Source of the DNA: Methanotrichaceae archaeon | GTDB lineage: Archaea; Halobacteriota; Methanosarcinia; Methanotrichales; Methanotrichaceae | Length of the DNA: 64,000 nucleotides | Assembly: GCA_963803145.1 (NCBI GenBank) | Contig: CAWDLW010000008.1 | Location: 352,001-416,000 of the forward strand | Direction: 5' to 3' | Shown: piece after piece, positions 1 through 64,000 of the stretch | Layout of the letters: each line of letters opens with the position of its first letter | Position numbering within the stretch: position 1 is the stretch's first letter | Notes under the pieces: model-generated | The model's input: only the letters and a program-made list of their open reading frames with translations | What the model was told of the DNA's origin: nothing | Database searches by the model: none | Made by a program: the position numbers and the translations under genes

Positions 1-714
1 ATCTTTGCACTGGCTGCTGCAATGGGCTGTGACTTGTTTGACTCCGCTGCTTATGCACTGTATGCCCGACAGGACCGCTATCTCACCTCCAGAGGCACCT
101 GGAAGCTGGATGATATGAAGTACCTGCCATGCTCATGTGAGGTCTGTCAAACCCATACGCTAAATGAGATGGTACAGAGCCCTGATAAATCAAAGCTTCT
201 TGCAAAGCATAATCTCTATGCCTGTTTCCAGGAGATGAGGCTGGTCAAGCAATGCATACACGAAGGGTCTCTATGGGATCTTCTCGAAGAAAGATGCAGA
301 TCTCATCCACGTATGCTTGATGGCCTGAGGGCGCTAAGTAGAAAGGCTGATTGGCTCGAAAGCCTGGATAACTCATCCAAGTCGACCTTCTTTTATCTTG
401 GGCCCGACTCCGCCTTACGGCCTGAGGTTATCAGATATTCCTCTAGGATAGACAGGCTGTCCTTCCAGGGAGATGTTCTCATTACAGATGATCTCAATGC
501 AGACAAGACCGGCTTTGATTATGTGCTCCATTTCAAGCCGCCGTTCGGCCCGTATCCGCCTGAGCTATCTGAAACATATCCACTGAATGCTGAGGTGCCT
601 GAAGAAGCAGACCAGGCTGCAATGGAGAAGGCAATGGAGTGCACAAAACGGCTGATCGAGGCCAACCCGCAGGCCAGGTTCAGATTGCAGATGAAAACGC
701 GAGAAAAAACATAA
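1..714 (+). CDS. tgtA: Archaeal tRNA-guanine(15) transglycosylase, 5'-truncated by the window edge; ends without a PUA domain (split type)
   Basis: Frame open from base 1 (IFALAAAMGCDLFDSAAY); Zn motif CSCEVC...HNL; KPPFGPYPPELSETYP motif; adjacent to arcS. Confidence 0.9.
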   Translation: MFALAAAMGCDLFDSAAYALYARQDRYLTSRGTWKLDDMKYLPCSCEVCQTHTLNEMVQSPDKSKLLAKHNLYACFQEMRLVKQCIHEGSLWDLLEERCRSHPRMLDGLRALSRKADWLESLDNSSKSTFFYLGPDSALRPEVIRYSSRIDRLSFQGDVLITDDLNADKTGFDYVLHFKPPFGPYPPELSETYPLNAEVPEEADQAAMEKAMECTKRLIEANPQARFRLQMKTREKT

Positions 715-772
715 CTAAATGTGAATGCAGAATAAATAATAAGGTTGAAATATTGAAATTTAACGGAGTTAG

Positions 773-2530
773 ATGACCAGGCACTTTGAAGTACTGAGGC
801 GCGATGGCCCTGCAAGGCTCGGAAGGCTCTTGCTGGAGAGACAGATTAGCACGCCCTCTTTGATTGGCAGCGGTGATTATGTTTTTGCCGGAAGCATCTT
901 CAGTTACAGCTCAATTGAAGAAGCTATGAAGACTGCAGAAGAATTCAAGGGCCAAAAGAAGCTGGCGATAATGCCCTATGTTCCGTCTGCCCTTCATTCC
1001 GAGCCAAGCATACAGCTGCCCAAGATGGAGATTGAGGGACCGAAGGGAGTTGTGATCCACCCATTTTCGAAGGAAAGGCCGGAGGATGCTGATGTCTATA
1101 TCCTTAGCAGTGCAGGCTCGCTGAGAAACCCCAGAGATTTCATAAACGCTATTATCGGCGTGAGAAACAAGATACCTTCAGATACAGCGCTCTATGCTCC
1201 TGCCCTTGCAACACCTGCAAATCTGAGCATGCTGGTCTATCTCGGAATAGATCTTCTGGATACAACCCGAGTAGTTGCAGATGCCTATTTCGGAAGGTAC
1301 CATACACGTGATGGAACTTTTGCATTGAGCGACCTTGGAGAGCTTCCTTGCACTTGCGAGCACTGTAAAGCACTTAGTGGCTGTTATCACGATGACGACA
1401 ATTATGATCACGAGCATCTTGCAGGCCATAATGTATTGAAGCTAGAGGAGGAGCTACTAGCTGTAAGACAGGCCGTAAGATCTGAGAATATCAGGGAATA
1501 TATCGAGCGGCAGGTCAGGGTGGCGCCAAACCTAACAGCTATACTCCGCCTGCTGGATCAGGAGCACAATTACATCGAGGCCAGGACTCCCCAGCACAGA
1601 CGAAGCATATTTTACGCAAACACTGCGGAGTCATTGCAAAGGGCAGAGGTCACTCGCTTTGCAGAGCGGGTGCTGGACAGATACAGAGGCCCGAAGAGCG
1701 ATGTTTTGCTGCTTCTTCCATGCTCTGCAAAAAAGCCCTATTCCATATCTAGATCACACAGGTTCTTCGCTGAAGCCATTGGATCCCACAGAAGATACCT
1801 GCATGAGCTTATTCTAACATCTCCTCTGGCCCTTGTTCCACGAGAGCTTGAAGAGGTCTACCCTGCAGCCAATTATGATGTTCCTGTAACAGGCCATTGG
1901 GACCTTGAGGAGAGAGCCTGGCTCTTGCGCTGCCTGGATGCCTACCTTGAGAAGAATAAATATGCTCGCATAGTCGCACATTTGGAAGGAGAGCTGAAGG
2001 AAACAGTTGAAGGTCATGGAATAGATGCTGTCTACACAGGCGGCGGAACAAATGATGCCGCTCTAGCCAGGCTTTCAGAGGCCGTCAGTGAGGCATGCCA
2101 TGGAGCTGTACGCCTGGAAGATCATCGGCTGCAGCGCTACAGAGCGACTGCGGATTACTACTTCGGTAGCGGCGTTGGTAATGCCCTGCTCACTGGCAAG
2201 GTCAAGATAAGGGGCCGAGAGGTTCAGGATGAGAATGGAAAGGCGCTGGCTGCGATGACGCCAAATGGAATGCTCGCTTTATCAATAGAGGGAGCAAGAA
2301 GACTTGAGCCTCTTGGGAGATACATCGCGACCATAGGCGATTTCGTGCCCAAAGGATCATTGCTTGCGCCCGGAGTATTGGATGCAGATCCTCAAATCCG
2401 GCCGGGGGATGAAGTAATAATTGTAGGGGAGAAGGCGTTCGGCGTTGGCCGTGCCAAGATGTCAGGGTGGGAGATGATCGAGTCCAGAAGGGGGATGGCA
2501 GCGGAGCTGAGGCAGATGCAAAAGAGTTAG
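773..2530 (+). CDS. arcS: Archaeosine synthase ArcS (TGT paralog with DUF5591 and PUA domains)
   Basis: RDGPARLG start, CTCEHC, LLPCSAKKPYSISRSH motif, C-terminal PUA (PGVLDADPQIRPGDEV). Confidence 0.9.
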   Translation: MTRHFEVLRRDGPARLGRLLLERQISTPSLIGSGDYVFAGSIFSYSSIEEAMKTAEEFKGQKKLAIMPYVPSALHSEPSIQLPKMEIEGPKGVVIHPFSKERPEDADVYILSSAGSLRNPRDFINAIIGVRNKIPSDTALYAPALATPANLSMLVYLGIDLLDTTRVVADAYFGRYHTRDGTFALSDLGELPCTCEHCKALSGCYHDDDNYDHEHLAGHNVLKLEEELLAVRQAVRSENIREYIERQVRVAPNLTAILRLLDQEHNYIEARTPQHRRSIFYANTAESLQRAEVTRFAERVLDRYRGPKSDVLLLLPCSAKKPYSISRSHRFFAEAIGSHRRYLHELILTSPLALVPRELEEVYPAANYDVPVTGHWDLEERAWLLRCLDAYLEKNKYARIVAHLEGELKETVEGHGIDAVYTGGGTNDAALARLSEAVSEACHGAVRLEDHRLQRYRATADYYFGSGVGNALLTGKVKIRGREVQDENGKALAAMTPNGMLALSIEGARRLEPLGRYIATIGDFVPKGSLLAPGVLDADPQIRPGDEVIIVGEKAFGVGRAKMSGWEMIESRRGMAAELRQMQKS

Positions 2531-3049
2531 CTGTGCCTCTCAATTTAAAGTTTCTTTATCTCTATACACTATAAAGTGCCCTTTTATTATTCCATTGCCA
2601 AGGCATCGCTGTAGTATGCTGTCTCTCTATCAGAATCCAAAAGGCCAGCCCGATCCTTCGCCAGCGTATGATCTTATGACGTATGTTTACATAACAGTAA
2701 TAACAATCACTATTACACGACGGCGGTTAGAGATTATACACAGACAAATGATCGGACTTACCTTCTAGCATCTACGATCTATGCTTTCAGATACATTAGA
2801 AGCTTGAACATAAAACTAACATTCATTCTGGCATTCCACACATTTCACTCGTGCTATCGTTCATTTCGTCGAGGATCTGACGAATTGGAGCCTAATCGAT
2901 AAAATCAAATACCTGTGATAGCTCGAATTTCCCTTGCTTCTTGCGAAGCTCCCGCAGTGTCATTATGCAGAAAAAGAAGCCATAACGATGAATGGCATTT
3001 CTTATTATGAAGATCCCGCTTTGATAAAAAAGGAGATGGGATTGGCTAT

Positions 3050-3802
3050 CTACACGCAAGGCAGCCAATCGACGCTGATTGCGCCACATGTGGAGTTGCC
3101 CCAGAGCTGGATGAACTTCTCGATTGAGAAGACACCGGTCAGATCCTCAACGGACCTGCCATACTCTGCATGGCGTCCCTTGAGCGCAGTCGGGCTGTTT
3201 GCGAGTGGGTCCCTGGATAGCCATCCGATATGGGCAACGCCTATGACGTTGCTGTTCAGATTAGCCTCGAGAACGCCTGTACAGCAGGCTGGGCACTGCG
3301 CGCCAGTTCCGAGCGAATTAATGCCATATCCTCTGGTCTTGACCTCAGTTGTCTTCTGCAGGTGCTCTGCATGAGTGTACATCTCTGTCAGCACGGCGCC
3401 GATCCTGTAGTTCTGGACGCACAACTTCTCTATCCACTTCTGGTTGTACTCGCCGGTCTGGTATGAGACTGGCATGTACTCGAACTCAGCATCCTTGGTG
3501 AAGTTAATGTAGTCCATTGGACAGCCTGTGTTAGCATAAGCGCAGCCATAGGGTAACGGGTAGCCATTACCATCCAGCTGTCTCTCAGCCTCGAGCTCGG
3601 TGTTCTCTGTGATGACGTTACCAGAACCTGACTCCTTCTCTACCAGCTTCTGGCCACCGAATCCATACTGTGTAGAAATGATTGTCTCTACGTTTTTGTA
3701 TCCTACACCTTTTACACTTGCCTTTTCGTACATGTAGTTGGCTGCTCCAGCCATACCTACTAAAGTAATTGCCAGTACTGCTAAAACAATTAATCTCTTC
3801 GT
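3050..3802 (-). CDS. Secreted, Cys-containing beta-rich protein; candidate sheath/envelope structural protein
   Basis: Frame extends 16 codons upstream of ATG 3754 to an ACG at 3802 behind AGGAGGGG, giving a signal peptide (M)KRLIVLAVLAITLVGMAGAA; mature part aligns with two segments of the 34427-38326 protein. Confidence 0.75.
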   Translation of the reverse strand, partial: TKRLIVLAVLAITLVGMAGAANYMYEKASVKGVGYKNVETIISTQYGFGGQKLVEKESGSGNVITENTELEAERQLDGNGYPLPYGCAYANTGCPMDYINFTKDAEFEYMPVSYQTGEYNQKWIEKLCVQNYRIGAVLTEMYTHAEHLQKTTEVKTRGYGINSLGTGAQCPACCTGVLEANLNSNVIGVAHIGWLSRDPLANSPTALKGRHAEYGRSVEDLTGVFSIEKFIQLWGNSTCGAISVDWLPCV

Positions 3803-4208
3803 TTTATCCCCTCCTGGGATACCGTTTGAATAGCATTGGGATATACGTTATTGTATTTAAAGAGGTGGTACGGCTAAGATAGTTAATCGCTTTGCTGTTT
3901 AATCCCCTTCTAGGACGATATTTGGATACACTGTTAACATATTGAAAACAAAATTCGTAAACCGGATTTAAAATTAGAAGGCTAGTGTGAAAAATCGTGT
4001 ACCTTAAGTTATATCTCTTACAGCATTATACTTAAATTTGTATAGAACTAGTCAAAATATTACCTTTATAAATAGGCATGAATTGAAGCATAGAAGCGTT
4101 AATTCTAGCTAAAGTTAAACATGCGCATATGAAGTTGGATTGGTCCTTACGCTCCAATTCCAGCCTTCGCATAAGCTTCCTAGGCCTCATCAGCTCTAAG
4201 ATCTCGCC

Positions 4209-5423
4209 TTACCTCAATTCTATATGGTATCCAAGACTGTTCAAAGCAGCAGCTATCTCTTTTATGTGATCAAAGCCCCGTGTCTCAATCTCAAGATCCA
4301 CACGAGTAAAGTTGATCGATAGGTCTCTCTCGTTTCGAGAATGATGAATATGAACAACGTTTGCATGAAGCTCCGCCACCACATCTAGGAGATGGCCAAG
4401 TGAGCCCGGCACATCCTCCAAAGCAACTGAGAACTGCATAAGCCTGCCATGATGGAGAAGTCCCTGATGGATTACCCTATCCAGAAGCAAGCTGTCAATA
4501 TTGCCGCCGCTGATAACTAGGACGACTTTGCTGCCCTTAGGAATTTGCAGCGAGGAGCTTAGAAGCGCGGCCAGGGGTACTGCACCAGCACCTTCTGCCA
4601 GGATCTTCTTACGCTCGAGAAGCAGCAGTATCGCGGCATCTATCTGATCTTCAGTTACTAAAACAATCTTATCCACCAGATCCCGAAGCAGAGGGAAGTC
4701 AGAGACGCCAACCTGTGGAACCATGATGGCATCAGCGATGGAGCCTTTTTCCTCAACGTCCTCCACAAGTATGGGCCGTTCTGCCTTTAACGCCACATAA
4801 GCAGAAGGGCAAGCCGATGCCTGTACTCCAACAATGCTTGTCTCAGAGCGCAGTGCCTTCACAGCTGTGGCAATCCCGCCGATGAGTCCGCCGCCGCCCA
4901 CAGGCACTATGATGACATCCGCATCCACCAGATCTTCCATGATCTCTAGACCAATGGTCCCCTGGCCGACTATGATATCGGGATCATCGTAAGGATGAAT
5001 GAACAACTTTCCGGATTGCTTCGCCAACATTCTCGCAAACTCAACTGCCTCTGTTAGACTCTCGCCTTTCAGTATCAGCTCTGCGCCATATCCCTTCGTT
5101 GCCTCTTGCTTGCTTATGGATGCCCATACAGGCATGACGATTGTTGCTGGCACGCCTGCAGCCTGCGATGCCAGAGCTACGCCCTGGGCATGGTTGCCTA
5201 AGGATGCTGCCACAACGCCCTTGAGAGCTTCGTTAAGATGCGATTGGACTTTATAAGCAGCCCCTCTGACCTTGAACGAGCCACCTCTTTGGAGGTTTTC
5301 GAGCTTGAGGTAAACTTCACATCCGCTCATTTTGCTGAAGGTGGGAGAATAAATGAGAGGTGTGCGCAGGATCATGCCTTGAATGGCTTCCTCCGCCTTC
5401 CGAATATCATTGAGTTGGACCAT
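4209..5423 (-). CDS. ilvA: Threonine ammonia-lyase with C-terminal ACT domain
   Basis: KLENLQRGGSFKVRGA PLP lysine, ASLGNHAQG, PVGGGGL, SGGNID, ACT domain (DVPGSL). Confidence 0.92.
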   Translation of the reverse strand: MVQLNDIRKAEEAIQGMILRTPLIYSPTFSKMSGCEVYLKLENLQRGGSFKVRGAAYKVQSHLNEALKGVVAASLGNHAQGVALASQAAGVPATIVMPVWASISKQEATKGYGAELILKGESLTEAVEFARMLAKQSGKLFIHPYDDPDIIVGQGTIGLEIMEDLVDADVIIVPVGGGGLIGGIATAVKALRSETSIVGVQASACPSAYVALKAERPILVEDVEEKGSIADAIMVPQVGVSDFPLLRDLVDKIVLVTEDQIDAAILLLLERKKILAEGAGAVPLAALLSSSLQIPKGSKVVLVISGGNIDSLLLDRVIHQGLLHHGRLMQFSVALEDVPGSLGHLLDVVAELHANVVHIHHSRNERDLSINFTRVDLEIETRGFDHIKEIAAALNSLGYHIELR

Positions 5424-5456
5424 AAAACCAGGCTACATATCTAATATCTTGGTCAT

Positions 5457-7385
5457 TTATTTAGGTAAATCTGATTTTATACTCGACCCTCCAGGCGGAA
5501 GGAACTGGACGATCTGATCCACAGAAGCAATTGCCTTCAGGTATGCCCTGTCTTCAATCTTCTCTGAGAAGATCCTATAGATCCTCTTGGCCAGATCGTC
5601 GGCATTGAATTCCCCTGGCGCTATCTCAATAACGGGATTAGCCAACGGCCGCACAGCAGAGACCGGACCGCCTTTGAGTATGCCATCTGCAATTCCAATG
5701 GCGATATCCAAAGGTACATCCTTGAAATACCTGCGCTCACCACGGATCACAAAGGCTCCCTTCTTCAAGAACTCGCCGTGCTCAGGTGTCTTTGTAACCT
5801 GATCGCCTTTAACGAGGTAGCAGTCACCCGAACCTAAGCCAGCTTTCCAGATTGATGAGTAGCTAACTGCAAACTGTGCCGCCTCTTGAATCGTCGTCTC
5901 TGGAACCTCTTCACCTTCAGTCTTTATAACAGTAAGAGGCGCTCCAGGCGCGTCCGTATGAAGGGCAAGATCCCGTTTCTCTAAGTACTTTGTATAGACC
6001 TCTTCATTCGTATCAGTATCTCTTCCACCGATTATGAGGAAGCCGTCTGAGGAGTAAAACCACCGAAACCGCTCATACCATTTGGGCTTTCGCCTTTTAA
6101 TGACTTGCCTTGTCTTCCTGGGCTCGGCCTTGCTTGCCTTAAGCTGCTGAGTAGCCTCCAGTGCAAGCCGTGCACCCTGCGCCTTTCGGGACATCTCTTT
6201 AGCTTTATCGTAATATCTCTGAGCGTTCTGTGGAACAGGATGATTTGCGTCCAGCTCCAGCTCAATATCGTCAAAAGCCACCTTCATCTCGCCCGAGGGT
6301 TCCAGTGAACGCAATATATTGGCCTGGGGCAGACCAGAGCCGCTGATCTTGTCCCATATCTGCCTATAGGTGTATCCCTTATCCCTGGCAGCCTTTATGA
6401 CCGCCAGAAGCTGCTCTATCTCAACATATCTCTGATAGACAATCTCGCCCTTCTGGATCAGCGCCTTCTCACTCTCATCGAACTCCTCGATGGCCTTGCG
6501 CTGAAGCTCAAGCCTTCTATCGATTGGGCTCTGCTTTGGCACCGCTTCTTTTTCCATCACAAAGAATGCATCCAGTGCCTCACTGAAGTTGGCGAAACGT
6601 TTTCGATCAAGCCCTTCGTAAATCTTGAGCGGTCTCGGAAGGACATCGAAGGGCCTGCCATTCTCTGAAACGATGACTGGCTCGATTGTGCTATCAGAAA
6701 ATACATCCTGCAATGCCTGGCGGATGCTTTCGATCTCCTCTATTGTGAGATCCACAGCAGGCTTATTCTTGGGAGTGCCAGCGCGGAGACATACCTCCTC
6801 ACCATAGGTTCCGCCCATGTTTAGGCCGTGAACAAGAGTCCTGACAAGATCCCGATCCGACCTGGCAAGCATTTCAGCCAGCTCCTTTAGTGAGACGGTC
6901 CTCGGATCCTTCTGGCCTGGATGGTAGATATACTCCTCTCCGGCGGCCATTTTTACTCCCCGGAAGACCATCTTCAGAAGCATTGACAGTATTTTCCTGG
7001 AAGGGTCCAGAAGCACCATGCTGCCCTTTGGAAATAGCTCGACAATGAGGTATTCGACTGCGCCCCCGTGCTCTACGGCGAACTCCATTACCCTGTCGAA
7101 ATCATGCTGCTTTATGTCTACGATTCTGCCTCCAGACAGATGACCGCGCAGCATTGTGGGGAACTGAGGCGGTGTTTTTGTTGTAGGCCGCTCATTATGA
7201 GTAATATGAACTCTCTTTCCAGCTTCAAGTAGAAGGTCGAGCCGTCCCTCTGAGGGTGATTGGATGGTGAGCCAAATGGTATCTGAAGACTGCTGGTAGG
7301 CCTTTCCAACTGAGCCACCCAGGATTCTATCTTTGAGCTCATCGACCATGGCAGCGACATCGACATTGCTCATCGCCTTCTTCAT
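5457..7385 (-). CDS. rqcH: Ribosome quality-control protein RqcH/NEMF (FbpA/NFACT family)
   Basis: MKKAMSNVDV start, QHDFDRV, QNAQRYY, KWYERFRWF, GGRD..TNE, QVTKTPEHGEFLKKGAFVIRG. Confidence 0.9.
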   Translation of the reverse strand: MKKAMSNVDVAAMVDELKDRILGGSVGKAYQQSSDTIWLTIQSPSEGRLDLLLEAGKRVHITHNERPTTKTPPQFPTMLRGHLSGGRIVDIKQHDFDRVMEFAVEHGGAVEYLIVELFPKGSMVLLDPSRKILSMLLKMVFRGVKMAAGEEYIYHPGQKDPRTVSLKELAEMLARSDRDLVRTLVHGLNMGGTYGEEVCLRAGTPKNKPAVDLTIEEIESIRQALQDVFSDSTIEPVIVSENGRPFDVLPRPLKIYEGLDRKRFANFSEALDAFFVMEKEAVPKQSPIDRRLELQRKAIEEFDESEKALIQKGEIVYQRYVEIEQLLAVIKAARDKGYTYRQIWDKISGSGLPQANILRSLEPSGEMKVAFDDIELELDANHPVPQNAQRYYDKAKEMSRKAQGARLALEATQQLKASKAEPRKTRQVIKRRKPKWYERFRWFYSSDGFLIIGGRDTDTNEEVYTKYLEKRDLALHTDAPGAPLTVIKTEGEEVPETTIQEAAQFAVSYSSIWKAGLGSGDCYLVKGDQVTKTPEHGEFLKKGAFVIRGERRYFKDVPLDIAIGIADGILKGGPVSAVRPLANPVIEIAPGEFNADDLAKRIYRIFSEKIEDRAYLKAIASVDQIVQFLPPGGSSIKSDLPK

Positions 7386-7417
7386 ATTAGAGTTGCTCGT
7401 TATCAATCGATAAATAG

Positions 7418-7861
7418 TTGCGGATCATAAAAGAAACTGTGGAGCAATTCATTGTTGATCAGATGCTCCTTCGTCTGGGCAGATGGCTAAGGCTGCTTGG
7501 GCAAGATGTAGCGAATCCCGATGATGAGGATGATAAGGAGCTTCTCGAAAGGGCTAAGCAGGAGAATAGAACGCTGATCACCAGGGACAAAAGGCTTGCA
7601 GATTCCTGCAACGGCGCAGGTGTAGGCTGTGTACTTATAAGATCCACTCGGCTTGAAGAGCAGCTTGAAGAGATGGCAAAGCTTGGCGTGCCCCTTGATC
7701 TGAATCCAACGAGATGCACACTCTGCAACAGCGCTCTTCACAAGGTCGAGCCATCCGAGAAGGAGATGTGGATATGCGAGGGCTGCGGAAAGCTCTACTG
7801 GCAGGGCTCTCATTGGAAACGTATTGCCGATACCTTGAAAAATCTTCGCTCAGACAAATAG
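7418..7861 (+). CDS. Mut7-C RNase (PIN) domain protein
   Basis: FIVDQMLLRLGRWLRLLG, RTLITRD, RCTLCN...CEGCGKLYWQGSH. Confidence 0.85.
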   Translation: MRIIKETVEQFIVDQMLLRLGRWLRLLGQDVANPDDEDDKELLERAKQENRTLITRDKRLADSCNGAGVGCVLIRSTRLEEQLEEMAKLGVPLDLNPTRCTLCNSALHKVEPSEKEMWICEGCGKLYWQGSHWKRIADTLKNLRSDK

Positions 7862-7875
7862 CCAGTAAGAATAAA

Positions 7876-8577
7876 TCAATAGGCTTCGGCAGCCTGAGCA
7901 ACCCGTGAGAATTTAATTCTGCGATTTACTTTTCGCTCCCTCATTTTTATATAATCTGCCATCTGGGTCACCGGCCCTATAGACCAGAAAAGAGAGTCAT
8001 TGAGGCAAAACTGAGGCTGATATTGATATTGTGCGCCTGGAATAGTGAAAGGATCTGCAGGCATCAAGTTCGTTGGAACGGAATCAAGCGTTGATTCAAG
8101 CAGGCACCATATCCCTTTCTCATTCTGGTATACCACCCAGGCATGACCTGATACGCCCTCTGCCGATGTAACCTTGCCCAACACGACGCGAACACAATGA
8201 TCGCTTATTCCGCTAGCCAACAATAATGTAGCTAACAGGAATGAGGAGTCCTCACAATCGCCCTTTCGCAGCATCAGCGTCTCTTCAGGAAACTGCCAGA
8301 AATCATCCATGCCCTCAGCATCCTTATCGGTTACATAAGTGATCGATTCGGCAACGTATTTCCATACCTTCCAGGCCCGAAGATCGAATGCGCCTGGGAC
8401 ACGTGCTTCAGGCAGGCCTATCTCTTGAATGCTTCTACTTATCACCTCACTGTCAGGAGGTGAGAACCATTCTCTGATATCCGTAGGAATGTAAATGCTC
8501 GGATAGCCTAGAACAGCTCGCTTATCCCACGTAACAGTATCCCTAACAATTATATCCCCCGCCCAGTTATAACTCAT
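7876..8577 (-). CDS. Transglutaminase-like cysteine peptidase (BTLCP-like)
   Basis: DFWQFPEETL..KGDCEDSS, GHAWV, LLEST triad pattern. Confidence 0.8.
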   Translation of the reverse strand: MSYNWAGDIIVRDTVTWDKRAVLGYPSIYIPTDIREWFSPPDSEVISRSIQEIGLPEARVPGAFDLRAWKVWKYVAESITYVTDKDAEGMDDFWQFPEETLMLRKGDCEDSSFLLATLLLASGISDHCVRVVLGKVTSAEGVSGHAWVVYQNEKGIWCLLESTLDSVPTNLMPADPFTIPGAQYQYQPQFCLNDSLFWSIGPVTQMADYIKMRERKVNRRIKFSRVAQAAEAY

Positions 8578-8627
8578 GACTAAGCCTCCCTTACTGAATT
8601 AATAACTTTTATTTGTAATATTTAAAT

Positions 8628-9035
8628 TTATCGATTTATTGGCTTGAAAACATAGAACCTGGCATCACCTATGTTTATAAGAGATCTCGTGAAGCCTGGC
8701 AGATCTGCCACCTCGTCACCTAAAGGCCTTATCAGCACGTCTGCACCAATCTTAAGGGCAAGCATGCCCATTGCAAGCTGCACCTCCAGGGGAGGACGGA
8801 TTGAATAGAGCAGGCTGGCACCCGTATATATTTCCATTCTGGGACGAAAGATATCATCTCTCTCAATTCGTATGCCATCTATGCAGTAGCTGTTAGTATC
8901 CGTGGCAATAATATCCAGGGGCTTCAGACGCGATGCCACATCATCAACGAAGCCAGCTCCCACCTCTACAACTTTTCCCGAATAGTTTTTCAAAATGAAC
9001 TCTGCAATCTCCGGAGCACCTCTTAAGTATGTCAT
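8628..9035 (-). CDS. UPF0146 family protein
   Basis: KVVEVGAG, DDIFRP..IY.GA.LLYSIRPPLE. Confidence 0.85.
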   Translation of the reverse strand: MTYLRGAPEIAEFILKNYSGKVVEVGAGFVDDVASRLKPLDIIATDTNSYCIDGIRIERDDIFRPRMEIYTGASLLYSIRPPLEVQLAMGMLALKIGADVLIRPLGDEVADLPGFTRSLINIGDARFYVFKPINR

Positions 9036-9304
9036 AGACCAGGCCTCACTATCATGAGGTTTATAAAGGCAATGCCTTCAATGGCTATATCAGCACCCGT
9101 ATTCATCAGCAGGCGATCCTTGTAGCTTTCAGTTATAGATTTATAACAGTACATTCTGTGATAAATCTGCCGCTTTGGAAACACTTATTAACTATAATTA
9201 ATATCTAAAATATTAACCTCAGCGGAAGCTCGCCGAGGGGAAAGATAGATCAATTGATGAAGAAAAGTAAATGGCTATAGGAACTAGCCGATGTGGTGGT
9301 AAAA

Positions 9305-9400
9305 ATGAGTGATTTTGCATTTGTACTGGCTGCGCTCACCTTATCCATGGCCCTGGGAATAGCCACAGTCTACAGCATCCGCATCTACCTGGAGATCTGA
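9305..9400 (+). CDS. Putative 31-aa single-TM microprotein (not in ORF track)
   Basis: GGTGGT-AAAA-ATG; MSDFAFVLAALTLSMALGIATVYSIRIYLEI*; AT-rich TATA-like stretch at ~9185-9210. Confidence 0.45.
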   Translation: MSDFAFVLAALTLSMALGIATVYSIRIYLEI

Positions 9401-9452
9401 GCGCAATATAGCAATGACCCCCATATATACATTATAAGTCAGAGAAGCAAGA

Positions 9453-9974
9453 TCATATGAGCTTGAGAGCGCCTTCGCTTTCGATTAGAGCACCGGATCT
9501 GCGCAGCCTCATCAGAATCTCCTCGAAGCTATCTTTTGTTATGCCAATTTCCGCTGCCCTAGCCCAAACCGCCTCTTTTGATGCTGGCTTCCGTGTCTCC
9601 ACGGAGACCTGCTTGATTGCATCCATAATGGAAAGCATCTGCTCCCTTGTGGGCTCGCTCATGCCGAGTCTTACCTGGCCGGGGGTTGGACACACAAGCC
9701 TCCGCTCTTCCGCTAGTTCAGCTCTGACCTGATCTGCACCGACAACGCGCCTAATTTGGTCACCGAAAAGAGTATCAAAAAGCTTACTTAGCCTGTCGAT
9801 CTCCATCGCCATCTCTGGGAGCCTTGCTTGTAGTGTTGCCGGATCCTTCTCGATGCCGTGTAAACTTTCGCTCAGGTAGCTTATCCTATCGAACAGCTTG
9901 ACCAGATCGCGCCTTGAGACGCTCAAACTTACATTACCGTTTATGCTCGTCTCGCATTTGCTCTGCACTTCCAT
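9453..9974 (-). CDS. Hypothetical protein with helical N-terminus and MCM-like C-terminal winged helix
   Basis: GMSEPTREQMLSIMDAIKQV...KEAVWARAAEIGITKDSFEEILMRLRRSGALIE resembles the archaeal MCM C-terminal domain. Confidence 0.6.
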   Translation of the reverse strand: MEVQSKCETSINGNVSLSVSRRDLVKLFDRISYLSESLHGIEKDPATLQARLPEMAMEIDRLSKLFDTLFGDQIRRVVGADQVRAELAEERRLVCPTPGQVRLGMSEPTREQMLSIMDAIKQVSVETRKPASKEAVWARAAEIGITKDSFEEILMRLRRSGALIESEGALKLI

Positions 9975-10029
9975 GACAACACCCTTGGATATTTTAATAT
10001 GCTCAGGTTGATCTAACTTTCGGCAGCAT

Positions 10030-11289
10030 TTAACCTGTAGGAATCACCCTTCTGAATTTCCAGGGCTTATCCAGACGCGCTGTTGCATCTACTCCTACCT
10101 TTGTGGTTATCCCATCGATGCTCCTTGGATCAAGGGTGCTGCCCCGAACATTTGGATACATGACCACGTCCTCATCGCCCCGCATGCGTGTAGCTATCGC
10201 ATACTCGATATCCAACGGATCGTAGATATCTATATCGGAATCCACTATTACTGCGTGCTTCAGCGATCCATGTGCCTTAAATGCAGCTTCAATAGCTCGC
10301 CTCGCATCAGCTTCAGTCTCCTTTTCAATCTGGACGACTGCATGGAAGTAGTTGCATCCACCATCAGTCAGTACAACATCCTTGACCCTGGCAACCTTGG
10401 AGACCTCTTTGAAAATTAATGGCTCGTAGGGAACGCCCATGAGCATCTTATGCTCGCCGCCTGCTGGCAGCAGACCTTGATATATGAAGTCCTCGCGGGT
10501 CATCATCTTCGAAAGCTTTATCACAGGCTCCTGTCGGACAAGATCATGAGTGCCTGTTATGTCTACAAAAGGCCCTTCGCTTGTACGCTCTCCAGTGATA
10601 TAGCCCTCAAGGACAATCTCAGCATGCGGCACTGGCACACCATTCTCAAGGCGGAACAGCTCGACAGGTTTTCCGCTCAGGGCACTTGCATATTGGAACT
10701 CCAAATTGGGTGGAACGCGGGTTCCGGCTGCAAAGAGGATAACAGGATCTACACCGATGGCAATGGCAACAGGCAATTGGTCCCCATTTGCAAGAGCCTT
10801 CTCGTAGAGCTGGTGAGTGTGCCTGCCCGGAACCAGCCTGGCGGCAAGCCTATCCTTCCCGAGAACCATCAGCCTATGAACGCAGGCGTTCAGATGGCCA
10901 TCGTACTCGGAAACCACAACTGCAGATGTGATGTATGGCCCCCCGTCTCCCTGGAAATGAGTCAGAATCGGCAGATTTGTGAGATCCGGCTGAGAGACGA
11001 TCTCCTGGAAGGATGAAGAATCGACCTCCTTGACAGTGCCGTCATAGTTTATTTTTCCTAAATAATGGACCAGATTCTTGGCCTGAGTACCTAAAGCTCT
11101 TGCAAGAAGATCTCTGGTGCCGACCACATTCAGGCAGCACTTATGCCCATTTACATTGTGAAAAAGGATAGGCCCCTTGCCCCAGGATTGCAATGCCACA
11201 TCAAGAAAAGGAGATACAGGCTCATGAACCTCCTTTAGAAGATCCGCCTTTTGCAAATCAGCCAGGAAACCCCTGAAGCTCATGAGCAC
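10030..11289 (-). CDS. UbiD-family (prFMN) decarboxylase, probably anhydromevalonate phosphate decarboxylase
   Basis: DGGPYITS, VHRL, EIVLEG, EGPFVDITG, VDSDIDIYDP, GSTLDP; substrate assignment is inference. Confidence 0.85.
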   Translation of the reverse strand: MLMSFRGFLADLQKADLLKEVHEPVSPFLDVALQSWGKGPILFHNVNGHKCCLNVVGTRDLLARALGTQAKNLVHYLGKINYDGTVKEVDSSSFQEIVSQPDLTNLPILTHFQGDGGPYITSAVVVSEYDGHLNACVHRLMVLGKDRLAARLVPGRHTHQLYEKALANGDQLPVAIAIGVDPVILFAAGTRVPPNLEFQYASALSGKPVELFRLENGVPVPHAEIVLEGYITGERTSEGPFVDITGTHDLVRQEPVIKLSKMMTREDFIYQGLLPAGGEHKMLMGVPYEPLIFKEVSKVARVKDVVLTDGGCNYFHAVVQIEKETEADARRAIEAAFKAHGSLKHAVIVDSDIDIYDPLDIEYAIATRMRGDEDVVMYPNVRGSTLDPRSIDGITTKVGVDATARLDKPWKFRRVIPTG

Positions 11290-11376
11290 ATCCCAAGCAT
11301 AGCCGTCTTAAAGCTTTTGTGTTATTGTTCTATTTTATGTTATCGTTCTATTTTTATTGTTCTTTTTTGCATCATA

Positions 11377-12087
11377 TCACACAAGTAGCACCGCAATCAG
11401 GCCGCTCAGGAAGACGCCATCGAATGTTCCTGCGCCGCCAATGCTTGCAATAGGCGCTCCAAGATCACGAACCTTATTCAGGTTCATTAGATCAGCGCCT
11501 ATCAGTGTCCCGAGAGTTCCGCCTACATAAGCCAAGATGAAGACGTACTGGCCCGGCGAATTGAAGAAATAGTTCATGGCAAGTGCAGCCAGGGCTGCTA
11601 TAAGAGGCGGGAGGAGGGCAGGAGTTACTATGCCAAGTCCCTTGACAGGCCGTGCAACTCTATTCATCACTATGGCCACGATGACAACACAGGCGATTGC
11701 ATAAGGCAGCGATGTTGGGAACTCGTAGAGAAGACCAATTGATATCAGAGTTGGTATCACAGCCCCGCCGAAGTTGATTGCCAGGACAGTATGTCTCGTC
11801 ATATCTTCAACGACAGGTATCCTATAGGTCACGCCGAAGACGCGGACATATGCTTCTTGCTGGACTACCGGTTCTGTCGATTTCAGGTTCGCGACTGGTA
11901 TATTAATCCCACTGCCAACCAGAGAGGCGACCAGCACAAGAAGAGCGTGCTCCCACGAGAAGCCTATTCTGGTGAAGGCGGTCCTTGCCAAGTCCAGGAA
12001 TAGAAAGCTCACGACGACAAATAGCAGAAATGCCATAATCAGCATGAAGAGCATGCCTACTGGGTTGTAGAACAACCGGCGGTCCAT
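11377..12087 (-). CDS. DUF1614 membrane protein
   Basis: GSGINIP, AINFGGAVIP, GTLIGADL, SIGGAGTFDGVFL. Confidence 0.85.
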   Translation of the reverse strand: MDRRLFYNPVGMLFMLIMAFLLFVVVSFLFLDLARTAFTRIGFSWEHALLVLVASLVGSGINIPVANLKSTEPVVQQEAYVRVFGVTYRIPVVEDMTRHTVLAINFGGAVIPTLISIGLLYEFPTSLPYAIACVVIVAIVMNRVARPVKGLGIVTPALLPPLIAALAALAMNYFFNSPGQYVFILAYVGGTLGTLIGADLMNLNKVRDLGAPIASIGGAGTFDGVFLSGLIAVLLV

Positions 12088-12304
12088 AAAGCATATTGCG
12101 CTTTAATGGTATAAAATTATTAGCAACGGCGTATGATGTTTTTAACAAATTTATTACATAGGACCACAGCTATGAGCGCTTCTCCTGGCATATGATTTTA
12201 TCGAAGATAAATTGAGGGATCATAATATCGACTATGCTGTTATACACTATGCCATCAGGAAAATCTGCAAAAAGGTTTTGTAAGCGTACATCCTTTTTCT
12301 GGCC

Positions 12305-13429
12305 ATGAAGGAGAAGTGGCTGCTTGCCTCCGAGGGCTCCTGGGAAGATATCAAGCCCAGGATTACCACAGCGCTCGAATCCGGGTTCGATTGCGTCATC
12401 GTCGCCCCTGAAAACATCGCCCGCGTAAGAGAGCTCGGCAGCATCAAAGTTGCATGCTTCGGCACAGAACGTGGATCTGAGGATATTCTGATCATAGGCA
12501 AAAACGGTGAGGGCGATGGCTCGATGCCGCTGCCTCAGAACTTCAGTAGCTCAATGGATATTGCTATCGCAAAGACCATTGAAGGGCAGAAGGCAGGTTA
12601 TGTAGTCATAGCGAACAAAAGGTACGAGTTGTTCGCGGTCGAGCTGGGCAGGCATGTCAATTACCTGATAGTAATAGGAACGGACTGGAAGGTCATTCCG
12701 CTGGAGAACATGATAGCGGGCCTTCAGGGCTCGAAGGTCAAGATCGTGAGCGGCGTGAAGACTGCCGAAGAGGCTAAACTGGCGCTGGGTACTCTTGAGA
12801 AGGGCTCTGATGGTGTGCTTCTTGTCGCTTCAGATCTATCGGAGATAAAGAAGGTTCAGAAGGAGGCAGAGCAGTCTGAAAAAGAGCGCCTGAAGCTCGT
12901 TTCTGCGAAGATCACAAACGTCAAGCCTGTTGGCATGGGCGACAGAGTTTGCGTTGATACCGCCACTATGATGCACTTTGGTGAGGGCATGCTTATCGGC
13001 TCCCAGGCAAGAGGCTTCTTCCTTGTGCACAGCGAATCCGAGGACAGCCCTTACGTGGCTGCGCGACCCTTCAGGGTGAACGCAGGAGCCGTTCACGCAT
13101 ATATCAAGGTCGGCGATAAAACACGCTATCTATCCGAGCTGAAGGCAGGAGATGAAGTTACGATCGTAAGCAAAGACGGCGAGGCACGGACAGCGATCGT
13201 AGGCAGGTCAAAGATAGAGAAGAGGCCGCTGATACTTGTGGAGGCCGAGGCGAACGGTGAGAGAATAAGCACACTTCTTCAGAATGCAGAGACCATAAAG
13301 CTCGTTGGGGCGGACAGCATGCCCAAATCGGTTGCAGATCTGAAAGCGGGTGACGAGGTTCTCATTTACCTTGAAAGCGGAGCAAGGCATTTCGGCATGA
13401 GCATAGAGGAGAGTATCATTGAAAAGTGA
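12305..13429 (+). CDS. aroB: 3-dehydroquinate synthase II (archaeal AroB')
   Basis: [36 protein letters not shown]. Confidence 0.93.
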
Positions 13430-14105
13430 TAATATTAACAGTATTGATAATAAGAAGCTAAAGCCTCGCATAATCGCAGCCCTGGGAAAGGATGCCGCCC
13501 GCGATATCTCGGCCTGCGAAGATGCTGACATGATTGAGGTCAGGCTCGATCTTATCGATAAGCCTCTGGAGACTTTGAAGGTAGTGCGAAGCGCTACAGA
13601 GAAGCCAATCATCGTCACCAACCGAATGAAATCCGAAGGCGGGCAGTTCAGCGGCAGTGAACGAGAGCGCATTCGAATTTTATCAGAGGCCGCCGACTAT
13701 GCCGACTGGGTGGACATCGAGCTGAAAGCGGAAATGAGAGATGAGCTTTTGGGGATGATCGACAAGCCAGCCATCGTCTCCTACCACGACTTCGTCGGCA
13801 TGCCCCTGAGAGAGGAGCTTATCGCGATACTGATGGAGATGAAGCAAACAGGAGCGAAGATCGCAAAGATCGCCGTGACTCCATCAAGCCGGAAAGATAA
13901 TCTTGCGATCTTGGATTTTCTCCTGGATGCCGACATGCCGCTCTGCATGATCGCCATGGGCAAGATCGGCCGCCACTTGCGGGCGGTTGCGCCCATCTAC
14001 GGCTCAGTATTAACCTATGGATATGTCTCTCAGGCCGTGGCTCCAGGGCAAATGAGCATTTCAGAATTGAGAACATCACTGAAGCTGCTGGATACTGATT
14101 TTTAA
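13419..14105 (+). CDS. aroD: Type I 3-dehydroquinate dehydratase
   Basis: IEVRLD, EGGQF, VDIE, IVSYHDF, IAKIAV, APGQ; overlaps the aroB' stop. Confidence 0.9.
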   Translation: MKSDNINSIDNKKLKPRIIAALGKDAARDISACEDADMIEVRLDLIDKPLETLKVVRSATEKPIIVTNRMKSEGGQFSGSERERIRILSEAADYADWVDIELKAEMRDELLGMIDKPAIVSYHDFVGMPLREELIAILMEMKQTGAKIAKIAVTPSSRKDNLAILDFLLDADMPLCMIAMGKIGRHLRAVAPIYGSVLTYGYVSQAVAPGQMSISELRTSLKLLDTDF

Positions 14106-14155
14106 TATCTGATAAAATCAGGTAGTCTACCCAAATTGAATTGATTTACGCCATT

Positions 14156-14210
14156 CTTCGAGCCCTTCGCGGCTTCGCGTGAAATGAGTTGGCTCTCGAA
14201 GTCGTGAAAT
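14156..14210. repeat. REP-like short intergenic repeat (CTTCGCG x3 + GTGA type)
   Basis: CTTCGAGCC CTTCGCGG CTTCGCGTGA, then a degenerate inverted arm; same period as the elements at 17589 and 62481. Confidence 0.45.
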
Positions 14211-14423
14211 ACAATGATTTCTATACTCATCAACAAAAGTAGACCGACGAAAAATGCCATAGAATTTAATTGTGGTTGGACATACTCAACTTCTTATCTA
14301 CACGTGGTAACTTATACAACTTGCAGAGATCCGCAATTGAGAAGGTATTTATAAAAATCTGCTATGGCTTTGATGATCCAAAAAATATAGTAATGGGCTT
14401 ACAGGTTATACATACTGGGTTAA

Positions 14424-14451
14424 AGCTGGGATTGGCCTCAGTATCCCAGCT
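14424..14451 (-). terminator. Hairpin downstream of the 494-aa gene
   Basis: AGCTGGGAT/ATCCCAGCT 9-bp inverted repeat just after the stop. Confidence 0.4.
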
Positions 14452-14460
14452 CCATTTATC

Positions 14461-15945
14461 CTACTTCTTTGGGCTGAATTTTATAGCACGATCATACATG
14501 ATCTCTGAGTAGGATGGCCCTGTCTTTGTAGCTTTTTCGAGGTAGCTCCTCCAGCCAATGTAAAGCGGCTGATCGAGGGCTATGCCGTAGGCTCCAGGAC
14601 CGGTGGGGACCTCAAAGCAGTGCGGATCGCCATTGGCATGCCTAGCGATCTTATAGACATAGAGGTATTTCGCATTAGGATCGTTGGGAAGGTACGCTTC
14701 GGCAGTTCCATTGAAATTCTGATCAGTGACGACTCCAACGCCATTCCACCCATTTGCTCCATAGATGGTGAAGCTAGAGTATGTTGCCTTTCCTGCTGCT
14801 ACATGGTTAACACCATAGACAATTATATAGTCATTCTTATCATTGCCCAAAGTAATTGCTGGATGTGGTACAAAATCATAGTACTTCGAGAGATTAGGGA
14901 AAACTGGTGTCGGCAAATCGGGAGTTCGGTCTGATGTCCATAAATAGCAGCAATCGTTGTCAGGGAGTATATCGTCCATTCCTCTTTGAATGCCATCACT
15001 TCCTGTTGGTACTGCTATGCTGGTTGGAAGCTCTGTGGAACTCAAATTGCTATATTTATTGAGAATAGCCTCTCTCAGTTGTTCTAGATCAGGCATAAGG
15101 TCAAACTCTGTTTTGCCCGTTCCACGTACCCTTAGCTCTGGATAATTATATGGGTCTAGCTTTGTAGATTCGTTGGGAGTTATGCGGAGGACGATTGCGG
15201 GCGTGTTATTGAGATACTTCTCACCGGCTTGCTTGTCGTTGTATAGAGCGGCACGGAGTAGTGTAGCAAATGTATCGGAGTTATTTTCTGATCCCAAGTT
15301 CAGCATTGTTGAGGGAAGCACCACAGTGTTAAATATGTCGCTCTGATACCCTGCTGATAAGGCAGCAGCACGGACACGTTGATCAATGCCTCTGTCGGCT
15401 GTGGTAATTATCAAGGTAGTTTGATTGAACGGATTTCCAGCCAATCCATTTGGAGTTCCTTCCGTATTGATGACTAAGTTGTTCAGTGTATCGCCCACGT
15501 TGGCAGCGAGCCATCGGGTCTCGTTTCCGTATGTTCTAGCCATAACATAAGTATCGAAACTGAAATACCTGCATTCCGGGGGTGTTCTTCCCACAAAAAC
15601 AATGGCTTCATCCGAACGGATATTCAACATGGGCGTTGTATTCCCGCTCATTCCCAGCACTCTAGTTATCTTAGAAAACAGTTCAGATACCTTATGACCA
15701 GGCGCCGGTGGAACGAAATACTGTAAATATCTTGTGGTAGGATTGTTTCCATAAGCTGAAGGCAATATTCCCATGTTATATAACTTAATGATATCAAAAT
15801 ATCCCATCGAGCCTTGTTGTACAGTGAATCCATCCTTTTCCAAGGCTTGTTTAAAAGCATTCGCATCTCCTCTTGTCGCATTCTGTGCAATGCAGGTTCC
15901 TATTAACACAGCGAATAGAAACACCAATATTATATATGATTTCAT
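14461..15945 (-). CDS. Secreted hypothetical protein (494 aa)
   Basis: GAGGAG RBS, signal peptide MKSYIILVFLFAVLIGTCIA; family not recognised. Confidence 0.75.
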   Translation of the reverse strand: MKSYIILVFLFAVLIGTCIAQNATRGDANAFKQALEKDGFTVQQGSMGYFDIIKLYNMGILPSAYGNNPTTRYLQYFVPPAPGHKVSELFSKITRVLGMSGNTTPMLNIRSDEAIVFVGRTPPECRYFSFDTYVMARTYGNETRWLAANVGDTLNNLVINTEGTPNGLAGNPFNQTTLIITTADRGIDQRVRAAALSAGYQSDIFNTVVLPSTMLNLGSENNSDTFATLLRAALYNDKQAGEKYLNNTPAIVLRITPNESTKLDPYNYPELRVRGTGKTEFDLMPDLEQLREAILNKYSNLSSTELPTSIAVPTGSDGIQRGMDDILPDNDCCYLWTSDRTPDLPTPVFPNLSKYYDFVPHPAITLGNDKNDYIIVYGVNHVAAGKATYSSFTIYGANGWNGVGVVTDQNFNGTAEAYLPNDPNAKYLYVYKIARHANGDPHCFEVPTGPGAYGIALDQPLYIGWRSYLEKATKTGPSYSEIMYDRAIKFSPKK

Positions 15946-16467
15946 ATGTTTCTCCTCATATCAGTTAATTTATCATGAAATTATCATCAATCTACAAAAA
16001 GCTTTGGTGGTTATGTAGACCTATAATGTAAACACAAACGCATAATGATGTGCTAGAATCTCATCCCCGCACGTATAGACAGATACAGGATAGGCATCAA
16101 TAGGCTCAGTCTTGAATAGTGGAAGCTGAAGGTTACCAGTAAGTCTACTGAACTAGCGTATTCGCATAAGTCATGGAATAACTGAGGGTAGATATCCATT
16201 TCCAAAAGAGTTTAATTCTGGTGATCCGTATGATTTAATACATTACGATCCTAATGAATATACCTTTCAGGTCCTCGATTCACTTTATGTTAAAAAAGAG
16301 AAGAAGAACTAGGTAGGTTATGTACGCTCCAATGGGAGAGAGCTGATTGAACTTACCGAAAAGGACCTCCATTTTTCGAATAATTCTAATAGCGTGAAAC
16401 TTCTGACTATAATGGAAATCAGAAATTACAATACAATAAGGCAGGCAATCAACTAACCTGCCGATCT

Positions 16468-16640
16468 CTCCTCATGTGAACCGTCCCGGAGGGCGTTAGC
16501 CCGTCGCGGCTACTCACGCGACAGCCCCGTAACCATTAGCGCGGGAGCGAAGCGACTCGCGGGCATTCCGGAATTAGAGCGCTGTAAAGTTGACTGAGAC
16601 TTGGCTTATGGACAGATGGTAAAGTCTGGTCCTGGAGGAG
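16468..16640. repeat. GC-rich structured intergenic element with nested hairpins
   Basis: CTCCTC...GAGGAG ends; GTCGCG/CGCGAC stem; CGCGGG-AGCGAAGCGA-CTCGCG containing a GCGAAGC mini-hairpin. Confidence 0.4.
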
Positions 16641-16741
16641 TCCAAGCTTTTTACGGCCTCAACGGTAGATTGATAGCTCGACGAACAACATTAAAAAGTT
16701 TAATAAGTGCTTTATACCATCAGAGGATCGGAGTTGAATAT

Positions 16742-17536
16742 ATGGGATACGCAAGTGTAGGAGACATCCGTATATACTACGAGATCCAGGGTCTTGGAGA
16801 ACCGTTGCTCTTGATTATGGGTCTAGGCGGCCATATCCTGGACTGGGGAGGGTCCCTGCCGCAAGAACTGGCAAAGCATTATCAGGTTATCATGTTTGAC
16901 AACCGCGGCGCTGGTCGGACCGATCGGCCAGCAGGGCCTTACAGCATAACACAGATGGCAAACGACACAGTTGGGCTAATGAATGCAATTGGACTGAAAC
17001 AGGCATCTATTTTCGGCGTCAGCATGGGCAGCATGATCGCTCAGGAAATTGCCTTGAATTATCCTGATAAAGTGGCAAGGCTTGTGCTTGGATGTACCCA
17101 TACTGGTGGCGATAAGCAGGTTAAGCCAGCTCCGGAAATTGAGGTTTATCTGCTGCCGAGAACTGACTTGACACTTCAGGGAGCTTTGTGGTGGAGTGCG
17201 CCGGCGGGCTATCCTCAGGAGTTCATCTACGCACATCCAGAAATCGTTGAGCGAGAGATACAGGCAAACATGGCCTACCCATGCCTGCTGCATGCCTATC
17301 AAGCCCAGCTCGCTGCCTTCAAGGCATACGATTCTCACTCAGGCATATCGTCAATCAAGGTGCCGACCCTATTGATCACGGGCCAGAAGGATGTCCTGAT
17401 CCCTCCGGAAAACAGCCGCATCCTGAGCCGGCAAATACCCAATGCTCAGCTTAAGGAGATTAAGGGCGCTGGACACTTGTTCTGGATCAGCCATCCAGAC
17501 GAGACGCTTTCGGGATTAACATCGTTTCTTGGGTGA
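16742..17536 (+). CDS. Alpha/beta-fold hydrolase
   Basis: DNRGAG, GVSMG nucleophile elbow, GQKDVLIP, GAGH; ATG 16742 follows GGAG. Confidence 0.9.
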   Translation: MGYASVGDIRIYYEIQGLGEPLLLIMGLGGHILDWGGSLPQELAKHYQVIMFDNRGAGRTDRPAGPYSITQMANDTVGLMNAIGLKQASIFGVSMGSMIAQEIALNYPDKVARLVLGCTHTGGDKQVKPAPEIEVYLLPRTDLTLQGALWWSAPAGYPQEFIYAHPEIVEREIQANMAYPCLLHAYQAQLAAFKAYDSHSGISSIKVPTLLITGQKDVLIPPENSRILSRQIPNAQLKEIKGAGHLFWISHPDETLSGLTSFLG

Positions 17537-17570
17537 ATAGAAATCTGGCCCTTCGCTGTTTAGCGTGGGT

Positions 17571-17719
17571 AAGGTAGGCACTTATGGCTTCACCACAGAG
17601 GCACAGAGACGCAGAGAAAAAAAAAATAATAATATTGGAATTCCTCTGTGCCTCTCTTGTCTCTGTGGTGAACGTTCTCTAAACTCCGCAGAAAGCACAA
17701 TGTCTCTCAGGCCTATCTT
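17571..17719. repeat. Palindromic REP/MITE-like element (CACCACAGAG family)
   Basis: TTCACCACAGAG (17589-17600) and CTCTGTGGTGAA (17661-17672) form a perfect inverted repeat; outer AAGGTAGGC/GCCTATCTT. Confidence 0.65.
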
Positions 17720-17888
17720 GAATCTGCCATTAGAAAAAAGCGAGGAGCCATAATTCTAAACAGGCATCTAGGATATTCAGTTCTGCTTCGCTATTTTGAG
17801 CGCATATATTGCAGGCATTGGCAAAGCCAAAATTTTTATTGAGATGAGGCGTTTATTTATTGAATTACTAACGATTGAAGTGATTGCA

Positions 17889-19289
17889 ATGGCCGCTCCC
17901 TCAGACAGAAAATCCATATTACTGATAACAGCAAGTGGATCCTTCCTGGCTCCATTCATGGTCTCATCCATTATTGTCGCCATTCCCACCATCGGCAGGG
18001 AGTTTTCAATGAGCGCTGTTGAGATGAGCCAGCTTGCCACTGCCTTCTTTCTGGCTGCATCCATGTTCCTTGTTCCTTTCGGCAGAGCAGCCGATATCCT
18101 CGGGGTCAAGAGGATTTTCACAACTGGGATCTACATATATCTCTTCTCGGCGCTTCTGTCCGCCTTTGCCCCTAGCTCAGCGGTTCTTATTGGAGCGAGA
18201 TTCCTGACAGGAGTTGGCGCTGCAATGATTTTTGGGACTTCCTTTGCTCTACTGAGCCTTACTCTTCCGCAAAGTGAGCGAGGCCAGGCTCTGGGCGTAA
18301 ACATCTCAGCCAGTCTGTTGGGCTTTGCTCTGGGCTTCCAGATAGGCGGGCTCTTGACTTATTATGTCAGCTGGCGGGGATTCTTCCTCCTGACGCTGCC
18401 CATAGATCTTCTGGTCATTGCACTATTACGTCTTAAGCTGCCTGGAGAATGCGCTCTCTCGAAAGGGCAAAAGCTGGACCTGCCGGGCTCAGCTCTGGTT
18501 GCAATCATGCTTTTTGCGATTGTTGCAGGATTTTCAGAGCTTCCAAGGGTCATTGGGGCTTTTCTGTTGATAGCGGGTTTGATGCTTTTTGTTGTATTCG
18601 CCTGGTGGGAGATGAGGAGCAAAAGTCCGATCATCGATATAAGGCTCTTATCAAAAAACCGACCTTTCACTTTAGCCAATGGAGCAGTCCTCGCCTACAA
18701 TGCAGGCTCCTTTGGAGTTATCTTTCTCTTCAGCCTTTACCTGCAGTACATTCAAGGGTTCGATCCCCGTCAAGTCGGCCTGGTTCTTCTGGTATTCACT
18801 CTGATCATGGCGGCTCTGGTGAGCTATGCCGGCAAGCTCTCAGACAGGTATAGGCCATACCTTATCTCATCGACAGGAATTCTGATCACCATTTTTGGAC
18901 TCCTCCTGCTGTTTAGGACCATCAATTCAGCCACGCCGTTAATTGAAGCCTTGATCGGATTCCTTTTGATAATAATAGGAGGAGCACTATTTCCTCCGCC
19001 GATGGTGAAGACCGTCCTCAGCTGTATCCCAAGGGAGATGTACGGCCTTGGGGGAAGCCTGGAGGAGATGATGAGGCTTCTAGGGAATACTATGAGCATG
19101 GCATTTATCTCAATCGTATTCACTCACTTCTTAGGAGGAAGCGCAATCATGCCGGAGAATTATCCGAACTTGCTTGTGAGCATGAGGGCGGTATTCGTGA
19201 TATTCAGCTTGTTCACGTTCACAACATTTTTGATGGTCTTCTGGTATGCCTATATGAAACAGCGCAGTAATGAAGTTACATGCGAGTAG
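17889..19289 (+). CDS. MFS transporter (DHA2/EmrB-like)
   Basis: GRAADILGVKR, ARFLTGVGAA, ERGQALG, WRGFF, GKLSDR; ~14 TM. Confidence 0.9.
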   Translation: MAAPSDRKSILLITASGSFLAPFMVSSIIVAIPTIGREFSMSAVEMSQLATAFFLAASMFLVPFGRAADILGVKRIFTTGIYIYLFSALLSAFAPSSAVLIGARFLTGVGAAMIFGTSFALLSLTLPQSERGQALGVNISASLLGFALGFQIGGLLTYYVSWRGFFLLTLPIDLLVIALLRLKLPGECALSKGQKLDLPGSALVAIMLFAIVAGFSELPRVIGAFLLIAGLMLFVVFAWWEMRSKSPIIDIRLLSKNRPFTLANGAVLAYNAGSFGVIFLFSLYLQYIQGFDPRQVGLVLLVFTLIMAALVSYAGKLSDRYRPYLISSTGILITIFGLLLLFRTINSATPLIEALIGFLLIIIGGALFPPPMVKTVLSCIPREMYGLGGSLEEMMRLLGNTMSMAFISIVFTHFLGGSAIMPENYPNLLVSMRAVFVIFSLFTFTTFLMVFWYAYMKQRSNEVTCE

Positions 19290-19518
19290 GAGATGCGACT
19301 GCAAAATACCACTCTAAGTCTCGATATAGGAAGACATCGATGATATCGATGAATTAAATCTGCTTCTATCGATCGCGGGATAACATAGGATTCGGAGCGC
19401 AAAAGAGATTAGAGTTTAAGCTGAAGTTTATAATTATAAAATAATCTAACGATTTCGGTCAACGAAATCACTTTATTACTTAAATTCTGTAATAGATATT
19501 AGAGGAAGTACATTACAT

Positions 19519-19761
19519 ATGGACCAAAATGAAAGCCAAGAAACGCCACCGGGACTTGCGCTAAGGGTTGCCGTATCCATAGTAGTTTTATTTGGCGGGC
19601 TGATCGCTGCAATAATTTACACTGCATTCTTCGCTTCATCATTCAGCGCTTTCCAAAAAATTGCTGTTATCCTGGTCGTCATTCTTGCAATAATAGCCAT
19701 ACTTGGTTCAATGTGGACACACTGGGGCATGCGATATGGCATGAGAAGAAAAAACGAATGA
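19519..19761 (+). CDS. Small two-TM membrane protein
   Basis: Two hydrophobic segments; GAGG RBS upstream. Confidence 0.7.
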   Translation: MDQNESQETPPGLALRVAVSIVVLFGGLIAAIIYTAFFASSFSAFQKIAVILVVILAIIAILGSMWTHWGMRYGMRRKNE

Positions 19762-20303
19762 GAGACAGGTCGGATGCTGCAGGTTATATATCTAAAGTAT
19801 CTCTCTCAGCCGTTTACCTTATGCCTTTCTTGCCTTAATCCCAATTTTCTTTATGTATTTTTATGCCTTCCTATGATGCGATCATAGAACATATCGGTTT
19901 TTTTGCCTGGCGCGATTTAATCCTGAGGATGAAGAATTCTTTAGCGCTTCAGCACAACAGATAGCGGAAATCGTTCATCTATCCAATTCGACCTTATAGC
20001 ACGCGTTTTTCCAAAACTTCCCCCGTTGAGGGGTTAGGGGTAGCTCGCGCGGCGACTGAGCGCGCTAGTATGGCCGTTAGTGTTAGCCCCAGAAGCAAAG
20101 TCAAGTTGGTTGCACAAAGAGCAATCGAGAGCTATAACATGATAGCAACGTTAGCAGTAGCCCCAAAAGTAAGTATAAAGCTCTTGAACTATAATAGCAG
20201 GCCTAAAGGCTGAATCAACTGAAACTTCTAAGATCGTAATCTCTTCTCCCGCTCGCTTCAAACAATCCAGAAGCTCATCAATTTGCAACTGTCGCTAATA
20301 TGC

Positions 20304-20344
20304 CAGAAAGTATATATACGATGATAGACGTAGTATATTACGTC
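20304..20344 (+). promoter_or_regulatory. BRE-TATA promoter with downstream palindrome
   Basis: CAGAAAG-TATATATA, then GACGTA-N6-TACGTC; an AAGGAG RBS follows at ~20379. Confidence 0.5.
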
Positions 20345-20392
20345 ATAAGTCGATATAAGATTGGAGTAGCTGAAGAAGAAGGAGATAAAAAA

Positions 20393-21207
20393 CTACGGCA
20401 AGCAATCCGCATTCTCAAAGCTGATGGCAGAGTACAGGAACACGCACATGGCAAAGCAGGAAGATAGGCTTTGCTGGGTTCCAAAATTCCAAAAGACATC
20501 AAAACTCCAGAGTCCGCAGATACTGGATAAACTCGGCACTGACTTCTGCATGCTCAGCAAGGACGAGTGGTGCTGCGCCTCGGCTCTCGTGAGAACGGGC
20601 CAAAGAGACCTGATGAAGGAGTACGCAGTCCACAACATAGATGCAATCAAGGACAGAGGAGCCAAGACTGTGCTCTTCGCCTGCGCAGGATGCCTCAGAG
20701 CAGCAACTATCGATTGGCCACGCTGGTACGAAGGAAATATAACCTTCAAGACGATGCCCCTGTCTGAGTACCAACGCGAAAAGATCAAAAGCAACGAGGT
20801 AGAGTGGAAGAGGCTGCTCGATCTCACAGTGACATACCACGATCCATTCCACAACGGAAGGCATCTGATGCACATTAAGGGCAAAGACTTGGGCCTTCGA
20901 GGCTCCCCTTGATGTGCTGCAATCGATTCCAGGAGTCAAGTTCAAGAAGATGGCCAGGAACGGAGCTCTCCATAGATGCTGCGGAGCAGGCGGCGGCGTA
21001 AAGGCAGTAATTCCTGGCCTTGCGCGGGATTGCGCCAAGGCTCGCGTAGTGGATGTGGTCGAGCTGATGGCCCAGGCAATGGGTCTTGATACGACCATAC
21101 CCGAGAATCCATACAGCAAGTACCAGGAGCAGGATGTCATAACCTGCTCTGCTCCAGAGGCGGAAAAGGAAGCCATAAAGGAGGCTGTAGTTGCAGCAGC
21201 AAAATAG
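20393..21207 (+). pseudogene. hdrD: Internally deleted, frameshifted hdrD paralog
   Basis: Aligns with 23055-23980 but lacks the ferredoxin N-terminus, the YFAGC segment and the CPFC segment; DPCH changed to DPFH; frameshift near 20900. Confidence 0.85.
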
Positions 21208-21258
21208 AGGCAAGGATGCTGGGAGAACCGCTCCCTGCAACTTTTTCTTGGCCAGATC

Positions 21259-21297
21259 TTCGGAACTTTAGTTAGGAAGTTCCGAAAGCCTTATATT
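21259..21297 (+). promoter_or_regulatory. Palindromic operator overlapping BRE-TATA
   Basis: TTCGGAACTT-N8-AAGTTCCGAA perfect inverted repeat; right arm runs into CGAAAG-CC-TTATATT. Confidence 0.6.
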
Positions 21298-21384
21298 CGA
21301 TTATGACCGAACAGAGTTTCGTCTAACACCGACAAGGTTGGACGATCTAAGAAAGCACCAAATGCGTAAGATTTGGAGGACAAA

Positions 21385-21525
21385 TTGTTCCATTTCGAAG
21401 AGGATTTTACATTTCAGGATGCCATGAGCATCCCCGCGTACAGAGCATTCGGACTATGGGATCTTCCATCTGGCCCCGAACCTGGACCTGAGTTCCCGAA
21501 GAGAAGAAAGCCCTTAGTTCCTTAA
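21385..21525 (+). CDS. Putative 46-aa small ORF or gene remnant (not in ORF track)
   Basis: GGAGGA-CAAA-TTG; MFHFEEDFTFQDAMSIPAYRAFGLWDLPSGPEPGPEFPKRRKPLVP*. Confidence 0.45.
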   Translation: MFHFEEDFTFQDAMSIPAYRAFGLWDLPSGPEPGPEFPKRRKPLVP

Positions 21526-21913
21526 AGTAAAGTGATGTAAGTAAAGTGATGTGGTCTGGGCATGAAGCCGCCCAGATCAAAACCAAATTGAAAATAGAGT
21601 AATTGAAACTAACTTTTATAGCATCTCTATTTATTATAGCAACTCTATTCAACGGCATTCTACTTATAAATTAACGCTTATAGATTAAAGCTTATAGAAT
21701 ATAGGCGCAATCGTACAGCTATTATTACCACGATCAATAGCAAAGAACAGGGATGTCTTCCGGAAAGCTATTTTATTCGCCCAATTCTAAAGATCGTTTA
21801 ACCGCTCTGCGCTGGCGAGGGAATATTTAAGTATTAGTTATCAGGTAAGTTGGACAACAGATGTCAGCCGTATCGCCCCGATACAGAAATAAATATAACG
21901 AGGAGGAAAGGAG

Positions 21914-22666
21914 ATGGCGTTTTACACATTGGGCCTCACGTTCAACATTGTGATTGCTCTTACAGTTATTGTACTGGCTGTCTGGATATACGGTATATAT
22001 TTCAATATTAAAAAATGGGGCCTCGGATCGACTGGCTATCATGACCAACTACGTGATAGCTTCTGGCTGTTCATTGCCACCTGGATCCATGAGGCTTTTA
22101 AAGATGGTGTATGGGTATTCCTGAGAACTCTTGTTTTAGATGTCCTGCTTCTTCGAAGGACGCTGGCCAGAAGTCCAGTAAGATGGGTCATGCATTTGGC
22201 CATATTCTACGGCTTCTTAACGCTGGCTGCTCTCTCAGGCCTCGGACTTATGTTAGATATAATAGCGAATTTTAATATCCTTGGGCTCGCTGAGAACGCC
22301 GAGGTCGCAAAAGAGGCTCTGGGATTGCCTTTTGATCTATTCGGATATCTACTTCTTATAGGCGCAACAATCGCTGTATCCCGGAGGATATTGCTTAAGT
22401 TCGTCAGGGATAACACAACAGCCTACGATGCCTTCCTGATTGGCGCCGTATTCCTGATAACTATAACAGGATTCTATGCAGAGTGGATGCGTGGAAATTC
22501 GTTCCTTATGGGAAACGCTTTTGCATACCCAATATATGCGCCTCACTTCGCCCTGGTCCATACAATACTGGCGCTAGGTCTGTTCTGCTTCGCGCTGCCC
22601 TGGAGCAAGTACATACACGTAATAGCGACTCCCTTTACACTTCTAGCAAACAGAGGAGGAGAATAA
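21914..22666 (+). CDS. hdrE: Membrane-bound heterodisulfide reductase, cytochrome b subunit
   Basis: Multi-TM NarI-like protein: RWVMHLAIFYGF, ITGFYAE, LVH, SKYIHVI; directly upstream of hdrD. Confidence 0.88.
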   Translation: MAFYTLGLTFNIVIALTVIVLAVWIYGIYFNIKKWGLGSTGYHDQLRDSFWLFIATWIHEAFKDGVWVFLRTLVLDVLLLRRTLARSPVRWVMHLAIFYGFLTLAALSGLGLMLDIIANFNILGLAENAEVAKEALGLPFDLFGYLLLIGATIAVSRRILLKFVRDNTTAYDAFLIGAVFLITITGFYAEWMRGNSFLMGNAFAYPIYAPHFALVHTILALGLFCFALPWSKYIHVIATPFTLLANRGGE

Positions 22667-22667
22667 A

Positions 22668-24048
22668 ATGGCAGACGAAAAACCCAAGGATAATAATAAG
22701 CCCCTCATGACGGGATTCATGATGTCCACTCAGGTGCTGGAGCTGGATGGATGCAACCGATGCCAGGAGTGTATGAAGTGGTGCCCCACATTTGCTGTGA
22801 GGGAGGATCGGCCTGGTATAACTCCAATGTACAAAAATGCTAAGTGGAGAGAGCTGATGGCCAGAAGTCATGGTCTCCGTGCGAAGATCTTCGGGCCAAA
22901 GCCCCTCAATGAGGATGAGATGAAAACCTTCACTGAGGATGTTTACATGTGCACTACCTGCGGCGTGTGTGGAACCGTCTGTGAAGCGGGCATTAAAACA
23001 GTAGATCTATGGGAGGCAATGAGGCCCAATTTGGTGAAGCGCGGAAACGGACCTTATGGCAAGCAGTCGTTCTTCCCCAAGCTCGATCAAAGCAGATCGG
23101 AATCCCTATCAAGCCAAGCAAGAAGATAGCTTGTGCTGGGTTCCCAAAGACGCGAAGGTAAACGATTCCGGCGATATAATCTACTTTGCAGGATGCACAG
23201 CCGCCTACAGGCAGCAAGCATTGGGCGTCGCCACTGTTAGAGATATTGAACAAGCTGGGGGTGGAGTTCGGCATGCTTGGCAAGGATGAGTGGTGCTGTG
23301 CTTCTGCTATGGTGAGAACCGGCCAGAGGGAGGTCATGGCCGAGCATGCTGTGCATAACATCGATGCGCTCAAAGATGCCGGAGCAAAGAATGTGCTCTT
23401 CGCTTGCGCCGGTTGCCTCAGGAATGCTGCCCTCGATTGGCCACAATGGTACGAGGGTTACATTCCCTATGAGACTATGCCGCTCTCGGTTTTCCTGGAG
23501 GGAAGATAAGAAACGGCGAGGTTGAGTATAAGATACCTCTGAATTTCAAGTTCACATACCACGATCCCTGCCACAACGGCAGGCACCTGATGCATCTTAA
23601 GGGAAAGGACTGGGCCTTCGAGGCTTCTCGAGATGTGATCCAATCTATGCCTGGAGTGAAGTTCCAGGACATGGTCAGGAATAGAGCTTTGCAAAGGTGC
23701 TGCGGTGCAGGCGGCGGCGTAAAGGCTGGCCTACCTGACCTCGCATTGGACTGCGCCAAGGCTAGGGTTGTAGATGCAGAGGAGATCCAGGCAGATGTCA
23801 TAGCATCTACGTGTCCATTCTGCAGAAGAAACATCATGGATGGCAGGAATGCAGCACAGTCCAAGATAAAGATCTTGGATGTAGTTGAGATGATGGCAGC
23901 ATCCATGGGCTTGGACACAACCATACCTGAAAACCCCTACACAAAGTTCCAGGAGCAAGACGTGCTCGTTTGCACCCCAGCGGAATGCAAGGTGGAGACT
24001 GTTGAGCGCAAGGCGCCAGGGAAAGATCTTGTGGGCGAGGCCGAATGA
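22668..24048 (+). pseudogene. hdrD: Heterodisulfide reductase catalytic subunit with three frameshifts (real or consensus errors)
   Basis: CNRCQECMKWCP and CTTCGVCGTVC ferredoxin motifs, YFAGC, EWCC, CAGC, YHDPCH, CCGAGGG, CPFC spread over four ORF pieces; shifts near 23085, 23240 and 23500. Confidence 0.88.
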
Positions 24049-24090
24049 AGGATTCCATACTGTGGAATCCTTTCAATTTCTATTTTTCAG
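24048..24090 (+). terminator. Hairpin plus T-rich tract after hdrD
   Basis: AAGGATTCCA/TGGAATCCTT inverted repeat followed by TTTCTATTTTT. Confidence 0.55.
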
Positions 24091-24253
24091 CTTAATACTT
24101 CATCACTTATAATGGCCGCGAACAGTTTTTATGCTAAAGATCCTTAATTCAAATACGTGAAAGAAGATCCGAGGAGGGAGGATGCAGGCTTGAACAGGCA
24201 CCTGAAGACTTAAAATGGGCAAATGATGTAGCTGAAAGAGGGGGGCTATCAAA

Positions 24254-25438
24254 ATGACGGAGATACGAGATCCCATCCATGGGTATATAAAGCTAAATGG
24301 CCTGGCCTTCGATCTGATAAATACACCCCAGATGCAGAGGCTTCGCTGGATAAAACAGCTCGGTCTGGCCAATCTGGTCTACCCCGGAGCCAACCACACC
24401 AGGTTCGAGCATAGCCTCGGCGTCTACCACCTGGCAGGCACACTATCAGATCACCTCGGACTTAAAGAGGATGATAGAATTAAAGTCGAGGTGGCGGCTC
24501 TTCTGCATGATATCGGCCATGGGCCGCTATCTCATGCAACAGAAGCTGTACTTGAGCCCTATCTGCATCAAGGACATGAGGGCATCATCGATCTTCTGAG
24601 GCATGGTGATCTAAGGGATATTTTGGATGCCTACTGCCTACGGCCCTCAGAGGTGCAATCTCTAATAAAAGGTGCAAAGCTCGGACAGATTATAAACAGC
24701 GAAATCGATGTTGATAGGATGGATTACCTCATCAGGGATGCCCATTACACAGGCGTCGCTTACGGTGTCATTGATCACTTGAGGCTCATAGAGAAGATGA
24801 AGCTGCATCATGGCCGTCTTGCCGTAGAATCCGGCGGCATTCAGGCAGCGACATCTTTGCTCATCTCCAGACTGCTGATGCACCCTTCCGTCTACTATCA
24901 TCATGTTTCCAGGATATCGGAATGTATGATATCCAGCGGGATACGCAGGATGATCGAGGATGGCACAAAGGCTCAGGAGATAAAAGGCATGGATGATTCG
25001 GAGCTCTTCACCTCTATGGCCCAAGCAGGCAGCTATGCAGCAGAGATGGTTTCACTTATCAAATCTCGCAGGCTCTTCAAGCGTGCCGTCTATGTTGGTC
25101 TGGACAGTCTCGATCCCAACTTGCTTAAGGTAAGCGACCAGAGGATTGCCCAGGAGATAGCCGATGAAGCCGGTATCAGCCAGGATTACGTCCTTGTTGA
25201 TAACCCGCCACTTCCAGGATCAGGCGTTGGGGACTTCCCTGCTCTGATTGACCATGAGATAAAGCCCCTTCGTGATGTCTCGCCTTTAGTTGCCATCCTT
25301 GAGAGCGCTCATAAGGCTACGTGGCGCTTTGGAGTCTATGCTCGGAATAAGGATAGGGAAAAGGTAGCTGACGCGGCGAGGCGGTGCCTGAACCTAAAGA
25401 AGAATATAGTTCAGCATACCTTTGATGATATCGATTAA
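24254..25438 (+). CDS. HD-superfamily phosphohydrolase (SAMHD1/dNTPase-like)
   Basis: IRDPIHG, QRLR.IKQLG, HTRFEHSLG, LLHDIGHGPLSH, DVDRMDYL.RD. Confidence 0.9.
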   Translation: MTEIRDPIHGYIKLNGLAFDLINTPQMQRLRWIKQLGLANLVYPGANHTRFEHSLGVYHLAGTLSDHLGLKEDDRIKVEVAALLHDIGHGPLSHATEAVLEPYLHQGHEGIIDLLRHGDLRDILDAYCLRPSEVQSLIKGAKLGQIINSEIDVDRMDYLIRDAHYTGVAYGVIDHLRLIEKMKLHHGRLAVESGGIQAATSLLISRLLMHPSVYYHHVSRISECMISSGIRRMIEDGTKAQEIKGMDDSELFTSMAQAGSYAAEMVSLIKSRRLFKRAVYVGLDSLDPNLLKVSDQRIAQEIADEAGISQDYVLVDNPPLPGSGVGDFPALIDHEIKPLRDVSPLVAILESAHKATWRFGVYARNKDREKVADAARRCLNLKKNIVQHTFDDID

Positions 25439-25491
25439 TAAACCAACCGATAACGGTTAACTTTAAGTCCAATCAGAGCAGTCTTTTTCTA

Positions 25492-25944
25492 ATGGCGTTT
25501 TCTGGTTCTGGTGAAAGAGGCGCATTTGGCGACAAAAAGGTGCTGGTCAAGACAATTCAGACCTTGAATCAGCATATTCCAAGTAAGCGTTTGAACCTTG
25601 CCGAGCTTATGACTATGGATAAGCCCGGAGTCAAGGGAAAGGACAACACATTCTATATCATGGATAAAGCCGAGCTTGAACAGCTCTCCAAATCCTTGCC
25701 TAGATTTATGTGGAATCGATTAAAGCTGCCGATGCTCATAGAAATGTCCCCTGATTTTGGAGGCAGCGCTGCAAGGATACAGGGCGAGGCTGAGGTTGAG
25801 GCGACGAGCAAGATCCTGGGAAAATCGGAGCAAGATAGAAAGTTCATGATCATATATATGCCTGAAGTAAGGGAGCTTAGAAGAAAGCTTCCAACTACAA
25901 CGCAGTACGCTTTTCTCGCATCCCTAAGAGATAAAGAGGAGTGA
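25492..25944 (+). CDS. DUF61/UPF0216 family protein
   Basis: LNQHIP, LKLPMLI, ELRRKLPTTTQYAF. Confidence 0.75.
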   Translation: MAFSGSGERGAFGDKKVLVKTIQTLNQHIPSKRLNLAELMTMDKPGVKGKDNTFYIMDKAELEQLSKSLPRFMWNRLKLPMLIEMSPDFGGSAARIQGEAEVEATSKILGKSEQDRKFMIIYMPEVRELRRKLPTTTQYAFLASLRDKEE

Positions 25945-25988
25945 GACATTTAAATCTTCTTAAAACTAATAGTAGCATGGAGATAAAG

Positions 25989-26540
25989 ATGCCTGAGAAT
26001 ACTCTATCTGATGGCGCGAGGCAGTTCGATGAGAAGATGAGGCAGGGAGCCTATAAAGAGGCGGCGAAGATCAAATCCGATTATAGCCTGCCTTATGACA
26101 TGGTTCAGAAATCCGTGGAGGATGCCTATGATACGTGCATGTCTGCCGGAGACTATTCGATAGCGGCAGACATTGCAAAACAGTATAGCCTCCCTGCGAA
26201 CATGAGAAATGATGCTGCGATGAGATCCTTCAGCAGAAAGATTGACAGCGAGTTTTATAGAGCTGCCGCAGAGTACGCACGCGAGTTCGACCTGCCTGAG
26301 GAGATGGTTCGAGAGGCCGCAGTCCAAGCGTTCAATAAGAGCATGAGCTTTGGTCTTGTCAAGAATGCTGCTGAGATTGCTGATGAATTTGACCTGCCTG
26401 AAAAGATGAAGACTGAGGCTGCAACAAAATCGTTTGAGCAGCATATGAACGCGGGGCTTTACAGGAAGGCTTTGAAGATCGCCCTAAAATATAAGCTTCC
26501 ACCAGAGATGGTTCAGGAGGCAGAGAAGAAAGTATCTTAA
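25989..26540 (+). CDS. Alpha-helical repeat protein
   Basis: About five ~37-aa repeats (AAEIAxxFxLPxxMxxEAA). Confidence 0.7.
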   Translation: MPENTLSDGARQFDEKMRQGAYKEAAKIKSDYSLPYDMVQKSVEDAYDTCMSAGDYSIAADIAKQYSLPANMRNDAAMRSFSRKIDSEFYRAAAEYAREFDLPEEMVREAAVQAFNKSMSFGLVKNAAEIADEFDLPEKMKTEAATKSFEQHMNAGLYRKALKIALKYKLPPEMVQEAEKKVS

Positions 26541-26701
26541 TCACGGCCAACTTAGTGATCCGCTTCCTGGAACTGCATGGAGTGGCTAAGAATAGTGCTT
26601 CTCTCAGCCTTTTCCCTTTTGTATCTAGCATGCATTAGATAATTAGTCGAAAGAGGGAGTATAGATAAGAAGATATCTTGATCGCTGCCCATCTAGAGTA
26701 C

Positions 26702-28036
26702 ATGCCAAAAGTTGTGCTCACAATAGGTGGATCGGATTCCGGAGGCGGCGCAGGAATACAGGCTGACATAAAGACATTCTCCGCACTGGGGCTACACGGC
26801 ACCTCAGTTATAACTGCTGTCACGGCCCAGAACACGCTTGGAGTTCAAAGAGTCAATGGCCTGGAGCCTGATGCGGTATCCATACAGCTTAAGTCAGTTA
26901 CAGATGATTTTCACATTGATTTCGTGAAGACTGGGATGCTTTACTCCACTGAAATAGTAACAGCAGTTGCAGCGCATCTGGCCGAGACAAAGATCCCGCT
27001 TGTCCTTGATCCAGTGATCGAGGCCGAGGCAGGCGGCAGGCTGCTGCGCCCTGATGCGGTCAACGCCGTCATGGAGCAGCTGATACCTCTTGCTCGCGTT
27101 GTAACACCGAATATCTTCGAGGCTCAAGCACTCACAGGTATCCCTGTAAAAGATGCAGCCAGCGCAGAGATTGCAGCCCATAAGATCCTCGATCTCGGAG
27201 CTAACGCCGTGATGATAAAAGGAGGGCATCTGGACTGCACAGACTTCCTGCTTGAGAACATGGAATTATATCAAATACATGGAAAAAGGTCAAAGGGAGG
27301 TAACCATGGAGTTGGATGTACCTACTCTGCCGCTTTAACATCCTTTCTGGCAAACGGCTATCCTCTGAAGAGGGCTGCAATAGAAGCAAAAAACTTCGCC
27401 GCACAGGCAATTTCAAACAGCATGGATGTCGGGAGAGGCGTCGCACCTGTAAGCCAAATAGGAAATTTGCTGAATGAGGCATACAGATTTAGAGCATTAT
27501 CAGATGTCCAGATGGCCATCGAGCTGCTGGAAAAAGGCAGCATAGAGCATATCATGCCCAAAATGGGATCAAGTATTGGAATGGCCATTCCTGAGGCAAC
27601 CTCAACAGAAGACATAGCTGAGGGCAAGATTATCCAAGATGGCGGAGCAGGAGTTCATCAATCAGGATGCATCAGATTCGGAGTGGACGGCCCATTGAAG
27701 AAAATCATACTTACTGTCAGGAACTTTGACCCAAATGCGATGGCTGCAATTATCCTGGGCATAGATGCTGATGCCTATGGCGCCCTTGGTCTAGAACCGA
27801 TAAGGATTCCAGGGCAGCTAACGGCTAATGTTATGGCTACTAAGGATATTAATCCGCGCGCATTTAGCTCCGCTGTGGTTAAAGGTAATACTACAGATAC
27901 GGCTGCGATCTCGGAAATATGGGATGAATTGGGAGAGAAGCATTTATCGGTTCTTGTAGGTGCCAGCGCCACAGATGTGGCTGCAACTGTAGTTATGCTC
28001 GCAAAGCTTCTAGACCAAACTGACGGGAAGCTATAA
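26702..28036 (+). CDS. thiD: HMP/HMP-P kinase fused to a degenerate ThiN domain
   Basis: [37 protein letters not shown]; ThiN-like C-terminus. Confidence 0.88.
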
Positions 28037-28088
28037 ATCGAAGGTTGAAGGATGCTAGAATCTGATCGAGCTAGCTGGAGCATTGATT

Positions 28089-28313
28089 ATGGGAAGCGTA
28101 AAGCCTAGTTATATTAAGAATTTCGCAATGGATTTGTTGAAGGCTTATGAAGGTTCATTTAATCAGGACTTTGAGCAGAATAAGCTAAAGGTATCGGAAT
28201 ATACAGACATCAAGAACAAGGGCATTCGCAACCGAGTAGCCGGATATATAACTCGTGTTCTAAGGCAAAAGAGCGAGCGCAGAAGGGGCGAGGTCGAGGC
28301 GGATGTTATTTGA
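28089..28313 (+). CDS. rps17e: 30S ribosomal protein S17e
   Basis: MGSVKPSYIK...DFEQNK...IRNRVAGYITR. Confidence 0.95.
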   Translation: MGSVKPSYIKNFAMDLLKAYEGSFNQDFEQNKLKVSEYTDIKNKGIRNRVAGYITRVLRQKSERRRGEVEADVI

Positions 28314-29181
28314 AGGCGTATTTCCTGCCATAATTACGCCGTTTAAAGAGGATTATAGCCTTGATGAGGAGGGGTTAAGGAGAAATATAGAGTTCTTGGA
28401 GAAGTCCGGCATCGCTGGCATTGTACCTTGCGGCACGACTGGCGAATCTGCGACCCTAAGCTTTGAAGAGCACAAGAGGGTTGTGGATATTGCCGTTGAG
28501 TGCTCAAAGGTGCCTGTCATTGCAGGCACGGGCTCGAACAATACAGCTGAAGCACTAGAGCTAACTATGCATGCAGCCGATGCTGGAGCAGACGCGGCAT
28601 TATTGATAACTCCTTATTACAACAAGCCCAACGATCGTGGCATGTTCGAGCACTTCCGTCTCATAGCTGAGAAGTGCAATATTCCAATCATACTCTATAA
28701 TGTGCCCAAAAGAACCAGCATAGACCTAAAGCCTGATCTTGTTGCAAGGCTTTCTAAGGTTAAGAATATCGTCGGCATAAAAGAGGCCAGTGGAAGCCTC
28801 CCGCAGATATCACAGATAATAGAGCAGACAAAGGGGAGCAACTTCGCCGTCATTTCAGGTGATGATGACCTAATAGTGCCAATAATGGCTCTGGGGGGAA
28901 CTGGTGTGATCTCGGTCGTAGCCAATGTTGCTCCCAAGAAGACTGTTGCCTTGGTAAACGCAATGCTTCGAGGCGACCTTGCATCTGCTAGAATTGCCCA
29001 TTATGAGCTCGCACCTCTCGTGAGAGCCATGTTCCTTGAGACCAGTCCTATACCTCTAAAGACTGCATACAGGCATATGGGATTGGCGGCAGGCCCATTG
29101 AGGCTGCCCCTAGGAGCACTGGCACCTGACAAAGAAAACATCCTGAAGGATATAGTCGAGAGGCTGGGCGAGCATAGATGA
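28303..29181 (+). CDS. dapA: 4-hydroxy-tetrahydrodipicolinate synthase
   Basis: GTTGES, PYYNKP, LYNVPKRT, GIKEASG. Confidence 0.95.
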   Translation: MLFEGVFPAIITPFKEDYSLDEEGLRRNIEFLEKSGIAGIVPCGTTGESATLSFEEHKRVVDIAVECSKVPVIAGTGSNNTAEALELTMHAADAGADAALLITPYYNKPNDRGMFEHFRLIAEKCNIPIILYNVPKRTSIDLKPDLVARLSKVKNIVGIKEASGSLPQISQIIEQTKGSNFAVISGDDDLIVPIMALGGTGVISVVANVAPKKTVALVNAMLRGDLASARIAHYELAPLVRAMFLETSPIPLKTAYRHMGLAAGPLRLPLGALAPDKENILKDIVERLGEHR

Positions 29182-29945
29182 CGAGAGTAGCGGTCACAGG
29201 AGCCCTAGGGCGTATGGGCACTCAGGTAATTCAGGAGATGGCTAAGTCAGATGATATGGAGCTGGTGGCCGGGTTAGATGTGATTGGCATGGGCAGGAAT
29301 CTCCTCGGAGATGTTACAGTCTCTGATGCTGGTGCGCTCAAGGATGTTCTAGCGGCTACAAAACCTGATGTGCTCATAGACTTCACAACAGCCTCTGCCG
29401 CAGTAGAGAACGCTTGCACAGCAGCAGATATGGGAGTTGATCTTGTCGTCGGAACAACCGGACTCTCGCAGGATCAGATTTCACGCATAAGGCAGGCCAC
29501 TCTCGGAAAGGTCGCAGCCGTGATCTCTCCGAACTTCAGCGTTGGAGTAAATGTTTTCTGGAAGCTTATTGCGATCGCAGCCGAGTCGCTGAAGGATTAT
29601 GATGTTGAGGTTATTGAGGCCCATCACAACCAGAAGAAGGATGCCCCCAGCGGCACTGCACTGGCCGCGGTCGATATACTGAAGAAAGCTCTCAACGATA
29701 ACGATGTGATTTACGGCCGCAAAGGTATTATGCCGAGGGGAAAGGAGATCGGGGTTCATGCCGTTCGAGGAGGGGATATAGTGGGAGACCATACAGTTCT
29801 GTTTGCTGGTCCTGGAGAGCGAATTGAGATAAAACATCAGATGCACAGCAGAACTGCGCTTGCGAACGGAGCAATCAGGGCAGCGCGATGGGTTGTCAAG
29901 GCAGAGCCCGGCACCTACAACATGTCGAATGTTCTGGGATCATAA
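29178..29945 (+). CDS. dapB: 4-hydroxy-tetrahydrodipicolinate reductase
   Basis: GALGRMG, GTTG, NFSVGV, EAHHNQKKDAPSGTA. Confidence 0.95.
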   Translation: MTRVAVTGALGRMGTQVIQEMAKSDDMELVAGLDVIGMGRNLLGDVTVSDAGALKDVLAATKPDVLIDFTTASAAVENACTAADMGVDLVVGTTGLSQDQISRIRQATLGKVAAVISPNFSVGVNVFWKLIAIAAESLKDYDVEVIEAHHNQKKDAPSGTALAAVDILKKALNDNDVIYGRKGIMPRGKEIGVHAVRGGDIVGDHTVLFAGPGERIEIKHQMHSRTALANGAIRAARWVVKAEPGTYNMSNVLGS

Positions 29946-30386
29946 ATGGTGAATAGGCTCGAAAAGGAAAGCTATGCCCTTTTCACAAATGGGAGTAGGC
30001 TTGAGCCGATATCGCTAGATAAGAACATGGTAGGATTCTGCGCCAAGTGCGAGTCGGAGCTGGAGAGCCTGGCTTATCATAAGTCTGAGGATAGCTGGCT
30101 GGTATCAGCCGCTTGCAAAAACGAGCATCTTGTGCTCATGCGATATGATAATGAGTGGAAATGGCTCGATGATCAAATCCTTGAGATATCAGCTAAGATG
30201 CTTACAAAGCCCGGAGGAATATCAGCACTTCCAAGGGAGAAGCTGGAGGCAGTTTTTACTCCCGCTGAGATCAGGGATATGGTAGCCTATGAGCAAGGCA
30301 AGCCATATACCAGGCAGAACCTGTATCGAGCCAGGGCAAAATATGAAAAGTTTGAAAAGCTCTTCGGTCTGAAGATAAAGCTTTGA
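29946..30386 (+). CDS. Hypothetical protein, possible Zn ribbon plus helical C-terminus
   Basis: CAKC...CKNEH; abuts the dapB stop. Confidence 0.65.
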   Translation: MVNRLEKESYALFTNGSRLEPISLDKNMVGFCAKCESELESLAYHKSEDSWLVSAACKNEHLVLMRYDNEWKWLDDQILEISAKMLTKPGGISALPREKLEAVFTPAEIRDMVAYEQGKPYTRQNLYRARAKYEKFEKLFGLKIKL

Positions 30387-30494
30387 AAATAGGCAGGATG
30401 CAACCTTGCTATGGATAGAAATGCTGGTAGCATCCCACGTTGCCTATATCTTATCTTTTGGTTTTCCGCAGACAGGCCATATGTAGATTATTTG

Positions 30495-31568
30495 CTACTT
30501 AGTTAAATTAGCTGATTTATTGCATGTCGTGCAGTTCTTGCTCTTCGTTATGGTAACATTGATCATCGACCTGGCCGTGCCTATCGCGGTCTGATCGCAT
30601 GTTGCACATCCCTTTACAGCACCAATTTCTGATTTATTTATCTGTTCAGTGACCAAGCTTTTCGCAATTATTGCCGACGAATTGCCAGTCGGGTTCTTCG
30701 TTGCAGTCATATTAACCAGCTGCATAGTAGTCACGAAGTTCGCTCCCTTGGAGGTTGCATACTGGATGAAATTCTTATATGCATCCAGGTAATCGCCGTT
30801 GCCTGATACGAGGTTGCTGAATATTACAACCATCGGATCTCCATTCTTGGCGCTTTCATCGAACTTCTTCGACAGAATTTCATACCACTGATCGCCGCTT
30901 AGCTTCTTAGTATCTTTTATATAGCGGTCGTAAAGATATACGCGCTCTCCATTAAGCATATATGTGCTCACAGGTACGGCATAGAGATTATGGCCCTCAA
31001 TGATATACGGCCAGGTATCCTTCTCGTGGCCGGGCATATAAATTGCCCCTGCCTGGAATCCGGCATCATAGACAATCCCCAGCTTCTCCAAGATATTAAA
31101 GGTAGCATTATTTTGATCAAATGCCTGGGGTCTGAAGCCTTTTATGTCAACATGCTTCCCGCCGCATACATAGCAGTGATAAAGTGCATCCTTTGCATTC
31201 GTCAATAGAGTCTCCTGGTCGGCATCGGACATGGTTGAGAGCTTCTCATCAGTTGTATTTCCGTAAAGAGCAAGCTCGTGAGTGGGATGAGTTCCCTGCT
31301 CTGTTATTCCAAGCCTGTATGCAGATACAATATCCTGGCTCACAAATATAGTAGCATTCAATTGTCCTGGAACCAGCTCATTGGTTAAAGCTATCAGGGA
31401 GTTTCCAGCTTCTGTCGTCTGATCTGCGGTTGGCGTGTGATTTATGTCTGCATCCAACATCATATTAACAACTACCGGACTCTCTTTAGAAAGAGAGATT
31501 CCAGCAGATCCTAGCAGAAACACGCCTAGGAGAACTACTATAACCATAGTGCTTTTTATATTATGCAT
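30495..31568 (-). CDS. Secreted polysaccharide-deacetylase-like protein (CE4/NodB fold)
   Basis: Signal peptide; ATIFV, HELALYG, KGFRPQ, GIVYDAG; several catalytic positions look altered. Confidence 0.7.
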   Translation of the reverse strand: MHNIKSTMVIVVLLGVFLLGSAGISLSKESPVVVNMMLDADINHTPTADQTTEAGNSLIALTNELVPGQLNATIFVSQDIVSAYRLGITEQGTHPTHELALYGNTTDEKLSTMSDADQETLLTNAKDALYHCYVCGGKHVDIKGFRPQAFDQNNATFNILEKLGIVYDAGFQAGAIYMPGHEKDTWPYIIEGHNLYAVPVSTYMLNGERVYLYDRYIKDTKKLSGDQWYEILSKKFDESAKNGDPMVVIFSNLVSGNGDYLDAYKNFIQYATSKGANFVTTMQLVNMTATKNPTGNSSAIIAKSLVTEQINKSEIGAVKGCATCDQTAIGTARSMINVTITKSKNCTTCNKSANLTK

Positions 31569-31820
31569 GTTTATACCCTCTGAACCCTTATTCTGAGTTA
31601 ACCCTAAATGGCTTGTCTATTTAGCGCACTTTTATACTTGATATAGACTTCGGTTGAATAATTATAATAGCCTTTTTATTATTAGTATGTTAACAATTTA
31701 TTTATTTTATCCTAATACATAAATAATGCCTGCAGTATGTTGGTTTCCGCTAATTTTATCTCAAATCATTGGTATTAATAGGATAGAAAAATTTAAATAG
31801 ACTGGAATCTATTATCCTGA

Positions 31821-32582
31821 TTGGTGATCAGAATGCGGATATATTCGCGAAGAGGGGCACTAATTATTTTGTTGTGCCTAATGAGTATAATTGTGGGTGC
31901 ATACGCCGATGACCAACAAACAGCATCTCATGCTGGATGTACTCCAGTCACCCAGAGCGTAGTGGCTCCAGGAGACATAATTAATCTGAAAGGCCCGGAT
32001 GTCGCGGCAGATCAGGCTGCTTTGGGCATCACGTGGGACTATCAATGGACTGTGAAAGAAAACGATGCAAATGGTAAGACTGTACAGCAATCTTCAGGAC
32101 AGAACTTTGCGTTCAATGTACCTGCCACGAGTTATGCCAAGAACTATTATATCGATTTAATGGTAACAGCTCATCAGGCATCCCTTTGTATCAATGAAGC
32201 CTGCATGTTATTCCCAATTGTGGCTCCAGGACAATGTACGATATCTACAACTCAGCCCACTCAAATTTGCGTTTCGGATACTTCAGGCTATAGCTATACA
32301 ACAGCAGCAACACCAAGCCAGGTTAACCAGCGCTGGTGGATATTCCCATTAGCTAAGCTGCCTTCAGATCCCTCAACGCTAGGCTACAACGACCAGGCAA
32401 CCTATAAGATAGGAGATGGAAATAGCATATCAGTGAACTGGAATGCTGTGTCCGGTGGCAATTCCGGAACATATGTAGTGTTAACAGCATACTATGCTAA
32501 GAAATCAAACGCATACCAGGGCTCCTGTCAGATGAGGATCACTGTAGTAGGCGTACCATCTTCAACTATAACAGTCACTTGA
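31821..32582 (+). CDS. Secreted two-Ig-domain Cys-containing protein (candidate filament shaft subunit)
   Basis: Signal peptide; domain 1 aligns with the N-terminus of 34427-38326, domain 2 with the C-terminus of 32726-34408. Confidence 0.75.
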   Translation: MVIRMRIYSRRGALIILLCLMSIIVGAYADDQQTASHAGCTPVTQSVVAPGDIINLKGPDVAADQAALGITWDYQWTVKENDANGKTVQQSSGQNFAFNVPATSYAKNYYIDLMVTAHQASLCINEACMLFPIVAPGQCTISTTQPTQICVSDTSGYSYTTAATPSQVNQRWWIFPLAKLPSDPSTLGYNDQATYKIGDGNSISVNWNAVSGGNSGTYVVLTAYYAKKSNAYQGSCQMRITVVGVPSSTITVT

Positions 32583-32725
32583 GAGCTATCGGCGGCACCA
32601 GGGCACATGCCTTGGTTCTCCACAATTTATTTGACAAGATACTCCTGGTAGAAGGAGGCTTGCCCATAAAATGAATCTAATCGATAAGATTTCTGTGATA
32701 CAGATGGGGGATCGGTTAAAACATT

Positions 32726-34408
32726 ATGCTGCAGAAACCATCGGCCACTAAGTCGAGCAACATAAAAGATCAATCCAATAAGTTATACTTTATATTTATA
32801 TTAATTTACTTATCTAATAATGTCGCGAATGCTGCAGACGACTGGCCTGATTGCAATTTTCACTGCGACGCGGGCGATGTTACTCTTTTGAAGGCATATC
32901 TTGGAGATGCATCAGGCGATCCTCTTAAGAGCTGCTCATCAGGAAGTCCTGTGACAGCATATCTCTGGATTAGCATTTACAACAATGCCAATTCTCCCAG
33001 GAACGCCGTGATATTGCTTGCGGATGTATATATCGATGATAATCTCGCATATACGACATATCCCGATGGGTTATGTGTTCTGGATAATATCGACCCCAAG
33101 GCCACTTCAAATTATGCGATTTACAGCTTCTCCTGGACATGCGGCCAATCGGTTAAGCTCACCAGGATGGTGCTCAGCTGGGAGACTGCAAACGATGTAA
33201 CATGTGTCAATGCAAATCGCAAATGCGCCAATAGAGGCACGAAATGCTATGGCGGAGAAACCATTGAAGTGCCGGTGCAGACACCCCTGGTGGCTGACTT
33301 CTACTCCAATTCACCACAGTGCTGCTGCGACGTCTCTTTTTATAATAATAGCCATGGAGGAGTTTCCCCTTATACATTTCAGTGGAATTTCGGCGATGGA
33401 TCCACAATTAGCACCCTCCAGAACTCCACACACGCATACAGCAGTCCAGGGACTTACAGCGTCACATTAACCGTAAAGGATAGTGTAGGAACCTCAACAT
33501 CAATAACAAAACAGGTTACTCTGTATCCTCACCCCGATGCAGATGCTGGCAATAATCTGAGCATCGTCCCAGGAGGCTCAGTCGGCTTAGGAGGCAGCAC
33601 CTCAGGTGGAAGTCCTCCTTATAGCTTTGCCTGGTCACCAGCCAGCAGCCTCAGCAATCCATCGTTGCAAAATCCCCTAGCTTCGCCTCTTAACACGACC
33701 AAATATACTCTCACTGTAACAGATTCACATGGCTGCACGGGCTCCGATTTTGTGACTGTCTATGTTTCATCGATCAAAGTAGCGAAATCCGCATCCAATA
33801 ACCCTGTGCAAACAGGATCCCAGGTCACGTATACCTACAAAGTCCAGAATACTGGAGGCTCAAATCTAAAAATGATATCCCTGGTTGATTCCTACTTTGG
33901 AGCCATAGCCGGTCCACCCACAGGGGACTTGAATGGAGACAATCTGCTAAATCCGAGGGAGACCTGGACTTATCAGGCAATTTACCGCATTTATGCCAAT
34001 ACTACAAATTATGCCATTGCAAGTGCAACAGATCCAACGGGAATGATGGTCACCTCTAATTCAGCCATTGTAGTCGTCAATGTGACCAACCCGCAGGGGT
34101 TTCCAGGATTCGCCATCCAGGGCAATGACCTCGTATGCATTATGACACCCTCCACGTATACCTACACGATAACAGGACAGCCTATTACAAATTATCGATC
34201 CACATGGCAGATCGATGGCTCGCCTATCAATAACATAAACGCTGATGGCAGCATTACAGTGGACTGGAGGCTTTACGGCAGTGGCTATCACCTCCTTCAG
34301 CTTTCTGTAAACTTCATCGATGACCGGGGAAGAATATGGCACACCAGCTTGTATGGAATGAAGATTCTGGTGGTCAATACCCCTAGCGCCAACATACGGG
34401 TCATGTAA
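32726..34408 (+). CDS. Secreted PKD/Ig-repeat protein (candidate tip subunit)
   Basis: Cys-rich N-domain; PKD motif WNFGDG...HAYSSPGTYSVTLTV; DUF11-like domain with GDLNGDNLLNPRETW. Confidence 0.8.
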   Translation: MLQKPSATKSSNIKDQSNKLYFIFILIYLSNNVANAADDWPDCNFHCDAGDVTLLKAYLGDASGDPLKSCSSGSPVTAYLWISIYNNANSPRNAVILLADVYIDDNLAYTTYPDGLCVLDNIDPKATSNYAIYSFSWTCGQSVKLTRMVLSWETANDVTCVNANRKCANRGTKCYGGETIEVPVQTPLVADFYSNSPQCCCDVSFYNNSHGGVSPYTFQWNFGDGSTISTLQNSTHAYSSPGTYSVTLTVKDSVGTSTSITKQVTLYPHPDADAGNNLSIVPGGSVGLGGSTSGGSPPYSFAWSPASSLSNPSLQNPLASPLNTTKYTLTVTDSHGCTGSDFVTVYVSSIKVAKSASNNPVQTGSQVTYTYKVQNTGGSNLKMISLVDSYFGAIAGPPTGDLNGDNLLNPRETWTYQAIYRIYANTTNYAIASATDPTGMMVTSNSAIVVVNVTNPQGFPGFAIQGNDLVCIMTPSTYTYTITGQPITNYRSTWQIDGSPINNINADGSITVDWRLYGSGYHLLQLSVNFIDDRGRIWHTSLYGMKILVVNTPSANIRVM

Positions 34409-34426
34409 GGGATAGTACTTATCGAA

Positions 34427-37400
34427 ATGTCAGAAGTCTCCTTAGCCAAAAAAGAAAAAGAGGTGAGAGATTGGCACAAAGTAGCGGAGACTGCCGTAAT
34501 ACTGATAATATTATTTCAAGCCATCCTTACTGCGGGAGGCGAAACTCAACATGTGGGTGGCAAAACATATACCTTTAGCGGGCCTGCGGCTCCTGCTGGC
34601 GAAATTTACGCCTATAATTGGACGGTAACTGCTGGAACTCCCCAAACATCCAGCGATGCATCCTTCCAATGGACCTCGCCTCAGGTAACAGAGCCCACCG
34701 AAGTGACAATCAAACTAATAGTAAGAAGCAACAAAGCAATATGCCCAGGCAAGAGCGAGCTTGAACTGCTGATCATCCCCGGCAGCCAGCCCAAGATATC
34801 TCTTAAAAAGGATTGTATTTTCACCCCTCCAGTAAGAGTAGGAGACTCAATTACATACATTTATAATGTAACGAACAGCGGAAATGTCCCGCTAACCGAT
34901 ATAAGCCTCACTGATATGCAGGATTGGGGGCCGGATTGCCATCCAGCAAGAGCCGGAAATGGAGACGGCATACTCAACCCGGGAGAGACCTGGCAGTATG
35001 AGTGCAAATATATCGTCCCTGATCCATCCGATTACCAGCAGCTGCATATAATGTCTGATAATTCTTCTAAAGATGCAATAATCCAGAGGCTGATGGATAT
35101 GAAGGTCCTGCTGGAGATGAAGATGAATGGCCTAAAGCCCAAGCGCCAGAGATTCAATACTAAAGTGGCAACACTGACCATTCATCATAAGCTCTTAAAT
35201 GGGAGCAACTATACGCTCTACAATTACACCAATGAAATCACAGGGGAAAGCTTAAGTCGATGGTTAGATTCGGATGGAAAAACCAGAAGATCAGACTATT
35301 ACGATCCTGTGACTCAGGCAATACTGACTGCCGAGTACAATTCCGATGGAAGTCCAAAATCGGATTCAATCCTGTTGATAGAGCCTAAGGATTATTTAAA
35401 AATAGAATATGACGTGGCTTCGAACAGATATAAAAATTACACAACCGGCTACACAAGTTATACAATCATAGATTACAATACAGGCGACACGCTGATACTG
35501 TTAGTACATATTTCTGGCAAGATAGTGAGCAAGGAGTATAGAAAGACGCCGGGATACAGGCCATATGAAGAAAAATACTTCCTCAAAAATACAGCTTCAG
35601 TGACTGGAAAAGACCCGGACGGCAGTATAGTCTCGGATATGGACTCATTCTCTCTGGAGATCTACAAACAGCTCCCTGTTCTGAGGATTACCAAGAAGGC
35701 AGATCCGGATCCTGTAAGTTCGGGCGGCACTATCAACTATACCATTACCTATCAGAATACAGGAAAAGAGGATGCTCATCAGGTAGTAATCAAAGAAAAA
35801 TATGACCCAAATATGATATTCAAATCTGCAAACCCAATTCCCGATGCAGGGACCATGGATACATGGACGGTGGGCGATTTGCCGAGCGGTGTGTCCGGAA
35901 CAATAAAAATAACTGCCAATGTCAGTACGACCATCGCTCCTGGCAGCAGCATAATGAACGTGGCAGATTTGACCTGCAAAGAGAACGCATCTGACCGGGC
36001 TATTATCAACACAACAGTAAAAAACCTTGGACTGAACATAACCAAAAATGCATCATCCCGCTATATCAAAGCCGGGAATATCCTGACCTACACCATAAAC
36101 TACAGGAATGACGGACCAGGTGTGCAAACTAACGTAATAGTTCATGATTATCTGGATCCAAATGTTGGATTCGTGGGTTCCACCCCGCATCCCACGGGCT
36201 ATTTGGGCAGTCATTACTGGTGGAAAGTAGGAACTTTGAATGTGGGAGATAGCGGGACTATATCGATCCCTGTTAAAGTAAAGGATAGTGCCCCGGATTT
36301 TATCTATAATAATTATAGGATAGATTCCGATCAGACAAAAGGAAGCAATGCAACGTTAGCGACAATGGTCGTTAGCTCCCTCTGGATTAGGAAAACTGCA
36401 GATAGAAAAACGTATTCCCCTGGAGAAAACATAACATATACGATACTCTATGGAAATGATCAATCTACAACCGCATTCGATGTTAACGTTATGGATGTAT
36501 TGCCCGACGTGAAGTTATTAGGTGTCTCTCCATCCCCCACATCTGTTAATGGTAGCACGCTCGAATGGAATATTGGAGATTTGAAATCTGGAGAGAACAG
36601 AACCATCACAGTAATGGTCCACATACCCGAGAAGTCTGAGATTAAGTTCAATGAAGAGTCCTCTGTTAGAGGAGAGGGTTATGCTTACGTAAACAAAAAG
36701 CTCTCTACTGTTGAGGAGCATACTTCCCTTATAAACAGGGCCAATATATCGGGATATTACATGATAAATGCACCTCCCTATAATGCCTCAGCCACTTCAA
36801 CTGTCACCATCCTCGGGTCAGCAGGCACACAGATTTCCACATATGAACATGGAAGCGGCTATTATAAGGAAGACGAGCGGACAAGCCTGCGGTCCAAGAA
36901 CCATAGCATAGCTCTGAGCAAAGATATTACTGCCCAGCATAATAACACTGTCTTTTCTCTGCCTGGAAGCATGAAAGTTAAATATCAATCACAATGGTAT
37001 GACCGCACAACCGCCGAGAATCACGTCCTCAACGACGTAGTCTCCGAGAATTATCTTTACATGGACTCTCTCGATAAGACAAGCTCCTTCCGCGTGGATC
37101 AGAACCAGACCGTTTATCACTCGGAATCAGACTTTAGCGGTGGTATCGCTCAAATCGACTATAAAAAGCATGTGCCTAATAGCACGAACACGCTCAAGGA
37201 GATAAGCGAGAATTATCAGGGAAGCTTCAGAGTGCTTGAGTCAGTGGACTCATATGGAGACAGTACCAAATATATAAAATCAGCAAATGGAAACGGTTTT
37301 GTCTCATCTGATAAGAGGAATAATAGACCCATATCCAATAAGGGATCCGACCTGCTTCAGAGATCATTCGAATATGGAAGCGGATACTACAATTCCGAGG

Positions 37401-38326
37401 AGTCTTTACAGCTCAGCTCATTGACGAAGAGCACGAAGATGGCCTATGCCCCCGAAAACCTTACCGCTGGAACCATAAATGTCAGCTATGCATCTCTCTG
37501 GAATGAAGGATTGATTACAAAAGATCCAAGTTTAGGACTCATATTAAGCGAGAAGATCGGGTCCGCCTCATATGTCAATAAAGATGCGTGGATGGAGACA
37601 TCCTCCATGGCATTTATGGGAGAGTTCAATGGCTCAATGGATATAAGGGCAGTTGTGCATCCCCTGAGTATAAAGAGAAAGGAGGTCGATCAAAGCTTTG
37701 TAGGCAACTATACAATAAGCACTGCAATAACCGCTTACAGAAACCCCAAGTATACCTATCCACATGTGAGCATCAGCAAGGTGGCGAAAAAGGAGGACGA
37801 AAGCACAATGCTGTTCTTGATCAATGTAACCAACGATGGCAATGGGGTCCTAAAATCGCTTTGCGTTACAGACAACATGCCGGATGGGCTGACCTTCATA
37901 AATTCCAGCCTCCGGCCGAAAATAAACGGCCAGATCATCAACTGGACTATATCCTCACTGGACATAAGCAGAACTCTGACAATAAAGCTCAGAGCCAAGA
38001 TTGAGAATGATCTCTATCCATACACAAATATCGCCAGGGTAACTGCGCAGTATAATGGGCATATTCTGACTTCGTCAAACTCGACCTCATTTACGCCCTA
38101 CTACCTGCCCTTCTATATAGGGTCCCATCCTGTGGAGAATTCTTATCTTGCAAAAGTCTTTGACGTCTCCTTAGTTCAGGGACAGTGGGGTGTGTGGAAG
38201 CCCTCTCCATCATTTAATATGACCTTAGAGGCGCCAGATTGCTTTAAAGATATAGATGATTACTACAATGACCTTGACAAAAGCGAATCTGGGTGCTGCC
38301 CTCTATCATCCTATGACGTTCCATAA
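34427..38326 (+). CDS. Large secreted DUF11-repeat surface protein (candidate base/anchor)
   Basis: Repeated LxIxKxA...GxxITYTIxYxN DUF11 units; two copies of the 3050-3802 domain at 36641-37740. Confidence 0.8.
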   Translation: MSEVSLAKKEKEVRDWHKVAETAVILIILFQAILTAGGETQHVGGKTYTFSGPAAPAGEIYAYNWTVTAGTPQTSSDASFQWTSPQVTEPTEVTIKLIVRSNKAICPGKSELELLIIPGSQPKISLKKDCIFTPPVRVGDSITYIYNVTNSGNVPLTDISLTDMQDWGPDCHPARAGNGDGILNPGETWQYECKYIVPDPSDYQQLHIMSDNSSKDAIIQRLMDMKVLLEMKMNGLKPKRQRFNTKVATLTIHHKLLNGSNYTLYNYTNEITGESLSRWLDSDGKTRRSDYYDPVTQAILTAEYNSDGSPKSDSILLIEPKDYLKIEYDVASNRYKNYTTGYTSYTIIDYNTGDTLILLVHISGKIVSKEYRKTPGYRPYEEKYFLKNTASVTGKDPDGSIVSDMDSFSLEIYKQLPVLRITKKADPDPVSSGGTINYTITYQNTGKEDAHQVVIKEKYDPNMIFKSANPIPDAGTMDTWTVGDLPSGVSGTIKITANVSTTIAPGSSIMNVADLTCKENASDRAIINTTVKNLGLNITKNASSRYIKAGNILTYTINYRNDGPGVQTNVIVHDYLDPNVGFVGSTPHPTGYLGSHYWWKVGTLNVGDSGTISIPVKVKDSAPDFIYNNYRIDSDQTKGSNATLATMVVSSLWIRKTADRKTYSPGENITYTILYGNDQSTTAFDVNVMDVLPDVKLLGVSPSPTSVNGSTLEWNIGDLKSGENRTITVMVHIPEKSEIKFNEESSVRGEGYAYVNKKLSTVEEHTSLINRANISGYYMINAPPYNASATSTVTILGSAGTQISTYEHGSGYYKEDERTSLRSKNHSIALSKDITAQHNNTVFSLPGSMKVKYQSQWYDRTTAENHVLNDVVSENYLYMDSLDKTSSFRVDQNQTVYHSESDFSGGIAQIDYKKHVPNSTNTLKEISENYQGSFRVLESVDSYGDSTKYIKSANGNGFVSSDKRNNRPISNKGSDLLQRSFEYGSGYYNSEESLQLSSLTKSTKMAYAPENLTAGTINVSYASLWNEGLITKDPSLGLILSEKIGSASYVNKDAWMETSSMAFMGEFNGSMDIRAVVHPLSIKRKEVDQSFVGNYTISTAITAYRNPKYTYPHVSISKVAKKEDESTMLFLINVTNDGNGVLKSLCVTDNMPDGLTFINSSLRPKINGQIINWTISSLDISRTLTIKLRAKIENDLYPYTNIARVTAQYNGHILTSSNSTSFTPYYLPFYIGSHPVENSYLAKVFDVSLVQGQWGVWKPSPSFNMTLEAPDCFKDIDDYYNDLDKSESGCCPLSSYDVP

Positions 38327-38402
38327 GCTAAACGAAGGCTGACGTAATTGGAATGCGAATGCAAGGTTGCTTAAAAATATAGGGGGCATATCCCAACTGC
38401 TA

Positions 38403-40475
38403 CTAGATCAGCTCATATGAACGGGATAGCATCATTAAAGGATATTTATCCTCATCGGAGCCTATGTTATGAGGAATATCGCTGACACCATCGCCATTGC
38501 TGTCAACTCTTCGTCCATCATTCCAGTAATTTCCTAAATAACCTTTGTAATCCTTCCCGTTATATCGGTATCCTAATAATTCCTCACTGCTCCAGCGATT
38601 TGTGGAGATTAATGATTGGGCGCTGTACAAGTTATTTATAAAGTTGTTGAGATATATTTTATTATTGCTTGACTGTTCAGGATACATGCCCTCATCTAAA
38701 TATAAGCCATAATTATTATCGCTTAAGTTATTGAAGAGAAGGATATTTTGGTCTGAGTTTTCCAGCATTATCCCCTGGCGACAATTATGGATAGAGTTAT
38801 CTGTTATGTTGCTCTGGCTCGAGCTATAAATGCTGATTCCAGCATCCTTGCTTTGGGCCTCATTCCCTATAAGGCCATTCCCTTTAGAGGTCATTATCGA
38901 AATTCCATTATCGCCTCCAAGGACTTTATTGGAGATTATGTGATTCTGGGGTGACTGATCAAGCCTTATGCCGTCTTTATTGCGGCGCATATCATTACCT
39001 TTAAGGGTATTATTTCTCGAATCTGTGACAAAAATCCCTTTATCATTATCATAGAGCCTGTTGGATAACAGAGAATTATCTTCAGAATGCTCAATCAAAA
39101 CTCCATTTTGGCAATTGATTATCTCATTCCTGCCAAGACTATTCATATTTGAATAGTTTAAGCAAATTCCCTGAGCCGTGCTTTTACTGGCATTGTTTTC
39201 ATTTAATATATTATTAAAAGCATCCTGCAGCAAAATTCCATTGCCATTCAAATTCGCCTGATTTTTGAATAGGGTATTCTTGTTGCTGCTGATAGAGAGA
39301 ACTATACCACTCGGGTTCTTGTGTGCAATGTTTCCTATAAGGTGGTTGCCGTTTGAATTTTCTAAGAGTATACCTTGCCTATAATCCATTTCTGCCAAAT
39401 TTTCCGTCAGGTTGTTGTTTGAAGACCCATTTAAGTAAGCTCCGCTGCCGCCAGGCATATTGCAGAAACTGTTCTTGTAAATCAGATTATTATCTGAGCC
39501 CATGAGGTGAATTCCATCATACTTGTTAGCGTTGGCATCGTTATCCTCAATGATGTTATTATTGGAATAATAGACCGTTATTCCCCATCCATCGTTCTTG
39601 TCAAAGTTATTTCCTTTAATATAATTGCCAGAGCAATTCCAGAGGTAAAGAGCATAATCATTCTTGAAGGCTGTATTATTCAAGATATAATTCGCCTCAG
39701 ATAGATAGGGGTAGATGCCATAGTCATTATCGATGGCGATATTCTCTATAATACGATTATCCTTAGCTTCCGACAAAACGATGCCATAATCATTTGTAAC
39801 CAATTCGTTTTTTGTTACGACGTTTCCTTGGGACCTGAATAGCTTTATGCCTACACCCAGGTTCTCGCTGGCGTTATTTCCCGCAACTGTATTATTATTG
39901 GAATCGATGAGCATTATCCCTGCCTGGTTATTATTATAGATCTCATTTCCCGTAAGGTTATTTCTTTGGGAATCGTAGAGTATTATGCCCCCCAAGTAGT
40001 TATTATATGCCTCATTAGATACAATATTGTTTTTAGAAGAGGATAGTCGGATTCCAATGCTGTTTCCTTGAACTGTATTATTTATAAGGGTATTATCCTG
40101 AGATCTGGCTTCAATTCCGGACATCGACCAGCCACCTGCCCCAGTCAGATTTAGGCCATCCAGGATTGTGCTATCAGCTAGGATTGTGACTGCATTATGA
40201 TGACTATTAGCGATTATGACAGGCTTATTTCCTCCGGCTGATATGCCCTTTAGCACAAGCCTCTTAGTAACATTGATGCTCTCATTGTAGATCCCGCTAT
40301 GAATCTCTATGATATCTCCTGGAGAGGCTTTATCGATGGCAGATTGGATGCTAGCGCCCGGCACTACAGAGATGGTTGAAGCTTGAACCGATATAGAAAG
40401 CACGAAGATGACCATCAACCATACTAAGACCCCTATCAAAGTGCCAGCCCAATTAAACTGCATATATCTCCCCAT
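38403..40475 (-). CDS. Secreted NosD/CASH right-handed beta-helix protein
   Basis: SIQSAIDKASPGD, many NNxIxxN..GIxL repeats, GNYW...DSNGDGVSDIPH...DKYPL. Confidence 0.88.
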   Translation of the reverse strand: MGRYMQFNWAGTLIGVLVWLMVIFVLSISVQASTISVVPGASIQSAIDKASPGDIIEIHSGIYNESINVTKRLVLKGISAGGNKPVIIANSHHNAVTILADSTILDGLNLTGAGGWSMSGIEARSQDNTLINNTVQGNSIGIRLSSSKNNIVSNEAYNNYLGGIILYDSQRNNLTGNEIYNNNQAGIMLIDSNNNTVAGNNASENLGVGIKLFRSQGNVVTKNELVTNDYGIVLSEAKDNRIIENIAIDNDYGIYPYLSEANYILNNTAFKNDYALYLWNCSGNYIKGNNFDKNDGWGITVYYSNNNIIEDNDANANKYDGIHLMGSDNNLIYKNSFCNMPGGSGAYLNGSSNNNLTENLAEMDYRQGILLENSNGNHLIGNIAHKNPSGIVLSISSNKNTLFKNQANLNGNGILLQDAFNNILNENNASKSTAQGICLNYSNMNSLGRNEIINCQNGVLIEHSEDNSLLSNRLYDNDKGIFVTDSRNNTLKGNDMRRNKDGIRLDQSPQNHIISNKVLGGDNGISIMTSKGNGLIGNEAQSKDAGISIYSSSQSNITDNSIHNCRQGIMLENSDQNILLFNNLSDNNYGLYLDEGMYPEQSSNNKIYLNNFINNLYSAQSLISTNRWSSEELLGYRYNGKDYKGYLGNYWNDGRRVDSNGDGVSDIPHNIGSDEDKYPLMMLSRSYELI

Positions 40476-40552
40476 TCAAGCGGACTATCTTCTCCGATTT
40501 TCACTTACAAGTTTCTCTTTTTCCCCGCATCAAGCATTTTTAGGACGCAATA

Positions 40553-41674
40553 TCATGCCTTATTCCATGATTCCAGAGGATACTTATCGATGCTCGAACC
40601 TCCAGGGATAGAATATCGTGAATCGTAGATCCCATCGCCATTGGCATCGACGCAGCCTTTTCCGGAGCCGTAATCGCTGTAGTGGTTGCCAACCGTCCCG
40701 TTATCCCATTGATTGGCCCCAGACTCATCATAGGCATTGTAGTTGGTGCTGTTTACCAAGTTGTTATGATAAATTCTGTTTTTGCTGCTGTAATAGTTGA
40801 GGTGAACACCGTCCAAGTTATCGCTTACATTGTTATCCCTTATAAGGTTCTCTGTGGAAGATTCAAGAAAGATTGCCTTTGAGTTTCTAGCCACCTCGTT
40901 TTCCACTAAAAGATTGTTGATGGAATCCCGGAGGAGTAAGCCATCGATATGATTGCCGCCAGCATTGTTGCTTCGAATAAGGTTATTCATAGAGTTCTCT
41001 TCAAGACAGATGCCATCTTTATTCCCTTTGGCAATATTTCCAGCAATAGTATTATTAGAGGAAGCCAATACCTCGATACCATCGTTACTGTTATTGGCGG
41101 CTGTATTTTCTATGATGTAGTTATCATGGGAGGTCTTCTCTACCTCGATTCCAACATCCCCATTTTCTCGCGCGATATTGCCTCTCAAGGTATTATTTGC
41201 CGATCCATCCAATTCTATGCCTGATACCCCATTGTTTCCGACTATATTTCTTGAAATGGTATTATTTGAGCCATCTTCCAGCCCTATTCCGCTGTATTCA
41301 TTATTTGTGGCAATATTTTCTTCTATGATGTTATCATTTGAGTCAACCCTAATTCCGATGTTTGATGAGTTGGTGGCATTAAAGCCTTGAAGGATTACTC
41401 CATTTGCAAAGAGAGTTATTGCGTCGCCATTGCCTCTCGCATCAACTACAGGATTGCCTATGCCTCTGAGAACGAGCGGTTTTGTGATCATCAGATTCTC
41501 ATAATATATGCCGCTTTGTACCTCCACGATGTCGCCAGGATTCGCTCTATCGATTGCATTCTGAATAATTTTGCCAGACGATACCGAAATGGTTGAGCAT
41601 TGCGATATCCCGATACTAATAGCGATTATGACAGAGAGAATACAGAGGATATCTTTGCCTAGCAAGCGATTCAA
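40553..41674 (-). CDS. Secreted NosD/CASH beta-helix protein
   Basis: IQNAIDRANPGD, GNHYSDY, DKYPL; probable TTG start overlapping the upstream TGA (TTGA). Confidence 0.85.
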   Translation of the reverse strand: MNRLLGKDILCILSVIIAISIGISQCSTISVSSGKIIQNAIDRANPGDIVEVQSGIYYENLMITKPLVLRGIGNPVVDARGNGDAITLFANGVILQGFNATNSSNIGIRVDSNDNIIEENIATNNEYSGIGLEDGSNNTISRNIVGNNGVSGIELDGSANNTLRGNIARENGDVGIEVEKTSHDNYIIENTAANNSNDGIEVLASSNNTIAGNIAKGNKDGICLEENSMNNLIRSNNAGGNHIDGLLLRDSINNLLVENEVARNSKAIFLESSTENLIRDNNVSDNLDGVHLNYYSSKNRIYHNNLVNSTNYNAYDESGANQWDNGTVGNHYSDYGSGKGCVDANGDGIYDSRYSIPGGSSIDKYPLESWNKA

Positions 41675-42971
41675 AGCATACCCCTTCCGACCTTTTGTAG
41701 AACATATTTCCCGGACTGCTGTACCATTGGGCTCCAATCCCTATCTGAGCCGATGGCATAAGGTGTATCACCTATTCCATCGTTCCCTTTATCTTGGCCA
41801 GAATAGTCGCTCCAGAAGTTACCAATATATCCAATCGCTGTCTTATTCTGGTATTCATAAAGGACAGTCTTAGTGGAGTTCCAGAGATTTACGGAGCCCT
41901 CGGAATGGGCATTATGTGCATTATCTATGAAATCGTTGAAATAGATCTCGTTGCTTCGAGAGGCTTGAATGAAAACACCGTATTGTCCGTTTTTGATTAG
42001 GTTTCCTGTAATTGAATTCCCACCGGAGCTAAAAAGAATTCTAAATCCATAAATATCGCCCAAGAGAGTATTATTTTCCAGGAGGTTTTGAGAGGACCCC
42101 ACTATGGCTATGCCATAATTGTTTTCGGAGATATTATTACACAAAATAATATTGCTATTGGAGCTACTGATGAAAATGCCTACATGATCATTGTTGCTGA
42201 TATTATTGTTTTGAATAGTATTGTTATACGAGTTCTGGAGCAAAATTCCTCCTTTTCTGCCATCTATCTGATTATTTTCTATCATGGAATTGCTGGTATT
42301 GAATAGGATGATGCTCACGGTGTTGTTTTCAAAATTAAGATCTTTTATCGTTATGTTTTTACAGCTTAAGCAATAGATTGTGCCTGCCCTGGAGGAAGAA
42401 TCAAGGAGCTGATCGGAGACGTTGTTTAGGTAATATATGGGCTTTCCATCAACAAGATTGCTAGTATCTATATCGTTATAATTATCAATATCCTTTAGGG
42501 ATATCACCTCAAAATTTGCCTGATTATCATAAATCAGATTGTTCCTGAGAATATTATGGTTCGAATTCACTATATCCATACCGAGTGAGTTATCGCTTAT
42601 TTTATTATTCCTAAGTATATTTCCACTGGAAAGTACCTTTATCCCTGCTCCAAGGGAATTTATTGCTTGTATCCCTCAACTGTAATTCCATTTGCAGATA
42701 ACACCAATGCGCTCGGCTGACCACTCGCATCAATCACTGTGTTTCCCATGCCCATTAGAGTCAAAGGCTTTGTTATATTCACATTTTCGAAATAAGTTCC
42801 ATTTGTCACATTGATAATATCGCCAGGTCTTGCTCTGTCAACAGCATCCTGGATCTTGGAGAATTTGGCCCCCTGGCCCACATCAATAGTGGATGCGTAA
42901 GCCGTATACATAAGAAGATGGATTACGGCAATCCCAAGGACTGCCAGAGATGCCTTTCTCCAGAAGATCAT
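41671..42971 (-). pseudogene. Secreted NosD/CASH beta-helix protein split by one frameshift near 42667
   Basis: N-part (KIQDAVDRARPGD) and C-part (DIDTSNLVDGKPIYY, GNFWSDY) join if one base is added. Confidence 0.8.
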
Positions 42972-44134
42972 TGAGATGAGCCTCCTAAGAGCGACTTAAG
43001 ATCATTCTTGAGATTATCGGATAGCTTAGCCTCGTCTAACTTCGATTTAGCAAGCGAGTAAAGGGTGAACTGATCGTACTTAATCCCTTCAAGGTCTGCA
43101 CCACTCAGATTGACCCCTGTCATCTCAACTCGATTCAAAGTTGAATCCCTAAGATTAGCGCCTGCCATATTGGAATTTGTCAGAAATACATCGGCCAGGT
43201 CAGAATTCTTAAGAATTGCACCTTTCAAGTCCACACCTCTCAGATCCAGCTCATGCAGACTAACTCTGTTAAGCTTTGCTCTATCTAGCACTGCTCCTAT
43301 GAGTCTCACTGAACTCAGATCTGCATCAGAGAGATCGGCCCCCGTCAGGTTTGCTCTGGTTAAATCAGCATAAGGTAGCTTGGCAGAGTTTAGATTGGTT
43401 CCAACCATTTTGGACTCGGTCATATCGGCATAGGCCAAATTGGCCCAATTCATGTTGGCGCCGGTAAAATCCGCCCTCATCAGATAAGCCCGCGTAAAAT
43501 CAGCATCACTCAAATCTGAGCCGCTTAGGTTGGCATCGTAAAGTTCAGCTCTGGAGAACTGACCTCTAGATAGGTAACCTCCGCTTAGATCTGCCCAACT
43601 TAAATGAGCCCCAATTAAATTGGCGCTAATTAAATATATGCTTTTGAGCGTTGCGCCACTTAAATCGGTTCTGAACAACCTGGCATCAGTCATATCAGCC
43701 CCAGAAAGATCTGCATCAGAAAGATCGGCCTCAGTGAGATCTGCCTTTGCCATATGTGCATCTACAAGCCTGGATTTTGATATATCCGCCCTTTTCAATA
43801 TAGATTCAGTTAAATCCGACCTATTCAAGTCTGTGTTATCCAGAACTGCGTCTGTAAGATCCGCTTTCGCAAATTTCGTATCTTCCATGCGAGAATTAGT
43901 TAACCAGGCAGATCGCAAATAGCTACCATTAAAATTTGAACCATTCAAATTGGAGCTCTCTAGATCTGACTGGTTCAAATTTTTATTGCTCAGATTCATG
44001 CCGCTAAGGTCCATATTGCTCAAATTCATGCGATCTGCAGTCTTGATGCCAAGATTCATCGGCTCTGTTGCCATGATGCAGCCTGTTGCAATCAATATAC
44101 ATATCAGAAGCTGTATCAGCAATTTAGCTTTCAT
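42968..44134 (-). CDS. Secreted pentapeptide-repeat protein
   Basis: GGAGGA RBS before MKAKLLIQ signal peptide; continuous A(D/N)LXX repeats. Confidence 0.88.
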   Translation of the reverse strand: MKAKLLIQLLICILIATGCIMATEPMNLGIKTADRMNLSNMDLSGMNLSNKNLNQSDLESSNLNGSNFNGSYLRSAWLTNSRMEDTKFAKADLTDAVLDNTDLNRSDLTESILKRADISKSRLVDAHMAKADLTEADLSDADLSGADMTDARLFRTDLSGATLKSIYLISANLIGAHLSWADLSGGYLSRGQFSRAELYDANLSGSDLSDADFTRAYLMRADFTGANMNWANLAYADMTESKMVGTNLNSAKLPYADLTRANLTGADLSDADLSSVRLIGAVLDRAKLNRVSLHELDLRGVDLKGAILKNSDLADVFLTNSNMAGANLRDSTLNRVEMTGVNLSGADLEGIKYDQFTLYSLAKSKLDEAKLSDNLKNDLKSLLGGSSQ

Positions 44135-44298
44135 CCATCCTCCTACACCAGGTTTGAATCCCCTTAAGCTAACTCTACAACCCATAGACTTCAAAAGAAT
44201 GTTGATAGAATAACTCATATTTAACCTTCTCCAATTTTGATGCATCTAAATCGATCTCCATTCCATTGAAATGCCGAAAATATCATAATGCTTGGAAT

Positions 44299-44964
44299 TC
44301 AAGTCACCTTCCATTTAGGATTTATTGAATCGAGGTATTTGAAATCGACAAAGCTATAAGGCGCTTTATAATAATAATTATCAGTCATAGTGCCGTAATA
44401 GCTATCCACCGCCAACCAGGTGTCGGAATGGTCCTTATCCTCTACTGCCACCCATAGGTGTCCTTGAGAATCGAATCCGTTTGGATCATAAAGGTATACT
44501 ACGTTATACCCGAAACTCTTGTAGATATCATTAAGCTTTTGAGAACCATCATAGCACATTCCCAAGGGCGACACAGGGAATATCGTGCACTTGTTAATTG
44601 CCTTTACAAAATTCAAATCACTGGTCTTTTTATATGTCACATTAGACTTTATAGCATCTTGAGGTATCACCTGTACAAGTCCCGATTGGTTCTTGGGAGG
44701 ACTCATCCATATATCTGCAAGCCTTGGAGATGCACCATTGGGAGTCAGATAAATCTCCTTTCCACTTGTGAATTTGACCGTTACGTAAGAACCAGTCGGC
44801 TCCGCATTGTATCCATGGGTTGCCAGAAAGAACGCCAGATCTTTTACGCTGATGCCGATATCCTCGTAGCTGGATAGAAGCAACCAAAGATCGTTCTCTT
44901 CGCTCGCATGAGAACAATCGATGATCAAGATGACGCATAGAGCCAGCAAAACGAATAACCGCAT
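44299..44964 (-). CDS. Secreted protein: unnamed N-domain plus papain/transglutaminase-like domain
   Basis: Signal peptide; GMCYDGS, GHLWVAV, AVDSYY putative Cys-His-Asp; N-domain matches 49270-49572. Confidence 0.65.
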   Translation of the reverse strand: MRLFVLLALCVILIIDCSHASEENDLWLLLSSYEDIGISVKDLAFFLATHGYNAEPTGSYVTVKFTSGKEIYLTPNGASPRLADIWMSPPKNQSGLVQVIPQDAIKSNVTYKKTSDLNFVKAINKCTIFPVSPLGMCYDGSQKLNDIYKSFGYNVVYLYDPNGFDSQGHLWVAVEDKDHSDTWLAVDSYYGTMTDNYYYKAPYSFVDFKYLDSINPKWKVT

Positions 44965-45207
44965 TCCATCCCCGATACCAAGGCTACAGCTTAATTTTTT
45001 GCTTATGTCATTGATTCTAACTATAATAGGCTTACGGAGAATCAGGGCAAGTATGTAGAGCGTTGAAAGATAGTAACATACTATTGCCTGTGACTAATGT
45101 AAGGACGATATATGACCACGGACATAGTTTTTATTTTATCAACATGTGTATTTATAATTCTTATTTGTAATAAGAATGTTTATTAACCTGTAGCGATTAG
45201 TGCTATC

Positions 45208-47982
45208 ATGGCCCTACCAGGGATGAGGCACCTTCTTGGAAGCTATCTACTCGTAATTTTATTGTTAGCTATAATAGGCATAGCCGAATGCAATACAACC
45301 TTCAGCCAGCCCCTGAAAAATTCTTCTGAGCTAGTGGGCAAGAACCTCAGCAATGGCAATCTCTCCGAGTCACGCCCAAACAGATCTAACGCGCAGGCCA
45401 GCAGCCTCAAAGGCTCAGACCTGCCTGGAGCAGACCTAGAAATCACACCCAAACAGATACTGATTCTCGCCTCTTACAATCCAGGCTTGAGATGGACTGA
45501 TTTGCAAGGGAGTGCGATCGAAAATCAGCTTTCAATATACTACCCAATGGCTAATTTCACATTTGAATATATGGACACTAAGAAACAAGCTCCAACTAAG
45601 GCGCGTCTGGCTGAATTGAAAGAGTTATATAAAAACAGATACTCTGGCCGCCATTTTGATGTCATAATCTGCTCCGATGATGATGCCTTCGATTTTCTGT
45701 TGGACAATAGAAATAATCTGTTTCCTGGCAGCCCGGTAGTCTTCTGCGGAGTGAACTTCTTCGACGACAAGATGCTTGAGGGAAAGATTGGCTTCACGGG
45801 TGTAGTAGAAGCATACGACATTTATGATATAATCTCTCTGATGCTTAAGTTGCATCCGAAAACACGACAAATCGTAATAGTAAACGATCGGACTACCACC
45901 GGCAAAGCAAATCAAAAGGTTCTGAACCAGACCCTGCCGGAATTCAGCTCAAATGTTAGCTTCGCTATCTGGGACAATATGACTGTGGAGGAGCTCGAGC
46001 ATAACGCCTCTGCACTATCCAATGATAGCCTAATTCTTCTTCTCAATTACAATCGGGATCGAGCAGGAAGAGCCCTGACTCATGAAGAAAGTGCATGGAT
46101 TCTCAGAAGTGCGAGTTCTGTTCCAATCTATGGCCCGCATGATGTATACATGGGCTTTGGTGTATTGGGGGGAGCCATAACATCTGGCCAAATCCAGGGA
46201 AGCCTGGCCGCAAATCTGGCACTTCGTATACTCAAAGGCGAACAGGCAGATAAAATTCCCGTGATAAAAAAAGTGCCGACTCCTTATATGTTCGATATGA
46301 TAGAACTGAGACGTTTCAAGATAAGTCCTTCAGAGCTCCCACCTGGAAGCATAATCATTAACCAGCCTTTTCAGCCGCTTGCCGATTTGAGCAACATGAA
46401 CCTCAGCGGCTTGGATCTGTCAGGGTTCAATATGAGCAGGTCGCAACTACAAAATTCGAATCTGGATATAACCAATATGAGCAGATCGTCTCTTGAAGGT
46501 GCAAGAATGGTCAACGACAGCATGATCAGAACGAACCTTCAACATGCAATTATGGATGATACCGATATCGAAAATTCCGATCTGACTCTTGCCAATATCA
46601 AGGGTTCGAGGCTTATCGGGTCAGACCTGACCAACTCGAATATGACTGGAGCGGATCTTACTGAAGCAGACCTTCAACAAGCAAGGATGAGCGGGAGCAA
46701 GCTTGTCGGAGCGAAGCTGGATAAAGCAAACTTAACAGCTGCCAATCTTAGCGATTCAAATTTGACGAACGCGTCTCTTTCAGGAACCTATATGAGACGG
46801 GCCCTATTATCCGATTCAACTCTTGTCGGAGCAAACCTCAGTGGAGCAGACCTCGTGGGCTCCAATCTCATAAATGCCGATGTAAGTAAGGCAAAACTTC
46901 GAGGGACTGATCTATCCGAGTCTCGTTGTCATGGTGCAAAGTTCATCGGCTCTCAGTTAATCAATTGCACCTTAGCTTTTGCAAATCTGACCGGTGCAAA
47001 CCTTAGCAATGCGAACCTCTCAGGCTCGTATCTTGTAGCCTCGGAACTTACTGGTTCCGATCTCTCCAGAGCTAACCTATCGGGTGCAAACCTTGAGGCA
47101 GCTTATATTGAGAAAACCAAAGCTGTCGATGTCCTGCTGGTGGGCGCTAGTTTGACTGGAGCACACCTGGAGGATTCTGATCTATCGAATTCCGATCTCG
47201 AAGAAGCCGATCTGACCGGCGCCCTGCTTGGAGGGTGCAACCTGAATGGTGCCAATTTGAATGGTGCCAGGCTGGTGGGTGCAGATCTTAGCCAAGCCAT
47301 CCTGAAAGGTGCACATCTGACCCGGGCCAATATGGTTGGTGCCAAAATGAATTGGATGGAGATGAGCGACAGCAGTCTCACAAATTCCCAGTTCACCAGA
47401 GCAGAACTCTTTGGTGCCAACCTGAGCCATTCAGATCTGACTGGTTCGGACTTTACGCGGGCGTATTTAGTGAGAACGAATCTATCGGATTGCACTATGA
47501 AGGGCGTCACCTTAGATTATGCTGATCTCAGCAATGCAAACCTGAGAAATGCCAATCTGGACCAGGGCAGATTATATAACCTCTTCATGAATGGCGCGGA
47601 CCTATCGGGCGCAGACTTGAGGGGGTCTTACATGTACGGCATGACCCTTGATGGAACTATTTGGCGCAAGGCGAAATTGAGATCATCCAACATAATTTTG
47701 CTGAACTTCTTGAATGCGGACTTCAGCGGTGCCGATTTGAGGAATACCCGGTTTGCCCAGACATACATGAATAATACCAACTTTTCAGGCGCGGATCTGA
47801 GCGGAGTCATCTTTGATACATGTGCCTTCGAAAACGCTGATTTCAGGGATGCAGATCTGCAGGGAGTCAAGTACGATTCTATAGCACTTGGTTTTTTCGC
47901 GGTGTCAAAACTCGATGGGGCCAAGATTAGCGCAGATCTGCAGAAGGATCTCGAAAAATTGAGATCAGGAAAAAAGACATGA
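45208..47982 (+). CDS. Secreted fusion of a solute-binding/sensor domain and a long pentapeptide-repeat solenoid
   Basis: Signal peptide; ILILASYNPGLRWTD, EYMDTK, DVIICSDDDA, PVVFCGVN, GVLGG, LPPGSIIIN; then ~520 aa of pentapeptide repeats. Confidence 0.8.
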   Translation: MALPGMRHLLGSYLLVILLLAIIGIAECNTTFSQPLKNSSELVGKNLSNGNLSESRPNRSNAQASSLKGSDLPGADLEITPKQILILASYNPGLRWTDLQGSAIENQLSIYYPMANFTFEYMDTKKQAPTKARLAELKELYKNRYSGRHFDVIICSDDDAFDFLLDNRNNLFPGSPVVFCGVNFFDDKMLEGKIGFTGVVEAYDIYDIISLMLKLHPKTRQIVIVNDRTTTGKANQKVLNQTLPEFSSNVSFAIWDNMTVEELEHNASALSNDSLILLLNYNRDRAGRALTHEESAWILRSASSVPIYGPHDVYMGFGVLGGAITSGQIQGSLAANLALRILKGEQADKIPVIKKVPTPYMFDMIELRRFKISPSELPPGSIIINQPFQPLADLSNMNLSGLDLSGFNMSRSQLQNSNLDITNMSRSSLEGARMVNDSMIRTNLQHAIMDDTDIENSDLTLANIKGSRLIGSDLTNSNMTGADLTEADLQQARMSGSKLVGAKLDKANLTAANLSDSNLTNASLSGTYMRRALLSDSTLVGANLSGADLVGSNLINADVSKAKLRGTDLSESRCHGAKFIGSQLINCTLAFANLTGANLSNANLSGSYLVASELTGSDLSRANLSGANLEAAYIEKTKAVDVLLVGASLTGAHLEDSDLSNSDLEEADLTGALLGGCNLNGANLNGARLVGADLSQAILKGAHLTRANMVGAKMNWMEMSDSSLTNSQFTRAELFGANLSHSDLTGSDFTRAYLVRTNLSDCTMKGVTLDYADLSNANLRNANLDQGRLYNLFMNGADLSGADLRGSYMYGMTLDGTIWRKAKLRSSNIILLNFLNADFSGADLRNTRFAQTYMNNTNFSGADLSGVIFDTCAFENADFRDADLQGVKYDSIALGFFAVSKLDGAKISADLQKDLEKLRSGKKT

Positions 47983-49086
47983 TGAGACTTGTTGGGAGAA
48001 TGATGACAATGCAAAAGAACATATACGTATCAACATGGTGGAACGTGATTCTTTGTGCCATTCTCTTAGTTGGTTTTGCCGGGAATTGCAGTGCTGCAGC
48101 TGTAGATAACTCATCGGGAAAATCCGAGCTAAATGTGACCTTAATCAATATTGGCCCCGTTGGAACCTACGGCTGGGCTTACGAGGGCCATATGGCAGCA
48201 TCCAAAATGGCCCAGAAGCTTCCTTACGTGAGATTTTCCGAGATAGCGAATGTTGACGCTCCTAATGCTCCCCGAATATTGAGAGAATGCGCCAATAATG
48301 GATCTAAACTTATATTCTGTCACAGCGCTGACTTCCTGAATGCAATCAATGAAGTAGCTCCTGAATATCCGGACGTCATTTTCATGTGGGGCAACGGGGA
48401 TAGAAAGCTGGTTTCCAACGCAGGAGTTTATTACGGAAAGATGGATGAGCCTATGTATCTTGCTGGAATAGTGGCAGGGAATATGACCAAGACGGATAAG
48501 ATCGGTTTTGCGGCAGCCTTTCCCACATTTCAGGTAATAACAACCATCAATGCCTTTGCCAAGGGAATCGCATCTTCCAACCCCCATGCCAAGGTTTATG
48601 TGGAGTGGATCGGAGAGCTGGTATGATCCAGGAAAAGAGCGGGCTGTAGCCATGTCACTTATCAATGAAGGGTGCGACATCTTAACCCATGCGTCCACCT
48701 CCGATGCTACTGGCGAGACCGCTGATGAGATGGGCGTTTACTTCATATCTTCTGGCTCTGACAGCGGCAGGTTCTCTCCTCGTGTATACCTAACTGGCGC
48801 AAATTGGAACTTGGAACCTATTATGACCGATATTGTAGAATCTGTGCATAACGGAACCTGGGATTCTCGTCCTGGACAGGAATGGGGGTACGGACTGGCA
48901 GAGGGTGGAGTTAAATTGGCACCTTTCGGCAACATGGTTCCGGCTAGTGTCAGATCTTTTGTAAACGAGAAACAAAAAGAGCTTATTCAGGGGAAACTGG
49001 CAATATTCCCAGGAATGAAGGATGAAGATCTGAAAAAGATGTACTACCTCGAACCCAATGTAGTAGGAGAGCTGCCGAAACCGTGA
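47979..49086 (+). pseudogene. BMP-family solute-binding protein split by one frameshift near 48615
   Basis: GPVGTYGWAYEG, YLAGIVAG.MTKTDKIGF, NAFAKG, then SWYDPGKE in the next frame. Confidence 0.8.
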
Positions 49087-49269
49087 GGCTTTTCCATCTT
49101 TTCTGGTTGATGCCGCTTAGCTTATTGTTTTCTCGAAGCGGCTGATTCCAGATTAAAATTTATAGTAAATGAGTACAGATCTGAAGGATGCAGATGCGAA
49201 TTGCAACTCAAAGGAGCATTCTGAGCAAGATCCCATGAAGGCATACAAACGATTCATAGAGGACCAACG

Positions 49270-49572
49270 ATGGGAAAATATCTAATCATCGCTGCAGCCT
49301 GCTTATTAATCCAGGCGCTGCTTATTACAGCCTCAGGAGGAGGCAATGATCTAGATGAGATGAAACAGCTCCTAGCCTCATTAAACGATCCCAAGATGGC
49401 CGTATCGGATCTGGCATTCTTTCTGGCAACCCATAACTATGATGCGAGGCCAACCAAGGACTATGTAGAGCTTAAGCTGGATGGCAAGGTCTACAAGCTC
49501 ATACCTAATGGCGATGGCTCAGGATTGTGCAAGGTCGTCCCATTAAATGGACCTCAGGTCTTATCTGATTGA
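49270..49572 (+). CDS. Small secreted protein (stand-alone DLAFFLATH domain)
   Basis: GAGG RBS, signal peptide, similarity to the N-domain of 44299-44964. Confidence 0.75.
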   Translation: MGKYLIIAAACLLIQALLITASGGGNDLDEMKQLLASLNDPKMAVSDLAFFLATHNYDARPTKDYVELKLDGKVYKLIPNGDGSGLCKVVPLNGPQVLSD

Positions 49573-49721
49573 AATAAACTCCGCCATTGGTTATCAGCTA
49601 CCAATAACATGGCGACCTCAAAGCCTAAAGGAGACCAGCTTGAGATACGATCAAGATGCGCCTTTTCTTGATAGCCAAATTACTCAATGGCAGTTTCAGC
49701 ATCAAACAGCATCAAAAATAA

Positions 49722-50645
49722 TTATGCCTTCTCTGCCCTCGCCTGCTCCTTTCTCCTGCCCTCGAACTCCTGCTGAACATCGCACCCTAGCCGCCCAATT
49801 GCATCTGAGCGGCACTGCCTACAGTGCCTCATCTGTTTAATTATCTTGCCCAGCTCGTCTTGAATCTTCCTTTTCTCCTCAGGCGATGGCGGCTTGATGT
49901 TGGCAAACTTATACTGGGGTATGAGAGGCATGACGTTATGAATGAAGACCCCCATCTCCTTGATCTTTCGGGCAACATCGAAGACATGCTTATCATTTAT
50001 TCCTGGAATAAGCACAGTATTTACCTTCACGATCTTCTTCAGCTTGAGTGCCTCAGCTATTCCCTTCAGCTGCTGATCGCGTAAAAGAGTTGCTGCCTCA
50101 ATGCCCTCATAACGCTTTCCTTTATATGTTACGTAATCGTATATTTGCTGGCCGATCTGAGGGTCTATTGCATTCATAGTTACTGTTATATTGCACACGC
50201 CAAGCTTATCCAGCTCATTGATCTTATCCGGCAAAAGCAGACCGTTGGTGCTGATGCACAGGATCAGGTTGGGATACTTCTGTCCGACAAGGCGCAGAGT
50301 CTCGAATGTCTCCTCATTTGCCAGAGGCTCGCCGGGACCTGCGACTGCAACAACCTTGATGTAATGGTATTTCGCGAGAACTTCGTCTACCCGAGCCAGG
50401 GCCTCCTGAGGGGTAAGAACACTAGAGGTCACTCCAGGCCTTGACTCATTTACGCAATCAAAATCCCTGACACAGTATTTGCATTGAATATTGCACTTCG
50501 GCGCAACGGCCAGATGCATTCTTCCGAATGCATGGCATGCTTGCTCGCTGAAGCAGGGGTGCTCCTTTATCCTCCTTAGCTGCTCGGGATCATAGGGAAC
50601 CTCCCTTCCGCCCACGTTGGCAACGGGAAACGTTTCTTCGCTCAT
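49722..50645 (-). CDS. nifB: NifB radical-SAM protein (single-domain form)
   Basis: HPCF, RMHLAVAPKCNIQCKYC, DCVNESRPG, AGPGEPLAN, CRQCRSDA. Confidence 0.9.
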   Translation of the reverse strand: MSEETFPVANVGGREVPYDPEQLRRIKEHPCFSEQACHAFGRMHLAVAPKCNIQCKYCVRDFDCVNESRPGVTSSVLTPQEALARVDEVLAKYHYIKVVAVAGPGEPLANEETFETLRLVGQKYPNLILCISTNGLLLPDKINELDKLGVCNITVTMNAIDPQIGQQIYDYVTYKGKRYEGIEAATLLRDQQLKGIAEALKLKKIVKVNTVLIPGINDKHVFDVARKIKEMGVFIHNVMPLIPQYKFANIKPPSPEEKRKIQDELGKIIKQMRHCRQCRSDAIGRLGCDVQQEFEGRRKEQARAEKA

Positions 50646-50745
50646 ACTAGGGACTCCGCAACCTAGGTTATGATGAAGGATGCCTAAAAAGATTTGCATC
50701 CAAGAGGCGCAAAGATACTTATCATATGTTGTTTAAGATCATATT

Positions 50746-51036
50746 ATGCCTGAGAAGGATAAGTTTGTAATCTGGCCGATTTACTTCGATTCCACAAAAA
50801 GCCGCAGCGAGGGCAGAGCCGTTGCGACTGGCGATGCAGTCAGCAACCCCAACATCGATGACATTATAACCGCCGCATTGAAGGCTGGCCTGAAGCCTGA
50901 GATAGAACGCGAGAAGCGTCATCCGAAAACGTGGTATGAGAGCGCCGGAAGAATCCTTCTGCCGAAAAGTGGCCCTAAATCTGCCGTCTTGAAGAAGATA
51001 GCTGGGTCTTTGAAGTTTAAGAAAAAGAAGGGCTAA
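50746..51036 (+). CDS. srp19: Signal recognition particle protein SRP19
   Basis: VIWPIYFDSTKSRSEGR, AVSNP, KRHPKTW, GRIL. Confidence 0.92.
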   Translation: MPEKDKFVIWPIYFDSTKSRSEGRAVATGDAVSNPNIDDIITAALKAGLKPEIEREKRHPKTWYESAGRILLPKSGPKSAVLKKIAGSLKFKKKKG

Positions 51037-51038
51037 GT

Positions 51039-51671
51039 ATGATCGATCTGCATACTCACACCATATTCAGCGATGGCGAGCTGATCCCAAGCGAGCTTGT
51101 GCGCCGGGCCGAGGTAAAGGGCTATACCGTAATAGGCCTTACAGATCATGTAGATTTCACTAATATTGAGTACACACTTTCAAGCATCCTTAAGGCCAAA
51201 TATATGGAGGACTCAATTGACATCAAAATCATATGCGGAGTTGAGATCACCCACGTTCCTCCGGAAAAGATAGGAAATATTGCATCTCTTGCAAGAAGGC
51301 TCGGGGCTGAGATAATAGTTGTACATGGTGAGACGCCTGTTGAGCCCGTCATGCCGGGCACAAACAGGGCGGCAATCGAAGCGTGCGTCGATATCCTGGC
51401 CCATCCTGGATTTCTTACCATCGAAGAGGCTGAGCTCGCCCGAGAGAATAACGTATGCCTGGAGATCACATCTCGGCTTGGCCATAACATCACAAATGGC
51501 CATGTGGTGCGTATTGCGTTGGACGCGAGGGCAAAGATGGTTGTGGATACAGATGCGCACAGCCCAGATGATCTCATAAACTCTGAGCGCGCAGTGGAAA
51601 TCGCAATGGGAGCAGGACTGCCTTATGATCGGGCAAGGGATATAGTTAAAAATCATGCGATTGTGAAATAG
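51039..51671 (+). CDS. PHP-domain phosphoesterase
   Basis: DLHTHTIFSDG, TDH, GVEITH, VHGET, LAHPG, TDAH. Confidence 0.9.
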   Translation: MIDLHTHTIFSDGELIPSELVRRAEVKGYTVIGLTDHVDFTNIEYTLSSILKAKYMEDSIDIKIICGVEITHVPPEKIGNIASLARRLGAEIIVVHGETPVEPVMPGTNRAAIEACVDILAHPGFLTIEEAELARENNVCLEITSRLGHNITNGHVVRIALDARAKMVVDTDAHSPDDLINSERAVEIAMGAGLPYDRARDIVKNHAIVK

Positions 51672-51716
51672 GATCAGTTAGAAAAGTTTCGATTAGGGGT
51701 TGAATAGATAGACATA

Positions 51717-52457
51717 GTGGCAATTGATATATCAGGCAGGCACTCGGTCAACGGCAGATACCAGATGGTTTGTGCTGCAGTATCCCTAAGAGCCTCGCCT
51801 GAGTGCATTGAGAAGATCTATTCTGTAAGGCTGGTCCCCAGCGTAACTGGTTCCATTGATTTAAATACGATTATTGATCTGATCTCGACAGCTGTTCTTA
51901 ACCTGCCTGGAACCGTATTGGCAGAACCTGGGGATCTCTACAACCAGGATGCATGGAGGATCTGCAGCATTCTCGGCCGCGAGTTCAAGTATCCCGAGAC
52001 GCTCGCCGAGCGCACATCGATAGAATTAGCGCATTACATCTCAGTGGCGGGACGAAGGCTTATCACAGATGGGCGAGAAGATATCAATGATGGGCGAGAG
52101 GATATCAATGACGGGCGAGAGGATATCAATGACGGGCGAGAGGATATCAATGACGGGCGAGAGGATATCAATGACGGGCGAGAGGATATCAATGACGGGC
52201 GAGAGGATATCAATGACGGGCGAGAGGATATCAATGACGGGCGAGAGGATATCAATGACGGGCGAGAGGATATCAATGACGGGCGAGAGGATATCAATGA
52301 CGGGCGAGAGGATATCAATGACGGGCGAGAGGATATCAATGACGGGCGAGAGGATATCAATGACGGGCGAGAGGATATCAATGACGGGCGAGAGGATATC
52401 AATGACGGGCGAGAGGATATCAATGACGGGCGAGAGGATATCAATGATGGACAGTAG
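51717..52457 (+). CDS. DUF2209-like protein with a (DGREDIN)18 acidic tail
   Basis: AIDISGRH...YQMVCAAV, ER..IELAHYIS..GRRL; tail comes from the tandem repeat. Confidence 0.7.
   Translation: MAIDISGRHSVNGRYQMVCAAVSLRASPECIEKIYSVRLVPSVTGSIDLNTIIDLISTAVLNLPGTVLAEPGDLYNQDAWRICSILGREFKYPETLAERTSIELAHYISVAGRRLITDGREDINDGREDINDGREDINDGREDINDGREDINDGREDINDGREDINDGREDINDGREDINDGREDINDGREDINDGREDINDGREDINDGREDINDGREDINDGREDINDGREDINDGREDINDGQ
52068..52445 (+). repeat. Tandem repeat, 18 x 21 bp (GACGGGCGAGAGGATATCAAT)
   Basis: 378 bp; 16 identical units, first two slightly variant; no spacers. Confidence 0.97.
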
Positions 52458-53703
52458 TGATAGCAAAAAAACGGTTGGTCACGACACTGCAGTGCTGCTG
52501 CTGCGCGAGAGTCCAAACCAGACATCTGATCCATATAAGATGGAAGAGCTGAGGGGACTCGCAGACGCTGCAGGCTACAAAGTCCTGGCGGAGATAGTCC
52601 AAAGGAGAAGCCGCGATCATAGATTCCAAGTCGGAAAGGGAAAGATTTCAGATGCCTTGGCATATAACCCTGATAAGCTCATATTTTATAATCCCCTCAG
52701 CCCCATCCAGGTTTTCAATATCAGAAGTGAGTTCAAGGCTCAGGTCATTGATAGGTTCAACCTGATACTCGAGATATTTGCAACTCGAGCGTCTACGCGT
52801 GAGGCAAAGCTGCAGGTTGAGCTTGCAAAGCTGAGCTACGATGCACCACATGTTCGAAGCGCGCTATCATTGAAGAAGCTTGGCGAGCAGCCGGGTTTCA
52901 GAGGCGCAGGCGCATACGAAGAGTCAATGTACCACGACATTCGCGGTAGAATTGCAAAGATTAGGGCAACGCTGCAGAATGTAGAGGAGATGGGAGAGGA
53001 CAGAAGACAACGCAGACGTGAGCTGGGCTTCGATCTCGTAGCTTTAGCGGGCTATACAAATGCAGGCAAAAGCACTCTTCTAAATGCACTAACAAATGCT
53101 GATGTGGAAGCCAAAGATCAGCCATTCACCACTCTTTCTCCAACGACCCGTGCAGCCGAGATGAAGGGGAGGAAGGTGCTGCTGACGGATACCGTGGGCT
53201 TCATAGACGATCTTCCCCATTTTCTGATAAAGGCATTCAAATCCACGCTTTCGGAGATCTCTGAAGCGGATCTCGTGCTCCTGGTGGCAGATGCAAGCGA
53301 TCCTCCGGAGATACTGAGGCGGAAGCTGGTAGCATCCCACAAGGCCCTATGGGATTGCAGTGCCTCGGCGCCGATAATTACAGTTCTAAATAAGATCGAT
53401 CGGCTACGCCAAGACGAGGTTCAGGAAAGGCTTGAGATAATAAAGGATTTGGCGCCAGATCCTATACAAGCATCTGCCTATGCAGGTCAGGGACTGCCGG
53501 AGCTGATGGAGCATATCAATCATAGGCTTGCTCCGCTGAAGGAAATACAGATCAAGCTGCCATATACATCCCAAGGATTAAGTGAACTTTCCAAGCTTTA
53601 TGATGCCGCAGGACAGATCCAGGTCAGCTATGAGGATGAAGTGATAGTCCGATTAAAGGGACGAGAAGAAATAGTATCTAAGGAGAGAAAGTTCTGCGAT
53701 TGA
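52444..53703 (+). CDS. hflX: GTPase HflX (frame open upstream through the repeat to 52069)
   Basis: VIDRFNLILEIFATRA, EAKLQVELA, GYTNAGKS, FTTL, DTVGF, NKID. Confidence 0.93.
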   Translation: MMDSSDSKKTVGHDTAVLLLRESPNQTSDPYKMEELRGLADAAGYKVLAEIVQRRSRDHRFQVGKGKISDALAYNPDKLIFYNPLSPIQVFNIRSEFKAQVIDRFNLILEIFATRASTREAKLQVELAKLSYDAPHVRSALSLKKLGEQPGFRGAGAYEESMYHDIRGRIAKIRATLQNVEEMGEDRRQRRRELGFDLVALAGYTNAGKSTLLNALTNADVEAKDQPFTTLSPTTRAAEMKGRKVLLTDTVGFIDDLPHFLIKAFKSTLSEISEADLVLLVADASDPPEILRRKLVASHKALWDCSASAPIITVLNKIDRLRQDEVQERLEIIKDLAPDPIQASAYAGQGLPELMEHINHRLAPLKEIQIKLPYTSQGLSELSKLYDAAGQIQVSYEDEVIVRLKGREEIVSKERKFCD

Positions 53704-53734
53704 ATATTGCCGCAATTGCTAATCTGTTATCGCT

Positions 53735-54457
53735 ATGCCAGATATAATTCGAGAGCATTTTCAGCTTAAGCAAACGATAGTTACAATCTCAGCGCGTGAA
53801 GAGACCCACATTGAGGCTGCAAAGAAATCCATCATAGAGCAGCGGAGCTACCTCGAAGCCTTCATCCGCAAAGATCCGTTCTTCATGCTCACACTTGAGC
53901 ATTATGATCTTCAGGATGATGATGCACCTGATATTATCAGGCAGATGATCAATACAACCGAAATCTTCGGCATAGGCCCGATGGCTGCCGTCGCCGGCGT
54001 GATCGCTAAATTGGCTGTCGAGGCGATGATTAAGGCAGGCGCTACCTATGCGATCGTTGATAACGGCGGAGATATGTCAATACTGAATGATCAGCCTGTA
54101 ATAGTCGGAATATTTGCAGGCTCATCTCCTATCCGGGACTTAGCATTCGAGATCCCGCCGCGGGAGAAACCCTTGGGAATAGCCACAAGCAGCGGCACCG
54201 TTGGGCCATCGATAAGCTTTGGATGCGCTGATGCGGCTACTATCATCTCCCAGGATCCCGCATTGGCTGATGCAGCGGCAACTGCTCTGGGAAACGCAGT
54301 GCAGGCTGATAACAATTTGGACGAGTGCTTCAAGGCAATTGATAAGCCTGGAATTGATGGTGCGCTGATAATTCGGGGCGATGAGATGGCGATGTGGGGG
54401 GAGCTGCCGAAGCTGAGAAGGGCGAAGGTAGAGATTGAGAGGATAACGAAGGCTTAG
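53735..54457 (+). CDS. UPF0280 / ApbE-like protein
   Basis: GPMAAVAG, VDNGGD, TSSGTVGPSISFG.ADA, ADAAATALGN. Confidence 0.88.
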   Translation: MPDIIREHFQLKQTIVTISAREETHIEAAKKSIIEQRSYLEAFIRKDPFFMLTLEHYDLQDDDAPDIIRQMINTTEIFGIGPMAAVAGVIAKLAVEAMIKAGATYAIVDNGGDMSILNDQPVIVGIFAGSSPIRDLAFEIPPREKPLGIATSSGTVGPSISFGCADAATIISQDPALADAAATALGNAVQADNNLDECFKAIDKPGIDGALIIRGDEMAMWGELPKLRRAKVEIERITKA

Positions 54458-54613
54458 TTGAATGAAAGCAATCTCAAACGGCTTGAGTTTATGATTTTCA
54501 TTGTCAGGCATAGGGGAGATTTTAAACGTAGCTACGCAGGCCAAATGCCTTGGCTATGTATGGTGACAATCTTGCCCCTGTAGCTCTATCAAATGCGCCA
54601 GACTCGCCTTCTG

Positions 54614-54805
54614 CTATAGTCTCCTTAAAAGACCGCGTTTCCTGGCGTACTCATCCAGATCCTCCAGCTCATCCTTGTGCGCCTCGTAATACTCCCAAAT
54701 ATCATCAGCGCACTCGGTCTCCATGCCTTCCGAGATCACGCCTTTAAAATCTCGGTTGGTAAGTATTTCTTGCTTGGCTGGTTTGGCTTCAATTCTTCCC
54801 ATCAT
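54614..54805 (-). CDS. Small acidic protein, candidate antitoxin
   Basis: 63 aa with acidic C-half, 30 bp downstream of the RelE-like gene. Confidence 0.5.
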   Translation of the reverse strand: MMGRIEAKPAKQEILTNRDFKGVISEGMETECADDIWEYYEAHKDELEDLDEYARKRGLLRRL

Positions 54806-54834
54806 ACGTCTTTATGCCCTGCGGGTATATCCGC

Positions 54835-55110
54835 TTATCTATAGTCTGACTTTCTCTTTTTCATGAAGATATTGAAAATCACTACCATCTGTCCATCTAC
54901 AAAATACTCAATTCGAATTCTTCCAATTTTCAAGCGATAGGCTGGCGGCTTCTGTTTACCTGCTATTTTATCAATATTCATTCCAGGGCGTGGTCTATAA
55001 GGTTCTCTCTTAAGTTGCTCGATGTGGGCATAGATTTTTTGCGCCTTGTTTTTGTCCATCTTATCAAGCTCTTTTCGGGCCGGGCGCAGCATCTTCAGAG
55101 AAAACGACAT
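54835..55110 (-). CDS. RelE/ParE-family toxin
   Basis: ARKELDKM...KIYAHIEQL..PY, YRLKIGRIRIEY, basic, 91 aa. Confidence 0.8.
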   Translation of the reverse strand: MSFSLKMLRPARKELDKMDKNKAQKIYAHIEQLKREPYRPRPGMNIDKIAGKQKPPAYRLKIGRIRIEYFVDGQMVVIFNIFMKKRKSDYR

Positions 55111-55618
55111 GACGATCAACTTTTTCCAGGCATTATTTTGCAACTTGTTGATATATGACTTTATTCCAGGCGGGGCGATAGTGAAGCGCTGGTACTTGGT
55201 CAGAGCTATCTTTGATTTCTATTTGTTCTGCTACAACCAAACGAAATTAAACCACAAAGATACAAATGGCCTGGAGAGAATGTCGTGCGACGCAGGCGGC
55301 TCGAACGGATTAGCCGTGGTCAAAGGCCATATATATGTATACTGCCAAAGCATAGGCAATATGGAGTGGACACTGCCGCAGGCCTGGTGATAGTGGAGTT
55401 ATCAGGCGGCAGAGTTTTGAATAGATACCGCAGGAACTTATGCTATAGTTAGCTAATGCTCGCGAACGGACAGTACCTTCAATTGCAGCCAAGAATACGA
55501 GGAGGAAGTTTAATTTTCGCAAAGTATGTACTATGATTAGCGAGCTAACATATTAATGGTTCTGAATTATCTTTCTCTTTCGCAATTATTGGTTCCTGGT
55601 TTATTGTTAAGATTACAA

Positions 55619-55857
55619 CCCACATTCCGCACTTTCATTTCAAGCAAAAATAGTTTTTAAACTAATTTAAATTTGCACATTGAATCCTAATAACGAATTT
55701 AAGTAAACAACTTGAAAAATAGAAACTATTTCAGCCAGTTATCTCGGCACCTCTTTTTTGTGTGAAATAACGATTTGACCAGCAAATAGTAAATATTAAT
55801 TTGACCTAAGTTTCATGAAAATTATAGATTTTGAAAATCAATACTGCGGAATATGGG
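55619..55857. mobile_element. MITE, 239 bp
   Basis: TIR CCCACATTCCGCA / TGCGGAATATGGG; 6-bp TSD TTACAA. Confidence 0.85.
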
Positions 55858-55875
55858 TTACAAGATCTGACTTAA

Positions 55876-56023
55876 CCTAAACGCCGGGGTTATTATAACC
55901 AGGGTTCTACCGATAACGAAAAATTCTCTTGCCTAGTTATTAGAGTTATTACCATCAAATGGCTTAATCCAACTACTGCCATCATATTTGCTTGCATAGT
56001 TATTAAAGAGCCCGGAGTTTAGG
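55876..56023. mobile_element. MITE, 148 bp
   Basis: TIR CCTAAACGCCGGG / CCCGGAGTTTAGG; 6-bp TSD ACTTAA. Confidence 0.8.
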
Positions 56024-56222
56024 ACTTAATCAAATAGCACTTGAATCAAGATACCAGCTACGAAAACAGTGGAGGATATTATTATCATATCAAAAAATCG
56101 AAAAAATTATTAGAAGAAAACATGAATAACTTAAGTCGATAGATCTCAAAATTCGTTTTAATTCTCGGTATCGATTTAAACTTATTTATGCAGAAAAAAG
56201 AAAACCGAGCGATCTCATTTAG

Positions 56223-56459
56223 CCCACATTCCGCACCTTCAAATAGCACGAAAATAATTTTCAGGCTAAACAAGATTTACATATTACACTTAATATCCAA
56301 ATTTATTCAGCAAATAGGAAAATCAGAGTTTTTTGTGCAAGTCGTCTTAACTTATCTTTTTGCATGAAATAAGGATTTATGCTGCAAAACGTAAATGTTG
56401 TTCATACTAAGTTGTCATAAAAATTATAAATTTTGAAATTTAATACTGCGGAATGTGGG
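56223..56459. mobile_element. MITE, 237 bp, diverged relative of 55619-55857
   Basis: Perfect TIR CCCACATTCCGCA / TGCGGAATGTGGG; 5-bp TSD TTTAG. Confidence 0.85.
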
Positions 56460-56550
56460 TTTAGTATAAAAACAAAGAATATACTTAATTTATTAAAAAT
56501 GTCCTCAAAGATAAAACCTTTAAATACCAAATAATTGTTAAAAACCTTCC

Positions 56551-58261
56551 ATGGCTAGGAGGGATAAAGAAAAAAATTTGGTTCTTCTTAAATTTAGGTA
56601 TATACTACATTTTTATAGCGTGCATTTTCATTTTCCATATATGTTTAGGCGAAACCTGGGCAGGAGATAACTTTGTGCCTGATACACAAACTTTTCGAGA
56701 AAATACGTGGAGATTAGACGCGAATTGTGGGAATTCAGCTATTATATATAAACATGTAAAAGGCCCTGGCGAGATAAGATTTAAATGGAGAAAGAGTACG
56801 GCCTACGGTTCAGCGTTTGAATTTTCGATGTATATAGAGAATACTAATACCAAAATTATCTGCCCTTCATTTGATAAATGGAATGAGGGCTCAGCATAAC
56901 ATATCGGATGGTGGAACTCAGAAAGTAATATGGGAATATAAAAAAATTCCATCATCAGGGCGTTACTGTAGCATGGACTCCTTAGCATGGCTCAAGGATA
57001 TTGCAGCATCTAATAAATCTATTACTGAGATTGCGCCTGCGATTAATATTAGTTTGCCGCAAATAGGAATTTTGCCTACAAATATTGGTACGAAAGCTTC
57101 TAACTTCTCTACAGAAAATCCAATTACAATAAACTCATATAGCTTTCATATAAATATATCAAATACTATAATAAATATATCTAGCCCAATTGAGACACTT
57201 CCTGCTGGCAATATTGAGGCCTATAGTAAATTGAAAAATAATAGTCGATTAGTTATCAAGCCTATCTGGCCTAATGAAGGATCGATTTTGCCCGTTAATG
57301 TTCCGATAAAGTTTAACTTTTCTGTAACGCATATTGATAAAATTCCCATTTGTAAATTGTTTATAGATGATGCAGAAGTTGATCAAAAGAATAGATCTAG
57401 ATGCATAAACGTAAATAGTGATAACGAACTTGTATCTAAATTTAACGAGATTGGCATGCATAGCTGGAAAGTCGAGTGCTGTGACTGCCAAGATTTATGC
57501 AATTCTTCTAGTAAAGTATTCTTCTATATAAAGGCGAATCCCAAAAACAATACTACATATGTGAATAAAGATCTACCAGAGCCAAGTAGATTTGTGTATG
57601 CCTCAACAAAGTGAAGCAATTAATAATGTCAGTGAAGACAGCTACAGGTCAGGTCGAAAAAGGCATTTATAATGAACAAATAGAAATAAATAAACCATTA
57701 AGATTAAATGGGAGATATGGTTCAGTTATAGATCTAAATTATGGCGATGAAGGCGTAGCTATAAAATTAAATTCGGATGATGTCGAAATAGGAGGATTAA
57801 CAATCAATAACTGCGTTATTGCAATCCAAGCTGGAAGAACGGATGATAAAGGTAATAGGGCTTTGAAGGGCATTAATTTATATTATAATAATATATCAAA
57901 TTGTGCTATCGGGTTTAACATCATTAATTGTAATAATATTAACGTAAAAAATAATACAATTAATTATTGTAGAGAAATATCTCGCGGGGACAGTATTTGC
58001 ATGGCTGATGCTATATAACTAACGAGCTGCAGCAACTATAATATATCATTCAATACAATTAATAAATTGGTGCTTAGTGAACAAAAATCAAGGAGCTGTA
58101 TCCATTTAAAAAATTGTAGAATTGAAAATATATATAAAAATTGTTTCTATAATAGTAACTATGGAATAGGCTATACGGATGTCATAGACAGTTTCGACGA
58201 GCAAAAACTTCGGAAAGATAACTTCAATAATTCAATTATTAGTATGCTAGGCGGAATATAG
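56551..58261 (+). pseudogene. Fragmented AT-rich secreted protein gene (Ig-like plus NosD-like beta-helix)
   Basis: Overlapping or adjacent pieces 56551-, 56675-56899, 56871-57614, 57611-58018, 58067-58261; GIYNEQIEINKPLRL motif. Confidence 0.6.
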
Positions 58262-58264
58262 ATA

Positions 58265-59398
58265 ATGAATAGTAATTTTTATATATTAATTATTTTTTCA
58301 TTAATGATACCTCAATATTGCGCATTGGGGCAGGATTATCGGAGTAATGGAGATAATCACCAATGCTCATTGATATTTTCAGTAAAAAATAACACACCGG
58401 TGTTAAATAGGCCTATATTATTTAGAAATTCTAGTGCAATTATTTCTTTTGAATTAAGTATATTAGAGGGAGGTCGACGACATTATTCAGGTGAAATTGA
58501 TATAAATGGGCGGCTATCTAATTACCTATCGTTTGCAAACGAAGAAATTGGAATACAGCCGTACTATTTGCCTTATTCATCTTATTGCTATGTGGAAACT
58601 AGCTCAAATGGGTCATGGCACATCAATTGTTCAAATTTCAACCCAAATGATAAACTAAAATTTGACCGCTTAGTTTATATCAAAATCCCCAAATCTGAGA
58701 ATAGAACTTTAATTCATGATAAATGCGCATTCATCTCTAAATACTCATGGTTTTGGCAGGGGGACAGCAAACTAATGACTAATATAGATAATATAACTAT
58801 CGATAATAATTTTATATGGAATGCCGCAACAGATCCTACAGATGCCGAGATCTATATCGATAACGTCTCACGTGGTAAAACACCTAAAATATTATCATTT
58901 GCTTATGGAAATCGCCATATAAGAATAAATAAAAGTGGATTTGAGGATAGAAATATAGAATTGAGCGAAATAGAAAAGAATAATGGACCAATAAAATTGA
59001 AAAAACAATTATGCCTTTTAACATTTACAATTTCTCCAAAAGATGTAGATATAACCGTTGATGGTAACGATTTAAAAGCGAGAGAAACATATATTGAACA
59101 AGATAGCCCACATGAAATTGTTATTAGCAAAGAAGATTATGGAACGTATATTGCTAATGTTACAGCATATAATCAGACACAAAACATAAATGTTACCTTG
59201 CTAAAAGAACTAAAGATTAATTACGAAAAATATGGTCTAATCGCCGCAATTATTTTAATATTATTATGGATCCTTAAGGAATATCCTCGAAGTAATAATT
59301 CTAAAGGTTTAATCCCCGATTGGATGGATTTTTACTTCAGATTTTTAATGGCCGTTATTTTTTTAATTATTATTTTAATAATTAATAATTGGCCATAA
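58265..59398 (+). CDS. PEGA-domain surface protein with C-terminal TM helices
   Basis: Signal peptide; TDPTDAEIYIDNVSRGKTP...HIRINKSGF; second copy SPKDVDITVDG; two C-terminal hydrophobic helices. Confidence 0.8.
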   Translation: MNSNFYILIIFSLMIPQYCALGQDYRSNGDNHQCSLIFSVKNNTPVLNRPILFRNSSAIISFELSILEGGRRHYSGEIDINGRLSNYLSFANEEIGIQPYYLPYSSYCYVETSSNGSWHINCSNFNPNDKLKFDRLVYIKIPKSENRTLIHDKCAFISKYSWFWQGDSKLMTNIDNITIDNNFIWNAATDPTDAEIYIDNVSRGKTPKILSFAYGNRHIRINKSGFEDRNIELSEIEKNNGPIKLKKQLCLLTFTISPKDVDITVDGNDLKARETYIEQDSPHEIVISKEDYGTYIANVTAYNQTQNINVTLLKELKINYEKYGLIAAIILILLWILKEYPRSNNSKGLIPDWMDFYFRFLMAVIFLIIILIINNWP

Positions 59399-59503
59399 GA
59401 AAGTTTATTTTATCCAAATGCCCTGCTTCTAGCTGCTTAGGGAAACCACAGCAGCTATTGATTTATAATAAAATTAATAAATTTTTTTTATTTCTGTATA
59501 TAC

Positions 59504-59641
59504 CCTGAGCCCCCCATTTTTTAGGCATATAGTGTCATTACATAGCGATTCGTGATGGGTAATAGGCACTACGCTGGTTAAGTGAAAAAGAACATAAGCC
59601 TGTTATTCTGTTTTGTTTGCCTAAATGATGGGGAGCTCAGG
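59504..59641. mobile_element. MITE, 138 bp
   Basis: ~24-bp imperfect TIR (CCTGAGCCCCCC...TTTAGGCA / TGCCTAAA...GGGGAGCTCAGG); 6-bp TSD ATATAC. Confidence 0.8.
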
Positions 59642-59825
59642 ATATACTTCTTTATGAAAAAATTATAAATATTAATAATTATATTAAAATTCAGATAGTC
59701 TAATAATATGCATTTTAATATTATGTATTTTACAATATAAGAATATTGTTTCGAAAAATTAAAAACTGGCAGAATCGAAAGCTTGAACTATAATCATGCC
59801 TTTTTGGTGTACTAGGTGACCAGTA

Positions 59826-61697
59826 TTGCAATTACTCCTGATTCACTCAGATTATATTGAATTCGAGGCCAAGAGGCCGACGAAGTTCGCCGAAGAGATC
59901 GAGGAATCTGCCAAGAAGGGCAGGCTGGAGGAGGCGCTCTGCGCCTTCATAGCAGTCGAAAAGCCGGATGAGGGTGACATCGACGCCGTCGTCGCAGAAG
60001 GCGCAAAGCAGGTTGCAGATGTTGCAGAGCAGGTACACGCCAAGAAAGTTATGCTCTATCCTTACGCACACCTCAGCTCAAATCTGGCAACGCCCGACTC
60101 AGCAATCAAGATACTGAAGGGTATGCAGGAGGCGCTCTCTCAGAATTATGAGGTCGTTCGCGCGCCCTTCGGCTGGTACAAAGCCTTCACGCTGAGCTGC
60201 AAAGGCCATCCTCTATCAGAGCTTTCACGCTCAATCAAAACCGGCGAGGCTGGTGGAGAGGTTGTCTCAGAGGCCCTCAAGTCCGAGGCGAAGGCTGTCT
60301 CCTACTGGAAGATATTGGATACGAAAGGCCAGATGTTTGATCCTGATGCATTCGACTTCAAAGGCCATGACAACCTAGCCAAGTTCACTCACTACGAGAT
60401 AGCCAAGGCGAGGGCTGTTGATAAGGTTCCTCCACATGTTGATCTGATGAGGCGCCTTGAGCTTGTCGATTATGAGCCGGGCTCAGATCCGGGGAACATG
60501 AGATACTACCCCAAGGGCAGGCTGATAAAATCGCTTTTGGAGTCGTACGTCCTCGATAAGGCATCGGACATGGGCGCAATGGAGGTCGAGACCCCAATCA
60601 TGTACGATATGGAGCATCCGACGCTCAAGAAATACCTCGACCGCTTCCCTGCAAGACAGTACCAGATAGAGGCCGATAAGAAGAAGCTGTTCCTGCGGTT
60701 CGCCGCCTGCTTCGGCCAGTTCCTCATGGGCCACGACATGACAATATCCTACAAGTCGCTTCCGCTGAAGATGGTCGAGATCACCAGATACAGCTTCAGG
60801 CGAGAACAGAGGGGAGAGCTTGTTGGCATACGCCGCCTGCGTGCATTCACAATGCCGGACATGCACACCATGGCAAAGGATATGGGCCAGGCAATGGATG
60901 AGTTCAGAAAGCAGTATGAGATGTGCATCTCAGTCCTGAAGGATGTCGGCATAGATCTGGAAGATTATGAGGTCGCGATCAGGTTCACCAAGGACTTCTA
61001 TGCCGAAAACAAGGAGTTCATCGAGGGCCTTGTGGATATCGTCAAGAAGCCTGTTCTCATAGAGATGTGGGACGAGAGATTCTTCTACTTCGTCCTCAAG
61101 TTCGAGTTCAATTTCGTTGACACACTGGACAAAGCGAGCGCCCTTTCTACAGTTCAGATCGATGTTGAGAACGCAGAGCGTTATGATATCGCTTATGTGG
61201 ACGAAGCAGGCGAGAAGAAGCGGCCCATACTCCTGCACTGCTCGCCATCCGGCGCAATCGAGCGCGATATGTACGCCCTTCTGGAGAAGGCCGCACGAGA
61301 AGCAGAGTCTGGCAAGCTTCCCATGCTTAAGACCTGGCTCGCACCGACTCAGATCAGGATAATACCTGTGGCCGAGCGACATCAGGCACGCGCTCTGGAG
61401 GTCGCAAAAGACTTAGGCCTCCGCGCGGATATCGATGACCGGGACGAGACTGTCGGCAAAAAAATTAGAGATGCAGGCAGAGAATGGATACCCTACGTGG
61501 CAGTAATAGGCGATGATGAGCTTTCATCAAATCAGCTGACGGTTACAATTAGACAGGATTCAACGCCTAAGGCTCCCGCGAAGGCAAAAATGAGCGTTGA
61601 GGAGCTGAGAAGACGCATCCAGGAGGAGACTGCAGGAAAACCCTGGAGAAGGCAGCCGTTGCCCCTTAAGCTATCTGAGCGTCCGAAGTTCATTTAG
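59826..61697 (+). CDS. thrS: Threonine--tRNA ligase (archaeal type, with editing domain)
   Basis: [65 protein letters not shown]. Confidence 0.97.
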
Positions 61698-61815
61698 CTG
61701 TCTAATTTAATTTTTTTATCTTACTTTCATCCTATTATTATGTCTTTTGGAATAGCACACATGGCTTTTAGAATGTCATTAGAGAAATAACTCAAACTCA
61801 GCCGGCTACAAAGGG

Positions 61816-62310
61816 CTACTTTTTAAGCTCAACTATATTCTCGCAATAAGGATCGCCTTTACACATTGCCTTTGTCGATTTCGTTGTATACTTTTGATTT
61901 AGATTCTCGATTGCAGAGCGATTGTATGCCTGACATGCATTGATCAGCAGCGCCGGATTCATGCCCATTTCGATGGCTCTATTAAGAAAGGGACATTCTG
62001 TTCCCCTCGATACCGCCCTGTTCGCCTTTCTCTCCATCATTCTCCATTTAAGCTCAGGCCCGAAGATAATCTTGGATATGATGCCATATGTATCGCTGAT
62101 ATCCCTGGCACTCTCAACGGGCAAACCTAAAGCTTGAGCTATCTTTTTAACCTCCTTTCCGCCCTCGACCCATATTGGCAGCTCAATAGCATCATATCTT
62201 TCTCCCAGAGCTTTTCTAAAGATCATATCGTAGATGATAGGCATAACAGTTGCCGATTTGGCTGCGATCTCCCAGCGCAGCTCGACGGGAATATCTTCAA
62301 TTGTGGCCAT
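61816..62310 (-). CDS. ATC-hydrolase/V4R-like small ligand-binding protein
   Basis: TECPFL, CQAY, AMCKGDPYCE cysteine pattern. Confidence 0.6.
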   Translation of the reverse strand: MATIEDIPVELRWEIAAKSATVMPIIYDMIFRKALGERYDAIELPIWVEGGKEVKKIAQALGLPVESARDISDTYGIISKIIFGPELKWRMMERKANRAVSRGTECPFLNRAIEMGMNPALLINACQAYNRSAIENLNQKYTTKSTKAMCKGDPYCENIVELKK

Positions 62311-62480
62311 TCCGAATCACCGTTTATTAGAGCAATTGTGTATTGCTTTTGATTATTGAAAAATGTTTCCACATATTCTTTATTCAGGAGAAGATAGCAA
62401 TGAACGATAGTAAGGCGTACCTGTGAAAATAGTCCTTCTTTCGATTAGTTGACTGATAAATTCAAGCTCCAAAGTTCACT

Positions 62481-62541
62481 CTTTGTGCCTTTGTGTCTTT
62501 GTGGTGAGCGTTCAGTATCGATCAACCACAAAGGCACAAAG
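62481..62541. repeat. Palindromic REP-like element (CACAAAG family)
   Basis: CTTTGTGCCTTTGTGTCTTTGTGGTGA...ACCACAAAGGCACAAAG. Confidence 0.65.
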
Positions 62542-62603
62542 AACGTACTTGCCATTCTTAACAGATCTAAAAAGTATTTGCCTATCTCTTTCAGACATTG
62601 CAG

Positions 62604-63779
62604 CTAAGCGGGATAATCATAGGTTATATCCGATGATCCTATCCCAAGAGGATGTCTATCCACTCCGGAGCCTCCGGGAATGTAGACTACATGTCCCAGG
62701 TCGCTGTAATAATTGCCAATGACTCCATTATCCCAACTGTTTCTGAGGCCGAGATCATAGGCGTTATAGCTGTTATCTATGAGATAGTTGCTGAATATTT
62801 TGTTCCAGCCAGCAGAGAATGCGAGGTATATCCCATAAGTATTTTTCAGGGCTGTATTATCCGTTATTGTATTGTTGCTGCTGTGGTATGCCAGATGAAT
62901 GCCTTTATCATTCAAAGATAGGTTATTCCTCTCAATGGCATTATCGTTGCTATCGAATGCAAGATAAATGCCTCTTTCGTTATCATTAGCCGTATTATCG
63001 CAGATTACATTGCGCTTAGAGCTATCCAGAGATATGCCACCATGTCCGTTACCGCTGGCAGAATTATGGAAAATAATGTTATCGTCGCTTGACTCCTCAA
63101 GGGATATTCCATACCAATCGCTCTTGCTGATGTTATTATCTTTTATTGTATTGTTGCTGCTGGAACGAAGCGAAATGGAGCTATCGCCATTCTGTATCAG
63201 GTCATTTTTCGAGACCATATTGTGCTCAGACCGTAGGAGGAAGATGCCGCAATCTTTGCTTTCTCCAATGTTGTTATCTTTAATATAATTGTTAGTAATA
63301 ATATTGTATTCTGAGCTTGCGAGAGAGATGCCATTTGTATTATTGCTAATAACGTTCGCGGAGATCGTGCAGTTTTTTGCACCATCAAGGCGTATACCAT
63401 CGGCACAATAGCTTATATTATTTTTGTTAATAACACTGTTATTAGACTCAACATCGATACCTGTCCTACGAGTAGATCTGATATCAAAGCCGGATACAAC
63501 TATGCCATCAGCCTTGAGGGTTATTGCATTGCCGATAGCACCTGAATCTAAAAGTGGCATATCCGTTCCTTTGAGTGCTATCTGTTTAGTTATGTTTAGG
63601 CTCTCGCGATAGACCCCACCCTGGACCTCGATAACATCCCCAGACCCCGCCTTATCTAGAGCTGCCTGGATGCTTGCCCCCGGCTGCACTTTTATCACAG
63701 TGGCGCCAGCTGAAGATGTTGCTATTAATATGATAGCAAGTGCTAGCCAGCATACTCCTATCTTCATTGCATCTCCCAT
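62604..63779 (-). CDS. Secreted NosD/CASH beta-helix protein
   Basis: SIQAALDKAGSGD, beta-helix repeats, WDNGVIGNYYSD, DRHPL; paralog of 40553-41674. Confidence 0.88.
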   Translation of the reverse strand: MGDAMKIGVCWLALAIILIATSSAGATVIKVQPGASIQAALDKAGSGDVIEVQGGVYRESLNITKQIALKGTDMPLLDSGAIGNAITLKADGIVVSGFDIRSTRRTGIDVESNNSVINKNNISYCADGIRLDGAKNCTISANVISNNTNGISLASSEYNIITNNYIKDNNIGESKDCGIFLLRSEHNMVSKNDLIQNGDSSISLRSSSNNTIKDNNISKSDWYGISLEESSDDNIIFHNSASGNGHGGISLDSSKRNVICDNTANDNERGIYLAFDSNDNAIERNNLSLNDKGIHLAYHSSNNTITDNTALKNTYGIYLAFSAGWNKIFSNYLIDNSYNAYDLGLRNSWDNGVIGNYYSDLGHVVYIPGGSGVDRHPLGIGSSDITYDYPA

Positions 63780-64000
63780 TAAGGAGATTACTTTTCAATT
63801 TATAAAGGTATGGTTAAAAGGTTTTATAACTACTAGCATGCCAGAAGTTATCTGGTCCAGATGAATGCTAGATATCTCTCCCTCTGTCAAGCTTGGTTTA
63901 ATGACTATACTAGTTGCTTTCACAGCCCTAACTATGAGATCGAAAAGAATATCACCCTTAAGATAGGGCATACGATAAGGGTACGCGATAATATTTCAGG

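What the first reader, a model, noticed from the sequence alone, without database searches (positions are those of the whole stretch)
31821..38326. Three-gene operon with shaft/tip/base logic: candidate donor-strand-complemented archaeal filament
Seen: P1 (253 aa) = domain A + domain B; P2 (560 aa) ends in B; P3 (1299 aa) starts with A. A alignment: P1 PGDIINLKGP..GITWDYQWTV..QQSSGQNFAFNVP..IDLMVTAHQASLC vs P3 GGKTYTFSGP..GEIYAYNWTV..QTSSDASFQWTSP..IKLIVRSNKAIC. B alignment: P1 QICVSDTSGYSY..NSISVNW..MRITVVGVPSSTITVT* vs P2 LVCIMTPSTYTY..GSITVDW..MKILVVNTPSANIRVM*. Both B proteins stop after a dangling P-S-x-x-I-x-V strand. That strand resembles the first strand of an Ig/PKD domain (compare internal TLYPHPDADAG in P2), which the N-terminal A domains appear to lack. 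Established: chaperone-usher pili, Bacteroidia type V pili and TasA-like fibres polymerise by strand complementation. Inference: P1 (acceptor + donor) polymerises, P2 (donor only) caps the tip with its Cys-rich domain, and P3 (acceptor only) anchors the base. No class III prepilin signal is visible, so this would not be a type IV pilus.
Basis: partly seen in the sequence, partly recalled or inferred. Interest (0 to 1): 0.88.

Follow-up and report, generated by a model that had tools for sequence, protein, structure and literature searches.

The report
Predicted strand-linked archaeal surface fibre operon
Three neighbouring genes of a methane-producing archaeon (family Methanotrichaceae) encode secreted proteins that look built to click together head-to-tail, the loose end strand of one completing an unfinished domain of the next, which would be a new variant of archaeal surface fibre but so far rests on computation only.

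Summary
The three ORFs and the shared modules are real. Pairwise BLASTP is not significant (E about 0.6), but profile comparison confirms A (P1/P3, 96.8%, E 4e-10) and B (P1/P2, 97.9%, E 3e-12). In the whole genome A and B occur only in these three genes. Module A is a PKD-like sandwich without the conserved first strand. Module B ends in a conserved free tail (P-x-x-x-I). A predicted P1 trimer puts the tail of one copy beside strand B of module A of the next (score 0.57, best control 0.02). Independent sequence support: A is always N-terminal and the tailed B always C-terminal; a paralogous operon with giant subunits follows the same logic; two relatives carry B-tail-A fused in one chain; one invariant cysteine on each side of the joint has no partner in its own module. 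A fourth conserved gene (NodB-like) lies upstream. No anchor, chaperone or usher is visible. The system was found almost only in Methanotrichaceae and in no paper searched. It is a new variant of donor-strand fibres, unproven experimentally.

The parts
30495..31568 (-). Gene U (357 aa), transcribed divergently from P1: secreted protein, probably a very divergent NodB/CE4-like (polysaccharide deacetylase fold) protein; fourth conserved member of the locus
   Evidence: A homologue lies beside P1 or P1' in 32 of 35 fetched loci. No Pfam hit at E 1e-3. Weak leads that agree: Atlas score 0.93 with 20 of 30 named hits sharing the Polysacc_deac_1 family set; Pfam Polysacc_deac_1 in 2 of 20 family members, best E 0.0036; PDB chitin deacetylase 5zns E 0.096. 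A U-like domain is fused into DUF11 proteins in L018 and L069.
31793..31800 (+). TATA-like element TTTAAATA about 33 nt upstream of the ATG at 31833
   Evidence: Read directly; function not tested.
31821..32582 (+). P1 (253 aa from TTG; 249 aa from ATG 31833): signal peptide + module A + module B + free tail; acceptor and donor
31938..32228 (+). P1 module A (residues 40-136): PKD-like beta-sandwich with strands A', B, C, C', E, F, G but no conserved strand A; predicted acceptor groove
   Evidence: hhalign to P3-A; weak K319L-like PKD match E 0.015, below Pfam's cut-off; AF2 strands; interface residues; comparison with canonical repeats.
32229..32549 (+). P1 module B (residues 137-243): complete Ig/PKD-like sandwich
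   Evidence: hhalign to P2-B; AF2; VIA matches to PKD domains, Z 7.1-7.5.
32550..32579 (+). P1 C-terminal tail (residues 244-253, VPSSTITVT): predicted donor strand
   Evidence: Conserved P-x-x-x-I; no strand in the monomer model; lies beside strand B of the next copy's module A in the trimer.
32726..34408 (+). P2 (560 aa): signal peptide, Cys-rich beta-sandwich N-domain (36-190), PKD (209-264), K319L-like PKD (274-347), DUF7507 (349-444), module B + tail (460-560); donor only
32831..33295 (+). P2 N-terminal Cys-rich domain (residues 36-190), no Pfam family; generic beta-sandwich
   Evidence: AF2 pLDDT 87.8. Best fold matches are at background level: VIA Z 8.3 WxLIP 9i1y_A; Foldseek E 8e-4 RhoGDI, TM up to 0.44. 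48 homologues; every source name that gives an organism says Methanothrix, Methanosaeta or uncultured archaeon.
34103..34405 (+). P2 module B with tail (residues 460-560; tail TPSANIRVM)
34427..38326 (+). P3 (1299 aa): signal peptide 1-38, module A 39-119, DUF7507 121-197, unassigned 200-415, DUF11 419-519, 536-641, 652-743, unassigned 760-1120, DUF11 1124-1222, Cys-containing C-end 1223-1299 ending YDVP; acceptor only, no anchor
34541..34783 (+). P3 module A (residues 39-119). Its first long strand (KTYTF) starts about 7 residues after the predicted signal cleavage site, so there is no room for a strand A. It holds a single Cys.

Best explanation
The locus (U | P1 P2 P3) encodes a Sec-exported, chaperone-free surface or matrix fibre held together by donor-strand complementation in trans. 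Module A is a PKD-like sandwich that lacks its first strand. The 10-residue tail after module B is that strand. After export, the tail of one subunit pairs antiparallel with strand B of module A of the next subunit and completes its fold. The joint may be locked by a disulfide between the invariant Cys of A (C119, numbering of the 249-aa form) and the invariant Cys of tailed B modules (C146). P1 has both parts and forms the repeating unit. P2 (donor only) fills the last free groove, and P3 (acceptor only, with a large DUF11 payload) takes the last free tail, giving P2 -> (P1)n -> P3. Shown here: the modules, their strict terminal positions, conservation, synteny and the cis-fused form. Predicted here: the joint. 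Inferred: n greater than 1, the disulfide, and an adhesive or aggregation role. Orientation relative to the cell is unknown. By analogy P3 is the distal adhesin and P2 the proximal terminator.
For: Profile homology of A and B with null cross-controls. A and B are private to these three genes in the genome. Predicted P1 trimer: score 0.57 (runs 0.63, 0.57, 0.49) against best control 0.02; runs agree in at least 96% of contacts; partner pLDDT at least 89. In the tool's calibration the mark was reached by 20 of 30 proteins solved as pairs and 1 of 23 solved as single chains. The interface is the tail plus 142, 144-149, 211-213, 237 against 41, 51-55, 57-58, 60-61, 64, 66, 68, 109-113, 115-123, 125, with 243-55 and 246-52 indicating an antiparallel pairing. 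The tail is unstructured in the monomer model. Positions: 89 of 90 A modules start by residue 80 (median 32); 127 of 134 B modules end 0-8 residues before the C-terminus. Gene order P1 / B-only / A-only in 22 of 29 informative loci, and an A-only gene follows P1 in 28 of 29. A paralogous operon has the same logic with giant subunits (A-B...B-tail, 937-1892 aa). In G097 (one contig, 99% complete) the 1896-aa protein is the only carrier of A and tailed B found, so its tail has only its own kind as partner. Cis fusion: in L070 and L072 an internal A is directly preceded by a B-like domain whose end aligns with the tail (18.8 bits, profile positions 8-99). In canonical K319L-like repeats the next domain's P-x-A-x-A-G strand sits where the tail sits. 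Cysteines: C119 position is Cys in 90 of 90 A modules and the only Cys in 20; C146 position is Cys in 128 of 128 tailed B and not Cys in 5 of 6 internal or untailed B; C135 and C232 are both Cys in 111, both absent in 13 and mixed in 4. C146 and C119 touch across subunits in the model.
Against: There is no experimental evidence and no expression data. The joint rests on one structure predictor, whose calibration used two copies and its own alignments, whereas this job used three copies and mine. I could not read model coordinates, so an open groove in the monomer and the geometry of the Cys pair are unverified. Only P1-P1 was modelled. Pairwise similarity of the modules is weak. P1's N-terminal segment (CTP..Q..VVAPG) is conserved, is tied by a co-varying Cys to C124 (46 of 48) and could partly occupy the groove. 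P2 has other cysteines, and P3's next domain has three, so the two unpartnered cysteines could pair inside their own proteins. P2 is missing from 7 of 29 loci. The sequences counted are related, so counts overstate independence. No anchor or assembly factor was identified. Stable extracellular disulfides in a strongly reducing habitat are uncertain (my own knowledge).
Confidence: 0.45

Rival explanations
1. The same tail-into-A joint exists, but the product is a defined hetero-complex, one P2, one P1 and one P3. P1 is a short adaptor that couples the Cys-rich/PKD protein P2 to the large DUF11 protein P3, and P1 does not polymerise in the cell.
For: There are exactly one donor-only and one acceptor-only gene per operon. 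In 6 of 29 loci P1 is followed directly by the A-only gene, so a two-part P1-P3 complex suffices there. In the paralogous operon the acceptor+donor subunit is 937-1892 aa, an odd size for a repeating shaft unit. Nothing measures copy number.
Against: The P1 homo-trimer was predicted with a score well above controls. In G097 the only A and tailed B found are on one protein. P1 and P2 tails are very similar, which gives no obvious basis for excluding P1-P1.
Confidence: 0.2
2. There is no intermolecular strand insertion. P1, P2 and P3 are ordinary co-expressed secreted Ig/PKD/DUF11 surface proteins (adhesins or sheath-associated proteins). The tail is a relic of a lost downstream PKD repeat or serves another purpose, such as a recognition tag for processing, and the predicted interface is edge-strand pairing that predictors readily produce.
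For: Both modules are generic Ig/PKD-like folds (Foldseek TM 0.43 or lower, VIA Z 8.0 or lower; no pilin match). The A-like unit occurs as an ordinary tandem repeat in many large proteins. No chaperone, usher, sortase or anchor lies nearby. In the tool's calibration 1 of 23 single-chain proteins reached the mark.
Against: A relic would not keep an almost invariant P-x-x-x-I in two paralogous families and two operon types. It would not explain why A is always N-terminal and the tailed B always C-terminal, why the modules are private to one operon, why internal B copies lose both the tail and the C146 Cys, or why a tail-like strand is present in cis exactly where A is internal. Known archaeosortase signals carry a transmembrane helix (my own knowledge), which the tail lacks.
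Confidence: 0.3
3. A type IV pilus-like filament: the N-terminal hydrophobic segments are class III signal peptides cut by a prepilin peptidase and form the filament core.
For: P1 begins ..SRRG-ALIILL.., which superficially fits a [KR]-G-hydrophobic prepilin pattern (the pattern is recalled, not from a tool).
Against: The hydrophobic stretch is short and is followed by A-x-A sites in P1, P2, P3 and their relatives. The R-G is not conserved in the P1 family. The mature proteins are all-beta. No prepilin peptidase or assembly ATPase lies in the neighbourhood scanned.
Confidence: 0.02

Closest known systems
Type V pili of Bacteroidia (FimA/Mfa1 systems)
   Same: The donor strand is C-terminal. 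Stalk subunits both accept and donate, base subunits donate, and tip or adaptor subunits lack donor strands. Subunits are two beta-sandwich domains. (PMC13655056, passages read.)
   Different: Type V pilins are lipoproteins with an N-terminal anchor strand that an Arg-specific protease must cut to open the groove. They have a transthyretin-like fold and sit in a bacterial outer membrane. Here there is no lipobox and no conserved cleavage loop, the groove-bearing domain is PKD-like and lacks the strand from the start, and no sequence or fold match to type V pilins appeared.
Archaeal threads of Sulfolobus acidocaldarius (Saci_0406 with putative cap Saci_0405)
   Same: Archaeal, Sec/signal peptidase I export, independent of the prepilin peptidase, donor-strand complementation, a neighbouring donor-only protein proposed as cap, polarity unknown. 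(PMC9715654, passages read.)
   Different: Threads donate an N-terminal strand, carry an inter-subunit isopeptide bond (Asn57 to Asp24 of n+2), and are confined to some Crenarchaea. Here the donor is C-terminal, the candidate lock is a disulfide, there is an acceptor-only giant subunit, and the lineage is Methanotrichaceae. No sequence similarity was seen in any search.
Enterococcus Elr (WxL) pilus
   Same: Three roles in one operon: a polymerising subunit, an acceptor-only tip adhesin made of an invariant attachment module plus a variable payload, and a small donor-only terminator. Much of that model also rests on multimer predictions. (bioRxiv 10.64898/2026.10.17.759780; abstract and sections 7 and 9 read.)
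   Different: Elr has an N-terminal donor strand and a C-terminal WxL acceptor, a dedicated membrane chaperone (ElrE, DUF916/DUF3324), and an LPxTG/sortase anchor, and it is confined to Bacillota. None of these parts is present here. The Z 8.3 match of P2's N-domain to a WxLIP structure is at background level.
Tandem K319L-like PKD repeat proteins
   Same: Module A aligns with the repeat unit (A' and B strands Q-x-V-x-P-G-x-x-V-x-L-x-G, the Y-x-W motif). The tail follows a G strand exactly as the P-x-A-x-A-G strand of the next repeat does, so tail plus A equals one repeat.
   Different: In those proteins the joint is covalent and within one chain. Here the unit is split between two polypeptides. 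Pfam scores for A are below the curated cut-off (15.7 and 13.3 bits against 27).
TasA/Abp bundling pili, cannulae and tafi (other archaeal or Gram-positive strand-donation fibres)
   Same: Chaperone-free extracellular polymerisation by strand donation, linked to biofilm or matrix (search listing and abstract starts only).
   Different: These are unrelated folds and families. Details were not read, so the comparison is at the level of the abstracts.

Membership tests
Donor-strand-complemented fibres (mechanistic class) | Acceptor domain is an Ig-like fold that lacks one strand | tested here: inconclusive
   Module A has six long strands plus two one- or two-residue bridges in AF2. The canonical P-x-A-x-A-G strand has no conserved counterpart. 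P3 has only about 7 residues before strand B. Coordinates could not be inspected, so an open groove was not seen directly.
Donor-strand-complemented fibres (mechanistic class) | A terminal strand of one subunit inserts into the next subunit | tested here: met
   Met in prediction only: trimer score 0.57 against best control 0.02, with tail 239-249 against strands 51-55, 109-113 and 115-123.
Donor-strand-complemented fibres (mechanistic class) | Polymer observed (ladder, EM) | not testable with these tools
Type V pili | Lipoprotein signal with lipidated Cys and an Arg-protease cleavage loop | tested here: not met
   Signal peptides end in A-x-A sites followed by D/E/A/Q, with no lipobox Cys at +1 (read by eye).
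Type V pili | C-terminal donor strand | tested here: met
   The tail is C-terminal.
Type V pili | Sequence or fold kinship with FimA/Mfa1 | tested here: inconclusive
   No such family in Pfam or NCBIfam hits. No type V pilin was among the Foldseek or VIA rows shown.
Type IV pili / archaella | Class III signal peptide and N-terminal hydrophobic helix in the mature protein | tested here: not met
   A-x-A sites, all-beta mature proteins.
Archaeal threads | Homology to Saci_0406 and an N-terminal donor strand | tested here: not met
   The donor here is C-terminal. No thread protein appeared in any search. Saci_0406 was not compared directly.
Chaperone-usher pili | Periplasmic chaperone and usher genes in the operon | tested here: not met
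   Neighbours are U (NodB-like), NosD-like beta-helix proteins and pentapeptide-repeat proteins.
Sortase-dependent pili | LPxTG-type sorting signal with a C-terminal membrane segment; sortase gene | tested here: not met
   The C-termini have no hydrophobic segment. P3 residues 1123-1213 match the RrgB isopeptide D2 model at only 27.8 bits, below the cut-off of 30.
K319L-like PKD domain (PF22352) | Score at or above Pfam's gathering cut-off (27 bits) | tested here: not met
   Module A scores 15.7 bits in P1 and 13.3 bits in P3. P2's internal copy passes with 30.2 bits. Kinship is still likely from the motif comparison.
DUF11 repeat proteins (PF01345 / TIGR01451) | Repeats above the curated cut-off | tested here: met
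   P3 scores 189.1 bits with 5 stretches and 112.8 bits for TIGR01451. Four repeats were placed by segment scans.
CE4 / NodB polysaccharide deacetylases (gene U) | Pfam Polysacc_deac_1 above cut-off; Asp-His-His metal site | tested here: inconclusive
   There are only weak hits. In the family alignment one His-Glu pair (H97, E98) is conserved and no H-x-x-x-H is evident. The CE4 motifs are recalled, not from a tool.

The most novel reading that the evidence does not exclude
Methanotrichaceae build a previously unseen class of extracellular fibre. It is chaperone-free and polymerises through a C-terminal donor strand that completes a split PKD repeat, each joint covalently locked by an inter-subunit disulfide. 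In the paralogous operon it can string together giant 940-1900-aa DUF11 subunits into very long adhesive chains. Together with the linked NodB-like enzyme, these chains would mediate the bundling, granule formation or partner contact for which Methanothrix is known.
Probability: 0.2. Interest if true: 0.8.

Novelty: new variant of a known kind. Interest (0 to 1): 0.62.

Why it matters
From my own knowledge, Methanothrix (Methanosaeta) is among the most important acetate-using methanogens in wetlands, rice soils and anaerobic digesters, and its filaments form the scaffold of methanogenic granules. Apart from the sheath protein, the proteins on its surface are hardly known (PMC10470525, passages). 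If these genes build a strand-complemented fibre, that would add a euryarchaeal lineage and a C-terminal-donor, split-PKD design to the few archaeal strand-donation filaments known. It would show how a tandem-repeat adhesin can evolve into a self-assembling multi-protein chain, with the cis-fused form still present in relatives. It would also give concrete targets (tail, groove, the two cysteines) for testing how Methanothrix aggregates. The claim is directly testable with recombinant P1.

Tried and rejected
Pairwise BLASTP of P1, P2 and P3 gave no significant A or B match; only the DUF7507 parts of P2 and P3 match (E 4e-9). NCBIfam gave nothing for P1. The PamR (CPR pilus) hit on P2 covers only its PKD domain (28 bits against a cut-off of 300).

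Foldseek and VIA searches with the P1 model and the P2 N-domain model gave generic beta-sandwich matches at background level; no pilin or adhesin family stood out. The Atlas search on the P2 N-domain gave no hit of 0.9 or more. The sigma-70 promoter scan does not apply to an archaeon and was not used; promoter-like sites were no more frequent than in shuffles.

A script meant to test co-variation of the two tails of a locus failed with an IndexError after printing its table, and I did not repeat it. By eye, both tails share the residue before the invariant Pro in three classes (V/T-P, S-P, E-P) but differ in the L014 group (K-P against V-P). This may be lineage effect, so I draw nothing from it.

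Conserved residues are not clearly enriched in the predicted interface by my own hand count (9 of 28 conserved mature positions lie in 50 of 224 interface positions), so I make no claim from that.

I first read L052 (G007) and L048 (G097) as 'giant subunit alone'. For genus g6 this was wrong: 5 of 5 genomes have a B-bearing ORF of about 350 aa and an A-bearing ORF of about 1250 aa roughly 4 kb upstream. For G097 nothing else was found with these queries.

Papers on Methanothrix DIET (PMC10470525, passages) and Methanothermobacter aggregation (PMC6759345, passages) say nothing about this operon. The second links a DUF11 protein to aggregation, but its authors doubt that the DUF11 region is responsible. 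Supplementary tables were closed; those of PMC10470525 (expression of Methanothrix surface genes) might bear on expression of homologues.

Not-in-print statement rests on: 'Methanothrix' + 'donor strand' 0 papers; 'Methanosaeta' + 'donor strand' 1 review, seen in the listing only; 'Methanothrix' + 'DUF11' 3 papers held both terms and 2 were listed; and the listings.


Full report
OBSERVATION. P1's listed start is TTG. An ATG at 31833, about 33 nt downstream of a TTTAAATA element, gives the 249-aa form held in the protein collection and is the likelier start. The gaps are 143 nt (P1-P2) and 18 nt (P2-P3). Residue numbers below are those of the 249-aa form (P1 number minus 4) wherever searches are cited.

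ARE A AND B REAL? Pairwise BLASTP does not support them (A: E 0.61; B: E 0.57). I collected 27 P1 homologues and the P2 and P3 orthologues from syntenic loci of related genomes, then compared profiles. P1-A against P3-A gave 96.8% probability, E 4e-10. P1-B against P2-B gave 97.9%, E 3.3e-12. All four cross-pairs used as controls were below 0.4%. Against 20,798 ORFs of the organism's own genome, A occurs only in P1 and P3 and B only in P1 and P2. The profile built from P2 orthologues alone finds P1 as its only other hit (E 9e-4), and the one built from P3 orthologues alone finds P1 at E 0.031.

WHAT THE PARTS ARE. Pfam gives P2 a PKD domain (209-264), a K319L-like PKD domain (274-347) and DUF7507 (349-444). 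It gives P3 DUF7507 (121-197) and DUF11 repeats, four of which I placed at 419-519, 536-641, 652-743 and 1124-1222. Module A gives only sub-threshold K319L-like PKD matches. AF2 with a 23-sequence alignment models P1 as two beta-sandwiches (mean pLDDT 87.7). The segment between the signal peptide and residue 33 is below pLDDT 50, and the last ten residues have no strand assignment. Fold searches return only generic Ig/PKD/FnIII sandwiches. P2's N-terminal Cys-rich domain (36-190) has 48 homologues; every source name that gives an organism says Methanothrix, Methanosaeta or uncultured archaeon. It folds as a beta-sandwich (pLDDT 87.8) with matches at background level. All three proteins have N-terminal hydrophobic segments followed by A-x-A-type sites, which I read by eye in the alignments. 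None has a C-terminal hydrophobic segment. They therefore look like secreted proteins with no visible anchor.

THE TAIL AND THE MISSING STRAND. In P1 and P2 families the chain ends 0-8 residues after module B, in hydrophobic-P-x-x-x-I-x-hydrophobic. The P1 profile also finds large proteins in which the A-like unit is an ordinary tandem repeat. I looked at three of the 150 listed. Two are canonical K319L-like arrays in which each repeat reads G strand, short linker, P-x-A-[DN]-A-G, then Q-x-V-x-P-G-x-x-V-x-L-D-G. P1's TQSVVAPGDIINLKG matches the second part (strands A' and B). The P-x-A-x-A-G strand has no conserved counterpart in module A. In P1 that region varies in length and is modelled with low confidence, and in P3 only about seven residues precede the first long strand. 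The tail follows B's last strand just as the next repeat's first strand would, so tail plus A equals one repeat unit split between two chains. Two relatives keep the unsplit form: the A-only proteins of L070 and L072 read A, B-like domain, A. There the B profile aligns through the tail positions (RVTVLEAPKCAI; 18.8 bits for L070, 7.7 bits and only partial for L072), and the internal A follows a few residues later.

THE PREDICTED JOINT. One complex job was available, and I used it on three copies of mature P1 with the family alignment. The score was 0.57 (runs 0.63, 0.57, 0.49) against 0.02 for the best of three controls. The runs share at least 96% of contacts, and the partner's pLDDT is at least 89. 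In the tool's calibration the mark was reached by 20 of 30 proteins solved as pairs and by 1 of 23 solved as single chains; the tool warns that three copies and my own alignment lie outside that calibration. The interface is head-to-tail: residues 142, 144-149, 211-213, 237 and 239-249 of one copy lie against 41, 51-55, 57-58, 60-61, 64, 66, 68, 109-113, 115-123 and 125 of the next. It is a prediction, not a measurement.

COMPARATIVE SUPPORT. With the P1 profile, 58 of 105 genomes of the same taxonomic family have a match (11 of 16 genera). Outside the family, 1 of 292 genomes of the phylum sample has a marginal 70-residue match. In 30 fetched loci with a small P1, one ends at a contig edge. 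Of the other 29, 22 have P1, then a B-only gene, then an A-only gene; 6 have P1 followed by an A-only gene; 1 has P1 alone.

The B-only genes carry different N-terminal parts (the Cys-rich domain in some, other domains in others), and the A-only genes carry different payloads of 386-2135 aa. Only the terminal modules are constant. A paralogous operon has the same logic with other proteins: gene 1' is 937-1892 aa, built as signal peptide, A, an internal B without tail, DUF7507/DUF11 repeats, then B with tail; gene 2' has the Cys-rich domain, a PKD domain, and B with tail; gene 3' starts with A and ends in NYEVP.

Over 416 distinct sequences I found 90 A and 134 B modules. A starts at a median of residue 32, with one outlier at 113. 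Of the B modules, 127 end within 8 residues of the C-terminus. The other 7 are the 5 internal copies of the giant proteins, one ORF that runs off its contig and one fragment. These genomes are related, so the counts are not independent events.

CYSTEINES. The C119 position is Cys in 90 of 90 A modules and is the only Cys in 20 of them. C124 is present in 48 and goes with a Cys in the N-terminal segment in 46 of those. In 128 tailed B modules the C146 position is always Cys. C135 and C232 are both Cys in 111, both absent in 13 (including the window's own P2) and mixed in 4, as expected of an intradomain pair. In the 6 internal or untailed B modules C146 is Gly or Thr in 5. So each module keeps one invariant Cys with no partner inside that module, and these two residues are among the most confident contacts across the predicted joint (146 with 119). 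I infer a possible inter-subunit disulfide. Pairing with cysteines of other domains of P2 or P3 is not excluded.

A FOURTH GENE. The divergently transcribed gene at 30495-31568 (357 aa) has a homologue next to P1 or P1' in 32 of 35 loci. A similar domain is fused into DUF11 proteins in L018 and L069. It has no Pfam hit at 1e-3. Three weak leads point to the NodB/CE4 deacetylase fold. Its role is unknown. No chaperone, usher, sortase or prepilin peptidase lies nearby; the downstream neighbours are three NosD-like beta-helix proteins and pentapeptide-repeat proteins.

HOW IT MOST LIKELY WORKS. The proteins are exported by Sec and their signal peptides are cleaved. The free tail of a B module then completes the module A of another subunit. 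P1 has both ends and can chain; P2 can only donate and P3 can only accept. This gives P2 -> (P1)n -> P3. Whether n exceeds 1 is open. The P1 trimer prediction favours it, as does the finding that in G097 (one contig, 99% complete) the 1896-aa A...B protein is the only carrier of A and tailed B found with its own modules and with the family profile. My first reading that genus g6 also had a lone giant was wrong, as searches showed.

Orientation is also open. In type V pili the base and stalk pilins carry the C-terminal donor strands and the tip and adaptor pilins lack them (PMC13655056). In the Elr pilus model the acceptor-only ElrA is the distal adhesin and the donor-only ElrB the base terminator. 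For archaeal threads the polarity is stated to be unknown. Nothing here tests this.

COMPARISON AND NOVELTY. In mechanism this is closest to type V pili (C-terminal donor), and in setting to archaeal threads (Sec-dependent, chaperone-free, with a donor-only cap). It fails the defining features of both families, as it does those of chaperone-usher, sortase-dependent and type IV pili (see the membership table). Its modules derive from PKD-like repeats. I found no paper that links Methanothrix or Methanosaeta to strand donation and none that describes these genes. I rate it a new variant of a known kind, supported by several independent computational lines and by no experiment.

CONFIDENCE. Tail-into-A joint of some kind: about 0.65. 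Joint plus P1 polymerisation: 0.45. Defined hetero-complex: 0.2. No joint: 0.3.

Noticed in passing
window 38403-42579, - strand: Three consecutive genes (690, 394 and 302 aa) for NosD-like right-handed beta-helix proteins with signal-peptide-like starts, directly downstream of P3 and convergent with it. Proteins annotated as cell-surface proteins with a copper-binding domain are listed among expressed surface proteins of Methanothrix thermoacetophila (PMC10470525); whether they are the same family was not checked.
   Followed up: partly
window 42968-44245 (-) and 45208-47982 (+): Two large pentapeptide-repeat proteins (425 and 924 aa); the second also has a weak ABC substrate-binding match.
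   Followed up: no
window 56001-60000: G+C falls to 0.32 against 0.40-0.50 elsewhere in the window; possibly a foreign island or an RNA-poor spacer. Not examined.
   Followed up: no
window 38093-38323 (P3 residues 1223-1299) and orthologues in L011-L013, L049, L051, L054, L061, L073: P3-type proteins of both operon types end in a conserved Cys-Cys...[SN]-[YF]-[DE]-[VI]-P carboxy terminus; another group ends in GDD[SND]LP. Its function is unknown; it could be a binding or sorting element for the acceptor-only subunit.
   Followed up: partly
L018 26-3163 (+) and L069 2718-6785 (-): A domain like gene U (NodB-like) is fused near the C-terminus of DUF11 proteins of 1045 and 1355 aa, which ties U functionally to the P3 type of protein.
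   Followed up: partly
L053 13150-13887 (-), genome G068: A second P1-like gene (245 aa) with module A but no detectable tailed B (it ends ..HKPKPIMR) lies beyond gene U. The same locus lacks a B-only gene.
   Followed up: no
L050 (G015:C9:19000-35000): A five-gene version of the paralogous operon: giant A-b...B, an A-b protein of 611 aa (partly masked by N), two B-only proteins (245 and 723 aa) and an A-only protein. The same genome also has a type-1 locus (L016).
   Followed up: partly
L061 9456-9872 (-), genome G058: P1 is reduced to 138 aa (the end of A plus B with tail) although P2 and P3 are intact, and no gene U lies in the 2.5 kb upstream. It is either a truncated P1 or a wrongly called start.
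   Followed up: no
window 35024-35686 and 36704-37786 (P3 residues 200-415 and 760-1120): Two long stretches of P3 have no Pfam family. The second holds repeated ..[EY]-[HY]-G-S-G-Y-Y.. motifs that also occur in orthologues.
   Followed up: no
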